Source of the DNA: a virus
Lineage: Duplodnaviria; Caudoviricetes
Virus record (IMG/VR): IMGVR_UViG_3300028388_001804
Span: 1 to 52,939 of that record
Strand: one strand, 5' to 3'
Length of the DNA stretch: 52,939 nt
Shown here: positions 1-52,939 of the stretch, piece after piece
Position numbering within the stretch: position 1 is the first letter of the stretch
Layout of the letters: each line of letters opens with the position of its first letter
The notes under the pieces: generated by a model
Database searches by the model: none
Told to the model about the DNA's origin: nothing
Seen by the model: the letters and a program-made list of their open reading frames with translations, nothing else
Position numbers and translations under genes: made by a program

Positions 1-3000
1 CCTTGCCCATATATAGCACCAAATTTATCTTTAGCTATTTTAGCTGCTCCAGCTCCGTGTCTTCCTTGTGGATTACTGCCGAATACAAATATAGTATTAG
101 GTTCTGGCTGAATATTTCCTTCGTAATAGTTTTGCGTAGTCCGCTCATTTAATAGCTCAGCTAATGCGCGGGCTTGGGAAAAAGGTGTAGATGCAAACAT
201 ATCTGTTAGTATTTTACCTTTAGATTTATCGCGCAACTCTTGCTCTAAAGTGGGGTTTTCATCTAAGTATATTCTCCATAAATCTTTATATAATAGCCAC
301 TGCTTTTCTGCTGAATACAGTCTACCTTTTTTACCCTTACCTAATTTATATTTATTATCTGAAAAAGCTGTACTTCCTTTAGGTTTAGGTTTAGCTTTAC
401 CATAACCTTTAATATCTAATTGGTAAATATCTTCAATAATTCTACCATCCTTTAACTGTGCAAACATGGCACTAAAACGCTTATCTCCTTTACTAGATAC
501 TTCATAGCTATTAGCAGCTTTTCTAGCCCAAGTATAAGTTGTTATAGTGGTTGCAGTATTTCTAATATTAGAAGGATTTAACTTAACGTCTAATATTGAA
601 AGTACATCTTCATTTAAAAAGTCTTCATTTAAAGATTTAGCTGTAATAATTCTAATATCATCTAATAAAGTTACAGGTTTTTTTAATTTAAATACTTTTT
701 TCAAGAAATCAACTATATCATCCCATAAACTTTTCTTTTTGCTGTAAACAGACTCTTTGTTCTTAGCCCAAGATTTAAGCTGTCCTATTGTCAAGAAATT
801 AGAAGGTATCTCTGTACCTGAAATATTAAAAATATCCAATTGGTCTAACCAATGAGTTCCATTATTTAAATCTATTTTCTGACCTGTTAAAGCATAAAGT
901 AATAAAGATATTTTCTTATCTCCTTGCTGAATGAATGGAGTATTACTTATATCTTCATCAGTTAAATTGTTAATTACATTTAAAATCCACTTTTTAGTTG
1001 CTTTTTTATCTGTAGTATCAAGTTTATGTCTAGTTGCTGCGTGCCAAAGTTCATGTAATAGGGCTTCATCAGCAGTTTGATAAGACATATCTTTTATCTT
1101 ATTAGCATATAAAAATACTTTATCCGAAGATTTAGAGTATTCAGCAACTGAGCCTTTTAATATAGGTTCATTTTTAGAAATAACAACATTTTTAAAAGAT
1201 TTCAATAGAGTTTTAATATCATCGTAATATGCAGAACTTCTGAATAGTTCGTCTAAATTATTCTCATCCACTAAGACTTCACCTTGTTCGTTATAATCTA
1301 AAGTAACAAACTTATCGTAATACTTTTTATTTTCTTTTAAATTTAGCTCTCTATAGTCTGTTTTAGCCTCTTGTTGAGTACTTTTTACTCTTCCGTATAA
1401 GAACCTTTCAATTTCTTTTAAAGACTCCATAGAAGCCAATTCTGAAGCAGACTTTTCATTAGAATATACTAGCTGTCGTTTCAAATTTAATAAAATATTA
1501 TCAACTTCTTTTTTAGTCAGAGGTTTATACTTATCGTATTTAGCATTATCAATAGCTTTAATATTAGCTAAAGCCTGGTCTTTATATTTACTATTAAATA
1601 TTTTGTCAAGTGTAGGGTAGCCGTAAAATTGCTGATACAAATCTTTTCTAAGATCTTCTAGTTGTTCGTCTAATTCATCCTGTTGATTTTTATATTCGTT
1701 TAAAAAAATTGCAGCATCTGATTTAGATTTAAAAGCACTATCAAGACCTTTTATAGACTTATACGCTTCTGTTTTTAAATCTTTCAGAGAATCAACAAGT
1801 TTTAAATCTAAATCAAATAATTCAAGTTTTTTAGATAAATTAGATTTAAATTCATCTAATAAAGTTTGATAAAAAGGAGACTTTTGTAGTTTAGAATCAA
1901 TTCTATTTTTTATAAAGCTTTGAACTTCTTCTTTTGCTAACTGCAGCCTATTATCTTCTTCTAAGTTAGTAGCAGTAAGATATGTTCCAGCTTTGTTATC
2001 AACATGTACATATTTAGCGTCAATATCAAAATCAGCTCCTGAAAGTTCTATAATCTCTAAAGGTAAAATTAAATTATTACCTTGAAAATATGGTAAAGTA
2101 TCTACATACCTAATGTTTACCATAAATCCCTTTCCTTGTGTAGGAATACGCACTCCGTGATCTGTTCTACCTATTTCAGCAGCTTTATCGGAAGCAATAC
2201 CTTCTGAATACCATGTATTAGTTTTATCATCCCAAATTCTATGTCTAAGTCTAGTTTTAATTTCTTTTACCCTAGAATATGTTGAAGACTGGTAAAAATC
2301 AGATTGATACATCTCTTCTTTAAATGTATTATTTTCTAGATACTCGTCCAGTTTTTCAATCGGCGTGTCAATAAGCTCAGACAGTTCTAGTAAAGTTAAA
2401 AGTTGATCTGTTAAAATATCATAATCTTGAGTTTGATTAAAATCTTCACCTAAAGAATTAATTTTATCTGTTAGACTTTTAATTTTTTCCGCTCGTTTAG
2501 AATAATGTAGTTCTTCAAACGAAGGATCTGTAGCTTTAAGTGTGTCTACTTGGCGATAAAATGTAATTCCATCTTCTGAGAAATAAAGCGATTTTTCTTT
2601 ATTAAAAAGAGTGTTATATTTATCCCTACTAATACCATCAATACTAACTAACCTACGAACTGTATATCCGTAGGAAGAAACTAATGTATATTTTCTTCCA
2701 TCCACTTTCTGAGAAAATAAATTTTTACTTACAAATGCTTGATATAAACTTTCTATTTTAGCAGAAGCTGCTGTAAAATTCCAGTTATACTCAGGTATTT
2801 TAGTAAGATCATCAATTTGTTGGTAAGATCCTAAGTATTCTAATAAAAGTACATCTGAATCTACATCTGATAGATTAGCTTTAACATATTCTACAAATTC
2901 AGTAAAATTTATTTCATCTGACGATTTACCGTCTTCCATTCTAAACAAAGATTTTTCTTTATCTTCTAGAGAAAGATCTACCCGTTTACCTAATAAATCT

Positions 3001-6000
3001 TTAAAAAACTTAGCTAATATAGGAGCTTTTACAGTTTGAGATCCAAAATGTAAATCTTGATTAGGATCTACTTCAGTCCAGATTAATCCCATAGATTGAG
3101 TACCGTCAGTTATCTTTGTTTTAAACCCATCAGTATTTGTATGCTCTCTTAAATTAGAGTTTGAAAGAATATTTATAACATTATCAGTAATATTATCTAA
3201 ATCTTTTTGTGGATTTAATTTAGCAGTTTTTAACGAAGATGTAGTAATAATAAAGTCTACTTCTTTTTCTTGTAATGTATTGTAAGCTTTGTGTAATTCT
3301 TCTCTTCCCGGTAATGCTTCATATAATTTAGATGGATTGTTTTTATATAAATTTTTTAATCCTTTAACATATTTTATAGCCTCTGCTTTAGATTTCTTTG
3401 TATCTTTTATATGTTTAATTATTTCTGGTTTCAATCTTGAAGTACCACTTCTTTGTAAAATATTAACTGAAGTTTTCATTAAAGTAAGCATACTCTTTTC
3501 TACAAGTTTTTTAGAGTGTCCCCATACATTTAATGACTCTAAAAGAGAATAGTCAGGTGTAAATACATTATCTAAACCTAACTCTATTAATTCTAACTCA
3601 TCTAATATTTTTTTAGATTTTTTACCAGTAGCTTTAATATAAACATTTTTAAACCATTCTAAGGTTGTGTAAGTTTGACCGTCAGAAGAGTCTATTCCCT
3701 CAACTGAATCTAATCCATTTCTTTCTCTCTCATAATCTTCTAAAGAAGTTTTTGGCATATCTAAAGCAATATAAGTTGTTTTACCTACTCCCATGTTACT
3801 ACCCGAAGATATTTGATTACCATTACGTTTAGTTGCATCCGTATAATTTCTATGGTTTAAATTTACATACCCATAAAACAAATTAGACAGTAACATACCA
3901 TTTATTGTATCATTATAAAAGTAATCTGCAAGTCTACTATAAACTATATTTTTATCTTTATCTGCATAATTAGCAGGAAGTAGTAAATTTTTACCTTTTT
4001 CCATGTTAATTAAATTCTCAGATTGAAGTTGATTTAAAAATTTATCAAATTGAGACTGCATGTAATAATTTAAACTTTGAGACTGTGCTTTACCCAGATC
4101 TTTTTTATTTAAAGACAAGGCATTTTGTACAAACTCTTCTGATCTAGAAATATTTTTAAATCTAAATAACTTAACCATTCTGCTTTGTTTCGGATTTGTA
4201 TTGTATTTAGCAGTGTTTTTTAATATAGTTTCTAATTTACTTATATCTTTAATTCTACTCTTGCCGTTCTCGTCTTTCTCAAGTTCTATACTATCAAGTA
4301 GTTGATTAAAACTAATTGTATCTGTTTCATTTAAATAATATTTACCAGTATGATACTCTTGTACTATATCCTGTTTACCTTCTTTTATTTCTTTTATCTG
4401 GTCGTAAGCTGAACTTATATATGATAACTCGTATTGAAGCATAGCTTTTAACCTAGAGCCTCCTTCTTTTGTTAAATTTATTTTATTGTCTTTTATATTA
4501 AAATACTCTTTTTTAGGCGTAGTAACAAAATAGTTAGTTCTCTTTTCTGAGAAAATAAATACCTGAGTAGGATTTATACTTAAATTAGACAAAGGATTAA
4601 ATTCAGCAAGTTTATTTATTAACCTTGACCTTAAAGATTGTTGATGGTATACTTGTCCATCACCTCTACCAGATTCATTATTTTCTGTCATTCCTGCAAA
4701 ATATCTAGCTTGCATAGAAACAAGTGCTTTAGGATCTCTTATAAGAGGATTCATCATCAAGGATCTAGCTCTAATCTCAGCTTCTAAATTAGAAATACTC
4801 TTACCGTAAGAAGAAAATCCAAAGTGAATTTTATCCATAAGAACGTTCATATCAGTACCGTTATTGATGATATAGTCAATAGCCAGAGCAAATTTACCTT
4901 TACCGTTTGTACTTTGAATATAGTGCATTATTTCTTCTGTAAAATAAGATTGTTGAGTTTTGTTGTAAATGACATTATCATTAGCATCTTTAAAAGCTAA
5001 AGAAGTGTTTTCATCAGAAAATTTAAAATTATTATTTATAATTTTTCTTAATGTAGAAGTTGCTCCTATATAATTAGAAGTTTCATCTGGATAGAATGCA
5101 AATTTATCATATTTTGAATTAGATTCTAATATGCTAAAAGTATGCTGTACCCCTTTTTTACTATCTTTCTTATAATACACTCTTTGAATCGGAGGAATAT
5201 GTGTTCCATAATTATTTAAAATCTCTTTAAAATAAGTTCTTTCCTCTAAAGATACATTTTCATTATCATAATGTTCGTAGGCAATAGAATACATGATATA
5301 CGGGTGCGATATACTCATACCCAACATATTCAAATTCTGTGAAATTACAATTATTAAATCTACTGTAGACGTTGGTAATATTGCCGTACCATCTAATGTA
5401 GAAGTTAAATTATCTAGTCCTTTTTGCGTTAACTTAGGATTTTTATAATGCTTTAATAAAGTATAGGTAACTTTTATAAGCTGTGTTATTTGTTTAGATG
5501 TTAAATTTTGAGACATAAAATCAGATTTCCATTTATCTAAAACTTGCGCTTCATCTGATTGTATTGTAGCTCTAAGACTTATTGTTTCATTAGTATTGCT
5601 ATTTATTAGTACTTCTGTAGCTTCTATATGAGTATGATTTACAGCTCTATAAAATGAAGATAAAATTGGGATGTCCATTAAAATATCAACAGATTTTACA
5701 TCTTTATTATAAAGTAAATCTAATGTATCTTGTTTAGCAGTTTCTTTAGGAAAATTAAAATAGTCTTGTACGATATTTTCTATTTTATTTAAAAAAGCAT
5801 GTACGTTTTCATTTACATCTCTCATAGAATTTAACTTAGAAAAATATTCTTGTGGAAATGTATCCGCTAAGTTGTTAATAAGAAATGAGTAAAATTCATT
5901 CTCATTAATAAAATTAACAAGTCCTGTAGATTTTAATTTTTCAGAAGATAAATTTTCTAATCCTAGAATATTACTAAATACTGGGGTAGATCCTATAAAT

Positions 6001-9000
6001 AATCTCAATATCTGAGACATAGATTTAATAGGAGATACTTCTAAATTAGATTGAGTATATCTAGAAAAGTTATCTGATTCGCTGTGTACTTCTGAATCTG
6101 GAAGATCTGCTATACCACTATCATAATAAGCTAAAGATCTTTTTATTTCTTTAAATAAAGCACTATTTTCTGTTTCAAAATAATTAGCTAAGGCATTAGT
6201 AGCATTAAGTAAACTTTGATATGTAGCTGTAGAAGCATTAGATTCTATTAAAGCTAAAGCTAAGTTTTCATTTAAATCTAAATCATATATTTCTTCAAGT
6301 TCTTCAACAACAGCATCTATATCAGATTTATAGATTTTATCTTTTTGAAGGAGTTTAAAAGTAATTTGCTTTATAAGTGCGTTACTTAAATAAGATGGTA
6401 AATATTTTGTTATGTCTTTACCTGTTATAGGGTCTTCTTCTGTATACTCTAATAAAGCTTGAGATATATCCACAGGAGTTCCGCCTAAATCTTCTACATA
6501 TTCTCGTATAATTGTTAATACTTCAGAAGTATAGTTAGATTTCTCCCCTCGTTCATAAGCTTCAAGTAAACTGTTTAATCTATTTATTTCTACTTTAGCT
6601 CTTTTTTGCAAGTTTGCTTTAGTAGGATTTTCTTTTAATCTAGTTAATAATGATTTTAACTTAGTAATTTTTACTTCATTAGATAATATTTTAGTTATAT
6701 CATTTTCAGTAACAGTTTGACTTGGAACTTTAGATATTAAATTTTCAGAAGAATCTTTAATTGCATCTTGTAGTTCTTTGTTAATTGTATCGTATAGTTT
6801 AGTACCTTTTAAATTATTAGCTAAAAGATCTTTGTAAATAGATTCTACATTTTCATTAAATGTTTCTTTTGAAATCTTATCTTTATATTTTAATAAATTT
6901 GAGTACTTTTTATTTAAAGCATCTAATATAGACGTATCTTCTTTAGACTTTAACTTCTCTTTAGGTTTACTTTTAGGTTTACTTTTAAGTTTACTTTTAG
7001 ACTCAGATTCTACGGGTTTTTCTTCTTGCAAATCTTCTGAAGTTAGATCGTAAATTGGTTGGAATAATCTAGACGGTATATAAGTCATTCTAGTATTATT
7101 ATAATCAATATTTAATCCTTCTTGATTAAATCCTTGAACTCCTGTAACTTGTAAGTTCATAGAAGCTAAAGATGTTTTTCTTTTCTTTGTGTATAAATTA
7201 GCTACAATATTAGCAGCATTCTTTATATCTTCTGCAGTTACTGGCGACCCTGTTGTTTTATTTATAAATTGTTTTTGCTTACGATGCCAAACTATATCTG
7301 TGTACTTAGTATTAGACAAAGACATAGTTATCGAATCTTCTACAGTATTAGACCTAGTGTCTTCTAAAGATAAAGAAATACTTAACTTAGGTATAATATC
7401 TCCATATCCTTCAGGATTATCTTGAAAATGCTTGATATTAGGATTTTCAGTTTTACCGTACTTTTCTTTAACTCGTTCCTCAGCTTCTCTAGTATATTTT
7501 GGTTGAATTAAAACTCTAGAAATAAGATTCATACCTTCTGGTATATATCTTTCATTTACAGAGATCCACATACTAGAGACTGTATCTGTGCCTAATACAA
7601 TATCTTTTAAATACCCTTGAGCTGTAGTAGTACCTGATTGTAAGAATGGATTTGATTTTAAAAATAAATTTCTTAAAACACTCACGCCTTCTAATAAAAC
7701 TTCAGTTAGAACAGACTGTCTAATTGGCAAAGATTTTAAAGAATAGTATTTACCACTAGGTAACAATGCTAAAGAGTTTTGATTATTTATTTTAGAATTA
7801 GGTGCATGTGTATCTATTAATACAGCTAAATCGTCTTTAAATTCTTCTGATATAGCTGATGCAGGTTGCCATTGGTCTGAATTTAATTCTTTTACCCATA
7901 TACTGTCTAATCTTAAATTAGATTCTTTTTTATTTAGCCTAGTTCTCTGGACTACAACAATATACTTTTTACCATTATAAGTATGTGCATCTTCTTCTGT
8001 TAGCTGGTCTACTAACTTAGGTAAATCTTCAACATTTTCGTAACTATTTTTACCATTATTGTAGGTCATTACATTAGAATACTTACCAAACACTTCACTA
8101 TTAAATTTAATTCTTCCTCTTAAATCTATAGGTTTACCAAGTGTCAGCTCTTTTAAAAGTTTATTATAAACTTCTTGAGCTTTTATACCAGCAGCTAACG
8201 ATTCTCTTCCTTTTGGAGTTAATTCTTGAGTTAAATCATTCCAGTATAAAGGATTTATATCTTTTATTAGCTTATGAGGCATTGTTTTAAAATCTACTTT
8301 ATTACCGTTTAAAAGAAATTTATAGGGAGATGTTAATCTTCCAATATATTTACCTTTTAAAAACACCTGCACTCTATACTTTTTACCGTCTATAATATGG
8401 TAAGGAACTGCTGTTAACTCAGAAGTGTATATTTTTGATTTAGCTTTACCAGAAAAAGGAACTAATTTTAAATTTATATTACCTTTTCTAATTTCCTCAG
8501 CATTTTCATTGATAAATTTTATTTCTTCATCTGTAAGATCATGTCTTAAAATAATCTTATCGTCAGAAACAATCTTACCTTTAATATTTAAATCCTCAAA
8601 TACTTCTTCGTTTTCAATTTCTTTAATTTCATCTTTTAAAAGCTCTTTTTCTTCTTCTACAATTTCTTCTATAATTTCCTCAGCTTCATTTTTATCTATA
8701 ATATCTTCGGGTATGCTATTTATAGCTTCCTCTTTTATTTCGTCTAATTTTTCTACAGTTTCTTGTAATTCTTCTTTACTTGAAAAACTTTCTACAGTAT
8801 CTTCAAAAATTTCTTCTTCTATATCATCATACTCTGTACTCCCTTCAACTTCTTCAGCAGCACTTTCTTCCTCTACTATAGGTAATTCTGACTCAACATT
8901 CTCTGAAGGATCAGGTGAAATTTCTTCTTCAGTGCTAACATTTTCTTCTGGTGTTAATTCAATCGGCTCAGAATTTTCTAACAAACTCTCTGGATTATTG

Positions 9001-10055
9001 TCAACACTCTCTTCTAATTCTATTTCTTCTGTTTCTACATTATCAGAAGAGGTACTTTCACTTTCTTCAGGTTCAGATTTTTCTTGTTTGTAATTCTCAG
9101 GATATACAGATCTATTATACCTCTCTAAAATATCATTTAAACTTTCAATTAAAAAGTTTGTAATCATCTGCTGAGACTTAGTCTTAGGATTATAATCATC
9201 TCTTAGATCTAAAATATCTTTATATAAATCAGTAAGATCTTTTTCATCAGATTTAGTTAATTTCTTTTTATTAATATAATAGTCAATCCTATCACTAAGC
9301 TCTTCAATTTTCTCTGTTATTGGATTTGGTGTTGCTTTATTTACAGTCTCTACAACTTTTTCTGCAGCTTTTTCAACAGCTTCAGCACTTTCAGGTTCTA
9401 AACTTTCTACACTATCTACAGTAGATTTTAACTTATTTCCTGCAACTTCTCTTTTAATAACCTCATCAAATAGTCTGCCCCATCGAGATTTTATAGCTCT
9501 TTCTTGATTTTGTCTAACTGTTAAATCTTCAGCTATATTATCCGAAGCTAAAAATGTAGATTCAGATTGAGGTATAACATTTTTAGACGACTTAAAAAGA
9601 TTATTTTTTAATATCGCATCTCTTACTTTAAGTAGTTTTTTATCTCCTTTTAAAGTTGCTACTGCATTATAATCATCAACAAGTCTTCTTTTTAAAGCTG
9701 TTAATTTATTATAATCTTGGTATGCTTCTACTGCAGCCTTATATTTTATAGAATCTCTGTTCTTCAATTTTTCTAAATACTCTACATTGCTAATGTGGTC
9801 AGTTAACCCTTTAAAAACTTGTTTTGTATCTTTTAAAGCTTTGTCAAGTTCGTATACATTTTTATCTAATTTTTTACCTTTAACAGTTTTACGTTTAAGT
9901 GTATTTAAAAATATATTAACAACATCTTCTTCAGTTATATCTCTATCCTTTATATTCTTTTTAAGGCTGTTCATGTGAGTTATCACGTCTTGTCTTTCTT
10001 TTTTGTTTAAAACTCCGTTGAAAAGATAACCAACTAAGTCTGTTTTATCGTTTAA
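1..10055 (-). CDS. Giant virion-packaged RNA polymerase polyprotein (>3300 aa in this frame, 3' end outside window)
   Basis: Segments translated by hand all fall in one minus frame (codons starting at positions = 2 mod 3): DSSDGQTY (~3680), GVRIPTQGKG (~2140), SGADFDIDAKY (DFDID 2019-2033), HELWH (1041-1055), IFVFGSNPQGRHGAGAA (~45-95). The track reports no minus-strand ORF here, consistent with one stop-free frame running off the edge. DFDID and RIPTQ match crAss-like vRNAPs such as phi14:2 gp66. Possible independent starts are ATG 10112, GTG 9986 or ATG 9974. Confidence 0.9.
6961..7000. repeat. 3 x 12-bp tandem repeat (TTAGGTTTACTT) encoding a KSKP-type linker
   Basis: Units at 6961, 6973 and 6985 (one mismatch in the last), inside the vRNAP frame. 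Confidence 0.85.
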
Positions 10056-11824
10056 AAAGAATTTCTCTCTTCTTCTGTAATTGAATTTCCATATGACAGT
10101 GCATTTTTCCATTCTTCAACTGAGGAATTATTAGCTGCGGAATCAACTGCTTCGAGAAGATGGTGTATTGTTTTATCTTTATGAGCTTTATATATTTGTC
10201 TATATATAAGCTCATGCTCTGAATTTTTAGCTGAAAACATATCGTTATTTTTTAACGCTGTTTCCAAATCACTATAAGACTGCAGTACTCCTGTTAAAGT
10301 TTTAAAATGTTTTTGAATATACGAAGATGTAGCCTCAGTTGCTGCTTTTACATTATCATACTCTGTTATTTTATCGGAAGCCTCTTTCCAAGCATTAGTT
10401 AAGCCAGATTCCCATCCAAATCCAAATTTTCTTTGTCCTGTTTTTTTATCTACTTTAGACATTGTGGGAGATCCTGCTAAACCTATTAAACCTCCTAAAG
10501 TAACTTCTTTCCAGAAATCTTTTGTACCAAAGTTTTTACCATAAGCTGATGCAACATCTAATGCTATGTCCATTGCAGTACCTTGAGCATCACTAGAATA
10601 AGAGTTTAAAGTATATTTTAAAATACCGTCAGTAATAGCAGCTTGTCCTGCCTCTTCAATTAAACCTTCCGATACAAACGGTTTTAAAAGAGCATAACTA
10701 CCTCGTACAACTTTATTTCTTAAAGCATCTGTTACAAGTTTATTAGCTGGAGATAAAACTTTAGATTTAGCTCCTACCATATTACCAGCAAGTTTATGTA
10801 TACCTAAGTTTTTAGCTGCTGGGTCTATTATAGCATCTTTAAGTCCTATATTAAATACTCGTCCGAATGTTAGAAAGTTTGTAAATCCTACTAAAGCAGA
10901 GTTAAGAGCAAATACTGAATTACCTCCTTGAACAGCATAATCTTCTATATTAAGTTTTTCTTCTTCTGTTAGCTCTCTTCCAAGATCTCTCTCAGCTTTT
11001 TCAGTCATTGCTTTAATAGCTTCTTTTTTAAATTGGTTAGCTTCAACCCCAGCTTCGTAAAAAGCACCTGTTATTATCTGGCGAGATAACCCTAATGTCT
11101 TGCTATTTCTAGCTGCAGATGCTATTCCTTTTAAAGAAGATACTGCTCCTTTTGCTTTAGAAGCTGTTGTAAATATAGAAGGTAATCTAGACATAATAGA
11201 TGCTGTAGCAGCAGCTTGAGCTGGAGCAGCAGTTAGACCTGAAGCTGTTGTTGCCGCAGTTAAAGCTGTCTCTGTTAAAACTGCTCCAACAACGAAAGAT
11301 ATTGCACCTAAAAAATCGTCTGCCCAGAATTTAAATGTTCCTAGTTGTTGTCCTATATTCTTATCGTGGTAATCAGCAGGACCGTTTATCAGCCAGTTTT
11401 GATCTATATATTCAGTTTGGGCATTTATCCAGTTGTTATATGTGTTATCCCAAATATGTGACTTATCACCGCGAGCTAATGCCCCGACAGAAGATCCCAG
11501 CATACCTATTCCCCCTGCTACATTTAAACCAGTTTTACCTGCAAATTTATATGCTGCCACATTAATTTTACCATCTCCGAAAGGATTTAATGTAAATAAA
11601 GGTTGAGACCTAGATTTTATATCGTACAACTTAGCAAAATTATCAACATCATTAGATGTCAATATAGGGGTTTTAACATTATGTTTACCTTTTTTTCTAA
11701 AAAGAGATGGATCTATGTCTATATCTTTGTTATATTTTATTGTATCAGTACCATAACCTCTTGCTTGTTTAGCTGCTGAGTTATTCATTACTCTTTCAAA
11801 AGGATCGTTTGTTGGCTGTGCCAT
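10052..11824 (-). CDS. N-terminal membrane-active segment of the ejected cargo/vRNAP protein (probably fused to the downstream frame)
   Basis: 590 aa with several Gly/Ala-rich hydrophobic helices (GAISFVVGAVLTETAL, VFALNSALVGF, TLGGLIGLAG). Ends abruptly at NSF* where the -1 frame is open. Confidence 0.75.
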   Translation of the reverse strand: MAQPTNDPFERVMNNSAAKQARGYGTDTIKYNKDIDIDPSLFRKKGKHNVKTPILTSNDVDNFAKLYDIKSRSQPLFTLNPFGDGKINVAAYKFAGKTGLNVAGGIGMLGSSVGALARGDKSHIWDNTYNNWINAQTEYIDQNWLINGPADYHDKNIGQQLGTFKFWADDFLGAISFVVGAVLTETALTAATTASGLTAAPAQAAATASIMSRLPSIFTTASKAKGAVSSLKGIASAARNSKTLGLSRQIITGAFYEAGVEANQFKKEAIKAMTEKAERDLGRELTEEEKLNIEDYAVQGGNSVFALNSALVGFTNFLTFGRVFNIGLKDAIIDPAAKNLGIHKLAGNMVGAKSKVLSPANKLVTDALRNKVVRGSYALLKPFVSEGLIEEAGQAAITDGILKYTLNSYSSDAQGTAMDIALDVASAYGKNFGTKDFWKEVTLGGLIGLAGSPTMSKVDKKTGQRKFGFGWESGLTNAWKEASDKITEYDNVKAATEATSSYIQKHFKTLTGVLQSYSDLETALKNNDMFSAKNSEHELIYRQIYKAHKDKTIHHLLEAVDSAANNSSVEEWKNALSYGNSITEEERNSF

Positions 11825-11825
11825 A

Positions 11826-14492
11826 TTATTGATTTTTATTAATTCTTAAATCTTTTTTATTTACCCATTTATACTCTTTATTAGATAATCTTCTTGCTAT
11901 CATATTAGAATAATCTATCTCAGCCTTCGCCCTACTAACTGGGGCTCTAGCTTTAAACTTACCTGACTCAGGATCATATATCATCATAACAACTTGAGAT
12001 TGATCTGGAGTCTCGTACCCATAAGGGCTGTCTGCTTTAACAAAAGGAGCATAACCATAGATAGGATCGTTTGGATTTTGACTAGGAACTAATTGAATTA
12101 ATGGATTATTACCGTCTGTTGGTATATAAACATTAGATCCATCCACAACATGTAATTCTTTGTTATCATCATTCACAATACCTAGCTCAAGTCCGTATTT
12201 AAATTTCTGGTAGTCACCAGATAGAGTTGCTATATGTATAGCTCTTTTATCTTTTATATCTTGGCTTATACCTTCTTGTTCATACAAAGTAGCATAATCA
12301 GACGCAGCTCTTTTAGCTATATTCATAAGTTCTTCTTTGGTATTAGATCTTATTTTTCTAAGTGTAGTTCCATCAGCTTTAGTAATCACATGTTCAACAC
12401 CAGAATAAGCCCCACTAACATAAGGTAAAAATTCTTCTTTATCTCCTGACTTTAATGTGTAACTAGCTACAGTTTTTGTTTTAGTTTTACCGTCAGCGTC
12501 AATAACAAGATATTCGCCTTGATCTTTACCTGATTGCCATAATCTAGCTGCCTCAGCTTTCATATAAGATCCAGTAGATCCATCTCCAGATAAATTTTCT
12601 CCAAGCCAATGACTAGATATATTTTGATATGAGTCTAAATTTATACCTTGTTCTTCTGCTAGTTTTTGAGCTTTCTTAGTATATTTCTTACTAAGCTTTT
12701 TATTAGGTTTTATTCTGTTCCATATACTACCTGCTGGATTAAGAGGATTAAATGTTTTTGACTTCGGATTATTAGGATTTGCTACTCTGAGATCTCCTGC
12801 CATTACAGCCAATGCTTCATCATCAGAAAGATCTAATTTTTCTTTTATCTCTTTATGTAATTTAGATAATTCTGGATTGTTATACACAACTTCAGCTGTT
12901 CTACTATATTTAGTTCTCATTAAAGCACGTTTAGAATCCATAGCAGAAGCAAGAGATTGTGCGCTTTGTAGGTAATCATTTGCATCTACTGTGTTAGCAG
13001 TCATTGCAACAAATAAATCATCAGCAGTATTTGGATCTATTCCCAGTGCCTTAGATTGTTCTATAAAGTTATCTCTATTATCGGAATAAACTGAAAGATG
13101 GGCTATACCTTCATTTGTAATTCCTGACTGATCTATTACTTTTTTCAGCTGATTATTTCTTCCTGCAATTGCCTTCATACTATTAGAAGACACATCTATA
13201 GACTGAGTAAGGTTAGCCTCTAATTCTGCACCACTTGTATTTTTAGCTGATTGACTGTAAGTACTGTACATTGAACCTTTAGATATATCAAGTTGTTCTT
13301 GCATTATCCTAAGTTTAGCTCTTTGTATGCTGTTCTTTTTTCTATCAGCTTTAGCTTTATTATAAATAAGTTGCATATCTCTTTGTTCTACAAAATATGC
13401 TTCTTTCATAATATCAATATACCCTCTTGATATTTCTTTTTTAGCCAACTCTTGATTTGATAAGTTATCTATATCTTGTTTAGATGAAAGTAAATCAGAT
13501 TCAGTTTGATTTAAATCATTTAAAGCTTTGTCTAAAGCCATCTGAGTATTCTGACCCATAATACCATCAATAGGTCCTGGATTATACCCTAAGGACATTA
13601 ACTCTTGTTGTAATTCTTGTATATCTCCAGAAGATGCTTTACTATTTAAACTTGTCTTTAAATTGCCTATTTTATTTATTTGATGGTCATATCTTGCTTT
13701 TTCATCTTCTTTTAAAGCAGATCCAACTAAATCAGCCTTAGCATAAGCATCCACATCTATTTGCCCTTGTATTTTCTCATCTGATTGCATTAATTTAGAT
13801 GTTAGCTTTTCAATTCTGTCTTCAGAAATATGTTTCAAAGTGTGTTTTTCAAACCAAGTAGAAGCATCGTTACCGAGTAATTCAACAACTTGATTTTTAT
13901 CAAGTTTATCTAATATAGAAGTTAGCTCTTTCTTTACATCCACATAAGGTCTAATAAATCTCTCTGTGTTTGATATTGCTCCTGTACTTTTTTTAAGATT
14001 TTTATCATAAAAATTACTTATATCCTTAGAACCATAATTTTTCATATACTCCTTATAAGCATAATATCTGTTGTTATCAGCTCCTGCAACATCTCCTAGT
14101 TTATCATCTACATTAGAATAAAACTCAGCTTCGGCTTTTTTTAGTTCTGCAAATTTATTATAATAACTATTAGGATCATTTTTCTCCTGTTTCATGTGTC
14201 GAATAAAATCCCTAGTAGCTTTATCTCCAGCTGCTAAACCTTCGTTTTCATATATTTCATATATGTTTTCATATTGACTATCTAATTCTTGGGTATATTC
14301 GTTAGCTTTTTGTTTGTCTATTTCACGAGGATCTATATAAAATTGATCTTTAGCTGCTTCAGTTTGGTCAGCCATTAAATCTCTTTTCTGTATTGTTTCT
14401 GCCATAGATTTAAAATCTGGAGTATACAGTTTATCTATGTGCCTTGTTACATTAGCCTGAAACTGTACAGGCTTATCAAATCTATTTATCAA
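11826..14492 (-). CDS. Large internal virion (cargo) protein with a peptidoglycan-binding module
   Basis: 888 aa, TTG start, helical. Contains IQELQQELMSLGYNPGPIDGIMGQNTQMAL (PG_binding_1 pattern). Lies between the cargo gene and vRNAP as in crAss-like genomes. Confidence 0.7.
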   Translation of the reverse strand: MINRFDKPVQFQANVTRHIDKLYTPDFKSMAETIQKRDLMADQTEAAKDQFYIDPREIDKQKANEYTQELDSQYENIYEIYENEGLAAGDKATRDFIRHMKQEKNDPNSYYNKFAELKKAEAEFYSNVDDKLGDVAGADNNRYYAYKEYMKNYGSKDISNFYDKNLKKSTGAISNTERFIRPYVDVKKELTSILDKLDKNQVVELLGNDASTWFEKHTLKHISEDRIEKLTSKLMQSDEKIQGQIDVDAYAKADLVGSALKEDEKARYDHQINKIGNLKTSLNSKASSGDIQELQQELMSLGYNPGPIDGIMGQNTQMALDKALNDLNQTESDLLSSKQDIDNLSNQELAKKEISRGYIDIMKEAYFVEQRDMQLIYNKAKADRKKNSIQRAKLRIMQEQLDISKGSMYSTYSQSAKNTSGAELEANLTQSIDVSSNSMKAIAGRNNQLKKVIDQSGITNEGIAHLSVYSDNRDNFIEQSKALGIDPNTADDLFVAMTANTVDANDYLQSAQSLASAMDSKRALMRTKYSRTAEVVYNNPELSKLHKEIKEKLDLSDDEALAVMAGDLRVANPNNPKSKTFNPLNPAGSIWNRIKPNKKLSKKYTKKAQKLAEEQGINLDSYQNISSHWLGENLSGDGSTGSYMKAEAARLWQSGKDQGEYLVIDADGKTKTKTVASYTLKSGDKEEFLPYVSGAYSGVEHVITKADGTTLRKIRSNTKEELMNIAKRAASDYATLYEQEGISQDIKDKRAIHIATLSGDYQKFKYGLELGIVNDDNKELHVVDGSNVYIPTDGNNPLIQLVPSQNPNDPIYGYAPFVKADSPYGYETPDQSQVVMMIYDPESGKFKARAPVSRAKAEIDYSNMIARRLSNKEYKWVNKKDLRINKNQ

Positions 14493-14506
14493 CTTCTTAA
14501 ATTTTA

Positions 14507-15904
14507 TTATTTACCTTTATATGTATAAATTCCTTTTTTATACGAATCTAAAATTTTCTGTACACCTTTTTCATCATTATTATCTATATAATACATCAGA
14601 TTTTTCATAAAATCTTCTGAAATACCAAATCTATCAGACATAGTGCTAAGAGTCATCAATCTTTCTGCTGTTCCTAATTTAGCTAATTCTTTTTGATTTT
14701 TCATTATCTTCTCAGCTTTTATCTTGCTATCTATATTTTTACCTACTAAATTCCACATATTCTGAGCTGCCATTCTACGCATATTCCTAGTATTCGCATC
14801 ATTCTGAGCTTGCTCTACATCCTTCTGATGAGTATATTCTCTTTGTTGCGCACCTAATGTAGATCGCAATCTTGCTTCTTGAGATCTGTATTGATTGTTT
14901 GCTTGTTGAGTTTGAAGACCTATATTTTGCATTTGTTGAGATAAATTAGCTCCTATACCTACATTGTAAGCATTTCTTACTTGAGAACTACGAGTATTTA
15001 TATTCATTCTTTGAGAAGTAGCCTGTCTATTAGCTTCATTTACTAAAGCTGCATCATCAATTCTATTCTCTCGCATTAAATCTAAAGCTCTATAGTATTC
15101 TGGGTTATTTCTTTGTCTAACACTCTCAGAACCTCTAAGTCCGTCTGATATAGCTGAAGAGATCATAGGAGTCATAGATGCTATAAGTCCTATTTTATCT
15201 ATGTTTAAATTAGATCCAAAACTTTTAAATTTAGACATTCTATCTAATTTCTTATAGTTAATGTCATCCATGCGAGTTTGAGGTACTGGAACAGTGGAAT
15301 AAGAAGGGTCAGTAGCAGGTTTCTGTTGCTCTATAATTTTATTTGATTCAACAATATCTTTATCGTAATAATCATCTATTATAGAACTGGTAGTATTACC
15401 TAAAGATATTTCTTGTCCTGAGTACTGAGTATTATCTCCTGCAAGAGGATCTCCGTAATAAGGAGTGTCTTGATTTTGGGTTGTAATGTCAAATGAAGAA
15501 TCAGTATTATAATTTCTTAAACTGTAATCTTGAGCTAAGAACTTCATAGGTTTACTCTTTAAGGGTTGCCAAGGATCAGTATCATAATCTGATCGTATAC
15601 CTCCCAAAGCGTATTTCTTATTTTCTTCCAGCGGCTTTTGTTTCTTCTTTCTTTCATTTTTTCTTTTTAAATCTTCAAGTTCATTTTTCATAGAAGTCAT
15701 ACCCAAGGCATTATTAAACCATCGTTTAGAATATTTATTCTCTATTTTCTTAGAAACGTCAGCAGTACCTAATTTTTTAGAAAAAATATATCCATTGTGT
15801 TCAGTTTCTTCTCCTTCCACTTCTATATTACCAGATCTTATTCCACCTTGACTATGTTTAGGTCCTGTATATTTTATTAAATTATTTGTTTTTATTTTTT
15901 TCAT
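14507..15904 (-). CDS. Cargo protein (crAss C1-like)
   Basis: N-terminal GPKHSQGGI...IEVEGEE...YIFS motif, Q/N-rich coiled C-terminal half, directly after the muzzle gene. Confidence 0.65.
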   Translation of the reverse strand: MKKIKTNNLIKYTGPKHSQGGIRSGNIEVEGEETEHNGYIFSKKLGTADVSKKIENKYSKRWFNNALGMTSMKNELEDLKRKNERKKKQKPLEENKKYALGGIRSDYDTDPWQPLKSKPMKFLAQDYSLRNYNTDSSFDITTQNQDTPYYGDPLAGDNTQYSGQEISLGNTTSSIIDDYYDKDIVESNKIIEQQKPATDPSYSTVPVPQTRMDDINYKKLDRMSKFKSFGSNLNIDKIGLIASMTPMISSAISDGLRGSESVRQRNNPEYYRALDLMRENRIDDAALVNEANRQATSQRMNINTRSSQVRNAYNVGIGANLSQQMQNIGLQTQQANNQYRSQEARLRSTLGAQQREYTHQKDVEQAQNDANTRNMRRMAAQNMWNLVGKNIDSKIKAEKIMKNQKELAKLGTAERLMTLSTMSDRFGISEDFMKNLMYYIDNNDEKGVQKILDSYKKGIYTYKGK

Positions 15905-18900
15905 TATAATATATTTGGTACTGTTACCGTCGATATGAAATTAGTTTTAATTTTATTACTGCCATTATAATACAATCTAATCCCGATATAATTATCTATA
16001 ATTCTTTTTAATTGCCATTCTTGTCGTGTAAGGTCTAAATTAGTCGGAACTTTGTCTATAAAATAATTAGATTGAATATTATTCCAATCAGATGTAAAAA
16101 TATTAGAGTTTAAACCTATATCTCTGATAGCAGCTACTTTATGAAGATTGTTTGACTTTATTACTGATTTATTAGTAGGATCCCAACCTAAATTAAATAC
16201 TGTATCAGAAGTTTCTAACTGCAAGTTAAGTAGTCCTGTACTTTGATTACTTGAGTAAACAACTAGGTTATCGTAAGTTTCGTTTAATACAGCCTCATTT
16301 TCATCTACTACTTCTGAATAGTATTGAATAGAATCTATTATAGAAGTTCTATTAAACTGAAGTGTATAATCTAGTATGCTAGATTCTTGAATACCGTAAT
16401 AATTAGATCTAACAGTCTCATTATCGTGAGAATATAAAGTAGATCCTATAGAAGAAAACACTGTAGTAGAATTACTAAATAAATAGTCAGGAATGTAAGA
16501 GTGAAAAGAAGTCCAGCTTTTATTCATTAAAGAATAAGATAGTGTAAATGATTGATTTTCGTAGCGATCTACATTTGATGTGGGTTCACTAGAATCTTGC
16601 CCTTCAATAAGTTTAAAAGACTTTACTGAATATAAAATTCTATCATACTTGTTATCATAAGCAATGAGTACTGAGTGATCTTTTCCGAATAAAGGAGATT
16701 TACTCTGTAAGTAACTGTTTAAACCTTTATAATTTAAATTATTTAAATTGGAAGAATGAAGGTAAATTCTACTAGAATTACTATCAACCCAAGTTATACC
16801 AGAAGGTATCTTTAAAACACTTCCGTTTAAACATCCATAAGCTCCATATTCTGCATTAGAGAGCTTTTCTGGTGTAAGTGATAGAAATGCTCCAGACTCT
16901 ATTATAATGCCGTTAGAACCAGTATTTAGCTGTTGATGATTAGGTCTAGTAATGTATAAATCGTCTGTAGTATGAATATATAATCTATTTTTAGAATAAG
17001 TTAAGTTAGTTATTTCTCCTTTATCCCCGTCAATAATTTTTTCTGCTCCTGGTTTGTACAGAGTATACGCATCTCCAGAAAACACGTTACTAGATAAAGA
17101 GCTGTAGATAATAGTATTTGGGTATTTATTTATACAGTCAGAGCAGAAATTATATGTAAAAGGTAAAGGGTAATACACATTCTCATAATTCTTTTTACTA
17201 TAGTCGTAATTATACCTATATATTTCAGGACATACAGTTCCATTTATAACGTAATTTTGTATATCTTCACTATAAGTAAGCAACTTATCTCTAATATAAC
17301 CTAAAAACTCCAAAGAGTTTACATCATAAATATCTCCACATACAGTTTCAATTTCTCTTAGATTTGTATCTATTTCACTTTCAACTACTAAATCTGTAAG
17401 AACCTCAGCATGGTATCTAATATCTCCATTTCTACAGTATAAATGTCCTGCAGGCCCAGGAAATTTCCATGTATTTGTAGTAAAATTTGTTAAATCTCCT
17501 AAGGCATTATCTTTATACAAAGCTGCTATTTCACGGATAGTAGATACAGTTACTCCTAGAGTAAACCCTACTCCTGCTGCTATTAATGCAGCTTGAGGTC
17601 CTCCAACACCTGCAGATTGAGCTGCTGATTGTACTGAATTAGATAAAGCTTGTACATTAGGTGCTGCGTCAGAAGTTGATATAGTAGCTCCTAAAGCTGA
17701 TGCAGCTCCTACAATACCAGAGCCTAACACTCTAATTGCTTTATCTAGAAAAGCTGTAGTACCTTCACTTTCTAATAAAACATTTGCAATAAAAGGAGGT
17801 GATACCCAAGTTTCTCCTTCAAATATTACTGTATCTCCAGTTTTCATACCGTTATGAGTACGGACATATTCAATAGAATATAAATCATCAAAAACAATTT
17901 TATCATTATCAGCTAAACTCACATAAAACAAGCTACCTTGATCGTCTTCCACCCAAGAAATATCTGAATTAGTATAAATAAATTGAAAAGGATTTAACAT
18001 AGATGTATTTATAACTGTAGTAGCAGTTTCAAATATATTCCTAGAACTTTCGTTATATTCAAAAAATTTAGATTTTAGTATGGTACTAGATTGTGAATCT
18101 ATTCGTTGCGCACCCCTTTTTAAATAAGAAGCAGTAATTATAATGTCGGTATCTTCTCCAAACATAGCAGAACCATTTCCATCGTATTCCATGCAATTCC
18201 AGTTACCTTTACCATATTTTACATTTCCTATTCCAGATTCACAATTAGAATCTATATTATATTCAGTAGTTCTAAACTCTAATATTTTATTAAAATGAGT
18301 AGATTGTATTTCTTTTCTTTTATATTGTAATTCTGGAGATGTGAACCACAGGTGTTTAGTAGAAGCAGTTGGTTCTGAAGGTTGTAAATATGTCATACCT
18401 CTAAATACCATACCAGTAGAAGAAGTAATATTATTTAATGTTCCTGCAAATCCTTTAGAATAAATAGTTTTATTACTATAATTTCTTTTAGCTTTTACAA
18501 TATAATGTCCTATTACATCGTCAGGGTACTGTATATTAGAAAATTCGTATCCAATAATTCCTTTTTGGTCTAATCCTCCTAAGGTAATAACTCCTCTATC
18601 AGGAGTTACAAAATGTTTAATATTCTGATTTGAAAGAGTTCCTCCTCCTTGTATATCCCAATAAGTATCCGCACAATTTGGATTTGTATATGTAGATTGA
18701 GTGATGTGAGGATCGCAAGTTCCAGTTCTATGATAGGCAGGAACAGAAGGGAGCAAAGAATACGTTGTTTTACAAGGTATGTTAAATACAGGGGACTCTT
18801 GTCCGTTAGTATGGATATAAACTATACCGAAAGCTTCTACTTCTCCTCCCATAAAACTTCTCTCTCTTGCTCTTGAATCTACTATTTTAGACACCCATTG

Positions 18901-19890
18901 TGTGTCAATAGCATTAGCATATTGTTGATATAAATTATATGGTCTATATTTTTCAGTTAAATTAGCTCTAAGTAACCTACCATCTACTTGTTCCATTACC
19001 TTAGATGTCTCATAAACAATATTTTGTTGTAATAATTCATCTAATGTAACTCTAACATCTTCCGATGTTAAATTTGTAAAATGAAATGAATATATAGAGT
19101 TTTGAATAGGTTGATTATTTTTTATACAATAAAATTCAGTTGCTGTGCCTGTACCACTGGTTGCAATTGCAACATAAATATTAAAATAAGCAAACTTAGT
19201 ATCTATATTTTCTATTAACAGTTCAATAGAAGAATCTTGGTTTTTAATTACAAAAGTAGGTAATGATAAATAACTTCTATAAACTACATTAAATTCATTA
19301 TCTAAATAAGAAATACTAAATTGGTACGCTCCTGGCTTTAGAGATCCAGCATTTAATACAGTAGCTGTAAAGTTTGGAATGATAAAATCTGGATTTAGTT
19401 CGATTAAATTACAATCAAAATTTCCAGTAGAGTCGTTGTACAGACCATCATCATAGGCAGATAGATTAATTCTTCTATCAGGATTTAGACTATCTCTGAA
19501 ATAAATAACTTCATCACATCCATTGACAATTCTATATTCCCCTGTGATTCTAAATTTTAAATCAGTAGAAAAATTTAAACATTGATCGGAAATTAACTGT
19601 GTGTAGGAATTATTAAACCATTTACCTATACTATGAGAATCAACTCCATTAGAAGTAAATAGAATAGTAGTAGAATTATCTACTGATATATGTCCTATGA
19701 TAACTTCATTGTTAGAAAAAGTAAATCGTTCTGTAGTTCCATGTTCGTTTACAATAGTTCCTATATCTCCTTTACTAGAATTATTTAAAAGATTTAAACC
19801 AAAGTTATACGAGTTTTTTACAGGAGAATTTTCTGATTTATCAGAAGACATTCCTATAATCGGTACTGCAATATTATTTTGTTGTATCAT
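15904..19890 (-). CDS. Tail stabilization / muzzle protein (crAss Tstab, P22 gp10-like)
   Basis: 1328 aa, beta-rich. Motifs IYFRDSLNPDRRINL, LKPGAYQFSISY, GRLLRANL, SWTSFHSYIPD and position match crAss-like Tstab. Confidence 0.8.
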   Translation of the reverse strand: MIQQNNIAVPIIGMSSDKSENSPVKNSYNFGLNLLNNSSKGDIGTIVNEHGTTERFTFSNNEVIIGHISVDNSTTILFTSNGVDSHSIGKWFNNSYTQLISDQCLNFSTDLKFRITGEYRIVNGCDEVIYFRDSLNPDRRINLSAYDDGLYNDSTGNFDCNLIELNPDFIIPNFTATVLNAGSLKPGAYQFSISYLDNEFNVVYRSYLSLPTFVIKNQDSSIELLIENIDTKFAYFNIYVAIATSGTGTATEFYCIKNNQPIQNSIYSFHFTNLTSEDVRVTLDELLQQNIVYETSKVMEQVDGRLLRANLTEKYRPYNLYQQYANAIDTQWVSKIVDSRARERSFMGGEVEAFGIVYIHTNGQESPVFNIPCKTTYSLLPSVPAYHRTGTCDPHITQSTYTNPNCADTYWDIQGGGTLSNQNIKHFVTPDRGVITLGGLDQKGIIGYEFSNIQYPDDVIGHYIVKAKRNYSNKTIYSKGFAGTLNNITSSTGMVFRGMTYLQPSEPTASTKHLWFTSPELQYKRKEIQSTHFNKILEFRTTEYNIDSNCESGIGNVKYGKGNWNCMEYDGNGSAMFGEDTDIIITASYLKRGAQRIDSQSSTILKSKFFEYNESSRNIFETATTVINTSMLNPFQFIYTNSDISWVEDDQGSLFYVSLADNDKIVFDDLYSIEYVRTHNGMKTGDTVIFEGETWVSPPFIANVLLESEGTTAFLDKAIRVLGSGIVGAASALGATISTSDAAPNVQALSNSVQSAAQSAGVGGPQAALIAAGVGFTLGVTVSTIREIAALYKDNALGDLTNFTTNTWKFPGPAGHLYCRNGDIRYHAEVLTDLVVESEIDTNLREIETVCGDIYDVNSLEFLGYIRDKLLTYSEDIQNYVINGTVCPEIYRYNYDYSKKNYENVYYPLPFTYNFCSDCINKYPNTIIYSSLSSNVFSGDAYTLYKPGAEKIIDGDKGEITNLTYSKNRLYIHTTDDLYITRPNHQQLNTGSNGIIIESGAFLSLTPEKLSNAEYGAYGCLNGSVLKIPSGITWVDSNSSRIYLHSSNLNNLNYKGLNSYLQSKSPLFGKDHSVLIAYDNKYDRILYSVKSFKLIEGQDSSEPTSNVDRYENQSFTLSYSLMNKSWTSFHSYIPDYLFSNSTTVFSSIGSTLYSHDNETVRSNYYGIQESSILDYTLQFNRTSIIDSIQYYSEVVDENEAVLNETYDNLVVYSSNQSTGLLNLQLETSDTVFNLGWDPTNKSVIKSNNLHKVAAIRDIGLNSNIFTSDWNNIQSNYFIDKVPTNLDLTRQEWQLKRIIDNYIGIRLYYNGSNKIKTNFISTVTVPNIL

Positions 19891-20723
19891 TTTAAATGTT
19901 CATTAAATACTATAGGATTATGTATTTGTCTTAAATTATCTCCTATAATAGTATTATATAATAGATTAGAATTAATATTTCTAAGTCTAAACTTTCCTTT
20001 TATTTTATTGTATAGTCCGTTATATTTTCTATTTATTCTTGAATAGGTATTATAATCTTTTCTAATATCTTCTTCAAAGTCTCGCATCATTATATGTATT
20101 CTAAAAAATTCAAACACATCTTGATCGTCGACAATTTGATAGTCTCCAGAACATTCTGGTAAATATTCATAATGAACAATAGCATAACCTTCTTGCTTAT
20201 CTGTACGGATAACATTTGACATATCTATTGCAAAATAATTAGTTTCTTCCGTACAATGTTTACAAGAGCTTTTTGTATTTCTACCTAAAAAACATAATTC
20301 AGTAAAATGCTGTTTTCTGAAATTAGACTCTAAAAAAAGTCTATAATGAATAGTATGCCCTAAACTGTAGTGTTTTGTTATAATCTCTGCAGCACCACAA
20401 GAAGATTGTAATTCATCAATTTGTTCTTGAGTCATTGAAAGTTTCTCGCAATAAAAACAGTCGTTTACTTCAGACATAGTACAATCATTTTCATTATAGT
20501 CTTTTAAATAGAAAATATTATAAATATGACTCCAATTAGAATTTAATTGTACTGTATTGTTTTCAATAGGAACTATTTCACAGGTTAGTATATGTTTTTG
20601 TGGAAAATTTAGTCTTTGATAAGCATCATACATCAAACCTATTAATTTATCTGTACCGTATTTCTCTATATAAGATCGGGGTATATAGTTCAATGCTTGA
20701 GTTAATGTTGTGTATTGTGTCAT
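19887..20723 (-). CDS. Tail tubular / ring protein 1-like
   Basis: 278 aa immediately upstream of the muzzle gene (conserved crAss synteny). Confidence 0.6.
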   Translation of the reverse strand: MTQYTTLTQALNYIPRSYIEKYGTDKLIGLMYDAYQRLNFPQKHILTCEIVPIENNTVQLNSNWSHIYNIFYLKDYNENDCTMSEVNDCFYCEKLSMTQEQIDELQSSCGAAEIITKHYSLGHTIHYRLFLESNFRKQHFTELCFLGRNTKSSCKHCTEETNYFAIDMSNVIRTDKQEGYAIVHYEYLPECSGDYQIVDDQDVFEFFRIHIMMRDFEEDIRKDYNTYSRINRKYNGLYNKIKGKFRLRNINSNLLYNTIIGDNLRQIHNPIVFNEHLK

Positions 20724-21253
20724 CTTAATATGGTATCATTATATTTATAAATAATCTCAGAATTTTCTAATATATAATCTCTCATTATAAATCTATATTT
20801 TTTAGGAAATTTAAATCCATAATAACTAAAAGCGTGGATAAGATCAGAGTCTAAAGACCTAGTCCATTTTAAATAAACTCTATATCTATTAGTGTGATGA
20901 GAATCTCTAAAAGTTTTTAAATGTTTAAGTTTTTCTGGATTAAATCCTTTGACTAGATACCTACCTAAAGTTCTAGTATGTTTATCGTAAGTAGGCTTAG
21001 CTTTTTTAAAAGAAATTGACCCTAATCTGTATGGTAATAATATTTTTTTACCTTTATAAAAAGTTTCAGTGAAAAGTAAATCAATATAATCTGAAAGTAC
21101 TTGTTTTGTTTTTTCATACGAAAGAGGGGGTAATGTATCGCAGTTTTCTTTATAAAAAGAAATTAAATCTTTATAGTACTGTGGTGTCCCGTAAGTAGTT
21201 TCTTGATAGAATTTACCTTCTTTGGTCAATGGAATTGCTATTGTTTGTCTCAT
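20720..21253 (-). CDS. IHF/HU-like DNA-binding protein (crAss IHF_53-like)
   Basis: Basic 177 aa with ILLPYRLGSISFKK; typical position before the tail tubular gene. Confidence 0.6.
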   Translation of the reverse strand: MRQTIAIPLTKEGKFYQETTYGTPQYYKDLISFYKENCDTLPPLSYEKTKQVLSDYIDLLFTETFYKGKKILLPYRLGSISFKKAKPTYDKHTRTLGRYLVKGFNPEKLKHLKTFRDSHHTNRYRVYLKWTRSLDSDLIHAFSYYGFKFPKKYRFIMRDYILENSEIIYKYNDTILR

Positions 21254-21875
21254 CTTCTTTTAATTTGAGTGAAGGAAAAATAAGTTTTAACGCTACAGAT
21301 AGTACGTCTAAGTGTAAATTTGCAGGGAGATCAAATTCTAAGTCTCTAGGGTCTTCTGTACAAGTTTCTGCTAAAGTTTCTTTCTCACACAATGTTTTAC
21401 CTGCCCAGTCAGCTGGGTCTTCCCAAATACCTTTTACTATAATAGCCTTTAAATTAATATTATTCCACAATACAATCTTATTATTAACTAAAGAAAACGA
21501 AATTTGTTTTTTATAAATAGGATGTAAAAGTCTATGTTTTTGTTCTTCAGGGTATATTTCAGTTATTCTATTATATCCTAAAGTATAAACTTTTAAATTA
21601 TCCCCAATTTCTCTTGGTAATTCTATTGTACTTTTTAAAACATCACATCCAAAATTTACGCAATCGCAATCGTGCGCTTTACCTAATTCTAATTTCACAC
21701 AATATTCTTTAGTAGACCATAAGTCTTTATTTTTAATATTTTTTAAATATTTATATAACAATGCTTTTCTGGCATTATTTAATATAAAGTATAGATACTG
21801 GTCTGTAAAATAAGAATCATCTGAATATTCTGATATAGATTTTCTTAAAGCAGATATTATTTCTCTATTTGTCAT
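21213..21875 (-). CDS. Tail ring / head-tail connector protein
   Basis: N-terminus REIISALRK...SDDSYFTDQYLYFILNNARKALL and C-terminal EFDLP...DETNNS resemble crAss ring proteins. Confidence 0.65.
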   Translation of the reverse strand: MTNREIISALRKSISEYSDDSYFTDQYLYFILNNARKALLYKYLKNIKNKDLWSTKEYCVKLELGKAHDCDCVNFGCDVLKSTIELPREIGDNLKVYTLGYNRITEIYPEEQKHRLLHPIYKKQISFSLVNNKIVLWNNINLKAIIVKGIWEDPADWAGKTLCEKETLAETCTEDPRDLEFDLPANLHLDVLSVALKLIFPSLKLKEDETNNSNSIDQRR

Positions 21876-22635
21876 AATGTATTTTTAATTCTTTTAATTT
21901 TATTATTTTATAACCATCTTCTTTTAAATGAATAATATTAATACTGGAAACATCAAAACCTGCTCGTTTTAAAATTAAAGCATATATAGACAATTGTAAA
22001 GAATATTTAACTATTTTATTATCATATAGATTATGATAAGGAAATTTCATTTTATTATAATAAGTTCTTTTAATTTCTTTATCTGTTTTATAATCCCATA
22101 TTTCTAATTTATCAGTTTTAGTATTCCATATTAGTAAATCAATCATTCCTGCTAAGCCTAATTCAGAATCTCCTATTACAAATTCAGTTTTTATAGGTAC
22201 TAAATGAGGGTGATCTTCGAAAAAAGATATTCCATGTTTAGTTTTTAATTTATTATCTGAATATTGCAAAAATACTCCATATCTTCTTTCAGCTATATTT
22301 TGTAAGGCATCGTGAGTACCGCTTCCTTCTTCAGATGCTTTTTTACCTTCTAATTTCCATTTATTTTTTATACATAAACTTTCTTCTAATAAATTATAAT
22401 TTTTAATAAGACTATCTATTTTGTCTGTTGACATATCATTATTAACACTAATACCTGCAGCTTTTAAAGCAGCGTATTTGCTGCGATAATTTACATCAAA
22501 AGGAATTTTATACTTCTTTATGTATTGTGTACTACTTGTAAGAATTTTATTAGATTTTGAATCTAGATAATAATGATCTTTGTCGTGATAATGGATGTGA
22601 CTAAACCTCTGTATTAATTTTACTATATCTAACAT
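21865..22635 (-). CDS. PD-(D/E)XK (Cas4/RecB-like) exonuclease
   Basis: GSGTH, EFVIGD..LAGMIDLL, IWDYKT and YSLQLSIY motifs. Confidence 0.85.
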   Translation of the reverse strand: MLDIVKLIQRFSHIHYHDKDHYYLDSKSNKILTSSTQYIKKYKIPFDVNYRSKYAALKAAGISVNNDMSTDKIDSLIKNYNLLEESLCIKNKWKLEGKKASEEGSGTHDALQNIAERRYGVFLQYSDNKLKTKHGISFFEDHPHLVPIKTEFVIGDSELGLAGMIDLLIWNTKTDKLEIWDYKTDKEIKRTYYNKMKFPYHNLYDNKIVKYSLQLSIYALILKRAGFDVSSINIIHLKEDGYKIIKLKELKIHYDK

Positions 22636-22636
22636 A

Positions 22637-25546
22637 TTAAAAGCTTAATATTAATAATTCTGAACTATTAACAATACTATAAGTATTGCCGTCTGCTAAA
22701 GAAGCTTCTGCTTCTACTACAATTTTATATATACCATCTTGATTAAATGTAACGGATGTCTGTTCTTCTATACCATTTAATCCACTTGATTGTGAATTGT
22801 TGTACCCTCCTGTTATAATATTATCTGCTGTGTAAGTGATTGGACTGTTTGTAAAATTAATTGTATTATAACTATTTGTCCCAGGAGCATTCTCTATTTT
22901 AATTCTAGCATAATTATATGTTATAGGATTATCCGCCAGTTGACCTGCTCTTATTGCAAAAGGAGTGTTTCCTCCGTTAGAATTACCTGTAGCCAGTCTA
23001 AATGTAAAATTAAACGTATTCCCGTTTACTGGGGATACACTGGCTATATTAGGAATCCAAGATTTACTTAAAGTAGCAACATACATTTCAAGATAGCTTT
23101 CTAATCCCGGTAAATATGATAAAGGTGCATTCCAAGTTACTGATAATGGAGTAGTAGGAGTTCCTACGGAGAATTTTTGCAATAAACAATCTGTGTTCCA
23201 ACTACCTCCTGAATTGTATATATTAGAACTATTATCTACTGTTTTGTTAAATAATATATTATAAATAGCAGAGTACTGTTCGTTAGATTGACCTATATTT
23301 ATCAACTGCGGACCGTTACCTCCATAATTTCCTGTTGTATAAAAAAACGAATCATTTATATCATAAGTAAACGGAGCAAAATCAGATGGAGATGCTGGAG
23401 TAAATGCTGTACCATAGCAAGGTTCGCCAACACCGTCTCCATCGCTATCATAAACAGTATCATTAGTTACAGACCAAGTAGATGGGTTTAATGTTATATA
23501 TTGAGACAAGTTTTGAGAGCCTATACCTTTAACTTGATATGCAAATCTCATAGGACTATATACATAAGGTATAGTACAAGAAACTTCTTGATTGGGAATT
23601 GTTCCAGAATTTACATTAAATGATATGGGTGTTTTATATCTATCTATAATATGTGAAGTTGATGAACTAGATATACAAACATCATCTGGTTGAAATTCAT
23701 ACTCAAAAACTAAATTTTCTCCTAATCCGATCCCTAAGGTTGATGTTGCCACAGCCCACGAAAGTTTGTCAAATTCAATATTTGTAGTAGCTGTAGTACC
23801 TGATGTTACCCCTACTATGTTATCAGTGAAAAATGAACTGTAAACATTCCAATTAGATATATCTGTTCGAGGAGAGTGCATTGTACTTGCACCTCGAATA
23901 AAATCAGCTTCTGCTAAAACAGTACCAGAGCTATCTTTTATTCTAATTACAGTTATATCGTCAATACCGAATGATGACGTAACTGTGTTAGTTAATATCC
24001 AGTCAATATTACCAGTAGTAGTATTATATGTTTGAGAACTTACTGTTGTAGAAGAAGTGTCTGTTGTATTTACTGTAACATTATAAACTGTTTGTCCTGA
24101 AAGGATTCCTATTTTACCAGTTCCATCTACAACTGATTCTATAGTCACCACTGCATCTGATGTAAAGTTTTCAGTGATAGTTCCATCTGAAGTTAAAGTA
24201 GGCTCTTTTATGTTAATAGTATCTATATTGTACCTAATTTTAAAAGGTGCATCTCCTCCAGTAAATTGAAAGTTTATATTAAAATCTCCATTTGGACAAA
24301 CAGATTCTGAAGATCCAGATATTTGCACTTTAAACGCAGACTGTATATTAACATATACATATTTATAAGAATTACATTCTCCTGCTTGTTGATATATGTA
24401 TAAACCTTCTTGCATACCTGTTGTATTTAAAGATCCATTTATTAATTTGCCAGCAGGAGTATTAGAAGGGCTAAATGTAGCTTGTTCTATAACTGAACTT
24501 TCAGTTAAATATGTATTTAAATTTACAGTGTCTCCTGCTACAACTTCTAAACTATTGTAAGATGAATTGGGTATATTTTCATTTTCACATATAGTTAGAT
24601 CGTCACATAAATCTTGTCCAAAAGACACTGTTTTGTTTACAACAATATCGTCACACTCAGACTCTTGTATGTTTATAGTTCTTCTAAAATAATATGTAGT
24701 TGTTGGAAATACAGGAGTGAATCTTTGAACTTTTATTTGTGTAACTGGTGTGCTGACAGTCCAATTCCAATTAGCTTCGTTTGTTGTTTTTTCTTGTGTT
24801 AAAGCGGTTCTCTGTGTTTCACACCATTCCATTGGAAATGTTAAATTTGCAGGATCATAACCAATCTGTAACTGAGTATTAGTAAGTATAAATGTTAGTT
24901 TATATTTATACTCTTTTATAACATAGTTTGTTCCTCCATCAGGATAAAATATAAATTCTAAAATATCTGTAGGAAGAGAATTATCGTAATATGATTGTAA
25001 AGCAGATCTGTCATTAGATGAAATACTTTGGGTAAATGTTATAATTCCATCTGTTTCAGGCACCTGGACTGATGTTGCTGGGTTTGTAACAATCAAAGAA
25101 GTGTGAGTAATATAAGAACAATCATCTCCTATTAATATAGGATTAGATGGGTTTGCATTCCATGTAATACCATCTGTACTATATTCAATAACATCTGATA
25201 CAACAGTTCCGTTCATATTTCCAATAGGAGATACTTGAAGCTCGTCTACATTACATGAAATGTTCAAATCGGGACTGTTGAAACAATAATCTATAATGTT
25301 TACAACTTCGCAATCATAATTATTTTCGTGTAATATATAATCTTTTAATATACAATCCAATTGTTCAGGTATAGAACAATCAGATTGATACTTTATTATA
25401 AAAGAAGCCATGTACGCTTCTTTGGCTTGTTTTAAAGCGACACAATCATCAGGACATTCAATGCCGTACATCTGAGAATATAAATAATCAGACATAGCAT
25501 CAAATAATCTACATGATTGTGTTGTAGAGTTTGTTGTTAATACCAT
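22637..25546 (-). CDS. Tail fibre/spike-like structural protein with Ig-like beta domains
   Basis: 969 aa, Cys-rich N-terminus, T/S/N-rich beta repeats (IEYSTDGITW, FTGGDAPFKIRY). Confidence 0.55.
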   Translation of the reverse strand: MVLTTNSTTQSCRLFDAMSDYLYSQMYGIECPDDCVALKQAKEAYMASFIIKYQSDCSIPEQLDCILKDYILHENNYDCEVVNIIDYCFNSPDLNISCNVDELQVSPIGNMNGTVVSDVIEYSTDGITWNANPSNPILIGDDCSYITHTSLIVTNPATSVQVPETDGIITFTQSISSNDRSALQSYYDNSLPTDILEFIFYPDGGTNYVIKEYKYKLTFILTNTQLQIGYDPANLTFPMEWCETQRTALTQEKTTNEANWNWTVSTPVTQIKVQRFTPVFPTTTYYFRRTINIQESECDDIVVNKTVSFGQDLCDDLTICENENIPNSSYNSLEVVAGDTVNLNTYLTESSVIEQATFSPSNTPAGKLINGSLNTTGMQEGLYIYQQAGECNSYKYVYVNIQSAFKVQISGSSESVCPNGDFNINFQFTGGDAPFKIRYNIDTINIKEPTLTSDGTITENFTSDAVVTIESVVDGTGKIGILSGQTVYNVTVNTTDTSSTTVSSQTYNTTTGNIDWILTNTVTSSFGIDDITVIRIKDSSGTVLAEADFIRGASTMHSPRTDISNWNVYSSFFTDNIVGVTSGTTATTNIEFDKLSWAVATSTLGIGLGENLVFEYEFQPDDVCISSSSTSHIIDRYKTPISFNVNSGTIPNQEVSCTIPYVYSPMRFAYQVKGIGSQNLSQYITLNPSTWSVTNDTVYDSDGDGVGEPCYGTAFTPASPSDFAPFTYDINDSFFYTTGNYGGNGPQLINIGQSNEQYSAIYNILFNKTVDNSSNIYNSGGSWNTDCLLQKFSVGTPTTPLSVTWNAPLSYLPGLESYLEMYVATLSKSWIPNIASVSPVNGNTFNFTFRLATGNSNGGNTPFAIRAGQLADNPITYNYARIKIENAPGTNSYNTINFTNSPITYTADNIITGGYNNSQSSGLNGIEEQTSVTFNQDGIYKIVVEAEASLADGNTYSIVNSSELLILSF

Positions 25547-25556
25547 TATATTATAT

Positions 25557-26045
25557 TTAACATGAAGTACATCCAGAAGATTTCTTTTCTTCTAAATTAA
25601 GATTTCTCTGCAATAGTTTAAAAGCTTCACACATTGTTTCACAAGAACAATCTGAACATTGAGATCCTAAAATTAACATTTCATAGAGTAGGTAATCATT
25701 TGAATTTAGCATGGTATCTATTACCTTACATTTTATCTCATCATCTTTATCATAAAATGAACAAGTTTCTTCTTGGCTATAACTACCTTCTTGAGCATAA
25801 GAAAGTTCGATATTGTATACAGTTGAATTTAAATCTTGTTTAAGATACAAAGTTTCCTCAGAAGAATCCAAATAACTGTCGGTTGTATCTAAACCAGTTA
25901 AATCTACTTCTAGTTCAACTTCATCTCCACAATTTAAGGTTATGGTTACTTTTAAATCTAATGTATTATCGTTAATATAATTTTCTATTAATACTGATTC
26001 AGACACTTCGATATATTTAGTATCTTCATTATAATTTACTGTCAT
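25557..26045 (-). CDS. Acidic Cys-rich tail-associated protein
   Basis: 162 aa with CSDCSCETMC and terminal GCTSC; lies in the tail module. Confidence 0.45.
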   Translation of the reverse strand: MTVNYNEDTKYIEVSESVLIENYINDNTLDLKVTITLNCGDEVELEVDLTGLDTTDSYLDSSEETLYLKQDLNSTVYNIELSYAQEGSYSQEETCSFYDKDDEIKCKVIDTMLNSNDYLLYEMLILGSQCSDCSCETMCEAFKLLQRNLNLEEKKSSGCTSC

Positions 26046-26422
26046 TTTTCTATACTTTTAATACTGTGATTTGGGTCAATAAAATCTAATATTTTGTCTA
26101 AAAGGTCTCCTAAGAAACTTAAATTTCCTTTTAATTTATTTTTTCCTAATACTGATGATATTGTTTCATCTTCATCTCCAAATAAATCTGTAGCATTCTT
26201 AGTGATTAATATTAAATTAAAAAGTTCGGAATATAAAACATTCCCAAGCTGGTCTAAGGAAACAGCTACTCTGTAGAATAACTTAGTAAAATACTCAATA
26301 GTTTTACTAAAGGGTCGAAATACAGCAGCTCCAATTTGAACTAATAATCCTAAAGGAAATATAATTGTAATTAATATTACAGCTACAAAAGTTAATGTGA
26401 TATTTACTATAAGAGATTTCAT
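26042..26422 (-). CDS. Membrane protein, possible holin/lysis accessory
   Basis: Long N-terminal hydrophobic helix plus DQLGNV...FGDEDETISSVLGK, a motif recurrent in small phage membrane proteins. Confidence 0.55.
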   Translation of the reverse strand: MKSLIVNITLTFVAVILITIIFPLGLLVQIGAAVFRPFSKTIEYFTKLFYRVAVSLDQLGNVLYSELFNLILITKNATDLFGDEDETISSVLGKNKLKGNLSFLGDLLDKILDFIDPNHSIKSIEK

Positions 26423-27015
26423 TGTTTTAATAAATTTTTATTTAAAGGGATAGCTATTCCGGCAATGCCTACAGCAATTCCTTGAATTTTTCTTTTGTAT
26501 TTAACAAATAGCCATCCTTCAAGAAGAGGGTGTAATTTAGAAGCTTCATTATCAGATTCAGTCCATATATCATTTTTAAGAGCTAAGTCGTCATACTTTT
26601 TAAAATTATTAGCGACTTTATCTCCCCATATTTTACTGTCTTCGTAGCCAATATAATCTGCCATTCTAAATCCAAGCGGCTTTAAAAAATTATCTTCATA
26701 AGCTTGATTCAAACTAATCATTTTATTATTCATATCTTTTAACCACATTGGAAACGGACTTTCAAAATGAGCTGTTTCTGCTACAGTAATTTGATATTGT
26801 AAGATAGATATTTTTTTTCTTAGATTTTCATTTTCTATTTTTAATTCGTCTAAAGATTCTTTTACTTTTTTCATTTCAGATTTCAAAAAATCTACAACAA
26901 ACTCAAGACCTTTTGTTTCTTTTTCTTTAGACCATTTAAATAATTCAGGGATTTTTACTAGGATAAAAGTAACTATTGCTACTATTATTTCATTTTTGTA
27001 AGTCTGTAAGTCCAT
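26419..27015 (-). CDS. Membrane-anchored coiled-coil + PAS-domain protein
   Basis: TM helix (IIVAIVTFILVKI), heptad coiled coil, then ESPFPMWLKDMNNKMISLNQAYE...DYIGYEDSKIW...F...D (PAS_4-type pattern). Confidence 0.75.
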   Translation of the reverse strand: MDLQTYKNEIIVAIVTFILVKIPELFKWSKEKETKGLEFVVDFLKSEMKKVKESLDELKIENENLRKKISILQYQITVAETAHFESPFPMWLKDMNNKMISLNQAYEDNFLKPLGFRMADYIGYEDSKIWGDKVANNFKKYDDLALKNDIWTESDNEASKLHPLLEGWLFVKYKRKIQGIAVGIAGIAIPLNKNLLKQ

Positions 27016-27016
27016 A

Positions 27017-28258
27017 TTACATTGTTGTATTAGTGAGTTGTCTCCATTCAGTTCCGTTATAATAGCACAGAGTATTTAAAGTAGTATTATATAAAGTAAG
27101 TCCTTCTTCTGGAGAAGATATAGCATTAATTTGAGCTGTAGTTAATCTAGGTAGTAGTATACCTTTAGAAGAAGATTTTACATCTAATATTGCATTACCT
27201 GTTTGAGCATCTATAGGAACCCCAAAAACTTCTTCGTGAATAATAACTTTTCTGTTATTATGTAATAACTTCGGACCTGTAATATTTCCAGCTATATCTA
27301 CCGACCTTTGCATATATCTATGAGAGGTACTATTTGAAACTACATATTCTACTTTAATCCCAGCAGAAGGATTTGTCATTCCATTAAAAGAATCCCACAT
27401 CAATTCAGAAATTAGCTGTCCAGATTTAATAACAGATAAATCTGCTATTCCTCCACTTAATTTAAAGCTTGACTGAGTTACTGTGTTAAATACATTTCTA
27501 ATTTCAAGAAAATTAGGACTTACAAATGAAATATGTTTATTTGACATTGCGTTAGTATCCGAATCTATAGGATTTCCATATGCCCATCTTAAATTATTTG
27601 TTCCGCTTATTTCTAATGCTGTATTTGACTCTATATCATCTGCTGGAAATTTTGATAATTTAGCCCATCCAGTATTTGTATTATTAGTTTCTTTTATATA
27701 AAGGTCTCCTGTAGATGAACTAAGAGACAGAGAACCCGTGTCTGCTGTAAACACAGATTCAGGGGATCCGCTCTCTGTAAATATATCAATTGAATCTATT
27801 CCATCATTCAACCTAAGATGATGTTTAGTTAGAGAACTGACAGAAGTAAAGCTTACATCAGCTGTAAATACAGCTATTCCTCCTTCGTCTAAAATGGATA
27901 CAGACCCTAGAGTTCCTGCAAAAGAAAGAGAATTTTCATTTAAACTTATTGTTCTAACAGATTCTAAAGTTCCGTTGGCTGTATATATATTATCAGAAGA
28001 ACCTACTGTAATATTTTGTAAGATATTAGATATAGGCGTACCTGCTGGGTAGTTAATTCCTTGTACAATTGTTTCATTAGATGTTAAAGCTTGCCAATAT
28101 CCTTGTGTATATCCTTCTTCTAAAGTAGAGTATAAGTTTATAATATCTGGAAGAGTACCGGGATACCCAGGTCTCTTCCAGTTTTTTGTGTGTTTTGTAT
28201 CAGATAATATACCATAGGTAATATTTAAATATGGTATATCGTTAATGTTATTAGTCAT
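27017..28258 (-). CDS. Tail fibre protein A
   Basis: NIYTANGTL, SGSPESVFTADTGSL..LYIK and C-terminal AILDVKSSSKGILLPRLTTAQ...YNT...YYNGTEW, a fibre motif common in Bacteroidota and their phages. Confidence 0.7.
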   Translation of the reverse strand: MTNNINDIPYLNITYGILSDTKHTKNWKRPGYPGTLPDIINLYSTLEEGYTQGYWQALTSNETIVQGINYPAGTPISNILQNITVGSSDNIYTANGTLESVRTISLNENSLSFAGTLGSVSILDEGGIAVFTADVSFTSVSSLTKHHLRLNDGIDSIDIFTESGSPESVFTADTGSLSLSSSTGDLYIKETNNTNTGWAKLSKFPADDIESNTALEISGTNNLRWAYGNPIDSDTNAMSNKHISFVSPNFLEIRNVFNTVTQSSFKLSGGIADLSVIKSGQLISELMWDSFNGMTNPSAGIKVEYVVSNSTSHRYMQRSVDIAGNITGPKLLHNNRKVIIHEEVFGVPIDAQTGNAILDVKSSSKGILLPRLTTAQINAISSPEEGLTLYNTTLNTLCYYNGTEWRQLTNTTM

Positions 28259-28856
28259 TTTCCGTAATATTTACTGCATTTAAGTAATCTTGTCTAGACA
28301 AGATTTCTACTCCGTCTGATTCTAATATTAAAACTTCTGATCCAAATGCAGCTCCTAAACCATTTCCTTTGGTAATAGGAAAAAAGAAATATGTGTCTGT
28401 CTCAGTAAAACTTAAAGTTCCAGTAGTAAATGGGTATTCTTCATAAGTATATTGAACTTCTAATCCTTCTGAATTAATATATGAAGAGTTAGGATAACCA
28501 ACAGGTATACTTCTGGTTTTATATTCAATAGGAGCTTTACCGTAAAAAGTAATCCCCTTTACTTCACCATTTAAAGCAATTATTGTTTTAAGTAAATTTG
28601 TGTTATTATTTACTGTTAAAAGATTGGAATAGATAAAATTATTAATTGAATGTGGGTATTTTGAAATTAAATCAGAATCTCCAGATGTAATAATCTCACT
28701 AGGAGCTGATTTAAAGGCTACCTTTTGTATTAAAATACACTCACCTTCATTATTAGTTGCTATAGGTTCAAATCCTAATAAATTCATATTAAGTGCTGTA
28801 CTATATAATACTCCTCCATTTATTAAATGTTGATGTGGTAATGTTATTACTAGCAT
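28251..28856 (-). CDS. Hypothetical tail-module protein
   Basis: 201-aa ORF coupled between two fibre genes. Confidence 0.5.
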   Translation of the reverse strand: MLVITLPHQHLINGGVLYSTALNMNLLGFEPIATNNEGECILIQKVAFKSAPSEIITSGDSDLISKYPHSINNFIYSNLLTVNNNTNLLKTIIALNGEVKGITFYGKAPIEYKTRSIPVGYPNSSYINSEGLEVQYTYEEYPFTTGTLSFTETDTYFFFPITKGNGLGAAFGSEVLILESDGVEILSRQDYLNAVNITEND

Positions 28857-28857
28857 G

Positions 28858-31401
28858 TTATTGATTTGTATACGTTAATATATTATTTAAATTATTGCCT
28901 GTCTGGGGTTGATTAAAAATAATTATATCTGAAATAGCAGTTGATTGAATCGAACTAAACATAGTATTTAATCCAAGATAATTACCTTCAATACTTTCTG
29001 GATTATGCGAAACTGGAGTTCCGCTGGCATCAAATAAAAGATTATTATATTCTTCTACCCAAAAAGTAGATTCTAAGCCTGCTAAAGTTGTGTTGTTGAG
29101 TGTTCCGTTTAATGGTTCTTCTGCTACAAGCACTCCTTTATCAAAAATTTTTATCCCTGAAAGACAGCCGTTAAAATTGTTGTTTAATTCTGATATACCG
29201 TTGATTGTCATTGTGCCAATTTGTGCGACACCTGAAAACAAGGTATGAACAATACCATCAACTGTTAGTGTTACAATATTTGATTCATCACGACTTAATT
29301 TAATCTTTCTTACTATACCAACGGTACCAGCAGATACAGAATTGTCAATTGAAGAAACTACTCTAACAAAATAAGAACCGTTCAAAATAGATATTTTTTT
29401 GTTCGATGTCCCATCTGGGGTATCGCCAGCAATAACATACTGACCTGTATTAAAGTTGTGTTTTACAAAAGCATGTATATCAAAAGCACCTGTTAAGTTT
29501 ATTGTAGAATTAAATGTTAAATAATGTGTACCATCAAAAGTACCTCCATGCACAAACTTTTTAAGAAATGCAGGTGTAGCTGTTGCTTTTAATTTAGACG
29601 GTGGGTAATTCCAATTACTTGCTGGATTGGTGTATGTTTCGTTTATTTTTATCGGAGCTATTAACTCTCTAACACCTGCTCCAAAAGTCATTCCTGTATA
29701 GCCATTCTGCGGATTGTAGACAGTTCCGTTGTTATCAATCTTAATTAACGCCATATCTTTTGGACGAGTCCCGAATAGATCATGAATCACGTCAAAAGTA
29801 ATTCCACTAAAATTAGGCGTGGTTATTGCGTATTCTTCTGTACTTCCGTCTTGAAATACATATGAGCAAGTTATTTCAGTTGTCCCTGTCCTTGTTAGTC
29901 TCTGACTTCTTAAATCTATTAAATTAGTAAATTTTGGTGATGCAAAACAGTTAGTCCCCTGGATGTATATACTGTGGACTCCGTTCGTACCTCTTATATA
30001 CACACCAGTATTACCTGCTGAATTTATCGCCCAACCAAGAACATGAAAATCGACAGACCTACAGTCAAAAACTATCTCAAAATAATCTCCAATATTTTCA
30101 AGCCAAGATTCAGAGTTATCTACTGTTATTTGGTCAGTTGTTCCGTCTACAAATTTAACTTTATTAAACCCATTCTTCAAAGCATAATGATAACTATCTT
30201 GTGTCTGACTCCAGAACGCATCTACATCACTTGTTGTAAGTGTTCCGTGATTATTATTTTCTGACACATCATAAATTATTAGACCCATCTTTTCTGTGAA
30301 AGTTAGGTTTGTACCGTCTGAAAGCACTAAATTCCAGCATGTTCCTGCTGTGAAATTAATATCATTTCCATTAATACTTGGGATAGATGTTCCTTCACTG
30401 CTTATTATTGTTATTCCTGTTAAATCTGTAAAAGATAACTTGTCATTAATACCGTCAAAGTTTCCACAAGGACTCTCTACAACATCTATATTATATTTAA
30501 CGCGTCCTGTGTACTGTAGGTCATTTCCAAGTACGTCTTTAGCTGTATCTAATTCATTTCTTGGAATTACTGTACCTAAATTTTCTGTATATCCAATATC
30601 ATTAGACCAGCTTTTAAGTACCCCTACATCTGTAGAATGGAAAACATTTATATCACCAGTTACTATAGAACCGTGATTGCCGTTGCCAGAACTGTCGAAT
30701 GAAATTATTCCTGACTCTTCTTCGCACTTTAAAAACGTACCATCACTTAAAAGTAAATCTTTAATTGTACCTGCAGTAAAATCTATTCTACCAGCAGATA
30801 TAGTTGGTGTAGAAGTTCCGTAGTATGATACAACTGTCTCTATTCCAGTTAAATGTGGAAATAATAAATGATCTATTACACCATCAAAATTGTAAACTCT
30901 TCCTAATTTTTGTGGTCTACTCTGACCTTCTTTAGCATCTACTATCTGACCATTAACAGTAGATGGTTGATTACCTTGCTCATTTAAATACCAAGCAACT
31001 AAAGAAGGAATACTAAAAAGTACACTTTGATTTTGAAATCTGCGCCATTCAGTTCCATTATAATATTGCAATTCAGAAGAGTCTGTGTTATATATAGTTG
31101 TACCTTCTTCAGGAGTTAAAGCATCTCTTTCTAAATCAGTAAGTCTTTGGTGTTTATCGTCAGATAAAGCCTGTATAGCAGAAGATGTAGTAGTATACAC
31201 TGAGTTTCCTATGGAAATGGGGCTTATAGTCGAATTTTCAGCTGACCAGTAACCTCGTGATAATCCTTCTTCTAAAACATCATATAAATTAATAATTTCT
31301 GGAGTTCCGCCATTTCTGTTTAATGTTGAACTTCTTTTAAGATCATTTTTTAATATGCCATACGGCAACATTAATTTTTTTATGTTATTTTTATTTGACA
31401 T
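28858..31401 (-). CDS. Tail fibre / receptor-binding protein B with LamG-like repeats
   Basis: Repeated FDG.D and D.SGN.NHG motifs; shares its N-terminus with fibre A. Confidence 0.7.
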   Translation of the reverse strand: MSNKNNIKKLMLPYGILKNDLKRSSTLNRNGGTPEIINLYDVLEEGLSRGYWSAENSTISPISIGNSVYTTTSSAIQALSDDKHQRLTDLERDALTPEEGTTIYNTDSSELQYYNGTEWRRFQNQSVLFSIPSLVAWYLNEQGNQPSTVNGQIVDAKEGQSRPQKLGRVYNFDGVIDHLLFPHLTGIETVVSYYGTSTPTISAGRIDFTAGTIKDLLLSDGTFLKCEEESGIISFDSSGNGNHGSIVTGDINVFHSTDVGVLKSWSNDIGYTENLGTVIPRNELDTAKDVLGNDLQYTGRVKYNIDVVESPCGNFDGINDKLSFTDLTGITIISSEGTSIPSINGNDINFTAGTCWNLVLSDGTNLTFTEKMGLIIYDVSENNNHGTLTTSDVDAFWSQTQDSYHYALKNGFNKVKFVDGTTDQITVDNSESWLENIGDYFEIVFDCRSVDFHVLGWAINSAGNTGVYIRGTNGVHSIYIQGTNCFASPKFTNLIDLRSQRLTRTGTTEITCSYVFQDGSTEEYAITTPNFSGITFDVIHDLFGTRPKDMALIKIDNNGTVYNPQNGYTGMTFGAGVRELIAPIKINETYTNPASNWNYPPSKLKATATPAFLKKFVHGGTFDGTHYLTFNSTINLTGAFDIHAFVKHNFNTGQYVIAGDTPDGTSNKKISILNGSYFVRVVSSIDNSVSAGTVGIVRKIKLSRDESNIVTLTVDGIVHTLFSGVAQIGTMTINGISELNNNFNGCLSGIKIFDKGVLVAEEPLNGTLNNTTLAGLESTFWVEEYNNLLFDASGTPVSHNPESIEGNYLGLNTMFSSIQSTAISDIIIFNQPQTGNNLNNILTYTNQ

Positions 31402-31412
31402 AGTTATATATT

Positions 31413-31453
31413 AAAAAAGCTGATAACCTTCTTTCTAAAAGATTATCAGCTTT
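31413..31453 (-). terminator. Rho-independent terminator after the capsid gene block
   Basis: Inverted repeat AAAGCTGATAA...TTATCAGCTTT with a U-run on the minus strand, just downstream of the 31461 stop. Confidence 0.8.
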
Positions 31454-31460
31454 GTGTTTA

Positions 31461-32822
31461 TTATGCAAATGGAGCAGCTTGAGTCGCTACTCCGTTATAC
31501 TCAATATTATTTGTATTACTAGACGCTAACCACGGAGCTAACGCTGTGTTTAGATTAGAAACAGTAGTTGAAGCTGTCGTTGTATAGGTAATTGGTGTAG
31601 CTACATCTGTAACTGCTACAGTACAAGGTAATAAGATTATACAAGTTTTATTATGTAAATCTTTACCTGACATGTGGTCTACCCAATCAAAATAATCCAC
31701 TCTCGTTTGAGTGTACATTACATCTTCTTTAATATAAACTTTAGATAAAGGATAGTATTCATTTCTAGGTACAACTTGCATATCACCTACATTTAAAGCT
31801 GCACGCATATTGTAATCTATAAGTAAATTAGATCCTAAACCTTTTGTTTCTTTAGGAAACACTATTTCTTGAGATTTAACTGAATCAATTAAAAACTGAT
31901 CTGATAAATTAACATTCAATCGCGTTTTGACATTTAAAATATCATCATAAGCTATAGCTTTAGGTGAATCTAAACCTATCAATATAAAAGCATCGCAGTT
32001 ATCAGCAGCTCCTGCAGTAGTTGGATTCACATGAACCAATTCAGTAGTTGTTGCTATTGAACTTGAGTTTGCAATTAACTCTTGTAATGTTGCAATGTCT
32101 TCATTTTGAAAAGTATAGTTATATGTAGTACCATCTAAAGTTAAAAATGGAAGACTATCTCCAGTAGATATTGTACCTAAGTCTACGCCACCAGCAGCAC
32201 CACCAGCTAATTTCAAACCAAGAACAACAAAATTCTCATTTCCTTTTGTAAAGATTGAATGAGCATTTACCTTTGCAACTAAGTTTTGAACCATGTGGTC
32301 TAATGGACTTGTAGTAGATAAGCTCGTATAATCTAAAGTTGTATATGAATAATACTCAATATTTCTATTGTATCCAAAATGTCTTTCATTCTTTGATGAA
32401 ATTTGATCTATATAAAGACCGTATAAAGTTCCATCTTCTACACTAGCAGATGGTACAACCAACTGTACTGATTTAGTTCCTAAACTTGGTTTATAAGTTG
32501 AAATACTTCTAATATTAGAGGTATTTAATTCTTGAGATTGAACATGTGTTTTATGTCCATATTCAAAACCATTGTCAGCTAAAGAGATGTTGCTAGATGC
32601 AGGAGTACCTTGAACAAATTTAAATCTGCTCACCCCAGCTGCATTCATATCTCCAGTAATAGTTTGTTTAGTAGTTAAATCTACTATACCAAGCTGGTCA
32701 TTTGAAATGTTCATACTTGTACCAGTACCGAACAGTTTATTTCCTGTCGTTGCTAAAGCTAAGTTTGAATTAGATACTAGAAACGTAGGAGTATTGAGTT
32801 TATTAGCTCTTTTAAAATTCAT
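31461..32822 (-). CDS. Auxiliary capsid / structural protein
   Basis: 453 aa, T/A-rich, last gene of the capsid block before a terminator; crAss synteny. Confidence 0.6.
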   Translation of the reverse strand: MNFKRANKLNTPTFLVSNSNLALATTGNKLFGTGTSMNISNDQLGIVDLTTKQTITGDMNAAGVSRFKFVQGTPASSNISLADNGFEYGHKTHVQSQELNTSNIRSISTYKPSLGTKSVQLVVPSASVEDGTLYGLYIDQISSKNERHFGYNRNIEYYSYTTLDYTSLSTTSPLDHMVQNLVAKVNAHSIFTKGNENFVVLGLKLAGGAAGGVDLGTISTGDSLPFLTLDGTTYNYTFQNEDIATLQELIANSSSIATTTELVHVNPTTAGAADNCDAFILIGLDSPKAIAYDDILNVKTRLNVNLSDQFLIDSVKSQEIVFPKETKGLGSNLLIDYNMRAALNVGDMQVVPRNEYYPLSKVYIKEDVMYTQTRVDYFDWVDHMSGKDLHNKTCIILLPCTVAVTDVATPITYTTTASTTVSNLNTALAPWLASSNTNNIEYNGVATQAAPFA

Positions 32823-32827
32823 TGTAT

Positions 32828-33565
32828 TTATAATGTTTTCATTATACTATCTTGTGAGCTTTGTACTTGAAATGTATCGTAAGTAATTTTAGATACTATT
32901 TCAATGGCAAAATCAAGTAAAAGATTATGGTATCCTTCATGTAGCTCACATTGTACGGGAGGATCAGTTGCTTGATAGCCAGATTGAGATGTGTTAAATT
33001 CAACGCTATTATATCCGCTATATGTAAAATTAGGAGTATTATAATTTCCAAAAAACATTTTAACAGGTTGTCTTAAATATGTAATAGTAAAACTGTTGAA
33101 CGTAACTCCTGCAGGAATGAAAAATTCAATTGAATTGTTGTAAAATACTGCTAAAGCTCTTTTCCATTGTTTAGATGGGGCTTTAAAAGAATCCTTTTTA
33201 AACATTTCAATATCATCATGCTGTACAACAGTTACGTTAAATTCTCCGCAATTCGAATGTAGTTTTATATTCGCATAATGTAGATACAAGTGCGATAAAT
33301 CCATTAAATTGAAAATATTCGAAGGAGGATAAGAAATAGTTTCTTTTACAGTAAATGTAGAAAGAATATCTCTATTTTGTTGGTCTATCTCATATCCTTG
33401 TTCTATTCTGGTATTTGGCATTCCTTTGTAAGCTAACGTTATTAACCTATTAAGTGCGTTATTCAGAATAGAATCTTTTTCCAACGGAGTAAGTTGTATT
33501 TTACTATTTGTATTTAATTTATTATAGCGAAAGTCTAACTCCCAATGAAGTTCTGCAATAGTCAT
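32828..33565 (-). CDS. Ring / head-tail adaptor protein (crAss gene 74-like)
   Basis: MTIAELH..LD...NK, EKDSILNNA, ITYLRQP and CELHEGYH..LLDFAI motifs. Confidence 0.75.
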   Translation of the reverse strand: MTIAELHWELDFRYNKLNTNSKIQLTPLEKDSILNNALNRLITLAYKGMPNTRIEQGYEIDQQNRDILSTFTVKETISYPPSNIFNLMDLSHLYLHYANIKLHSNCGEFNVTVVQHDDIEMFKKDSFKAPSKQWKRALAVFYNNSIEFFIPAGVTFNSFTITYLRQPVKMFFGNYNTPNFTYSGYNSVEFNTSQSGYQATDPPVQCELHEGYHNLLLDFAIEIVSKITYDTFQVQSSQDSIMKTL

Positions 33566-33567
33566 TG

Positions 33568-34731
33568 TTAATCAACTTTTGCCCCTTTTCTTTTCAGTTC
33601 TTCTTCTAAATCTTTATAGATATTAGACAAATCTGAAGCAGGGTCATATATTTTATATTGCTCTAAGAAAAATGCTATGACTTTTGATTTGTTTGTACCT
33701 AACTTGTGTAAATTAGGTTGATCGTATTTAGCGTGCCAGATAAAATACCCATCAACAGGAGTAATCACTTTATAATTCAGTGCTTGTTGAAATATAAAAT
33801 GAACATGAAATAAAGCTCTAGTTTTAGAACTTTTTGCCATTTTATAAACATCTAAAAACTTCTTTATATTGTGAGGTTTACTTCGCGCATCTGTTGTATG
33901 TAAATAATCGTTTAATCTTTCTTTAACAGTATCAGAAGACACTTCACCTATAACTAAAGGTCTGCCGTTTTTCCAAGTTAGTAATGAAGCAACTTGAAAT
34001 ATAACTGAATCTGATTGTTTTGTAAGAAGATGTACTAATTCACTAATAGCTAAGTTAAATTGATTTACTTTAGCTAATTTTTCAGCTCTTTCTTCGTTTT
34101 CTTCTGAAATATAAAAGATATGATAGGCTGAATTTTGCTCTTCTTTACTCTTAGCAATTAAAGGATGTATTTTAATTAATTCTAAAGCAAGATCATTTTT
34201 TGGTGTTCCTGACTGTATTCTAATTACGTCATCGTATAAAAAGTATTTAAACGACTGTAAATATGAAGGAGTGCTTGACTTGACCAAATCTCTCATATCT
34301 TGATTTTTAGGAATATTAAAAATAGTATATCCAGATAAATGAGAAGTATAAAAATCTTTAGGACGTTTATGTTCTATTTCATAATACACTTGTTTTGTAA
34401 TTTCATCTGCTTCTACGATGTGTTCTAAATCTCCATTTGACCAAGATGAATCAAGGGCATAAGCATTTTTTATTTCTTGAGCATTTCTTCCTTTAAAAGG
34501 ATTTGACATAAGTTCATCTAATCCTGTTATAAGTTTATTATTAGAGTGATCTATTGGAAACATTATAACTTCAGATGTTTTAACTTTGCCATAAGCTTTA
34601 GTAGCTTTGAATGGATTAGATGCCACTGTTTCACCAGTGGCATTCTTTATTGTCCATGTTAAATTATGATAACCGTGTACTGTTGTTCTTTCTACAGGAC
34701 GTAAGAATACTGTTCTTGTTCTTTTTTTCAT
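33568..34731 (-). CDS. Conserved crAss-like protein (gene 75-like)
   Basis: Directly after the MCP; LITGLD and HPLIAKS motifs. Confidence 0.65.
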   Translation of the reverse strand: MKKRTRTVFLRPVERTTVHGYHNLTWTIKNATGETVASNPFKATKAYGKVKTSEVIMFPIDHSNNKLITGLDELMSNPFKGRNAQEIKNAYALDSSWSNGDLEHIVEADEITKQVYYEIEHKRPKDFYTSHLSGYTIFNIPKNQDMRDLVKSSTPSYLQSFKYFLYDDVIRIQSGTPKNDLALELIKIHPLIAKSKEEQNSAYHIFYISEENEERAEKLAKVNQFNLAISELVHLLTKQSDSVIFQVASLLTWKNGRPLVIGEVSSDTVKERLNDYLHTTDARSKPHNIKKFLDVYKMAKSSKTRALFHVHFIFQQALNYKVITPVDGYFIWHAKYDQPNLHKLGTNKSKVIAFFLEQYKIYDPASDLSNIYKDLEEELKRKGAKVD

Positions 34732-34749
34732 TAAAATTTAATTTGAAAT

Positions 34750-36336
34750 TTAATCAAATTGAATACGACCGATTCTAGATACATCAAAAATACCTAAAGA
34801 TCCGTCTAAAGTGCGGTAGAATGATGCGTCTTTATTTAAAGAATAAGCATTACTTCCGTCTTTAATTGCTCCTGTATATGGATCATATACGTTAGAAACT
34901 GTGAAGTATTCTTCTACGCCATGTTCTCTAACCATAACCATATTATCTTTGCGACTTGCATTTGCAGGAGCTTGTTTAGTATGTCCAAAATCATAAATGT
35001 CATAACAATATGATTCTTTAGTATTTGATGTTCCTGGAGCCAATGTTCTATATAACTGAGGATCATCTTTTGTAGGATCGTATACTAATTCTACTGTAAT
35101 ACCATTAGGGGCGAGCCACTTTGTAAACTGAGATCCGTACTCTAATTCGTGTTTATGGAATCCACTTCCTCCATCTTTACGTTCACGAATAAAATGCGTG
35201 TCCATTACAGTATGAATCTTAGCTTCTTCACCTAAGAGTCTTTGCATATAAGCAATACCTCCTGTACCTGATACAAGTTTAATATGTCTTTCACTAAATG
35301 GAGTTCTAGTAATAAACTTGTTCATAAGATACTGATATATCTCATCCAAAGTTACACTACCGTTATGGCGTAATACAGACGAGTCTTTGACCATCTCTTC
35401 CCATCCCGGAGCTGTTCTTTGTTTTTTATTAGTATCTACATCATAAGTACTTTCATTCCTACCAAACTGCATTAAATTCTCTCTGTCCATTTGAACTTTC
35501 TCTTCAAGACGAGCTTCTAAAGCAGTTATAAATGTGTTAGCTTTAATTTCTTTACCAGTACCATTACGGTATGTTGTCTGCCAAACGTGTCCTATGCCGA
35601 TAGATTTATCCGAATCATAGTTTTCTGGAAGAGATCTTCTTTCTTGTCTACATCCAATTTCAGTTCTAATCATTTTATCAGTTACAGTTGCTTTTCTAGC
35701 TACAACTCCAATATGAGATTGAAGCTTATGCACATCGCTGAACTGTTGACCTCCAAACTTTTTGTTCGATTCATCAGGTACTGCTGTAGCTAAGTCAATA
35801 GCTTTTCTACCCGGTTGCAGGTATTCTGCAGGAATCCAATCGTTAGGATTAGATGATTGAATAACACCTCTGTATTTATATACATTTTCAGACAATTTAA
35901 CTGGATCTCCTATAATTCTAATGCCCGGTAAATTGTCTGCTTCAGTTTTAATAATTACAGGTTCGTGTAACCAACCTTTGTCAAGAGTAAATTCAAACTC
36001 TTCCCCACCTTTTCCTACTTGGTCAGATGCTCCTACAAGTAGATCACAAAAAGTAAATTCTACTCTAGGTGAAGCAACTAATTTCCAAGAGTAATGAGAA
36101 ATACCCCCTGGAAGCCAATAAACTCTGTTTTCTGCAGCAGTAAGATAAGTGAATTTTTTATTCATAAGATGTCCCCCTAAATCTGAAGAGAACATATTTG
36201 TAGAAACCACGCCAAAATCATAAGCTTGGTATTTTCTAAACATTCTATTGTAAGTAAGTGCATCAAAATAAGTACCACCGAAAGATGTTCTTTCTACTGT
36301 GGTAACTGCACTTCTACGAGATAATGGTGATGTCAT
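34750..36336 (-). CDS. Major capsid protein
   Basis: 528 aa after portal and scaffold; size, synteny and motifs (RTAPGWEEMV, LVSGTGG, NGITVELVYDP) are crAss-like. Confidence 0.85.
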   Translation of the reverse strand: MTSPLSRRSAVTTVERTSFGGTYFDALTYNRMFRKYQAYDFGVVSTNMFSSDLGGHLMNKKFTYLTAAENRVYWLPGGISHYSWKLVASPRVEFTFCDLLVGASDQVGKGGEEFEFTLDKGWLHEPVIIKTEADNLPGIRIIGDPVKLSENVYKYRGVIQSSNPNDWIPAEYLQPGRKAIDLATAVPDESNKKFGGQQFSDVHKLQSHIGVVARKATVTDKMIRTEIGCRQERRSLPENYDSDKSIGIGHVWQTTYRNGTGKEIKANTFITALEARLEEKVQMDRENLMQFGRNESTYDVDTNKKQRTAPGWEEMVKDSSVLRHNGSVTLDEIYQYLMNKFITRTPFSERHIKLVSGTGGIAYMQRLLGEEAKIHTVMDTHFIRERKDGGSGFHKHELEYGSQFTKWLAPNGITVELVYDPTKDDPQLYRTLAPGTSNTKESYCYDIYDFGHTKQAPANASRKDNMVMVREHGVEEYFTVSNVYDPYTGAIKDGSNAYSLNKDASFYRTLDGSLGIFDVSRIGRIQFD

Positions 36337-37319
36337 TAACTAAGTATTTTAAAACTTGCTGGCTTTAAGCCGTTATTTTGCATGTTAAGTTGTTGCTGGA
36401 ATCCTCCGGCAACAGAGTTACTCTTAAATTTATCAGAGTAAAAATTTCTCAGTAAATTAGAATTATTGGTATTATTTTGACTAGAATTAGGTTCTATATA
36501 CTTACCATCTTTTATCCTAGAGCCAAATCTTAGAAAGTGTACAAATAACTCAGGACTACTTTGAATTGTATCCATGAGTTCTTGTAATTTATTTCCTGTA
36601 AATTGACTTAATAATTCTGATTTAACACGAGGGCTAAATTCTTTATTATTATTAACAAGTTCAATAACCTTAGAGCTAAAAGTTCTAGCCTCGGTTTCAG
36701 CTCTTTCTTTATTCAGTCGTTGGTTATTTAACTCTTCTTGTTCTTTTGCTTTTTTTTCTAAAAGCAAGGCTTCTTTTCTTTTTGAAGCTTTATCTATTAA
36801 TCTGTTTGAAGATTCTAAACTATCTAATAATGTATTAATTTCTTCGTCTGTAGCATCAGGAAGAAGATTTTTATAGTCATTTTCTAAAAAAGATCTTGCT
36901 GAATCAGCGTTAGAAACATCTACAGATTCTACTGACACTTTTTCTCGGACATTAGAAAAGAAATTACTTAGTTCTTCTAATGTAGCATTTTCTGACAAGC
37001 TTGCAGCATACTCAAATAAACTTTTAGCTACTGGAGGTAAAGATTCAACAACTTTATTCCTATAATACTCAGGAAGCTTATTTAAAGCTTCATCTAAAGT
37101 TTCTAACTTGCCATCAAAGTTTTCAATTGCAGGTATTGCATTTTTTTCTAAAAGTACATTATAAATACCCGTAGCCATATCAGGAGCATCTTGCGATGTT
37201 GTTGTAGTAGGCTGTTCACTTAAATCTTGTTCAAGTTCTTTAAACAAATCATCTGATAATGTTATTCCTTGGACCTCCTTATTTTCTTCTGATGTAGGAG
37301 TGTTATTATTGTTTTCCAT
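36336..37319 (-). CDS. Scaffolding-like protein (crAss gene 77-like)
   Basis: Acidic, coiled-coil, located between portal and MCP. Confidence 0.65.
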   Translation of the reverse strand: MENNNNTPTSEENKEVQGITLSDDLFKELEQDLSEQPTTTTSQDAPDMATGIYNVLLEKNAIPAIENFDGKLETLDEALNKLPEYYRNKVVESLPPVAKSLFEYAASLSENATLEELSNFFSNVREKVSVESVDVSNADSARSFLENDYKNLLPDATDEEINTLLDSLESSNRLIDKASKRKEALLLEKKAKEQEELNNQRLNKERAETEARTFSSKVIELVNNNKEFSPRVKSELLSQFTGNKLQELMDTIQSSPELFVHFLRFGSRIKDGKYIEPNSSQNNTNNSNLLRNFYSDKFKSNSVAGGFQQQLNMQNNGLKPASFKILS

Positions 37320-39792
37320 TATTTATTTTCTGATTTTCTAGTTCAATTTTATTATGATGTTCGTAAGTCTTATGGTCTAACTCCAGTTGTTTTTCTTCTA
37401 AAGAAACTTCAGACTTCATCATTTCAGTTTTTCTTCTTTCTATCTCTTTTACGACAATTTTTTCAATCTCATGTTTCTGATGATCTTCTCTAAGTATATT
37501 TTGCTGTTCTACAAGCTCTTTCTGAGCTTTACTTTGAGCTTCTTGCATTTCTTTTAATCTTTTAGCTCTTTTGTTAGCTTCCTCTTCAATAGCTGCATGT
37601 ATCTCTGAAGCAGAGGCGTTGTGTGTCATTAGCTTAACTAAGCGAGAAACAGATTCAATACCTTCTCCTGCATTTTGAGCAAATGCGTGAACTAATTGCA
37701 TCATAGTTTCTGTATATCTACTGCTAGAATCAGAAGAAGACAGCCAGAGTCCAAAGTCGTTGTAAGATAAATGATCTTCAGTTATTTTAAATATCACTTT
37801 ATTGCCTTCACTGGTAACATAAGTCATATACTGAGCAGTTTCTCCATTTTCAAATCTTTCTCTAATACAGATTCGATAAAGTTCTAACCAATAGTTTATC
37901 GTTCTTCTCCAAAAATTTAATGTTTTTTCAAAGTAAACTTTGGTCATTGTATAGGATCTTTGAATAGCTTCATTATCTGAAGACGCTGTAACTCCTTGTG
38001 TGAAATGAGCTTCTCTTTGAGGAGATATACCCATAGTATAACTTATTTCTCTATCAAGAAGACTAATTAAATTTTGTAGTGCTAGTATTTCATTTGCACT
38101 CCCAAGTTTAAATACTTGTCCCCCCGGAGTCCTAGTATGAGTTACTATAGCATCATCTGATGTCTGAGATCCTGAGTATAGAGATACATTATGATCTTCT
38201 AACATTCTAAACCAAGCAATTGTAGGGTCTTGAATATAATTACCGTCAGCATCTTTTCCAAGATCATCAGGTATTTGATCTACATCCACTGAATGAATAA
38301 AAGATTTATATTTAGATATTTCTTTATTTTGAATAAGTTTTAAATAAAATATTTGAAACATAATTGGGATAACTCTTTCAACTATTGATACAGCGTTAGA
38401 GTTTCTTTCTTCAAGAAGAACTCCATGGTATGATAAAGAAAAAGAACTAAACGGTCTTTCCATATTCAGAGGTTGTATCGGGACTTGACGACATTTCTTG
38501 AATATTTTACCGTCTATAACAAACATTTCATAAGCTCTTGGAATCCAATGTTCCTCTAGTTGAAAATATTGTTCTAATTCATCGTCATACCAATTGTAAG
38601 ATGTATATACATCTCCATATACATTTGTAGTCTTTTCTTTTTTAGCTTTTTTAGGTATCTTGTATGCTTCTGAAAATACTTTTACATCTTTATCTCCATC
38701 ATCATTATAAGATATTCTAAAATATATTTTATCGTAAGCTTTAAATTCTACATGAGATACCCAGTATAAATCTGAATTGCTATTATATCTAGCAGTTGAA
38801 TTGGATTGATATAATCCTGTATTTCTATCAGACCATGTATTTACAGTGTTTGCGTCGTATATAGACCATTCATAAGCACCTAAACTGTTTTGAATAGGTT
38901 CAGCTTTAGAAAATATATTATGTCTTTTATCGTAATTAGATATTAATCCTGAATCAGTACCAAGCTCTTTTAATTCTTCTTCTGTTAAATCTAAGGAGTC
39001 TATAAGTTCTGATTTGGTCATGACCGTGTTATATTTAAACCATTCTGATTTAGATATAAATTCTTGATCTGGAGATTTTTTGTAATTAACTCTTAAAGGA
39101 TTAATTACATCAATAACTGGCATACCATGTTTTATACTAACTTTAGTGTATGCTTCATTAGATATAACAGCATCAATCCAAGTATCTGTAGCTTTTTTAG
39201 CTACATCTTGACTGTATAAACATAGTTTTACTCCGTGAGACATGAACACTTCCCAATCTGTTAAAAAATCTTGTTGTATAACTTCTGCAGGAGAAGGCTG
39301 AGTAGTATTTTCCTCTAAATACGTTTGTTTTTCAAGAGGATTTAAATTCTCAGCTTCAAGTTCATTTTGTAGTTTTTCTTTTAAAGCATTTTTAAAATGT
39401 TTCTTTTTCAGCTCATTTTTCTTTTTAAAAGCTGAAGAAGTCAAAGGAACTACAATAAATTTATTATTTGATTGGATCATATTTAAAAAATCTCCTGCTA
39501 GAACATTAACTTTAGTATATATTTTATTATTATACGGCAATATACTTTCTACATTTATAGCTTCGGACTTTTCTCCTGTTAAAGATGAATACTGTTTTAT
39601 TAAATTTTTATATGTAGAAATATTATTATTTAATATTTCATAACATTGTTTTTTTCTTTCGTAATCTGGAGTTTCTGTAAAAGAAGAAGATATGTTGATG
39701 TCCCAAAAAGTTTTAAACCATTGATTGTCGTTAGCATGTTTTTCTTTACCTGAAACTTTTAAACTGAAAAAATTATCTGTATTTATTTTCAT
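37306..39792 (-). CDS. Portal protein
   Basis: 828 aa directly after TerL; KVNVLAGD, VINPL, MGISPQRE motifs and a coiled-coil C-terminus. Confidence 0.85.
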   Translation of the reverse strand: MKINTDNFFSLKVSGKEKHANDNQWFKTFWDINISSSFTETPDYERKKQCYEILNNNISTYKNLIKQYSSLTGEKSEAINVESILPYNNKIYTKVNVLAGDFLNMIQSNNKFIVVPLTSSAFKKKNELKKKHFKNALKEKLQNELEAENLNPLEKQTYLEENTTQPSPAEVIQQDFLTDWEVFMSHGVKLCLYSQDVAKKATDTWIDAVISNEAYTKVSIKHGMPVIDVINPLRVNYKKSPDQEFISKSEWFKYNTVMTKSELIDSLDLTEEELKELGTDSGLISNYDKRHNIFSKAEPIQNSLGAYEWSIYDANTVNTWSDRNTGLYQSNSTARYNSNSDLYWVSHVEFKAYDKIYFRISYNDDGDKDVKVFSEAYKIPKKAKKEKTTNVYGDVYTSYNWYDDELEQYFQLEEHWIPRAYEMFVIDGKIFKKCRQVPIQPLNMERPFSSFSLSYHGVLLEERNSNAVSIVERVIPIMFQIFYLKLIQNKEISKYKSFIHSVDVDQIPDDLGKDADGNYIQDPTIAWFRMLEDHNVSLYSGSQTSDDAIVTHTRTPGGQVFKLGSANEILALQNLISLLDREISYTMGISPQREAHFTQGVTASSDNEAIQRSYTMTKVYFEKTLNFWRRTINYWLELYRICIRERFENGETAQYMTYVTSEGNKVIFKITEDHLSYNDFGLWLSSSDSSSRYTETMMQLVHAFAQNAGEGIESVSRLVKLMTHNASASEIHAAIEEEANKRAKRLKEMQEAQSKAQKELVEQQNILREDHQKHEIEKIVVKEIERRKTEMMKSEVSLEEKQLELDHKTYEHHNKIELENQKINNGKQ

Positions 39793-41560
39793 TATATAAT
39801 TTTTTACTCATTGATATTATAGCAAGTTTATTTTTTGTTTTTTTAATTGCTTTAAGTTCAGCTGAATGTCTATCTTCTTTTATCCCTATAGCACACCCTA
39901 CTAAACTCATAACAGCATCGTAATTTCCTGAATCAAGTTCAAAACTTGCTATTTGTTTTAATGTAAAAATACAAGGTAAAGTTTCTATTACCAGTCTTTC
40001 TGTTCCATCAGATAGTTTAACTGTTTCTAATAACAAATCTCTTAAAGTTTCTAAGTATTGAATTTTAGAAACTCTATTTCCTACCATATATCCATATTGC
40101 GTTACTTTTTGCTGTTTAATAGAACTACCTACAGATTTACTAGGTCTTAAAGCTAATAATGAAGATTTATTTTTTCGGTAATAATAATCTTTACAAGCTT
40201 GTCCTCTGTTTGCTTCATAATGCAACCCTCTAGTAGGATTGCCATATAAAGCTAGAAGTTTTTCTTGGTTTTGATAGTACTCTTCTTTACCGTTAAAAGG
40301 TTTGCCTATGTATGTAGCTACAAGAGGAGATTTTTTCATAAATGTACTCCAATATTTAGGATTCATCATAACATGAGTAGATCCTAAAGACCCACCGTTT
40401 TCTGTGTTATCAGATACATAAGGGTCATGTCCAATATATTTATACATATCATCAGGAATAGTGCCATTTATTTTAACAGGAGGTTCGTACATTACAATAG
40501 CTCCTGCTAGGTCGTCTCTAGCATTCCAATTTTTTATATCGTAAAAAGGTTCAGATTTAAAGTCTACATTATATTTAATTTTATAATCTTTTGTAGAATC
40601 CCATGTTAAAGTAATAGGAGTACCTATAGTCTTGTAAAGAGAATTTTTTTCAAGTTGAGATATTCTTTCTATTGCAAGATCAGAAGGTAGTATAGACCCT
40701 TTAGAATTAACCCACATATCTGAAATTTTAACAGGATAATTCATTTTGTGCATACGAAGTGCTAAAGGATTGTTTGACTTAGAATGCTTATCTTCCTGTT
40801 TTGCAACAGCAGCTTTTGCCTTTTCAAAATCAAGATTACCATTCTCATCTCTGTAGTCATGAATAAAAGCTTGATATGCAGGAATAAAAAATCCTACTGG
40901 CTTATCAGTTTTTTCCCATATATCTTCATAGCTTACTATATTATAAGCTTCTGTAGATGTAAACATTTCTTTAGATGCAAGAATTGTTTCCATATGTCCA
41001 GAAGTTCCTAAAAATATTTGCACTCCAAATTGATCTTTTGGATCTGGAGTTACAGATACAGTTGCCATATTAGATCTATAAACTTTTCTCACATTTGCAA
41101 CTAAACCAACTTCTTCAATAATAGAAGTTACATATCGACCACCTGCCGCTGCTTCAGCTCCATCTTTTTTCTTAGAAGAATATAGTATATGGTATAAAGC
41201 AGATTGAGTGCCGTAACCATCAATCCATCGACCTCTCACTTTCTTCTTATAATTATGTCTCCACCCTTTAGTTTCTTTATTACCTGATTTAGTAGATCCC
41301 ATCATATCTTTGAAAAAAGGATTTGGTCTATAGTCTTGGTCGGTAGGTTTACCCCATACACCAAGATCTTGATTGTGTGCAAATTCATTCATACACTCAA
41401 CCATTTTATTTATAAACTCACCTGATTTTTTAGAATCTGATGAACCCACTGCAACGTGTATTCTATTCGGATTTTTAATAGATTCTTCTGTATAATATTT
41501 AGCTGAATCAAACACAAGATCATGCAGACCTTCTTCTAACGATATTTTATAACTTTTTCC
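39773..41560 (-). CDS. terL: Terminase large subunit, exon 2
   Basis: The frame extends 45 nt upstream of the track start to GGA AAA AGT (GKS). Contains Walker B IIEEVG, coupling motif FLGTSG, and nuclease motifs IGHDPY, YEAN, GNYDAV. Confidence 0.9.
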   Translation of the reverse strand, partial: GKSYKISLEEGLHDLVFDSAKYYTEESIKNPNRIHVAVGSSDSKKSGEFINKMVECMNEFAHNQDLGVWGKPTDQDYRPNPFFKDMMGSTKSGNKETKGWRHNYKKKVRGRWIDGYGTQSALYHILYSSKKKDGAEAAAGGRYVTSIIEEVGLVANVRKVYRSNMATVSVTPDPKDQFGVQIFLGTSGHMETILASKEMFTSTEAYNIVSYEDIWEKTDKPVGFFIPAYQAFIHDYRDENGNLDFEKAKAAVAKQEDKHSKSNNPLALRMHKMNYPVKISDMWVNSKGSILPSDLAIERISQLEKNSLYKTIGTPITLTWDSTKDYKIKYNVDFKSEPFYDIKNWNARDDLAGAIVMYEPPVKINGTIPDDMYKYIGHDPYVSDNTENGGSLGSTHVMMNPKYWSTFMKKSPLVATYIGKPFNGKEEYYQNQEKLLALYGNPTRGLHYEANRGQACKDYYYRKNKSSLLALRPSKSVGSSIKQQKVTQYGYMVGNRVSKIQYLETLRDLLLETVKLSDGTERLVIETLPCIFTLKQIASFELDSGNYDAVMSLVGCAIGIKEDRHSAELKAIKKTKNKLAIISMSKKLYNENKYR

Positions 41561-42461
41561 CTTTGTGGATCATATCATTTCCTACAACTCTACTTGTTTA
41601 GGAATTATGCGCTGTTTAAGTTTTAATTTGATTTTATACTGCATGGAAGGATGAATATAAGGCTCTATTATCTTAGAGAACTTTTTAAACTCTTTAGTAC
41701 CCATAGCCAATCTGGTGAATTGTTTATCTTTATGTATATTCCATTTAATTCCCCATCTTTCTTGAAAGTATTTTACAATAATTTCGTTACATTCTCGGCT
41801 AATGTAAGTGTTTAAAGTACAATGTACTTTAGTATACACACCATTACGAGAATAATGAGATAATGATCCATCATCCATATACCAAATAGCTAACTCTAAA
41901 GGCGATAATTTATTTAATACTCTCCTTGTTATTGCTTTTTTCCCGTTTCGATATAACAGATTATATAACGGTTTTAAAACTTTCTTATTACATTTTTCAT
42001 ACTGTAAAGCAGTAATATTGCTATACCCACTATTTTTATAAATAGTATAATAAGAAGTTCTAGGAGTTTTAGAGAGTATTTGTTCTAATTTTTTAGCCTT
42101 CCAATGAAAATATTCACTTTGTTTCGAAGAATGTTTCATTAGAAATCTGTATCGAATATATTTTTTCTGTATGACTCCTTTTGAAATGCACCCGTCCCCA
42201 ATTGCACATCCTAGTATAAATCTTTTTTCTTCTTTTGTCATAACCTTATGGTTATATTTAATAATTTAAAACTTAATGATCTCTGAACGTTCGTCTTATT
42301 TTCACTTAGACGCTTCGCTGCTGATTGTACGATAAGAATAAATCTTCAAGCGTGCCATATAAGATTTCTCTTTCTGTTTTAGCTTTATTCTTTTAGCTGT
42401 AGTTTCCAGCAATTCACATAATATTATATCTTTATATTTCTATAAAGGAGGGCAGAATTTT
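41561..42461 (-). ncRNA. Group I self-splicing intron (901 nt) in terL
   Basis: Exon GGGGGU pairs with GCCCUC (P1 with U.G). P2 is CUUUAUA-GAAA-UAUAAAG. P=GAAUUGCUGGAAA, Q=AAUCAGCAG, R=GUUCAGAGAUCA, S=AUGAUAUGAUCC, P7=GAUCA/UGAUC, terminal G at 41561. Removal restores Walker A GTRGG|GKS in frame. Confidence 0.92.
41582..42241 (-). CDS. Intron-encoded double-motif LAGLIDADG homing endonuclease
   Basis: FILGCAIGDGCI and LAIWYMDDGSL motifs and C-terminal PYIHPSMQYK (LAGLIDADG_2 type). Lies between the R and S elements. Confidence 0.9.
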   Translation of the reverse strand: MTKEEKRFILGCAIGDGCISKGVIQKKYIRYRFLMKHSSKQSEYFHWKAKKLEQILSKTPRTSYYTIYKNSGYSNITALQYEKCNKKVLKPLYNLLYRNGKKAITRRVLNKLSPLELAIWYMDDGSLSHYSRNGVYTKVHCTLNTYISRECNEIIVKYFQERWGIKWNIHKDKQFTRLAMGTKEFKKFSKIIEPYIHPSMQYKIKLKLKQRIIPKQVEL

Positions 42462-43007
42462 ACCCCCACGAGTGCCAAGTATAAAAAAATTCTTAGCACC
42501 ATTTAAATATAAAGGAACACCTTTTGGTTTATCATGTAATTTATACAAATATTGTTTAGGCGGTACATAAGTTTTCCAAGAACCGTCAGGTTTTTTTAAA
42601 TAAGGTAAATGTCTTTTTGGTATATCTTCTTCACTAAAAGCAGTTGTAATACCTTCATAACAAGTGTATTCTGTATCATCTTTAAACCCAGAAAACCCTC
42701 TGGCTATGAGCAGTCCATAGCTCATAGTCCAATCAACATCTCTCATTACAGGTCTGATGAGTTTACGTCCTTTTGTAAACTCATCCACATCAACAATAAC
42801 ACACATATTATGGTACCACTGCATTTTACCGCTGCAATATCTGTATCCATTATTTTCTTTAGCCCAATAACCTTCTATAAATCTTCTCTTTAACTTAGAC
42901 CAGTAATCGACATACCTTAGTTCATCCGCAGGATTTATTTTTTCAAAAGAATCAATTAACCAAGTATTCCTGTTTTCTATCTGAACCCAGTAGTCTTTAT
43001 CTAACAT
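42462..43007 (-). CDS. terL: Terminase large subunit, exon 1
   Basis: YW...KRRFIEGYW, RPVMRDVDW; ends at the first half of Walker A (FFILGTRGG). The spliced product would be 777 aa. Confidence 0.9.
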
Positions 43008-43381
43008 TATTTTTTTAATTTATTAAAAGCTAAAGTATATAGTTTTTTCGTTGCTTCTAGTCTCTGTAATTCAGTAGGATTTTTACTATTAACGTACACT
43101 TCTTCATAACATTTTTCTGCTTTTTGGTCAAATAATCCTAAAGCATAGATGTTGCCGACTGTATAAGAAACTAATGCTAGATGTTCAAAAGGGTTTGAAG
43201 CAAAATCAGTAATTTCAGTTAAAACTTGAGCTTTTTCTGAATCTTTAAATGTTTTGCTAAAAACTTTACCGTTTGAAAATTGTACTTTATAAGTATTATA
43301 ATGCTCTGTTTCTAATTTAGTTCTATTTCTTTCTATTTTTTCTATAATAGGTAATACTTTCATTTTTATTTTTTTATCCAA
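43007..43381 (-). CDS. Hypothetical protein
   Basis: 124-aa ORF coupled to its neighbours. Confidence 0.6.
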   Translation of the reverse strand: MDKKIKMKVLPIIEKIERNRTKLETEHYNTYKVQFSNGKVFSKTFKDSEKAQVLTEITDFASNPFEHLALVSYTVGNIYALGLFDQKAEKCYEEVYVNSKNPTELQRLEATKKLYTLAFNKLKK

Positions 43382-43728
43382 TTTCCTTCTTTATAAGAAT
43401 ATTTATACTTTAAATCTGACGAAAACTTTTTTGGAGTAATATCGTCAATCATTCCTTTTATTAAAGTTTTAAATCCTTTTTTAACAGCTAAGGTTAAAGC
43501 TTCATGTTCAGTAAGATCTTTTGTCAGAGGTTCTTTTACTGTGAATTTAAACTCTTTTAGATCTTGATGTTGGAATGTTGCACTAGCGTACTCTTTATTA
43601 TGATCTATTACAAGGTCTATATCATCAAGTGGAAATTTAAAGTCTTTTTTCAGTATAAAACTTGCAAACAACCTTACTGCAGATTTTATATTTATAGTGT
43701 CTTTTAGCTGAAGTAAAAGTTTTTTCAT
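43366..43728 (-). CDS. Hypothetical protein
   Basis: 120-aa ORF coupled to its neighbours. Confidence 0.6.
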   Translation of the reverse strand: MKKLLLQLKDTINIKSAVRLFASFILKKDFKFPLDDIDLVIDHNKEYASATFQHQDLKEFKFTVKEPLTKDLTEHEALTLAVKKGFKTLIKGMIDDITPKKFSSDLKYKYSYKEGNWIKK

Positions 43729-44306
43729 TAGAAAATTCTTTTTTCTGTTAAAGTTTCTTGTCTACCTCCGTAAACTGTGTTATCTTCTGAGTCTCTTTCA
43801 GTGAAAAATAGCTCCTCTATAGTGCGAAACTCTTCAAATAATTTTTTATCTCTCGAAACTAATTTATCTAACTTCTCAGTTAAATCTAATGCTCTTTCAA
43901 GAGACTCTGTGGTTTCGATTTCCTTTTGTGCCTTTTGAATTAACATCTCTTTAAATTTAAGATAGTCTAATTTTTGTCTTACTAAAGATTGAATTTCAGT
44001 TAAACACATTTCTGGAAATTTTTTAAGGCAGTCTTGAAACACTATATCATCCCAATCTAAATTAGGGTAAATATATTTTTCAATAGACTTAATTTTTTCC
44101 TCTTCTGTTAAAGCTATAAATTTATTCTTTTTATCGTCAGGATGTTTTAATAAGACTATAACCCACATTAGCTTAGAGCTTTTAGATTTACCATATTTTT
44201 TATAAAGAGTTGCATAAGGAGCTATGTATTTATGTTGTGGATTTAATTCCCAGTAATTTGCTTTCAAGTCAAAATTATCAGGAATATTTGCAAAATTAGT
44301 TTGCAT
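43728..44306 (-). CDS. Conserved terminase-proximal protein (possible small terminase)
   Basis: YWELNPQ..Y, SSKLMWVI, coiled coil and terminal GGRQETLTEK; upstream of terL. Function is inferred from position only. Confidence 0.45.
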   Translation of the reverse strand: MQTNFANIPDNFDLKANYWELNPQHKYIAPYATLYKKYGKSKSSKLMWVIVLLKHPDDKKNKFIALTEEEKIKSIEKYIYPNLDWDDIVFQDCLKKFPEMCLTEIQSLVRQKLDYLKFKEMLIQKAQKEIETTESLERALDLTEKLDKLVSRDKKLFEEFRTIEELFFTERDSEDNTVYGGRQETLTEKRIF

Positions 44307-44307
44307 A

Positions 44308-44601
44308 CTATTCAGATGTTATCGTACTTTTAACAAGTAAAGTAGCATTTATCTTAACTCCTGAATCAAGTAACTCTAATTTAATTTTTTTAGTAGAATC
44401 TATAGATTTCTTTGTAATATAAGAAGGTATAGGAGGTAATTTTATAGATCCAGTTATACGATCTTTTGTAAAAGTAGTTAAAGTGCAACCACACATAGGT
44501 TTAGCTTTAATAATTTCAACTCCTGCAGGTGCTTCCCACTTTATTAGTACTTTCTCTCTAGGTTTTCTTTCTTCTAGATTTAAGATATAAGTTTTCTGCA
44601 T
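44308..44601 (-). CDS. DUF1573-like Ig-fold protein
   Basis: II.AKPMCGCT motif. Confidence 0.6.
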   Translation of the reverse strand: MQKTYILNLEERKPREKVLIKWEAPAGVEIIKAKPMCGCTLTTFTKDRITGSIKLPPIPSYITKKSIDSTKKIKLELLDSGVKINATLLVKSTITSE

Positions 44602-44607
44602 AATAAT

Positions 44608-44829
44608 TTAATTTAAAAGTTCTATTTCATTAAATTTAACTGTTCTAGAGCCTTTTAGTTTATTTTTTCTTTTTGTACTGTAAATAGTAATTAACTGGTC
44701 TTGAGCTTCAAGTAATTGTATTTCTTCTAAAGACTTACCTGTAGTTTTCAGGTAATAAACATTATTCAGATACTTTACTGTTATTATTCTCATGGTCATG
44801 AAGTATAAATAAAATTGAAGCAGCTGCAT
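44608..44829 (-). CDS. Small hypothetical protein (true start probably the internal MTMRII)
   Basis: Fills the gap in the operon. Confidence 0.5.
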   Translation of the reverse strand: MQLLQFYLYFMTMRIITVKYLNNVYYLKTTGKSLEEIQLLEAQDQLITIYSTKRKNKLKGSRTVKFNEIELLN

Positions 44830-45064
44830 GAGCTAAATGTGGTAGTCCAGATTCAGAATCTAGGTATTCGCCTTTTTTATGTTGCCATAAATGTCTTTGC
44901 GCAGCATTCCAGAACCTTTCATCTAGATTGTTCAGTAACATCCAATTGTTTTTAGAATATTTTTTATTACCGTACATTTGAACTTTAATAACTTTTTCTA
45001 AAGCTTTAACAGGTAATAATGACCATTCTAATTTATCTTTATCATTTTTCTGTCCTTTATTCAT
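44762..45064 (-). CDS. DUF5664 / dATP-dGTP diphosphohydrolase-like domain protein
   Basis: KNDKDKLEWSLLP..AL..V..V..YG.KKY..NNW...RHL....GE..D.ESGLPHLAHAA pattern. Confidence 0.85.
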   Translation of the reverse strand: MNKGQKNDKDKLEWSLLPVKALEKVIKVQMYGNKKYSKNNWMLLNNLDERFWNAAQRHLWQHKKGEYLDSESGLPHLAHAAASILFILHDHENNNSKVSE

Positions 45065-45363
45065 AAATTTTTATTAGAAGGTGTCACACATTTTAACAAC
45101 TCAATATCCATTGAATTAGAGTTATTATCTTGGTTTTGTACTTGCAACCACTTATTATATTCTGCCGTCTTACGCCATATAACCACAGCTTCTTGCCAAT
45201 CTTCTCTGTCTTTATGTGTTAGTATGTGTGGTGTGTTTAATACTTTATTATCGGAAGTAAAGACTCTTATAATTCCACTGTCTGCAAACCAAAACCTGTC
45301 CCATTCAGGCAATTTAATCTTACCTCCTTTTTCTAATAAATTTAAAGCTTGTTTGAAATTCAT
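45061..45363 (-). CDS. Tad2-like (DUF2829-type) anti-defence sponge protein
   Basis: MNFKQAL..L..G.KI..P.W and EDW motifs resemble the Tad2 family. Confidence 0.6.
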   Translation of the reverse strand: MNFKQALNLLEKGGKIKLPEWDRFWFADSGIIRVFTSDNKVLNTPHILTHKDREDWQEAVVIWRKTAEYNKWLQVQNQDNNSNSMDIELLKCVTPSNKNL

Positions 45364-45413
45364 ACTTACATGTTTATATAGTAATAACTAAAAATATTAT
45401 ATATTTATTAGTT

Positions 45414-45803
45414 TTAAGTTAAATCCATTTCATGATGTTCCTGAGTAGTAATATCTTGAGTAGTGCCACCATCTCTATTATTATCTACACTATCTAAATT
45501 AAACCCATTAGGATACCTTTTTAATAGCTTGTCTATGTTTTTTTTCATTACACTATTTAATGTTCCGCCTGTTTCTGAAGCTAATGCAGTAAGATACCAC
45601 AATACATCACCTAATTCTTTATCTAAAGCTTCTATGTCAAGAGACTTACCATGAAAAGACCATTTTTTAATTAGTTCAACAACTTCTCCAACTTCACCTG
45701 AAAGACCAAGAGCATAGTTTATTGCTGATAATTTATGATCTGAAACTTTAGGATTATTGTTCATCGTACGCTTAACTGCAAGATTATAAGTATCTGCTTT
45801 CAT
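45414..45803 (-). CDS. MazG-like NTP pyrophosphohydrolase
   Basis: ALGLSGEVGEVVELIKK, ELGDVLWYL and NIDKLLKRYPNGF. Confidence 0.9.
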   Translation of the reverse strand: MKADTYNLAVKRTMNNNPKVSDHKLSAINYALGLSGEVGEVVELIKKWSFHGKSLDIEALDKELGDVLWYLTALASETGGTLNSVMKKNIDKLLKRYPNGFNLDSVDNNRDGGTTQDITTQEHHEMDLT

Positions 45804-45859
45804 ATTTATTTATTTATCTGAATAATACTCTTGTAAAGAGTCACAATCTTCTCCGTTCA

Positions 45860-46033
45860 TTATATGAATATTACATCGTTTATTGAAATAGGAAACTTTC
45901 TTCCTTCTATAAATACAAATTTAAGATTTTGTCTGGTAACATTATAAGTAGCTATTGGCGATACTAAATTAGTATAGTCATACTTAGGTTCACCTAGAAA
46001 TTTAGTAGCGGATATAATTTTAATTTTTTTCAT
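45860..46033 (-). CDS. Small hypothetical protein (57 aa, below track cutoff)
   Basis: MKKIKIISATKFLGEPKYDY...DVIFI*; overlaps the upstream stop and fills the apparent gap. Confidence 0.6.
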   Translation of the reverse strand: MKKIKIISATKFLGEPKYDYTNLVSPIATYNVTRQNLKFVFIEGRKFPISINDVIFI

Positions 46034-46397
46034 TTAACACTTCTTTCCAAATTAACTCATAATAAGGTTTTATAATAGCTTCACAATGTAAAACTTTATC
46101 AAGATCTTGAGCCGAAATACAAATATAATTATATGTTATATTAGATTTAAATCTTGTTTCATATATTAGTCTAATTTCTGAAGCTAATTCAGATAAATCA
46201 TTCCAATATGAGTCGTTTGTAGTTTCTTTTTTATCTAGATATTCTATTAAATCTAAAGAATATTTAGTAGGATTTGTTTCTTTTATAACAACAGGCTGAA
46301 TAATTACACAATCATAATAAGATCTATCGTACGTTTTAACTGTATTACAGGAGAAAAATAAAAATGTTGTTGTTAATAAAGTCAATAATAATTTCAT
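46020..46397 (-). CDS. Putative lipoprotein
   Basis: Signal peptide II-like MKLLLTLLTTTFLFFSC. Confidence 0.65.
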   Translation of the reverse strand: MKLLLTLLTTTFLFFSCNTVKTYDRSYYDCVIIQPVVIKETNPTKYSLDLIEYLDKKETTNDSYWNDLSELASEIRLIYETRFKSNITYNYICISAQDLDKVLHCEAIIKPYYELIWKEVLNEKN

Positions 46398-46408
46398 TTT
46401 AAGGTTAT

Positions 46409-46783
46409 TTATACAGCATCTTTTTTATCAATATAAGATGCAGCTCTATTTTTCAAAGTAATTTCTAAAGTTTTTATAATCAAATTGGTGTATGCTTCTT
46501 TCAAAGATTCTCCTGTAGCTTTTAAATTTACATTTTCAGATAAAGAAGAAGTAATATGGTATTTAGTACTGAATCTTGTTACTTTAGCTGTGTCGATGAC
46601 ACCTAATATTTGTTTAGATACAGATTCTAATAGTCCTTGAGAAAAGAATTTTAAAAATTCGTAATTTCTAAGTTCCTCTATATTTCTTTTATTTTTTCGA
46701 TCGGAAGAATTTTCCCAATATATTTTCATTATAATAATTTGGTTTTTTAATTGCATCTTTCTGAAAAAGATATTTAGTCTCAT
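46409..46783 (-). CDS. Hypothetical protein (start uncertain)
   Basis: ORF in the operon; the track start overlaps the upstream gene heavily. Confidence 0.5.
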   Translation of the reverse strand: MRLNIFFRKMQLKNQIIIMKIYWENSSDRKNKRNIEELRNYEFLKFFSQGLLESVSKQILGVIDTAKVTRFSTKYHITSSLSENVNLKATGESLKEAYTNLIIKTLEITLKNRAASYIDKKDAV

Positions 46784-47102
46784 AATAAGTTAAATCGCTT
46801 AAAGATTTACAAACTTTTAATATAGTTCTTTTAACAGGTTTTAGTTTATTTTCTTTCGTTAAAGATTTAACTTTTTTAGAAGATCCGACATACTTTTTCC
46901 AATCTGACTCTATGGTATATCTTACTTTACGTTTTTTGTTTTTTACTTTACGTTTTTTATTAAAAAATAATACTTTCCTACCTAGATAATAATACCCGTT
47001 ATCGAATAAAATTAAATACACAAACCCTACTGTACTGGATGGAAAATCTTCTATCGAATTTATTTCTTTATTTCTATATGTCCATGTAGGTAAACTGTCC
47101 AT
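46689..47102 (-). CDS. GIY-YIG-like nuclease-fold protein
   Basis: GFVYLI...YYLGRK, ESDWKKYVGSS, LTYYE and YYNENILGKF. Confidence 0.7.
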   Translation of the reverse strand: MDSLPTWTYRNKEINSIEDFPSSTVGFVYLILFDNGYYYLGRKVLFFNKKRKVKNKKRKVRYTIESDWKKYVGSSKKVKSLTKENKLKPVKRTILKVCKSLSDLTYYETKYLFQKDAIKKPNYYNENILGKFFRSKK

Positions 47103-47108
47103 TTAACT

Positions 47109-47495
47109 TTATTTACCAAGCCAGAATCTGAGTTCTTTACATTTTTGTAAGACAACTTCAGAAGCTTTTAATTCTTCTAATTCAGCTTGAATACAAGTTA
47201 GCATATCGCCTACTGTAATACCATTAATTTTATCAGTATCTTTCTCTCCTTCTTCTAAGATCTTCTTTAATTGAGCTATATTTTCTTTATCTTTATCTGT
47301 TTTATCTGTTTTCTTTTCAATTAAATCTAAAGTTTTTTCTGCTTTCGACAGAGACTCTTTATCAACTATAACCATTTTAGGTCTTATAAATGTAATGTTT
47401 TGAGTTTGATCTTTTAAATGTTCTAGAGTATTATCTTCTTTAAGTTCATAAGAAGGTATTGAGTATGTTGATACGTTTAATTTTTCAATTTTCAT
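47109..47495 (-). CDS. Hypothetical protein
   Basis: 128-aa ORF in the operon. Confidence 0.6.
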   Translation of the reverse strand: MKIEKLNVSTYSIPSYELKEDNTLEHLKDQTQNITFIRPKMVIVDKESLSKAEKTLDLIEKKTDKTDKDKENIAQLKKILEEGEKDTDKINGITVGDMLTCIQAELEELKASEVVLQKCKELRFWLGK

Positions 47496-47815
47496 GGTTT
47501 GTTCTGGTTTTGATTTTTGTAAATAGTCCAGTCTAATTTTTTCATAAACTGAGGATAACAGGTATCTGGTTTATTAGAACATATTTTAGGTTTTATATAA
47601 CATCCACAATTTAAACATTCTCCTGCCATTAAACATTCTTTTGTGCTGTCTAAAGTAATTCTATAGTTAATCTGATCTTTTAAATGTTTTGAAAGGAGAT
47701 TTTTATTATAAAGAAATAAATTTAAATTGCCTTGAACTAAATAAAACCAATCTGAAAAGCTATTTAGCAGTTTTATTTTGCTCTTTAAAGTTTTTAAGGA
47801 AAACATCTTTTTCAT
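47492..47815 (-). CDS. Small Zn-finger protein
   Basis: CLMAGECLNCGC...K.C....CYP. Confidence 0.6.
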   Translation of the reverse strand: MKKMFSLKTLKSKIKLLNSFSDWFYLVQGNLNLFLYNKNLLSKHLKDQINYRITLDSTKECLMAGECLNCGCYIKPKICSNKPDTCYPQFMKKLDWTIYKNQNQNKP

Positions 47816-48290
47816 CTGATTTAAATTCTTTATAAAGACCTATTAAAAAATTAGCTGGTATTTTCTCTTTTTTCATTTTATTATCTAAAGAATCTTCTGA
47901 AATTATATTTGCTTTTAATCTATTCCAATACCCAGAAGGTAAGAAAACAATGAATTTTTCATCTAATCCTGCAATAAATCTATCTTCGTATTGTGAAAGT
48001 TTTGATTTCCACACTTGTTTTGTACTATCAGTTTTCATTATATTTAGTAATGAAACTACAATTCTATAAACATCTGTAGATACATTAATCTTTTTATATT
48101 CATTTACAATAGTAATTTCATTATCTTTAATAATATAGTCTGTAGAGAGAATGCAAGGATGTTTTTCATGCTCTATAACATTATATTTATCAAGATCAAG
48201 TAAGTTTATTTTTATATCTGATTTTGCAAACTTAAAAATTTCTGTTAATGTATATTTCTTTTCTTTCGAAAATAGAGAAGTTAATTTCAT
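47760..48290 (-). CDS. Hypothetical protein
   Basis: 176-aa ORF coupled to the chaperonin gene. Confidence 0.6.
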   Translation of the reverse strand: MKLTSLFSKEKKYTLTEIFKFAKSDIKINLLDLDKYNVIEHEKHPCILSTDYIIKDNEITIVNEYKKINVSTDVYRIVVSLLNIMKTDSTKQVWKSKLSQYEDRFIAGLDEKFIVFLPSGYWNRLKANIISEDSLDNKMKKEKIPANFLIGLYKEFKSDEKDVFLKNFKEQNKTAK

Positions 48291-49843
48291 TGTATTAAAA
48301 TATTTTCTGTTAATAATACTGTTTTTGCTGTGGATACAGCTGTTTTCAAGGCAGTTTGTAGGACAAATGCAGAGTCTAGTACCCCTTCTTTGCGAAGATC
48401 CCCGTAAGAGAGTGTATGGGCATTGAAAAGGTAATTTTTATCATAGTCTATATCTTTTAATATAGTGTCTGCGTGTAAGCCTGCATTCTCTAGTATTTTT
48501 TTAGCAGGAGATCGTAAGGCTCTTTCTAAGATTTTAGCTCCTGTATTATCAGGGTATTCTAAGATGTAGCTTTTTAAAAAATCTGCTATATAGTATAATA
48601 AAAATCCTCCACCTACTACCGTACCATGAATCTGTGCTGATTTAGTAGATAAAACTGCATCTTCGGTACGATGTACTTTTTCCAAAGCCTCTATTTCAGT
48701 TTGTGCGCCTATCTTTATAGTAGCTATTCCTCCTGCTAATGATGCCAATCTTTTTTCAAATCTAGATTTATCGTAAGTATTAGTTGAAGATTTAATGTCT
48801 TCTTTAATAGCAGTTATCCTTTCTTCTAAATCCTCAGGATGATAAGAATCAGAAAATATAATAGTGTGGTCTTCTTTTATGATAATTTCATTTACCGAAC
48901 CAAGGCTATTTTCAGGAGAATAATCTGTTAAAAGTGTGTCAGCTTCTTCTTTTATAAAATATCCATTACTAACTAAGGCAATATCATCTAGTATTTCAAT
49001 TCTTTCTTCTCCGTATGAAGGTAATTTACAAAAAGCTATTTGCGTTCCTTCAGATCGAAGATTGAATGCTGCTGCTAGAGTTTGAGTAGAAGCTTCGTCA
49101 CAAAAAATTACAATAGGACGATCTAAGTTCTGAGCATAAATAATGTATTCTTTTACATCGAGTATAGACCCTATGTTTTTATCTGTTATTAAAATTAGAG
49201 CATCTTTAAATTTTACAAAATCTTTTTTATTATTGAAAGAAGGATGAACATATCCTGTTCTAAAGTGCATTCCTTCGGTTATATGCAATGTAGTTTCTTT
49301 TTTGAAAGAAGGTTCTATTTTAACCAGTCCATTTACTCCTACTGTATCAAAAGCTTCCCCTATGAGGCGACCAATATACTGATCGTTATTAGCTGATATA
49401 GTTGCAACTTGAATTAATTCTTCTTTTTTTGTTATCTTTTCAGCTGATGTTTTTATAAGATCTTCAAGTACTGTTTGTATTGAAGTAAGTTGTCGGGCTA
49501 TGTCAATAGGATGAGTAGAATCAGAATATTTTATAGCCTCTTTTATTATTTCTGCTGCTAAAAGTGTGCAGGTAGTAGTAGCATCTCCAGCTTCAGTAAC
49601 AGCTTTATTTGCAGCCTCTATAACCAGTTCAGCTCCTAAATTCTCATATTTATCTTTAAATTTAATTGCTTTAGCTACAGTAACTCCATCTTTTGTAATT
49701 ATAGGTCCGACATCTTCAGGATCCCTTATAAGAACATTTCTACCTTTCGGTCCTAATGTAGAGGATACTACACTACTTAAATTAAGTATTCCAGTTAAAA
49801 GTTTATGTTTATTAGATTCCATTTTTCTTGAACATTTCAACAT
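48287..49843 (-). CDS. groEL: Phage GroEL-like chaperonin
   Basis: TLGPKGRNV, ITKDGVTVAK, AGDATTT, VATISANND, RLASLAGGIA and VVGGG motifs; start probably at the second Met. Confidence 0.95.
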   Translation of the reverse strand: MLKCSRKMESNKHKLLTGILNLSSVVSSTLGPKGRNVLIRDPEDVGPIITKDGVTVAKAIKFKDKYENLGAELVIEAANKAVTEAGDATTTCTLLAAEIIKEAIKYSDSTHPIDIARQLTSIQTVLEDLIKTSAEKITKKEELIQVATISANNDQYIGRLIGEAFDTVGVNGLVKIEPSFKKETTLHITEGMHFRTGYVHPSFNNKKDFVKFKDALILITDKNIGSILDVKEYIIYAQNLDRPIVIFCDEASTQTLAAAFNLRSEGTQIAFCKLPSYGEERIEILDDIALVSNGYFIKEEADTLLTDYSPENSLGSVNEIIIKEDHTIIFSDSYHPEDLEERITAIKEDIKSSTNTYDKSRFEKRLASLAGGIATIKIGAQTEIEALEKVHRTEDAVLSTKSAQIHGTVVGGGFLLYYIADFLKSYILEYPDNTGAKILERALRSPAKKILENAGLHADTILKDIDYDKNYLFNAHTLSYGDLRKEGVLDSAFVLQTALKTAVSTAKTVLLTENILIQ

Positions 49844-50351
49844 CGTAATATTTAATATTTAATCTTTTAGAAAATATTAAATCTGAATTAGAAAAATCTT
49901 TTTTAGAGTTGTACTTATTTTTAGGATCATAACAAACAAATTCGTTATTATCGTCATAATGTTTGTTTAGTCCGCTTGCATCTCCTATCATAATATAATT
50001 CTCAGGATTACTATCTTTGAGTTCTTGTAAAGCTTCTAAGCCCATAGCCACGTTAGGTTTATGTCTATATGTTTTAGTGCCGTCTGAATAGAAGTAATTT
50101 ACTGGGACTTGTAGGTAAGTTTCAAGACTTTCAGATACCGAATTTAATTTTTCAACTATATCTTTTTCCTGAAAGTATCCATGTTTTATACCTCCTTGAT
50201 TTGTAATTATTGTTACACTTTGTAAATCAGATATTTCCAGTAGACGAGATACAACAGTATCATCAAATATCCAATCTTCTTTAGAAATTGGAAAAGTTTC
50301 TCCTGTTAATGTAGTGATAAGAGTGTGGTCTAAGTCTATAAGTACTCTCAT
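49812..50351 (-). CDS. HAD-family phosphatase (PNK 3'-phosphatase/GmhB-like)
   Basis: DLDHTLI, ITNQGG, HKPN and MIGDASG...SD motifs. Confidence 0.9.
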   Translation of the reverse strand: MRVLIDLDHTLITTLTGETFPISKEDWIFDDTVVSRLLEISDLQSVTIITNQGGIKHGYFQEKDIVEKLNSVSESLETYLQVPVNYFYSDGTKTYRHKPNVAMGLEALQELKDSNPENYIMIGDASGLNKHYDDNNEFVCYDPKNKYNSKKDFSNSDLIFSKRLNIKYYDVEMFKKNGI

Positions 50352-50977
50352 AATTTTCCTTTTATAAGATTATATGGAATACATAAATATCCAAACTCTG
50401 AATCTTCAATATCAGAAGGAGGTCTTTCAAAATTAGAAAGTTGTTCTGTGTCTGGATGTATAAAGTGATGTAGAGGCATTAATATATCCTTATTACCTTT
50501 TTTAGGAGATACAATTTGCAATGCTTCAGTATGGAGATATACATCATCTCCTGGTTTTAATTCTAAAGGGTTGTAACTATTAGATGTACTTACTACTACT
50601 GCTTTTTCGGAAAAAGGAAATGGGTTGGTTATTGGTGCCATTTCTCCTATGCCAGAAGCAGTACTTATATATAGTTTAGGTGCGTAGTCTTGTAGGTCTT
50701 TTCCCATTACACTGCCAAATTTACGAGCATATACTCTAACCAGGACATAACTTGAAGCAGGGATAAATTTTTTGTAATTGGGTAGGTGATTTTGAATGTT
50801 TTTATTGTACTTCTCTCTTTTTTCAGCTTCTTCTTTGGTAACAGAACGAAAAGGAGAGTGTATTTTTCGTGTTTTACGTTCGTTTGAAGTGTCAATAGGA
50901 GATAAAGTAGTAGCATCTGATTTTATAAAATCATTCATTGTGTTTAATCGTTTTCTTGATTGTTGTTTTCTTGTCAT
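50348..50977 (-). CDS. Divergent GroES-like co-chaperonin
   Basis: FIPASSYVLVR ... AVVVS ... LKPGDDVYL follows the GroES strand pattern; two genes from GroEL. Confidence 0.5.
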   Translation of the reverse strand: MTRKQQSRKRLNTMNDFIKSDATTLSPIDTSNERKTRKIHSPFRSVTKEEAEKREKYNKNIQNHLPNYKKFIPASSYVLVRVYARKFGSVMGKDLQDYAPKLYISTASGIGEMAPITNPFPFSEKAVVVSTSNSYNPLELKPGDDVYLHTEALQIVSPKKGNKDILMPLHHFIHPDTEQLSNFERPPSDIEDSEFGYLCIPYNLIKGKL

Positions 50978-51254
50978 CTTTGATTTTTTTAATGTGCGTG
51001 GCTATTTTCAATCGTAAGGTATCTCTGATATTAGGATTTTCTTTTCTATTTAAGGTGAATATTCGTTTTTTAAGTCTAAAAACAACTGGAGTTACAGTTA
51101 GAATATTTCTGAACTTAAATCCTTGTGGAAATTCTATGGGATTAGATAGAACTTGTTTTAAGGTTTTGAAGAAATCTTCTATGGTTTGGTCTATGTCATT
51201 AGGGTCTAAATCAGGATATTTTTCATATAGTTGTTTTACTAATGTCTTGTCCAT
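50931..51254 (-). CDS. HU/IHF-like DNA-binding protein
   Basis: LVKQLYEKYP.L...DID..I..FF..LK..L helix pattern and a basic tail. Confidence 0.5.
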   Translation of the reverse strand: MDKTLVKQLYEKYPDLDPNDIDQTIEDFFKTLKQVLSNPIEFPQGFKFRNILTVTPVVFRLKKRIFTLNRKENPNIRDTLRLKIATHIKKIKDDKKTTIKKTIKHNE

Positions 51255-51544
51255 TCTATTGTTATGTTCTTTAATCCTTGATCTTGGAGATTATAGAAGT
51301 CTTTATCCATTATATTATCTTTATCTAGGATACCTGCTTCTCTGAGTGCTTTTCTATGTACCCTTACTGTTGATGGAGATATATCTAGTTTTAATGCTAT
51401 TTGACCTGATGTGGGAGGTTTAGCCCATTTGTAGTCTAAGGTTATATCTAGTATATCTAGTTGTCTGGACGTTGGGTTTAGTCCCTTTAATGCCATTAAT
51501 ACCCTTAATATCTCTTTTCTTTTGAATTTTCTCTTTATTTTCAT
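51239..51544 (-). CDS. HTH DNA-binding protein, first gene of the minus-strand block
   Basis: PTSRQLDIL...PTSGQIALKLDISPSTVRVHRKALREAGIL. Confidence 0.85.
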   Translation of the reverse strand: MKIKRKFKRKEILRVLMALKGLNPTSRQLDILDITLDYKWAKPPTSGQIALKLDISPSTVRVHRKALREAGILDKDNIMDKDFYNLQDQGLKNITIEWTRH

Positions 51545-51548
51545 AATT

Positions 51549-51587
51549 TCTTTCTTTCTTTTTTTGCTTCTTTTTTTCTTTCTTTCT
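51549..51587. repeat. Perfect 17-nt homopyrimidine mirror repeat with 5-nt spacer
   Basis: TCTTTCTTTCTTTTTTT-GCTTC-TTTTTTTCTTTCTTTCT. Confidence 0.9.
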
Positions 51588-51674
51588 GTAAAAGTAAAAT
51601 TTTTTTCGCAAAAAATTCAGAAGTGTTTATAAAAAAAGACGTATATTTTTTTAAACACCTTTAATTGAATTGCA

Positions 51675-51706
51675 GTAATATACAAAATACAGTCGATATA
51701 TCCAAA
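51675..51706 (-). promoter_or_regulatory. Candidate Bacteroidota-type promoter for the minus-strand block
   Basis: TTTG-N20-TATATTAC; the -7 box has two mismatches to TAnnTTTG. Confidence 0.25.
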
Positions 51707-51798
51707 TATTATATAATATATACTTATCTATTAATATTTACTTACTAATACGCATTTACCTATTAAGAAATATTTAGTAAAAAACACTTGTCTAGTAA

Positions 51799-51870
51799 AA
51801 AATATTTACCTACTATAAAATATTTATCTACTATAAAATATTTACCTACTATAAAATATTTACCTACTAT
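51799..51870. repeat. 4 x 18-bp tandem repeat AAAATATTTACCTACTAT
   Basis: Units at 51799, 51817 (one mismatch), 51835 and 51853; degenerate copies from ~51720. Confidence 0.95.
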
Positions 51871-51934
51871 ATAAACCGCCCCCCTTCCATTTTATGTCGG
51901 GGAATATCCCCCGGTTAATTTCTAAACAGTTTTT

Positions 51935-52294
51935 ATGAAGATAGGGACAAAAGTATTACTAACAGAAGATCAATTTTTTAAGCATCCAGTATCAACGCTC
52001 GTGGGATACAAAGAATATGTTGAGAACATGGAAGCATTGACATGGAAATTAGATGTAGATTTAGATGTAATTAAGATTGAAATTATTACAGTAGAACCTT
52101 TTCAGTGTGATGCTATTGCAGATCCTGTAGAGCAGTGCGAAGTTGAAGAGATGTTTAGAGAAGGCTTTTGGGGCTGCTGGAGTAAAGCTTATAATCAGTT
52201 GAAAGAGAGAGCTAGTTTATATCAACTGAGGTTGATGGCAGAACTAGGGTTTTCAACACAGCCACTAGACGCAGAAGATGATTCGCCATTCTAG
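51935..52294 (+). CDS. Small acidic protein ending EDDSPF
   Basis: First plus-strand gene after the strand switch; paralogous N-terminus to the 52600 gene. Confidence 0.75.
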   Translation: MKIGTKVLLTEDQFFKHPVSTLVGYKEYVENMEALTWKLDVDLDVIKIEIITVEPFQCDAIADPVEQCEVEEMFREGFWGCWSKAYNQLKERASLYQLRLMAELGFSTQPLDAEDDSPF

Positions 52295-52347
52295 TATTTT
52301 ACTGCTTTGTTATGTCAAAATATTTTCAATAATTAAAACTAGTTTAT

Positions 52348-52449
52348 ATGGATAGAAAAGACTATTTAGTAGAGACTGTTATTGTTGCGGTAGTATTTGC
52401 AGCATTATGCTACAGTTATTGGATTGTATTTCAAATGGGTGTGCAGTAA
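52348..52449 (+). CDS. 33-aa single-pass membrane peptide
   Basis: MDRKDYLVETVIVAVVFAALCYSYWIVFQMGVQ* with an AT-rich leader. Confidence 0.55.
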   Translation: MDRKDYLVETVIVAVVFAALCYSYWIVFQMGVQ

Positions 52450-52599
52450 TGCGCGCCTGTTTGGGCTTTATTAATCACTGCAATACAGCTATATATCTCT
52501 CAATTACAGGAGAATAGGGAAAATGTTAGATCTGATTTTAACCTCTTTATTACCTTCTTGATGAGACAGTATTTTTGAATGGTTTTAAATTATTATTAT

Positions 52600-52896
52600 A
52601 TGAGTGTTATTGTAGAGGGTATTTTAAATGAAGAAGCTTTTAAAAAGCACGCAGTTTCTACGATGTTTTCGTCATACGAAGAGTATGTCCTTGAAACAGA
52701 TAAAGTACACAGAGACTGGCAACGTGAGCTAGACAAAGCTTATATGGAGTACTTAGATAATAGAGATTGGGAGGAGACCTTTGAAGATTTTCTAGAAGAA
52801 AGTGATTGGGAGGAACCTTCCTACCCTGATCATGATGATGATGGCGAGTGTATTTGCAAAGGTAGATGCACCTGTGAAGATGACTTGCCATTTTAG
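52600..52896 (+). CDS. Small highly acidic protein with Cys cluster, ending EDDLPF
   Basis: Likely start ATG 52600 (track gives 52579); CICKGRCTC precedes DDLPF. Confidence 0.75.
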   Translation: MSVIVEGILNEEAFKKHAVSTMFSSYEEYVLETDKVHRDWQRELDKAYMEYLDNRDWEETFEDFLEESDWEEPSYPDHDDDGECICKGRCTCEDDLPF

Positions 52897-52932
52897 ACTG
52901 TAGCACAGGACTGTACATCCTGTGTTATGGTT
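52897..52932 (+). other. RNA hairpin after the stop codon (terminator or processing site)
   Basis: GACTGTAGCACAGGA-CTGTACA-TCCTGTGTTATGGTT, a stem with G.U pairs; no clear U-tract before the window end. Confidence 0.55.
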
Positions 52933-52939
52933 CTATCTC

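Follow-up and report, generated by a model that had tools for sequence, protein, structure and literature searches.

A putative two-domain ADP-ribose-processing module in a polymerase-like giant protein of a probable crAss-type phage

Introduction

DarTG and other ADP-ribosylating defences work within minutes of infection, and an eraser that arrived together with the phage DNA would therefore be an effective counter-measure. Phage enzymes that oppose DarT toxins have already been published in general terms: the NADAR protein AdfN reverses DarT1 marks (PMC11825919) and the macrodomain AdfM reverses DarT2 marks (PMC13309987). Virion-packaged Macro and NADAR domains, as well as tandem NADAR-Macro proteins, are likewise in print (Iyer et al., PMC5512222, PMC9503650), and zincin-like peptidases are given as the most frequent domain of polyvalent proteins (PMC5512222). 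In crAss-like phages, the virion-packaged protein of all members has been assigned a DFDxD motif in the abstract of the published description. The comparative genomics of PMC9503650 prefers soluble derivatives of ADP-ribose as the molecules on which phage Macro and NADAR domains chiefly act, which counts against the reading put forward here.

We analysed a stretch of phage DNA of 52,939 nucleotides (hereafter, the window) that encodes a giant protein with two conserved domains at its C-terminal end. Our preferred reading, to which we assign a probability of about 0.4, is that these two domains form an ADP-ribose-processing module, carried by a virion polymerase-like protein of a crAss-type phage and acting on nucleic-acid bases.

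The giant open frame and its two terminal domains

The window represents an entire IMG/VR record, a linear fragment estimated to be 48% complete. Its minus strand contains an open frame of 3370 aa (positions 3–10112) that reaches the left end of the window without a stop codon; given that the window is the whole of this incomplete linear record, the gene is truncated by the contig end. The 3'-open frame forms the downstream end of a minus-strand block of structural genes, which includes, upstream of it and on the same strand, those for a virion structural protein (15904–19890), the major head protein (34750–36336) and the portal (37306–39792). At least three distinct parts can be recognized in this frame, a region with a DFDxD motif and two terminal domains, referred to below as domain 1 and domain 2.

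Both terminal domains had been picked out in a preliminary description of this DNA as two peptides encoded in a single frame, and both are indeed found within the 3370-aa protein, at the locations given there. Domain 1 (positions 141–536, minus strand; residues 3193–3324) is a complete phrog_9995 domain of ~130 aa, which matches positions 2–122 of the 124-position profile with an E-value of 6e-36. Domain 2 (positions 3–134, minus strand; residues 3327–3370) comprises the first 44 residues of a domain of the A1S_2505/N4 gp14 family and matches phrog_2072 (E 1e-11) and the NCBIfam model NF049995 (A1S_2505_Nterm; E 1e-9), the latter with 38.3 bits; this score does not reach the cut-off of 45 bits, since the contig covers no more than 30 of the 109 profile positions. 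On the strength of these three profile matches, the two blocks are genuine conserved domains and not chance motifs.

The preliminary description had also called for recovery of the sequence to the left of the window. A scan of viral contigs for the missing C-terminus returned a single relative, L004, which has domain 2 in common with the window protein (91% identity over the 44 shared residues) and a different protein upstream of it. L004 thus supplied a full-length domain 2, which scores 110.4 bits against NF049995 (cut-off 45 bits), but the continuation of this phage's own gene was not recovered. What comes after domain 2 in L004 is a GNAT acetyltransferase together with a helicase of the PIF1/RecD type; P0004, the segment of L004 that precedes domain 2, was considered as a possible NADAR domain and gained no support from Pfam or from a custom NADAR HMM. 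The best representative protein, P0246 (3570 aa), showed no relation to the window protein outside domain 2, and a scan of metagenomes found no relative.

Domain 2 as a probable divergent macrodomain

As the window holds the N-terminal 44 residues of domain 2, its fold was judged on the L004 copy, for which a model with pLDDT 87.4 was obtained. The best Foldseek match of this model was TARG1 (E 1e-3, probability 1.00), followed by the nsP3 macrodomains of CHIKV and VEEV, and DarG of T. aquaticus was matched with a probability of 0.97. Macrodomains, which made up most of the matches listed, had probabilities of 0.97–1.00, and the TM-scores of those named above were 0.50–0.56; the remaining matches listed were two structural-genomics proteins of B. 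thetaiotaomicron and designed hydrolases. Since Iyer et al. report SLOG-Macro-NADAR fusions, a SLOG/YpsA-type Rossmannoid fold was also considered for domain 2, and provisionally rejected, as no SLOG domain was found among the Foldseek matches listed and the DarG/AdfM motifs are in register.

The sequence motifs of the family are consistent with the predicted fold. Domain 2 of the window has SNPQGRHGAGAA as its glycine-rich loop; the places expected for the PTK lysine and for the second glycine loop are past the contig end. Within the family, N21, G24, H26, G27, G29 and T57 are invariant and K58 is nearly so. An hhalign comparison of the family with 12 phiKZ-type AdfM macrodomains (P 0.008, 76 columns) brings FGSNPEGRHGAGAAK into register with TVNxxGVMGAGvAK and PTKD with PTKD, and AdfM itself matches DarG structures with E-values of 1e-19 to 1e-25 through the same loop and PTK motifs. 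The DarG lysine K80 is equated with the PTK lysine by counting along the 5m31 chain, on the assumption of a 10-residue tag. Searches with standard profiles were negative: Pfam Macro matched none of 43 family members at E ≤ 10, with only weak matches to DUF7831, and a profile search of the family against PDB sequences retrieved no macrodomain.

With the full-length L004 copy folding as a macrodomain and the DarG-type loop and PTK motif aligning in register, the macro-like assignment made in the preliminary description stands, and we regard it as well supported for the modelled relative. Domain 2 would then belong, as a divergent member, to the macrodomains of the DarG/TARG1 type, and its PTK lysine is predicted to correspond to the catalytic lysine of DarG. 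In a few GenBank records, homologues bear the label 'ADP-ribosylglycohydrolase' or 'macro domain Poa1p family'; our literature search turned up no work on the function of N4 gp14 that treats it as a macrodomain.

Pairing and nesting of the two domains

Among 144 representative proteins with domain 2 whose architectures were surveyed, 18 also contain domain 1 and 13 contain a canonical NADAR domain. No protein had both (1.6 expected), a shortfall that is not significant for this sample (P = 0.16). Domain 2 is nested inside domain 1 in eight proteins, such as the 271-aa P0312, and the opposite arrangement is seen in P0276, where domain 1 is inserted into domain 2 directly after PTKD. Seven proteins have a canonical NADAR no more than 50 residues away from domain 2, and a fusion of domain 1 with DUF4326 was found in 5 of the 120 homologues listed. 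The two domains also occur as separate genes: an N4-like phage encodes both in its left-end block, directly upstream of RNAPII genes, and in phiKZ the domain 1 gene sits among genes for structural head proteins.

Because the nesting is reciprocal and a canonical NADAR often occupies the same place beside domain 2, phrog_9995 appears, from these architectures, to be closely partnered with the macro-like domain of the N4 gp14/A1S_2505 family, which is itself very common. A complex prediction for domains 1 and 2 gave a score of 0.00, which, in a run without control pairs, amounts to no verdict.

Reciprocal nesting would also suit two active sites that work on one small substrate, and this is the most credible of the competing explanations, although we consider it unlikely: both folds would act on soluble immune signals or toxic metabolites derived from ADP-ribose and not on modified DNA. 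Cyclic ADPR isomers and ADPr-1''-phosphate would be candidates, along with related molecules produced by TIR, SIR2 or ART defences; the signalling would be quenched at entry, each domain cleaving a different bond of the same molecule. Iyer et al. see such fusions as a division of labour on different bonds, and the strong conservation of the stand-alone copies of domain 2 (~70% identity across many of them) would fit a universal small ligand. However, the closest relatives of domain 2 at the motif level are DarG/AdfM-type macrodomains, which act on DNA, and every phage NADAR tested so far, among those covered by PMC11825919, acts on guanine-ADPr DNA.

The reciprocal insertions, of the macro domain into the NADAR-like domain and of the NADAR-like domain after the macro PTKD, further suggest a bolder version of a base-directed activity, which we hold to be rather unlikely. 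Domain 1 and the N4-gp14-type macrodomain would constitute a single obligate bipartite enzyme with adjoining active sites. Such a 'mini-NADAR plus macro' eraser would clear base-linked ADP-ribose of more than one kind, either off the phage genome as it comes in or off the earliest transcripts. Its delivery would differ from phage to phage: in crAss-type phages it would come ready-made on the virion polymerase, in N4-like phages it would be a product of the first transcripts, and in phiKZ-like phages it may be packaged in the head.

Domain 1 and its likeness to NADAR

The AlphaFold model of domain 1 (pLDDT 91.7) consists of five helices and small beta elements; the YbiA-like alpha+beta fold of NADARs has a core of five helices with small beta-hairpins at its flanks. 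The sole PDB neighbour of the domain 1 model with a Foldseek probability above 0.1 was the NADAR protein of Geobacter lovleyi (8bat), at a probability of 0.89, an E-value of 0.2 and TM-scores of 0.56 and 0.38 for query and target, respectively. In BFVD, the first four matches were members of the domain's own family, and ranks 5–50 included eight proteins named NADAR or YbiA along with three pieces of nidovirus replicases, all of them sub-threshold (E 0.2–5). An ESM Atlas look-up yielded nothing usable, the C-terminal 400 aa of the giant protein had no match among PDB sequences at E ≤ 10, and profile searches of both domain families against PDB sequences gave matches at chance level only.

The invariant residues of domain 1 (in P0003 numbering) are S18, G21, D22, R24, S26, A27, A30, E39, K47, K71, Y87, W91, L105, D116, Q125, A126 and L129, and the set E39, Q43 and K47 is invariant or nearly so across 66 sequences. 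An hhalign comparison of the family with eight phage-type NADAR domains (P 0.009, 57 columns) placed tIE..YQ..K on SVE..FQ.K, GKGK on the position of the NADAR 'LGR' and W...Np on W...Np. With one gap, E39, Q43 and K47 fall over the NADAR Glu, Gln and Lys (P about 0.01). A separate YbiA-type profile gave the same register, FSA...DGR.IE..YQ against FSNF..DGK..SEHYFQ, in an alignment that was not significant. The hhalign probabilities of the NADAR comparisons were only 2–4%, and the P-values of about 0.01 are those of single pairwise comparisons. In YbiA, the NADAR catalytic pair is E48/K55. The catalytic Glu and Lys of the NADAR helix have been assigned to E88 and K95 in the DarG1-type protein of E. 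coli C7 and to E36 and K43 in T4 AdfN (PMC11543638, PMC11825919).

Direct searches for NADAR were negative throughout. The Pfam NADAR model PF08719 matched neither P0001 nor P0003 at E ≤ 1, none of the 66 family members at E ≤ 10 and, in a search that did detect the control genomes, nothing in the six frames of the window (E ≤ 10); a custom YbiA-type HMM had no match in the window, and domain 1 matched no Pfam or NCBIfam family. The NADAR-like label of the preliminary description is accordingly kept in part: it is moderately supported by the 8bat match, the sub-threshold enrichment in BFVD and the helix register, and it finds no counterpart in Pfam or NCBIfam. Judging by its model, domain 1 could be a compact and very divergent member of the NADAR hydrolases or a convergent look-alike.

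If the likeness to NADAR were fortuitous, domain 2 alone would be an ADP-ribose enzyme and domain 1 an unrelated small helical accessory domain, for instance one that assists the macrodomain by binding nucleic acid or substrate. None of the sequence-profile tests of domain 1 against NADAR is significant by the usual standards, nor is the Foldseek E-value of 0.2; domain 1 is shorter than NADARs by ~30–40 residues and has no glycine-rich C-terminal segment, and its tight nesting with domain 2 would also be expected of a dedicated accessory domain. We nevertheless find this explanation improbable: NADAR is the only credible PDB neighbour of domain 1 and is over-represented among the weak BFVD matches, the best hhalign paths from two NADAR profiles concur on the catalytic helix, 17 invariant residues that include Glu, Lys and Asp would be unusual for a mere binding module, and domain 1 stands alone in 81 phage records.

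The polymerase-like carrier

The preliminary description had taken the frame for that of a virion RNA polymerase. At about residue 2692, the giant protein contains the stretch GADFDIDAKYVH, which agrees with the DFDxD motif of crAss-like phages; the motif of two-barrel RNA polymerases, ADFDIDAKYVH, spans residues 2693–2703 (positions 2004–2036, minus strand). This region shows 31% identity over 140 aa to a DYDID region of the L004 giant protein. In a tblastn search of GenBank phages it had no match at E ≤ 1e-5, and all 29 of its weak matches (E 0.04 to 5) were to crAss-type phages or unannotated faecal phage contigs, those in crAss002 and Rudgehvirus being annotated as 'putative RNAP catalytic subunit'. 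Comparison of the polymerase-like region with PDB chains gave no significant match. The polymerase label is thus borne out by the DFDID motif and the weak crAss-type matches, but not by any significant sequence match, and the protein is best described as a probable homologue of the DFDxD-type RNA polymerases of crAss-type phages, identified as an RNAP at the level of the motif.

Some 170 aa upstream of domain 1, at residues 3020–3024 (positions 1041–1055, minus strand), lies HELWH, an HExxH motif that may mark a zincin-like peptidase; Pfam- and PHROG-type profile searches of the region gave no match.

That the module instead serves RNA, either by riding on the polymerase and freeing early transcripts, as they are made, of ADP-ribose or NAD-derived groups, or by clearing the ADPr by-products of RNA repair, is very improbable: it would suit the fusion to an RNA-polymerase-like protein, the PNK3P polynucleotide 3'-phosphatase encoded by the same phage and the ties of Macro and NADAR domains to KptA-type RNA repair in the literature (PMC9503650, PMC7824862), but the PNK3P gene is 50 kb distant from the two domains, neither a KptA nor a ligase was among the 21 ORFs scanned, and both domains occur mostly as stand-alone proteins or in proteins in which no polymerase motif is recognizable, the strict motif being present in 2 of the 144 domain 2 proteins.

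A possible eraser delivered with the phage DNA

Our preferred reading, a module that processes ADP-ribose on nucleic-acid bases, draws on predicted folds that support an ADP-ribose-related role for both domains. By the precedents of crAss-like and N4-like phages, we infer that the giant protein is probably packaged in the virion and ejected from it. As part of this virion protein, the module would enter the cell with the phage DNA, and the neighbouring HExxH peptidase-like region may release it. In domain 1, Glu39, Gln43 and Lys47 would take the position of the NADAR catalytic Glu-x3-Gln-x2-Lys helix, and the domain would remove guanine ADP-ribose marks of the DarT1 type; the macro domain would remove thymine ADP-ribose marks of the DarT2 type, in both cases before any phage gene is expressed. 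We know of no DarT-type system in the host of this phage, which counts against this reading.

The family phrog_9995 is a widespread small one that appears to have gone unannotated; its predicted fold is NADAR-like, and its members come from jumbo phages of the phiKZ type, from N4-like phages and from giant proteins of the crAss type. Both families may already be classified in the supplements of PMC9503650 and PMC5512222. Should the proposed activities prove true, a function could be assigned to dozens of 'hypothetical' genes in the early or head blocks of model phages, such as N4 gp14 and those in the phiKZ 082.1 region, and the short natural fusion P0312 would offer a route to a direct test of both families.

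Comparison with known systems

The crAss-like virion RNA polymerase, exemplified by gp66 of Cellulophaga phage phi14:2, resembles the window protein in having DFDxD in a very large protein encoded with structural genes. It differs in that the window protein has no significant match among GenBank phages or in PDB, only motif-level ones.

With the DarG2/TARG1-type macrodomains, including AdfM of phiKZ (gp104), domain 2 has in common the loop N-x2-G-x-[MH]-G-x-G-x-A and the PTK(D) motif. Its second glycine loop, however, reads NGYTGxE where DarG and AdfM have PPLGxGNGG, and it lacks the DarT-binding domain of DarG. Domain 2 is a member of the A1S_2505/N4 gp14-like family, in which N4 gp14 itself is a tblastn homologue; most members are stand-alone proteins of ~142 aa, whereas the window domain is C-terminal in a protein of more than 3370 aa.

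Domain 1 appears to resemble the NADARs (the DarG1 antitoxin of G. lovleyi, 8bat; E. coli YbiA; and T4 AdfN, gp30.3) in its Glu...Gln...Lys helix, which aligns in the same register and is preceded by FS(A/N), and it takes the place of the canonical NADAR beside the A1S_2505 macro-like domain in giant phage proteins. Between its Glu and its Lys it has one residue more than NADARs (E-x7-K against E-x6-K), its length is ~125 aa against ~150–160 aa, and it has no equivalent of the glycine-rich segment, D-x-(Y)WG...G-x-G-x-N, found at the C-terminus of YbiA-type NADARs; the C-terminal acidic residue of NADARs has no aligned counterpart in domain 1, for which D116 is a guess.

The polyvalent proteins (Iyer et al., 2017, PMC5512222; 2022, PMC9503650) unite several unrelated enzymatic domains in one large virion-associated chain, usually along with a zincin-like peptidase; the window protein would be similar to them as a giant multidomain product of a structural module with an HExxH motif and enzymatic add-ons. 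In comparison with the polyvalent and virion-packaged proteins described in these surveys, the carrier here appears to be a crAss-type DFDxD polymerase protein and not an N4-like RNAP or MuF, and the NADAR-like partner belongs to a separate compact family that is reciprocally nested with the macro-like domain.

Genome layout and the giant open frame

The 52.9-kb window spans an entire IMG/VR virus record, linear, with a completeness estimate of 48%. Its minus strand carries all 29 ORFs of at least 150 aa that fit the gene layout; one more listed ORF, on the plus strand, sits within the giant gene. Along the minus strand, the genes for the portal (37306–39792), the major head protein (34750–36336) and a virion structural protein (15904–19890) are followed by the giant open frame, which runs from 10112 down to 3 (3370 aa) with no stop codon up to the contig end. 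The 590-aa ORF directly upstream of it (10052–11824, minus strand; phrog_32390, positions 117–491 of 1957, E = 1.5e-23) overlaps the first ATG of the giant ORF by 61 nt, so that the start assigned to the giant gene is uncertain; this ORF may also belong to the polymerase block.

The portal gene is preceded by a 580-aa ORF (39773–41515) without a Pfam match, which is adjoined, upstream in the direction of transcription, by a LAGLIDADG_2 homing endonuclease gene (41582–42241, minus strand; Pfam E = 1.4e-31). Immediately after a gene for a Cpn60/GroEL-like chaperonin (E = 1.7e-47) comes one for a PNK3P polynucleotide 3'-phosphatase (E = 5.8e-24), the two being ORFs 48287–49843 and 49812–50351, both on the minus strand. 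A short stretch at 32494–32528 resembles 550–585 (both strands; 84–92% over 25–32 nt, E ∼ 1e-4 within the record), an AT-rich likeness that is probably due to chance.

A probably polymerase-like carrier

The preliminary description named the carrier a virion RNA polymerase. The body of the giant protein matched no Pfam or PHROG family and no PDB sequence, and tblastn against 50,697 GenBank phage records gave no significant match. At residue 2693 the protein has the motif ADFDIDAKYVH, and when tblastn was allowed E-values up to 5 the 29 records that matched were all gut 'uncultured phage cr...', Bacteroides phage crAss002, 'Rudgehvirus', Cellulophaga phages or unannotated faecal phage contigs, every match being confined to 90 residues around DFDID. 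The gene matched at this relaxed limit (E ≤ 5) in crAss002 and Rudgehvirus is annotated as 'putative RNAP catalytic subunit'. The giant protein of L004, a related IMG/VR contig, is 31% identical to that of the window over 140 residues around its own DYDID motif. From the motif and the gene position, and not from significant homology, we consider the giant protein likely to be a crAss-type polymerase-like virion protein.

An HExxH motif (HELWH; 1041–1055, minus strand) lies at residue 3020, 170 aa upstream of the first of the two C-terminal domains. It may mark a zincin-like peptidase of the kind typical of polyvalent proteins; Pfam and PHROG profiles gave no support for a peptidase in this region. 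The two peptides quoted in the preliminary description were located correctly and form the last 180 residues of the frame, although the second, interrupted where the contig ends, is just a stub of 44 residues.

Domain 1, with a NADAR-like predicted fold

Domain 1 (141–536, minus strand) matches phrog_9995, a family of unknown function (E = 6e-36), and has no match in Pfam or NCBIfam. Its 125 homologues at E ≤ 1e-3, collected among proteins of similar length, mostly stand alone at ∼ 125 aa; 5 of the best 120 are fused to DUF4326. It is present in 81 GenBank phage records, namely those of Pseudomonas phages (69, phiKZ-like and other jumbo phages), N4-like phages of Achromobacter (8) and Delftia (2), and Sphingomonas phage PAU (2). 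In phiKZ the corresponding ORF (∼ 120 aa; 4001–4351 of the segment used here) lies among structural head protein genes and is annotated in part only, as PHIKZ082.1 (39 aa). Seventeen positions, including E39, K47, K71, D116 and Q125, are invariant across 66 aligned members.

The AlphaFold model of domain 1 is confident (pLDDT 91.7). Foldseek listed 33 PDB matches up to E = 10, none of which reached E ≤ 0.001; the top one was the Geobacter lovleyi NADAR 8bat (E = 0.2, probability 0.89, query-normalised TM 0.56), all others having probabilities of at most 0.06. In BFVD, ranks 1–4 were the family itself and ranks 5–50 (all sub-threshold, E 0.2–5) included 8 entries named NADAR/YbiA, 9 named DUF4326 and 3 nidovirus replicase pieces. 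Profile comparison with YbiA-type NADAR was not significant (probability 0.3%), its sole local path placing FSA..DGR.IE..YQ on FSNF..DGK..SEHYFQ. With a second profile, built from 8 phage-type NADAR domains excised from giant phage proteins, hhalign aligned 57 columns (P = 0.009, probability 4%), kept the same register of the Glu-Gln-Lys helix and went on to pair the GKGK/LGR, Trp and Asn-Pro positions. The catalytic Glu and Lys reported on the NADAR helix are E88 and K95 in the DarG1-type and E36 and K43 in T4 AdfN (PMC11543638, PMC11825919); the Lys of domain 1 is one residue further from Glu than in these. Domain 1 is not filed as Pfam NADAR, an assignment that we rejected because it fails the sequence model of that family. 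The predicted fold of this block is NADAR-like, as had been proposed, and domain 1 is probably a divergent member of the NADAR superfamily.

Domain 2, a divergent macrodomain

The domain 2 stub (3–134, minus strand) matches phrog_2072 (E = 1e-11) as well as the N-terminal part of NCBIfam NF049995 ('A1S_2505 family phage non-structural protein'), the latter below the cut-off solely because the domain is truncated. A full copy, scoring 110 bits on NF049995, is found on the 136-kb contig L004 within its giant DYDID protein, whose corresponding segment (L004 6001–6132) is 91% identical to the stub over 44 residues (∼ 85% at the DNA level). The likeness begins abruptly at QNYYEGNI and includes a 23-nt identical run, and the proteins are otherwise unrelated, which suggests that domain 2 moves as a cassette. 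Beyond domain 2, the L004 protein (L004 1–9288) contains a GNAT acetyltransferase (residues ∼ 2240–2306) and a PIF1/RecD-like SF1 helicase (∼ 2436–2622).

The family is large, with 3774 representatives (E ≤ 1e-3) in a 50%-clustered library and members in 421 GenBank phage records, coliphage N4 gp14 among them; a few GenBank entries are labelled 'ADP-ribosylglycohydrolase' or 'macro domain Poa1p family'. Pfam Macro models did not match domain 2 sequences. The model of the L004 copy (pLDDT 87.4) has TARG1 as its best structural match (E = 1e-3, probability 1.00, TM 0.54–0.56), followed by the chikungunya, VEEV and Getah nsP3 macrodomains and Thermus aquaticus DarG (probability 0.97); the remaining listed matches are two Bacteroides thetaiotaomicron structural-genomics proteins and designed hydrolases. 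The phiKZ macrodomain AdfM (gp104) aligns with DarG structures (E 1e-19 to 1e-25) via N-x2-G-V-M-G-x-G-x-A, FPTK and PPLGxGNGG, and hhalign of the domain 2 family with 12 AdfM sequences (P = 0.008, 76 columns) brings the SNPEGRHGAGAA loop and PTKD into register with these motifs. The window holds the first loop, while the PTK lysine, nearly invariant in the family, falls beyond the contig end. The block described earlier as macro-like is thus a divergent DarG/TARG1-type macrodomain, so far known only as an unnamed family.

Association of the two domains

Profile HMMs for domain 1 and YbiA-type NADAR were searched against 144 of the best 150 domain 2 representatives (six short proteins were left out), 75 of which are at least 1000 aa and 52 at least 2000 aa long. 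Domain 1 was present in 18 of the 144. Domain 2 is inserted inside it in P0258, P0262, P0263, P0269, P0277, P0280, P0312 and P0315, always in the loop of domain 1 that is variable and has low confidence in the model; in P0264 and P0295 the N-half of domain 1 is followed by domain 2, with which the protein ends. Conversely, P0276 has a whole domain 1 inserted in domain 2 directly after PTKD, and P0359 has the tandem order of the window. Canonical NADAR was found in 13 of the 144, lying within 50 residues of domain 2 in P0318, P0327, P0331, P0342, P0350, P0357 and P0385; none of the 144 combined it with domain 1, an absence without statistical significance (P = 0.16). Axy04, an N4-like phage of Achromobacter, encodes the domains as separate genes, 005 (domain 1, 1797–2186) and 015 (domain 2, 4260–4655), both belonging to the left-end block that immediately precedes the RNAPII genes. 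Judged by these architectures, the two domains belong together.

Possible functions and known systems

The general concept, with Macro and NADAR domains packaged in phage virions, has been published before, and the macrodomain look of N4-gp14-type proteins has been noticed by some annotators. Three points appear new: that phrog_9995 is a compact domain of NADAR-like type, that it and the macro-like domain are found inserted into one another, and that the pair occurs on a crAss-type polymerase protein. Literature on crAss-like phages with NADAR and on N4 gp14 with macrodomains yielded no description of these points; supplements of the Aravind-group papers, outside this search, may list these families.

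Degradation of soluble ADPr signals by the module, the view favoured on genomic grounds by Iyer et al. (2022; PMC9503650), seems to us rather unlikely. Less likely again, domain 1 could be a non-catalytic partner of the macrodomain. An RNA-directed role is improbable, even though the phage encodes PNK3P and hence at least one nucleic-acid end-repair enzyme.

Our best reading coincides with that of the preliminary description: the two domains would form a dual eraser, made in advance, of ADP-ribose linked to bases, with a probability of about 0.4. Phage AdfN has been reported to remove DarT1 guanine-ADPr experimentally (PMC11825919) and phiKZ AdfM removes DarT2 thymine-ADPr, also experimentally (PMC13309987); Iyer et al. 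describe tandem NADAR and Macro domains in several viruses, as well as DUF4326 fused to NADAR/Macro domains. This reading therefore draws on these activities, on the tandem precedent and on the fit to polyvalent proteins. The module would enter with the DNA on a large virion protein and erase base-linked ADP-ribose via both domains. Polyvalent proteins, as characterized in PMC5512222, are large proteins of the virion that bring in several enzymes along with the DNA, often together with zincin-like peptidases that may cleave them apart, and the architecture of the giant protein fits this published strategy.

Follow-up and report, generated by a model that had tools for sequence, protein, structure and literature searches.

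A PAS-domain membrane protein of a crAss-like phage as a candidate modulator of lysis timing

A gene for a membrane-anchored PAS-domain protein of 198 amino acid residues was found in a crAss-like phage, of which the whole record (IMGVR_UViG_3300028388_001804), 52,939 nucleotides in length and estimated to be 48% complete, was analysed and is hereafter called the window. The location of its relatives beside the genes for bursting of the host in many phages suggests that the PAS protein probably helps to decide when the host cell is opened. The explanation that we tentatively prefer, with chances judged to be a little below even, is that it represents a lysis-cassette membrane protein with a cytoplasmic PAS domain, functioning as a dimeric timing regulator of the antiholin-like or co-holin type.

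The open reading frame (ORF) of the PAS protein (positions 26419-27015, minus strand; recognised as an ORF, by its AlphaFold2 model and by a family of 529 cluster representatives) overlaps by 4 nt, ATGA, with that of a 126-aa membrane protein (26042-26422, minus strand; an ORF with a match to phrog_3342), as had been pointed out in the first-pass annotation of the window. This overlap is not special to the pair, because the next gene, which encodes a Cys-rich protein of 162 aa (25557-26045, minus strand), overlaps the 126-aa gene by 4 nt in the same manner, and throughout the operon, as calculated from the coordinates, genes are either separated by 1-10 nt or overlap by 4-11 nt. The 162-aa protein, for which no family match was obtained in Pfam or PHROGs, is related to a 160-aa ORF (41% identity, E 2.7e-37) of locus L003, the closest syntenic relative of the window (51% identity). 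Upstream of the PAS gene, the stop codon of a tail-fibre-type gene (27017-28258, minus strand; ORF and PHROG matches) is located 1 nt before the PAS gene start; its PHROG matches are restricted to a C-terminal motif, and its ends are homologous to a 358-aa ORF of L003.

As judged from hydropathy, the coding strand of the window encodes no small membrane protein besides those of 198 and 126 aa. In agreement with the first-pass annotation, no stand-alone endolysin was recognised among the 44 ORFs compared with PHROGs and the 13 distinct ORFs compared with Pfam. Two hints of lysins were a PG_binding_1 segment within an 888-aa ORF (11826-14492) and a 100-aa ORF (44762-45064) with secondary PHROG labels of 'endolysin', for which the Pfam match is dGTP_diPhyd_N. 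Since the record is incomplete, the endolysin of this phage may be encoded off the record, probably in the missing half of the genome.

The AlphaFold2 model of the 198-aa protein (pLDDT 91.2) begins with an N-terminal transmembrane helix (aa 8-28 by Kyte-Doolittle hydropathy, positions 26932-26994, minus strand; helix 3-26 in the model), followed by a leucine-zipper coiled coil (aa 30-84; 26764-26928, minus strand) and a PAS domain (aa 87-192; 26440-26757, minus strand). Residues 30-84 form one unbroken helix of seven heptads, of which the a positions are occupied by V, M, L, N, I, I and H, the N being Asn62, and the d positions by L, L, V, L, L, L and A; weak Pfam matches to bZIP_1, DivIC and YabA were detected over aa 30-83. 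The PAS domain contains strands at residues 90-93, 99-102, 150-152, 168-177 and 180-190 with helices in between, which together make up the five-stranded antiparallel sheet with flanking helices of the PAS superfamily, and the chain ends at residue 198, 6 residues past the last PAS strand. A total of 54 matches with E<=1e-3 were obtained by Foldseek against PDB, and those listed were all PAS, LOV or other sensory-box domains, the identity to solved PAS domains among the matches listed being 8-22%; the top matches included VqmA (6kju, 6ugl and 6ide) and phage VqmA (7dwm). The 198-aa protein itself gave no Pfam PAS match at E<=0.1; among five aligned relatives, PAS_4 was matched by four (best E 1.6e-6) and PAS by three, and the family profile matched the PAS domains of VqmA (E 4e-4) and BvgS (E 1.5e-3) among PDB sequences. 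No output domain, such as HisKA/HATPase, HTH or GGDEF, was matched in Pfam or NCBIfam. These results altogether bear out the architecture proposed at first sight of the sequence, i.e., a membrane helix, a coiled coil and a PAS-like domain with neither kinase nor HTH, and establish the PAS fold of the last part. At the N-terminus of neither the 198-aa nor the 126-aa protein was a dual-start motif of the lambda S105/S107 type visible, and neither matched the PADLOC profiles of anti-phage defence at E<=0.01.

The family of the PAS protein consists of proteins of about 200 aa, with 529 cluster representatives at E<=1e-3; the 152 members examined ranged from 135 to 305 aa with a median of 207, and no kinase-sized protein was included among the best 150 of the 529 relatives. 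In the scan of prokaryotes at one genome per species, only three loci of this family were detected, one of them weak. From the low identity to the solved PAS domains listed, the family looks like an old one specific to phages, and not like something lately copied from a host kinase. Numbered as in the 198-aa protein, the columns of P87, W91, D126 and G186 are invariant in the PAS domain. A membrane segment of the Kyte-Doolittle type was detected in 118 of the 152 members, and in 107 of these 118 the number of K and R was higher in the 15 residues after the helix than in those before it; the topology predicted by the positive-inside rule, from charge counts alone, is N-out/C-in. The PAS domains of VqmA, NifL, BvgS and WalK, the nearest solved relatives among the fold-search matches listed, are cytoplasmic domains. 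The membrane helix and zipper by themselves match phrog_3671, 1009, 6664 and 4257, which are families of 87-138 aa, and this match suggests that the PAS domain is an add-on to a membrane module.

The gene neighbourhood was surveyed for 40 non-redundant loci of the PAS family, in which a hydrolase was counted when located within three genes; a degenerate DNA pattern served in the gathering of loci. Peptidoglycan hydrolases were identified within this distance in 13 of the 40 loci and directly downstream in nine, often with overlapping stop and start codons, in line with the lysis linkage of the homologs that had been anticipated. The hydrolases span nine different Pfam families, including GH19 (L014, which is Cellulophaga phage phi14:2), GH108 (L015 and MA9V-1), DUF5675 (L005 and L013), Peptidase_M15_3 (L030, L043 and L050), Peptidase_M15_4 (L029), Phage_lysozyme (L036), Amidase_2 (L038 and L140) and Amidase_3 (L056). 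DUF5675 is only a candidate lysin according to the available text of a preprint (bioRxiv 10.64898/2026.04.11.717860), and the tally without the DUF5675 loci is 11 of 40. The PAS homologs are linked to lysins well above the rough expectation, the binomial tail for 12 of 38 loci being 1e-5 to 2e-4 under an assumed background of 7.5-10% and with loci that are not phylogenetically independent.

Other genes of lysis-cassette character recur at the same places. Another small membrane protein is encoded within two genes in about 17 of 38 viral loci (hydropathy, counted by eye), and many loci carry one to three small multi-helix membrane proteins alongside; in L014, L015, L013 and L005, the endolysin is preceded by no small membrane protein besides the PAS protein. 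Lipoproteins are encoded near the PAS gene in L048, L051, L056 and MA9V-1, and in L043, L023, L046 and MA9V-1 the PAS gene is followed by that of a lipoprotein with its membrane helix at the C-terminus, as in unimolecular spanins. When 31 small membrane protein or lipoprotein neighbours were scanned with PHROG, the label 'holin' was given only in L086 and L073, the rest being unknown; these two loci both belong to the set of the 126-aa family. No hydrolase was recognised within three genes in 27 of the 40 loci, several of which are cut near the gene. Others are not cut there, and in L003, L004, L008, L009 and L012 the neighbours of the PAS gene are genes of the capsid or tail: in L004 and L008 it is flanked by the gene for the crAss major capsid protein and by a tail-ring gene, in L009 and L012 it adjoins capsid genes, and in L003, as in the window, it has tail-fibre-type genes on both sides. 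Adjacency to a lysis cassette is not proof of function, because the borders of such cassettes are common landing sites of accessory genes.

The 126-aa protein carries one long N-terminal hydrophobic helix (aa 1-38 by hydropathy, 2-34 in the model) and a small all-helical C-terminal domain (model pLDDT 95.5), and matches phrog_3342 with E 1.6e-9 over residues 41-125. Its family comprises 582 relatives and 193 viral loci, and in 31 of 80 viral loci the gene is followed downstream by genes for small membrane proteins and a hydrolase; this family is linked to lysis independently of, and separately from, the PAS family. In 63 genes that immediately precede the 126-aa gene, no hydrolase was detected by Pfam, and the only domains matched were of the tail-fibre type (Collar and DUF4376), apart from one terminase. 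The soluble part contains 11 invariant and 20 nearly invariant columns, mostly polar, and the invariant residues, which include D57, E86, S89, S90 and H119, suggest a putative binding or catalytic site. Typical holins are not known for such conservation of polar columns, and the designation of this protein as holin-like in the first-pass annotation is therefore doubtful. Fold search of BFVD with the model yielded uncharacterised phage proteins only, and the best match by VIA-align among 48,161 PDB chains (Z 5.6, below the meaningful level for helical models) was with the helical hairpin of residues 1-66 only. A likeness of the family to the helix-turn-helix of FNR-type regulators (E 0.28, profile against PDB sequences) was insignificant and was rejected. 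The 126-aa module is rarely fused to NUDIX hydrolases; these fusions account for the stray labels of '8-oxo-dGTP diphosphatase' among the relatives, and do not thereby explain the function.

Both proteins of the window are of the lysis-cassette membrane type, but there is no support for a device that requires both genes, because the families are seldom found together (in 2 of 41 PAS loci) and L003 lacks the 126-aa gene. Besides the window, a 126-aa homolog is located beside the PAS gene in only one of the 40 loci (L011/L020), and there upstream, while the PAS profile gave only one weak match (E 7e-5, 2.2 kb away) over 80 loci of the 126-aa family. In L003, the PAS gene is followed directly by the 160-aa gene, and there is no small membrane gene beside it. 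Complex prediction for the 198-aa and 126-aa proteins, both given as alignments, returned a score of 0.00 in a run with controls absent, which is uninformative either way. Thus, of the signal-gated lysis device of two genes that the first-pass annotation had sketched, the PAS fold and the linkage of each family to lysis genes stood, the obligate pairing found no support, and the holin-like character of the partner is doubtful.

A mechanism can be drawn for the preferred role, the modulation of the membrane step of lysis. One N-terminal helix would anchor the PAS protein in the inner membrane, leaving only about 7 residues outside, and the seven-heptad zipper would bring two chains into a parallel dimer, with two PAS domains of the canonical cytoplasmic type held about 8 nm beneath the membrane. 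The membrane helix itself would serve as the output: a ligand, the redox state or a protein partner would set the state of the PAS dimer, the rigid zipper might relay this state to the transmembrane helices, and these may then hold back or favour the formation of holes by the holin-type proteins of the phage. The likeliest candidates for the part of the lysis module that acts on the membrane are the 198-aa and 126-aa proteins together, because the latter belongs to a second, independent lysis-cassette family. It is possible, though doubtful, that the PAS family provides a built-in sensor of the lysis clock, in which the ligand of the PAS dimer would be a host metabolite, a redox cofactor or a signal of the quorum type, and its binding would gate the hole 'inside-out' through the zipper, with the 126-aa protein as a partner; the gating by a signal is speculation. 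If so, a post-translational lysis switch operated by small molecules would be widespread among Bacteroidota phages, those of the crAss-like group included.

The PAS protein might instead be the holin itself, its N-out/C-in helix oligomerising into the lethal lesion and the zipper-PAS dimer setting the threshold, in which case the 126-aa protein would be its modulator or unrelated. We consider this unlikely. The nine loci with the gene directly upstream of the endolysin show the canonical slot of a holin, the four loci without another small membrane protein before the endolysin agree with it, and the helices are often rich in small residues, with GG in or beside the helix in 64 of 123 members and the pattern [GAS]xxx[GAS]xxx[GAS] in 55 of 123; the helix of the window, IIVAIVTFILVKI, however, lacks the GG motif. 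Phages with LysF1b alone, a protein of the same topology, are lysis-competent and are triggered early by energy poisons, as stated in the available text of PMC13056207. Like holins, the PAS protein is a small phage protein with a transmembrane helix, but with 198 aa it exceeds the usual size of a holin, its soluble domain is strongly conserved, unlike that of most holins, and many loci already carry their own small multi-helix membrane proteins. A structural similarity to a 'Holin' of the T4 type from Proteus phage phiP4-3 (E 0.017, TM 0.37) is weak and at the level of chance. A membrane role unrelated to lysis, as a sensor of superinfection or host state, an assembly factor or a 'moron' near lysis and tail-fibre genes, is rather unlikely: the tail-fibre-type and capsid neighbours described above and the 27 loci without a recognised hydrolase point to it, but the recurrence of nine different hydrolase families, of spanin-shaped lipoproteins and of small membrane proteins beside the PAS gene argues against it. 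Structural surroundings do not speak against a lysis role, because the lysis genes of the crAss-like phage phi14:2 are themselves embedded in a structural block.

Two further possibilities are less probable. Lacking an output domain, the PAS protein could be a dominant-negative decoy that heterodimerises with the PAS domains of host sensor kinases, since PAS domains dimerise. This proposal of the first-pass annotation has become very improbable, for the gene is located within a late structural and lysis operon, and the family looks old and is mostly phage-borne: the best 150 of the 529 relatives, all of 135-305 aa, include no protein of kinase size, the prokaryote scan gave few loci, and the listed PAS domains of solved structure are distant in sequence. 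A spanin-like subunit of the inner membrane, N-in, with its coiled coil and globular domain crossing the periplasm to an outer-membrane partner, is quite improbable. In the available account of spanin classes (PMC6139136), i-spanins likewise have a membrane helix and, after it, a long coiled coil, and lipoproteins are present nearby in some loci, but the charge distribution in 107 of 118 members predicts the opposite topology, the sensory-box type to which the PAS domain belongs is cytoplasmic, and several loci already carry a gene of the unimolecular-spanin shape. No lipobox ORF was found inside or beside the PAS gene, the sole candidate of the window (46020-46397) being 19 kb away.

The timing of lysis determines the burst size and fitness of phages, and the known lysis timers are holin concentration clocks and a few add-on inhibitors, such as RI and RIII of T4. 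A sensor wired to a membrane protein of the lysis cassette would tune lysis to the state of the host without new transcription. No relevant description of a PAS-type phage lysis protein was found in a search of the literature that missed most subscription journals. In phages of Bacteroidota, among them the abundant crAss-like phages of gut and sea, the lysis genes are poorly defined, and the large PAS and 126-aa families would offer lysis-cassette markers for their annotation. Phage phi14:2 on Cellulophaga baltica provides a cultured test system.

Among known systems, T4 holin T is a protein of about 200 aa with a single helix, of which the soluble domain receives the lysis-postponing signal from antiholins RI and RIII; this domain is periplasmic and not of the PAS fold, whereas that of the PAS protein is predicted to be cytoplasmic, and the sole trace of a relation is the chance-level match of E 0.017. 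The closest solved PAS domains by profile are those of the VqmA receptors (6ide, 6ugl and 6kju) and the vibriophage VqmA-DPO complex (7dwm), which also rank near the top by fold (E 2.4e-5 to 6.3e-5), and phage VqmA reportedly couples the lysis decision of the phage to a small molecule. VqmA, however, is soluble, carries a DNA-binding domain and acts via transcription, whereas the PAS protein has no such domain, is tethered to the membrane through a zipper and has its gene among late genes. LysF1b of F1-cluster mycobacteriophages, whose gene in the lysis cassette adjoins that of a small holin-like protein with two helices, is a holin-like protein needed for normal timing of lysis, and resembles the PAS protein in its single N-terminal helix and predicted N-out/C-in topology; this likeness is by description only, with a mycobacterial host and with no PAS domain reported in the available text (PMC13056207). 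Lambda Rz is likewise the product of a lysis-cassette gene with an N-terminal membrane helix and a coiled coil, as described in the available portions of PMC5295617 and PMC6139136, but the PAS protein differs in its predicted opposite topology, its terminal globular PAS domain and the absence of a partner lipoprotein gene. Members of the same family are the 'PAS fold protein' g078 of Cellulophaga phage phi14:2 (YP_008242302.1) and the homologs in Chryseobacterium phages MA9V-1 and MA9V-2, all named by database annotation, in which a membrane helix, coiled coil and PAS domain are arranged within 202-209 aa at 25-31% identity (alignment A1). In the GenBank record of MA9V-2, which like phi14:2 is a cultured phage, a GH108 protein is encoded two genes before the PAS 'regulatory protein' (MA9V2_249), and in that of phi14:2 a note of virion detection by MS/MS is attached to neighbouring genes and absent from g076-g079. 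Phage phi14:2 belongs likewise to Crassvirales and its PAS gene is located likewise inside the structural block, and there g078 is followed by the GH19 endolysin g077, whereas here the next gene encodes the 126-aa membrane protein.

The gene at 26419-27015 on the minus strand encodes a 198-aa membrane protein, hereafter the PAS protein, with one hydrophobic helix (aa 8-28), a single continuous helix at aa 30-84 in the structure model (pLDDT 91.2), and a PAS domain at aa 87-192. The heptad positions of the long helix (a = V M L N I I H; d = L L V L L L A) identify aa 30-84 as a textbook leucine zipper with Asn at one core position. The protein itself gave no Pfam PAS match at E<=0.1, and the PAS assignment is based on the confident model, on a Foldseek search against PDB (54 matches at E<=1e-3, with a PAS-type domain in every match listed), on the family profile, which matches the PAS domains of VqmA (E 4e-4) and BvgS (1.5e-3), and on PAS_4, matched by four of five aligned relatives. 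The PAS-like domain without kinase or HTH, as proposed in the first-pass annotation, is thus borne out, the protein ending with the PAS domain and nothing following it. The membrane-helix-plus-zipper part (aa 5-90) alone matches the short PHROG families phrog_3671, 1009, 6664, and 4257, and two PAS homologues (among those of loci L014, L043, and L017 compared) also match the "hol-like chemotaxis" families phrog_2658 and phrog_8369 (E 7e-5 to 1e-3). The small membrane part may be the older one, with the PAS domain added to it.

A word-index search detected only two close relatives (47-51% identity), while an exhaustive profile-free search yielded 529 cluster representatives at E<=1e-3, of which 262 also passed E<=1e-10. 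In a sample of 152 members, consisting of the best 150 of the 529 plus the two close relatives, the length ranged from 135 to 305 aa (median 207), PxPxW was found at the start of the PAS domain in 147, and an N-terminal hydrophobic segment in 118; some family members, such as P0125, P0146, and P0154, are without the helix. Since K/R residues were more abundant in the 15 residues after this segment than before it in 107 of the 118 (equal in six, fewer in five), the zipper and PAS domain are predicted to be cytoplasmic by the positive-inside rule. When each prokaryotic species was represented by a single genome, only three loci of this family were detected, in Cyclobacteriaceae, in Bacteroidia, and, weakly, in Reinekea, indicating that the family is mostly phage-borne. 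The named hosts are mostly Bacteroidota, and the GenBank names are "PAS fold protein," "regulatory protein," or "hypothetical protein."

The loci of PAS genes were collected by tblastn against cultured phages, by a protein-pattern scan (13 loci), and by a degenerate DNA pattern, for which the family HMM accepted an ORF in 40 of 43 stretches (L044, L052, and L059 were rejected). After merging of contigs fetched twice (nine rows) and of contigs whose PAS proteins were identical or nearly so (L024 with L041; L027 and L034 with L038; L047 with L032; L039 with L043; L006 and L007 with L009), 38 loci were left, and L140 and L141 from the genome collection made a non-redundant set of 40. A Pfam-recognized peptidoglycan hydrolase was located within three genes of the PAS gene in 13 of these 40 loci, in nine of them at position +1: GH19 (L014, Cellulophaga phage phi14:2), GH108 with PG_binding_3 (L015), DUF5675 (L005 and L013), M15_4 (L029), M15_3 (L043 and L050), Phage_lysozyme (L036), and Amidase_2 (L140). 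The others were M15_3 at -1 (L030), GH108 at -2 (Chryseobacterium phage MA9V-1), Amidase_2 at +2 (L038), and Amidase_3 at +3 (L056). Vicinity of PAS homologues to lysis genes, a check named in the first-pass annotation, was found in this subset of loci. DUF5675 is a candidate lysin only (bioRxiv 10.64898/2026.04.11.717860), and the tally without it is 11 of 40. Several hydrolase-negative loci end close to the PAS gene (L010, L020, and L042), and intact ones (L003, L004, L008, L009, and L012) carry it among capsid or tail genes. The binomial tail for 12 of 38 was 1e-5 to 2e-4 under an assumed background of 7.5-10%, the loci being non-independent.

Another small membrane protein was present within two genes of the PAS gene in about 17 of 38 viral loci, as counted by eye after a hydropathy screen. 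Four loci encode a lipoprotein shaped like a unimolecular spanin, with its membrane helix at the C-terminus. In several Bacteroidota phage contigs, such lipoproteins come after the PAS gene or the endolysin (L043:3712-4170, L023:2988-3485, L046:726-1226, and L002:5957-6589), and none of these gave Pfam or annotated PHROG matches. The endolysin gene g077 comes directly after g078 in the cultured phage phi14:2, the two overlapping by 4 nt, and the genes around are flagged in the record as virion-detected by mass spectrometry, but g076-g079 are not. In L029, a 93-aa membrane protein (4743-5024) directly upstream of the PAS-family gene matches ETR1_N, the N-terminal membrane domain of the ethylene receptor (E 3e-9).

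The neighbouring gene (26042-26422, minus strand) encodes a 126-aa membrane protein matching phrog_3342, with 582 relatives of similar length on phage contigs and Flavobacteriia chromosomes such as that of Tenacibaculum maritimum. Its model is all-helical (pLDDT 95.5) and gave no informative fold match. D57, F81, G82, E86, S89, S90, G93, L101, G105, L112, and H119 are invariant in its soluble part; such a strikingly conserved soluble part is unlike typical holins. Among 80 loci fetched out of 193 viral loci, tail-fibre-type genes lie upstream and mostly membrane proteins of 64-105 aa downstream. A hydrolase was found within five downstream ORFs in 31 of the 80 (DUF5675, 8; M15_3, 7; CHAP, 5; M15_4, 4; Amidase_2, 4; Phage_lysozyme, 2; Muramidase, 1), the scan covering 146 distinct ORFs of 95-450 aa, and eight of the 49 negative loci having less than 1.5 kb of downstream sequence. 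Rare NUDIX fusions, in a few proteins of 228-298 aa (nine longer proteins, P0273-P0281, PF00293 in four), probably explain the name "8-oxo-dGTP diphosphatase" of some stand-alone members.

Both ORFs are present and overlap by ATGA as described, but this overlap is no mark of special coupling, because the next gene overlaps likewise and the operon is equally tight throughout. The pair is inside a densely packed late operon, flanked by tail-fibre-type genes upstream (27017-28258 and 28858-31401) and downstream (25557-26045 and 22637-25546), and no other small membrane protein is encoded on the coding strand of this record. The 126-aa-family HMM matched only one PAS locus besides this one (L011/L020; 37% identity, E 2e-13), where the homologue is upstream of the PAS gene, and the PAS HMM gave one weak match across the 80 loci collected for the 126-aa family. 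In L003, the closest relative, synteny extends to either flank, but the 126-aa gene is absent. Among apparently related phages, the slot after the PAS gene varies, holding nothing in L003, an 87-aa two-helix protein in L051, a 156-aa protein in L031, and the endolysin plus a 192-aa membrane protein in phi14:2; the Cys-rich gene next in L031 and L051 was judged related by eye only, with no BLAST match at E<=0.01. Both genes are members of lysis-cassette-associated families, but the data do not support the proposed two-gene device as an obligate unit, since the two rarely occur together.

The record (52,939 bases, the entire viral record; estimated completeness 48%; G+C about 30%; almost all genes minus-strand) originates from a crAss-like phage. 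The markers are a tail ring protein at 21213-21875 (CrAss_Ring_2, E 1.1e-18), the portal, the large terminase, the major head protein, and a 3,370-codon ORF that extends past the end of the record. Its sole peptidoglycan-related signal is in an 888-aa ORF (11826-14492, minus strand), in which aa 288-320 match PG_binding_1 and aa 238-333 match a PHROG "endolysin" entry. The product may be a virion protein that is ejected and carries a module for binding the cell wall. The sole lipobox candidate on the coding strand is a 125-aa ORF (46020-46397, minus strand; FLFFSC), without PADLOC match. The large terminase gene (39773-43007, minus strand) is apparently split into ORFs 42432-43007 (profile positions 82-187) and 39773-41515 (236-748), with a LAGLIDADG homing-endonuclease ORF (41582-42241) between, an arrangement that suggests an insertion of the intron or intein type. 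Also on the minus strand are a small nucleotide-related cluster (44762-45803) of dGTP_diPhyd_N (44762-45064, E 9.7e-28), an ORF weakly matching the Thoeris anti-defence protein Tad2 (45061-45363, E 7.3e-4, under the Pfam cut-off), and a MazG-like pyrophosphatase (45414-45803), a phage-encoded GroEL-type chaperonin (48287-49843; phrog_5725, E 6e-117), and a PD-(D/E)XK exonuclease amid the tail genes (21865-22635; Pfam E 7.6e-7; phrog_298 E 3.3e-20).

The observation in the first-pass annotation is real, and the lysis function of both genes is putative, as judged from family association. Tentatively, and with a chance that we place somewhat below even, the PAS protein would be membrane-anchored and dimerize through the zipper, with the PAS domain in the cytoplasm and its own membrane helix as the output, and would modulate the holin step of lysis. 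That the PAS protein itself is the hole-former is unlikely, and the rest of the probability is shared among a role outside lysis, a spanin-like one, and the decoy of host sensor kinases also proposed at first. No published description of a PAS-domain lysis-cassette protein was found in the literature searched, subscription journals being mostly outside it. We infer signal sensing from the PAS fold and the closeness to VqmA-type PAS domains only. Single-helix, N-out/C-in proteins of lysis cassettes with a real lysis phenotype do exist, as represented by LysF1b (PMC13056207).

Follow-up and report, generated by a model that had tools for sequence, protein, structure and literature searches.

The window, by which we mean the whole 52,939-nucleotide stretch of viral DNA analysed here, carries on its minus strand the gene for the large terminase subunit (TerL) of a crAss-related phage, whose Walker A motif is interrupted by a 901-nt group I intron (42461-41561). 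Exon 1 (42462..43007, minus strand) ends ...LGTRGG with U 42462 as its last base and belongs to a listed open reading frame (ORF; 43007-42432) that represents the N-terminal part of TerL (PHROG phrog_6681, terminase large subunit, E 4e-06), while exon 2 (39773..41560, minus strand) starts GKSY and continues in frame from 41560 to 39773 as the rest of the protein (phrog_6681, E 3.7e-46). Both exons are complete and can be aligned with homologues over their entire length; among named phages, Cellulophaga phage phi14:2 has the closest TerL (31% identity). Exon 2 has 76 homologous proteins at E <= 1e-10, and 14 uninterrupted ones were aligned with both exons: all 14 contain R-G-x-G-K-[ST] gap-free and at the same spacing (RGGGK in 13, RGSGK in one), which fixes the splice junction within 1 nt and bears out the claim of a preliminary description of this DNA that the Walker A motif forces the 3' splice site. 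No more than two junctions restore the P-loop at the nucleotide level, and because only one of them has the U before the 5' site and the G before the 3' site, we take the intron to be 42461-41561, 901 nt; this is also the junction that the preliminary description had placed before GGA AAA AGU. Across it the RNA reads ...CGU GGG GGU / AAAAUUCUGCCCUCC ... GAAAUGAUAUGAUCCACAAAG / GGA AAA AGU, with slashes at the splice sites. A TerL divided within its P-loop cannot function as a pair of separate polypeptides. An intein reading of the insert is ruled out, since stop codons lie in the exon frame.

The P, Q, R and S motifs of group I introns occur once each and in order on the minus strand of the intron (all coordinates that follow are on this strand). 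The internal guide sequence (42448..42457) consists of UUCU (42457-42454), the P10 strand, followed by GCCCUC (42453-42448), the P1 strand, which pairs with GGGGGU of exon 1 (42467-42462) such that U 42462 stands opposite G 42453 in a U-G pair, while UUCU pairs with GGAA, the first four bases of exon 2, in a 4-bp P10 with one G-U pair. Downstream follow P2 (CUUUAUA-GAAA-UAUAAAG, 42430..42447), a 7-bp hairpin with a GAAA loop that is also assigned by the RF00028 alignment, the P3 5' strand (AUUAUGUG, 42415..42422), and a region made up of J3/4, P4 (UGCUGG/UCAGCA) and an extended P5 (42317..42414), in which P5a has 9 bp, P5b is capped by GAAA, a P5c is present and P5 contains an A-C mismatch. 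This region, which includes the P element (42414-42406) and the Q element (42326-42317), is 73% identical by blastn to the corresponding part of an intron in a phage DNA polymerase gene (L001, MT838267). P6 is a CGUCU...AGACG hairpin (42292..42312), and the R element GUUCAGAGAUCA (42277..42288) includes the P7 5' strand GAUCA (42281-42277). A further hairpin, UAACC-AUAA-GGUUA (42241..42254), adjoins and touches the start codon of an ORF, beyond which the 3' half of the intron reads ACAGCGC AUAAU UCCUAAACAAGUAGAGUUGUAGGA AAUGAUA UGAUC CACAAAG. Here the P3 3' strand (CGCAUAAU, 41604..41611) follows the family anchor AGCGC, lies within the ORF and pairs with AUUAUGUG at all eight positions. It is followed by P8 (41580..41603), folded as UCCU/AGGA plus ACAA/UUGU around an AA bulge in the minimum-free-energy structure of the core with the ORF removed, by J8/7 (AAUGAUA, 41573..41579), the 5' part of the S element at its family position, and by UGAUC (41568..41572), the P7 3' strand.

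The ORF (41582..42241, minus strand) encodes a LAGLIDADG homing endonuclease of 219 aa (PHROG phrog_11023) that matches Pfam PF03161 (LAGLIDADG_2) over profile positions 3-168 of 168 with an E value of 1.4e-31 and 110 bits against a cut-off of 25. Both LAGLIDADG-type motifs are intact and keep their acidic residues (...AIGDG... and ...YMDDG...). The ORF sits between P7 and P3', at the position occupied by P7.1 and P7.2 in relatives, and P3' and P8 are contained in its final ~30 nt, with the UAG stop codon in the 3' strand of P8; it thus lies neither in L8 nor in a terminal loop downstream of the core. Compared with the homologous ORF of another phage (L025, described below), the terminal residues that run over P3' and P8 are not conserved as protein, in contrast to the RNA pairs of this segment. 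Overlap of an ORF with core elements of its intron has been described before (PMC3984707).

Searches with the Rfam group I models gave no match, either over the whole window at the gathering threshold (50 bits) or over 41300-42700 at E <= 10, and the 3' 91 nt of the intron alone gave no match to RF00028. The 5' half aligned with RF00028 as a 3'-truncated hit to model positions 1-153 (18.9 bits, E 0.008 in a 246-nt search), and this alignment assigns P1, P2, the P3 5' strand, P4, P5, P6 and R as they had been read by hand. The intron falls below the Rfam threshold because the 660-nt ORF splits its core. Its relatives score readily: in a run of RF00028 on ten sources, six ORF-less family members reached 74-101 bits. 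A 15-mer spanning the P3 5' strand, J3/4 and P4 has matches in at least 119 viral contigs, and the DNA polymerase intron was reached by blastn from the window intron. At the 3' side, relatives share the order AG[CU]GC anchor, P3 3' strand, P8 hairpin, GA[AU]GAUAUAGUC[CU] and P9. With P3 placed at the anchor, at least 7 of 8 pairs form in 64 of 66 family members, and when the 5' strand of one intron was set against the 3' strand of another as a control, pairing at 4/5 variable positions occurred in 8.4% and at 5/5 never.

Between P7 and P3' the relatives have two hairpins, an IA2-type arrangement that forms an insert in the Rfam alignment. Subgroup IA2 is defined by such extra hairpins, P7.1 and P7.2, at this site, and both are named as class features in the review text at hand (PMC3984707). 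The L025 intron has two hairpins there, and the window intron has one (42254-42241) and the ORF. On the strength of these sequence comparisons, we regard the window intron as a member of a large, bona fide family of phage group I introns of IA2-like character.

The unusual feature of the intron is its 3' end. From 41581 to 41561 it reads G AAAUGAUA UGAUC CACAAAG, followed from 41560 by GGA AAA AGU, and the 10 bases GAUAUGAUCC stand in the place of the family S element GAUAUAGUC[CU]. The preliminary description had taken UGAUC as the P7 3' strand and had concluded that no room is left for a P9 hairpin, and both points stand: UGAUC (41572-41568) is fully complementary to GAUCA (42281-42277), occurs once in the intron and is the sole candidate preceded by GAUA, and only the tail CACAAAG (41561..41567), a 6-nt G-free linker plus the omega-G at 41561, separates the end of P7 at 41568 from exon 2. 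Because these 7 nt (6 plus omega-G) are all that remains, a P9 hairpin cannot fit, and none was found. A different 3' splice site and an alternative S element followed by P9, either of which was to have overturned that description, were looked for within the intron and neither was found; the same applies to a partner for the tail, to which no complement of at least 5 nt exists within the intron. The RF00028 consensus includes a P9 hairpin (model positions 238-251), which the window intron does not have.

We also built a covariance model of the segment from P3' to P9 from 34 relatives (R1). With default filters it had no match in the window; with filters off, its best full-length placement was 41615-41562 (0.4 bits, E about 1), in which the last 28 model positions, comprising the end of the S element, J7/9 and P9, are skipped. 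The predicted assignment of the 3' end therefore rests on complementarity and comparison, the model score not being significant. On L025 and on L063, an intron described below, R1 aligned with its P9 part replaced by a local end, at 26 bits each. The tail together with exon 2 folds no better than shuffled sequences in the window intron (z -0.37), in L025 (-0.69) or in L063 (0.08), compared with -3.41 for a P9-bearing relative. Within the window intron, the hairpin part of R1 finds a good match in P2 alone (14.5 bits), whose sequence is also identical to an 18-mer forming P9 in the relative L091. We considered that P2 might be a P9 that had moved, but rejected the idea as one that could not be demonstrated, given that P2 throughout the family generally takes the form of a 7-bp CU...AG hairpin with a GNRA loop. 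Likewise, the internal loop of P5 was considered as a cryptic tetraloop receptor and rejected, since L025 has a 3-nt bulge there. On this sequence evidence, the TerL intron genuinely lacks P9 and represents a rare, natural minimal form of a known ribozyme.

The closest parallel comes from TerL itself. At 57 related TerL loci, the matches to exon 1 and exon 2 are separated at the P-loop by ~1 kb in 14, and among the 11 distinct loci of these 14 that were inspected, 10 are intein-like (their inserts stay in the exon frame over the part of the length that was checked, end in HN and occupy two positions), and one, L025, is a group I intron with a LAGLIDADG ORF, in another phage whose TerL is 46% identical to that of the window. 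A metagenome contig, L182, holds a near-copy of L025 with the same tail and so a third copy of the P9-less TerL intron; a clade-specific pattern matched only the L025 contig among viral contigs and only L182 among metagenome contigs. The two ORFs, window and L025, are both intact and 54% identical (E 1e-74). L025 is inserted one Gly codon (3 nt) upstream, at RG/GGKS compared with RGG/GKS in the window, and its guide, UUUCCGUU plus GCCUC, matches its own exons GAGGU and GGCGGAAA, giving P1 as GAGGU/GCCUC and an 8-bp P10 as UUUCCGUU/GGCGGAAA. P1 and P10 thus match each phage's own exons, and the P10 between UUCU and GGAA suggested in the preliminary description gains support from L025, in which a different exon 2 start, 3 nt upstream, is accompanied by a matching 8-bp P10. 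After its P7 3' strand (UAGUC), L025 has only CAAAAUUACG, 10 nt.

Apart from the exon-dependent helices, the two introns share the same design with diverged sequence. L025 has a P2 of the form UUUAGUA-GAAA-UACUAAA and a P8 of AUCU/AGAU plus AGUC/GACU with an AA bulge, and its P6 GGCCU/AGGUC covaries with that of the window; covariation is seen likewise in P7, P8, P3 and P5. In P7, the window has GAUCA/UGAUC as against GACUA/UAGUC in the family, two pairs being replaced in compensatory fashion with the first two, G-C and A-U, unaltered. Across 60 pairs in 11 helices, delimited by hand in each sequence, 35 are identical between window and L025, 22 differ by compensatory changes and 2 are one-sided, with a single non-pair; how P2, P5 and P8a are registered is our own reading, on which some of the 22 depend. 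Because of these 22 compensatory changes in 60 pairs, the two ribozymes appear to be under selection for the same P9-less fold.

How exceptional such a fold is can be read from the family. A list of 125 distinct pattern matches was drawn up, in which motif R was located in 90, of which 86 also showed S. Among the matches listed with both motifs, a perfect stem of at least 5 bp lies within 8 nt of the P7 3' strand in 81 of 86 when loop size is relaxed, and a GNRA-looped hairpin does so in 52 of 86. The five listed matches with no such hairpin are the window intron, L025, L086, L094 and L131; of these, L086 has a 7-bp GAAA hairpin with one mismatch after P7', and L094 has a possible long-range stem. 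In 34 relatives the P9 hairpin pairs in 95% of alignment cells and 6 of its 7 pairs change on both sides, figures of which only the covariation is informative, the 34 having been chosen for having the hairpin. A motif in P5, CC[UC][UA]AG...[UA]UGG, which we take to resemble the classical GAAA receptor, occurs in 17 members, and a GAAA L9 was scored in 15 of these 17; the motif and the GAAA L9 are both absent from the window intron, L025 and L063. A MAFFT alignment of full-length ORF-bearing and ORF-less introns misaligned the 3' ends and was left out of the pair counts. L175, considered as a sharer of the window's P7 variant, was rejected: it has a P9 as usual in the family, and its ORF lies in P6.

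L063 is an ORF-less intron of ~250 nt in a glycosyltransferase gene that scores 76 bits on RF00028, and L185 is an identical copy; a 17-mer from the L063 tail retrieved this one identical copy and four chance matches. Its exons read ...SDHP plus one base and then (L)SPSGVGSQ, with the spacing of an uninterrupted homologue from a Flavobacterium phage, and because the protein spacing equals that of the intact homologue, the intron is taken to end GUCC AACAAAG, 8 nt past P7'. A 6-bp hairpin spans the splice junction, and the Rfam alignment forces P9 onto exon 2. L063 is probably a second, independent P9-less case, and is graded as probable because the junction-spanning hairpin could act in the precursor. 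Two of these introns have a P9-bearing counterpart close at hand, L113 residing in the same phage genome as L025, and L116 occupying the same insertion site as L063. In a tree of 23 5' cores, built from a short alignment and rooted at the midpoint, the window intron groups with L025 and L182 (90/90) within a larger, starred clade (95/94) that includes the P9-bearing L113 and L001; L063 lies outside the starred clade, and on the starred branches the no-P9 label must have changed at least twice.

Taking these observations together, we put at about 75% the probability that the TerL intron is functional, an IA2-like phage group I intron from which both P9 and the P5 motif that accompanies a GAAA-capped P9 in its relatives have been lost. 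That it splices is suggested by its conservation. In the first step, exogenous G would attack after U 42462 of the P1 U-G pair; in the second, omega-G (41561) would move straight into the G site of P7, held next to the P7 3' strand by a tether of only six A and C residues with no competing G among them, and P10 (UUCU/GGAA) would align exon 2 for ligation, restoring the RGGGKS P-loop. Stability in place of the L9-P5 clamp would probably come from the L2 GAAA loop and the P5a-b-c arm, perhaps with help from cellular or intron-encoded proteins. The linker between P7' and omega-G measures 6 residues in the window intron, 9 in L025 and 7 in L063, and because none of them contains a G, omega-G is the first G after P7 in all three, a rule that covers two to three lineages, two of them related. 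Removing the hairpin cleanly from an L001-like end would leave a tail of about this length. A CUAAA/UAG bulge in P8 is conserved between the window intron and L025, and this bulge, the L2 GAAA loop and the P5a-b-c arm are possible stabilisers.

A broader proposition, which we offer as a speculation with the odds well against it, is that P9 was lost at least twice in the family, that each time the 3' site became the first G after P7, reached by a G-free tether and P10, and that the L9-P5 clamp was replaced in the TerL clade. Candidates for that replacement would be docking of the L2 GAAA loop onto the AA-bulged P8 (CUAAA/UAG) as its receptor, or maturase activity of the LAGLIDADG protein. If true, nature would here have substituted a protein or a different RNA contact for a ribozyme element that is close to universal.

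The second of these candidates bears on the principal alternative, that the P9-less ribozyme depends on the LAGLIDADG protein as a maturase replacing the L9-P5 clamp, which is partly compatible with the tether and P10 explanation and which we consider unlikely, although less so than any other competing account. An intact LAGLIDADG_2 ORF has been kept in both P9-less TerL introns, and some phage introns are described, in the accessible part of one report, as splicing in vivo and not in vitro (PMC11878797). However, L063 and L185 are without any ORF, score 76 bits on RF00028 and have their 3' site 8 nt after P7' by protein alignment, and because L063 is a probable P9-less relative, a protein encoded in cis would not be a general requirement. 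Moreover, the acidic residues of both LAGLIDADG motifs are kept, as would be expected of an active endonuclease rather than a pure maturase, and the end of the ORF over P3' and P8 is conserved relative to L025 in its RNA pairs but not in its protein.

Much less probable is a P9 equivalent hidden elsewhere, behind another S element or 3' site, in exon 2 or ORF sequence, or supplied in trans. The junction-spanning hairpin of L063, on which the Rfam alignment puts P9, is what such an arrangement might look like, and a trans-supplied P9 was raised for a Prasinoderma intron by its authors, in the text of that study available to us (PMC3873408). In the window intron, however, there is a single UGAUC, a single candidate preceded by GAUA and no complement of at least 5 nt to the tail; the hairpin part of R1 matches P2 alone, at the 5' end; the tail and exon 2 fold like shuffled sequences in the window intron, L025 and L063; and a later 3' site would remove conserved TerL residues. 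Least probable of all is a decaying, non-splicing remnant in a non-functional TerL copy or contig. The contig is a fragment (estimated completeness 48%), and the unique P7 variant, the A-C mismatch in P5 and the want of a clear P7.1 are what decay might leave behind, but the P7 variant involves two perfectly compensatory swaps and leaves the first two pairs (G-C and A-U) unchanged, both TerL exons are complete and can be aligned with homologues throughout, the LAGLIDADG ORF is intact, and the same architecture recurs in L025 and L182 at 46% TerL and 54% ORF identity.

The standard group I fold is taken to include P9 and its L9-P5 contact. The review text available enumerates P1-P10, with P2 as the only one said to be missing at times (PMC3984707), and in the literature covered, outside which lay subscription journals, only one report relevant to natural P9-less group I introns was found, that of a trans-spliced intron in the mitochondrial rnl gene of Prasinoderma coloniale, whose modelled structure is without P9 and is called 'very unusual' by its authors (PMC3873408). 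That intron is organellar, belongs to subgroup IB and is in pieces, of which a missing third piece could supply P9, according to the same text (PMC3873408). In contrast, the window intron is contiguous and its 3' end is set by coding sequence. The Azoarcus tRNA-Ile intron, a compact bacterial ribozyme, is described in the available text as held by two clamps, L2-P8/P8a and L9-P5/P5a (PMC4333387); like it, the window intron has an L2 GAAA loop and a P8, here AA-bulged, but unlike it, the window intron has neither P9 nor the L9-P5 clamp. The setting is familiar: in crAss-like phages TerL typically carries an intein and LAGLIDADG proteins are intron-encoded (Yutin et al., 2021; PMC7886860), and that study, to judge from its accessible text, likewise deals with Crassvirales-type phages with mobile elements in core genes, its introns being detected through protein domains, with no ribozyme structures given.

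Within this context, the P9-less TerL intron appears to be a new structural variant of a known ribozyme class, rare in its family and conserved across diverged phages; also newly recognised is the position of the ORF between P7 and P3', with its 3' end overlapping P3' and P8. A contiguous, conserved and protein-anchored intron of this kind would mean that P9 is dispensable in nature, and would allow a minimal natural 3' domain to be defined as P7' plus 6-9 G-free nucleotides and omega-G. The matched pairs with and without P9 (L113/L025 and L116/L063) allow direct comparison of folding and splice-site choice. Covariance-model screens can overlook such introns, as the lack of an Rfam match in the window illustrates, which is relevant to the annotation of intron-rich crAss-like phages, and short natural 3' ends may interest designers of compact ribozymes.

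The nearest relatives of the TerL introns are L113, in the genome of L025, and L001, in a DNA polymerase gene (MT838267), both IA2-like phage introns matched by RF00028. They share with the window intron the 15-mer across P3, J3/4 and P4, the Q, R and S elements, the extended P5, the AGCGC anchor and the P7.1/P7.2 site, but differ from it and from L025 in having a GAAA-looped P9 of 7-8 bp directly after P7', where the window intron has 7 nt and L025 has 10. Among well-studied introns, the sunY (nrdD) intron of phage T4 also belongs to IA2, and its 3' site is chosen by omega-G, P9.0 and P10; the natural intron has P9, P9.0, P9.1 and P9.2. Engineered deletion ribozymes derived from sunY and from Tetrahymena are active without 3' peripheral helices, and sunY miniribozymes without most of the 3' terminal domain, from work by Michel et al. 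in 1990 (Genes Dev) and by Doudna and Szostak in 1989, reportedly stay active. Given such activity in shortened versions of sunY, a natural P9-less form would be mechanistically plausible. The minimal forms of sunY are man-made, whereas the minimal 3' end of the window intron is natural and conserved.

In TerL, the P-loop codons form a hot spot at which mobile elements insert. The group I intron occurs there at two positions, 3 nt apart, and ten distinct TerL relatives (L004, L013, L015, L019/L020/L052, L021/L022, L024, L037, L038, L044 and L055) carry inserts of ~1 kb at the P-loop that, because they are in-frame and end in HN, look like inteins. These intein-like inserts likewise occupy two positions, either after GGGK or before RGGGKS. 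Separately, the TerL gene of the relative L040 has a second interruption of ~0.9 kb (1033-1916) lying deeper in the gene, near residues 145-196 of the exon 2 query. At the 3' end of TerL in the window, the portal gene (37306-39792, phrog_6547) starts 20 nt ahead of the TerL stop codon, and the two packaging genes therefore overlap (39773-39792).

The two intron positions differ by one glycine codon between homologous introns, that of the window (42462/41560), inserted at RGG|GKS, and that of L025 (3039/3995), inserted at RG|GGKS. Three tandem GGN codons are found at this point, and in each intron both P1 and P10 have been re-matched to its own insertion site. The one-codon shift could reflect either intron sliding or misaligned repair during homing. 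Within the window intron, a 5-bp hairpin, UAACC-AUAA-GGUUA (42241-42254), includes the purine stretch AAGG and extends to the opening base of the endonuclease start codon, where it ends. This structure might restrict how much homing endonuclease is translated.

In a phage glycosyltransferase gene, an ORF-less intron of ~250 nt (L063, 8066-8318, with an identical copy in L185) apparently has neither P2 nor P9, and still scores 76 bits on RF00028. Related introns occupy the same insertion site in L116, where P9 bears a GAAA cap, and in L145, where we found a 7-bp triloop hairpin. A subclass of the family (L067, L083, L092, L095, L127, L134, L136, L140 and L157) combines a short P5 hairpin with a P9 of 6-7 bp, whose loop of 14-18 nt starts with AUAUAA, GUAUAA or AUAAC; in these members the L9-P5 contact may be of another kind than the GNRA type. 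At 42430-42447, the P2 hairpin of the window intron, 18 nt long with 7 bp and a GAAA loop, matches the P9 hairpin of the family member L091 in every letter, probably by chance within a low-complexity CU...AG hairpin form.

Both states of P9 are found together in one phage genome, IMGVR_UViG_3300038701_001599, which carries the ORF-less L113 intron, with P9, and the L025 intron in TerL, without it. Since both belong to the same well-supported clade on the tree of intron 5' cores, they constitute a natural matched pair.
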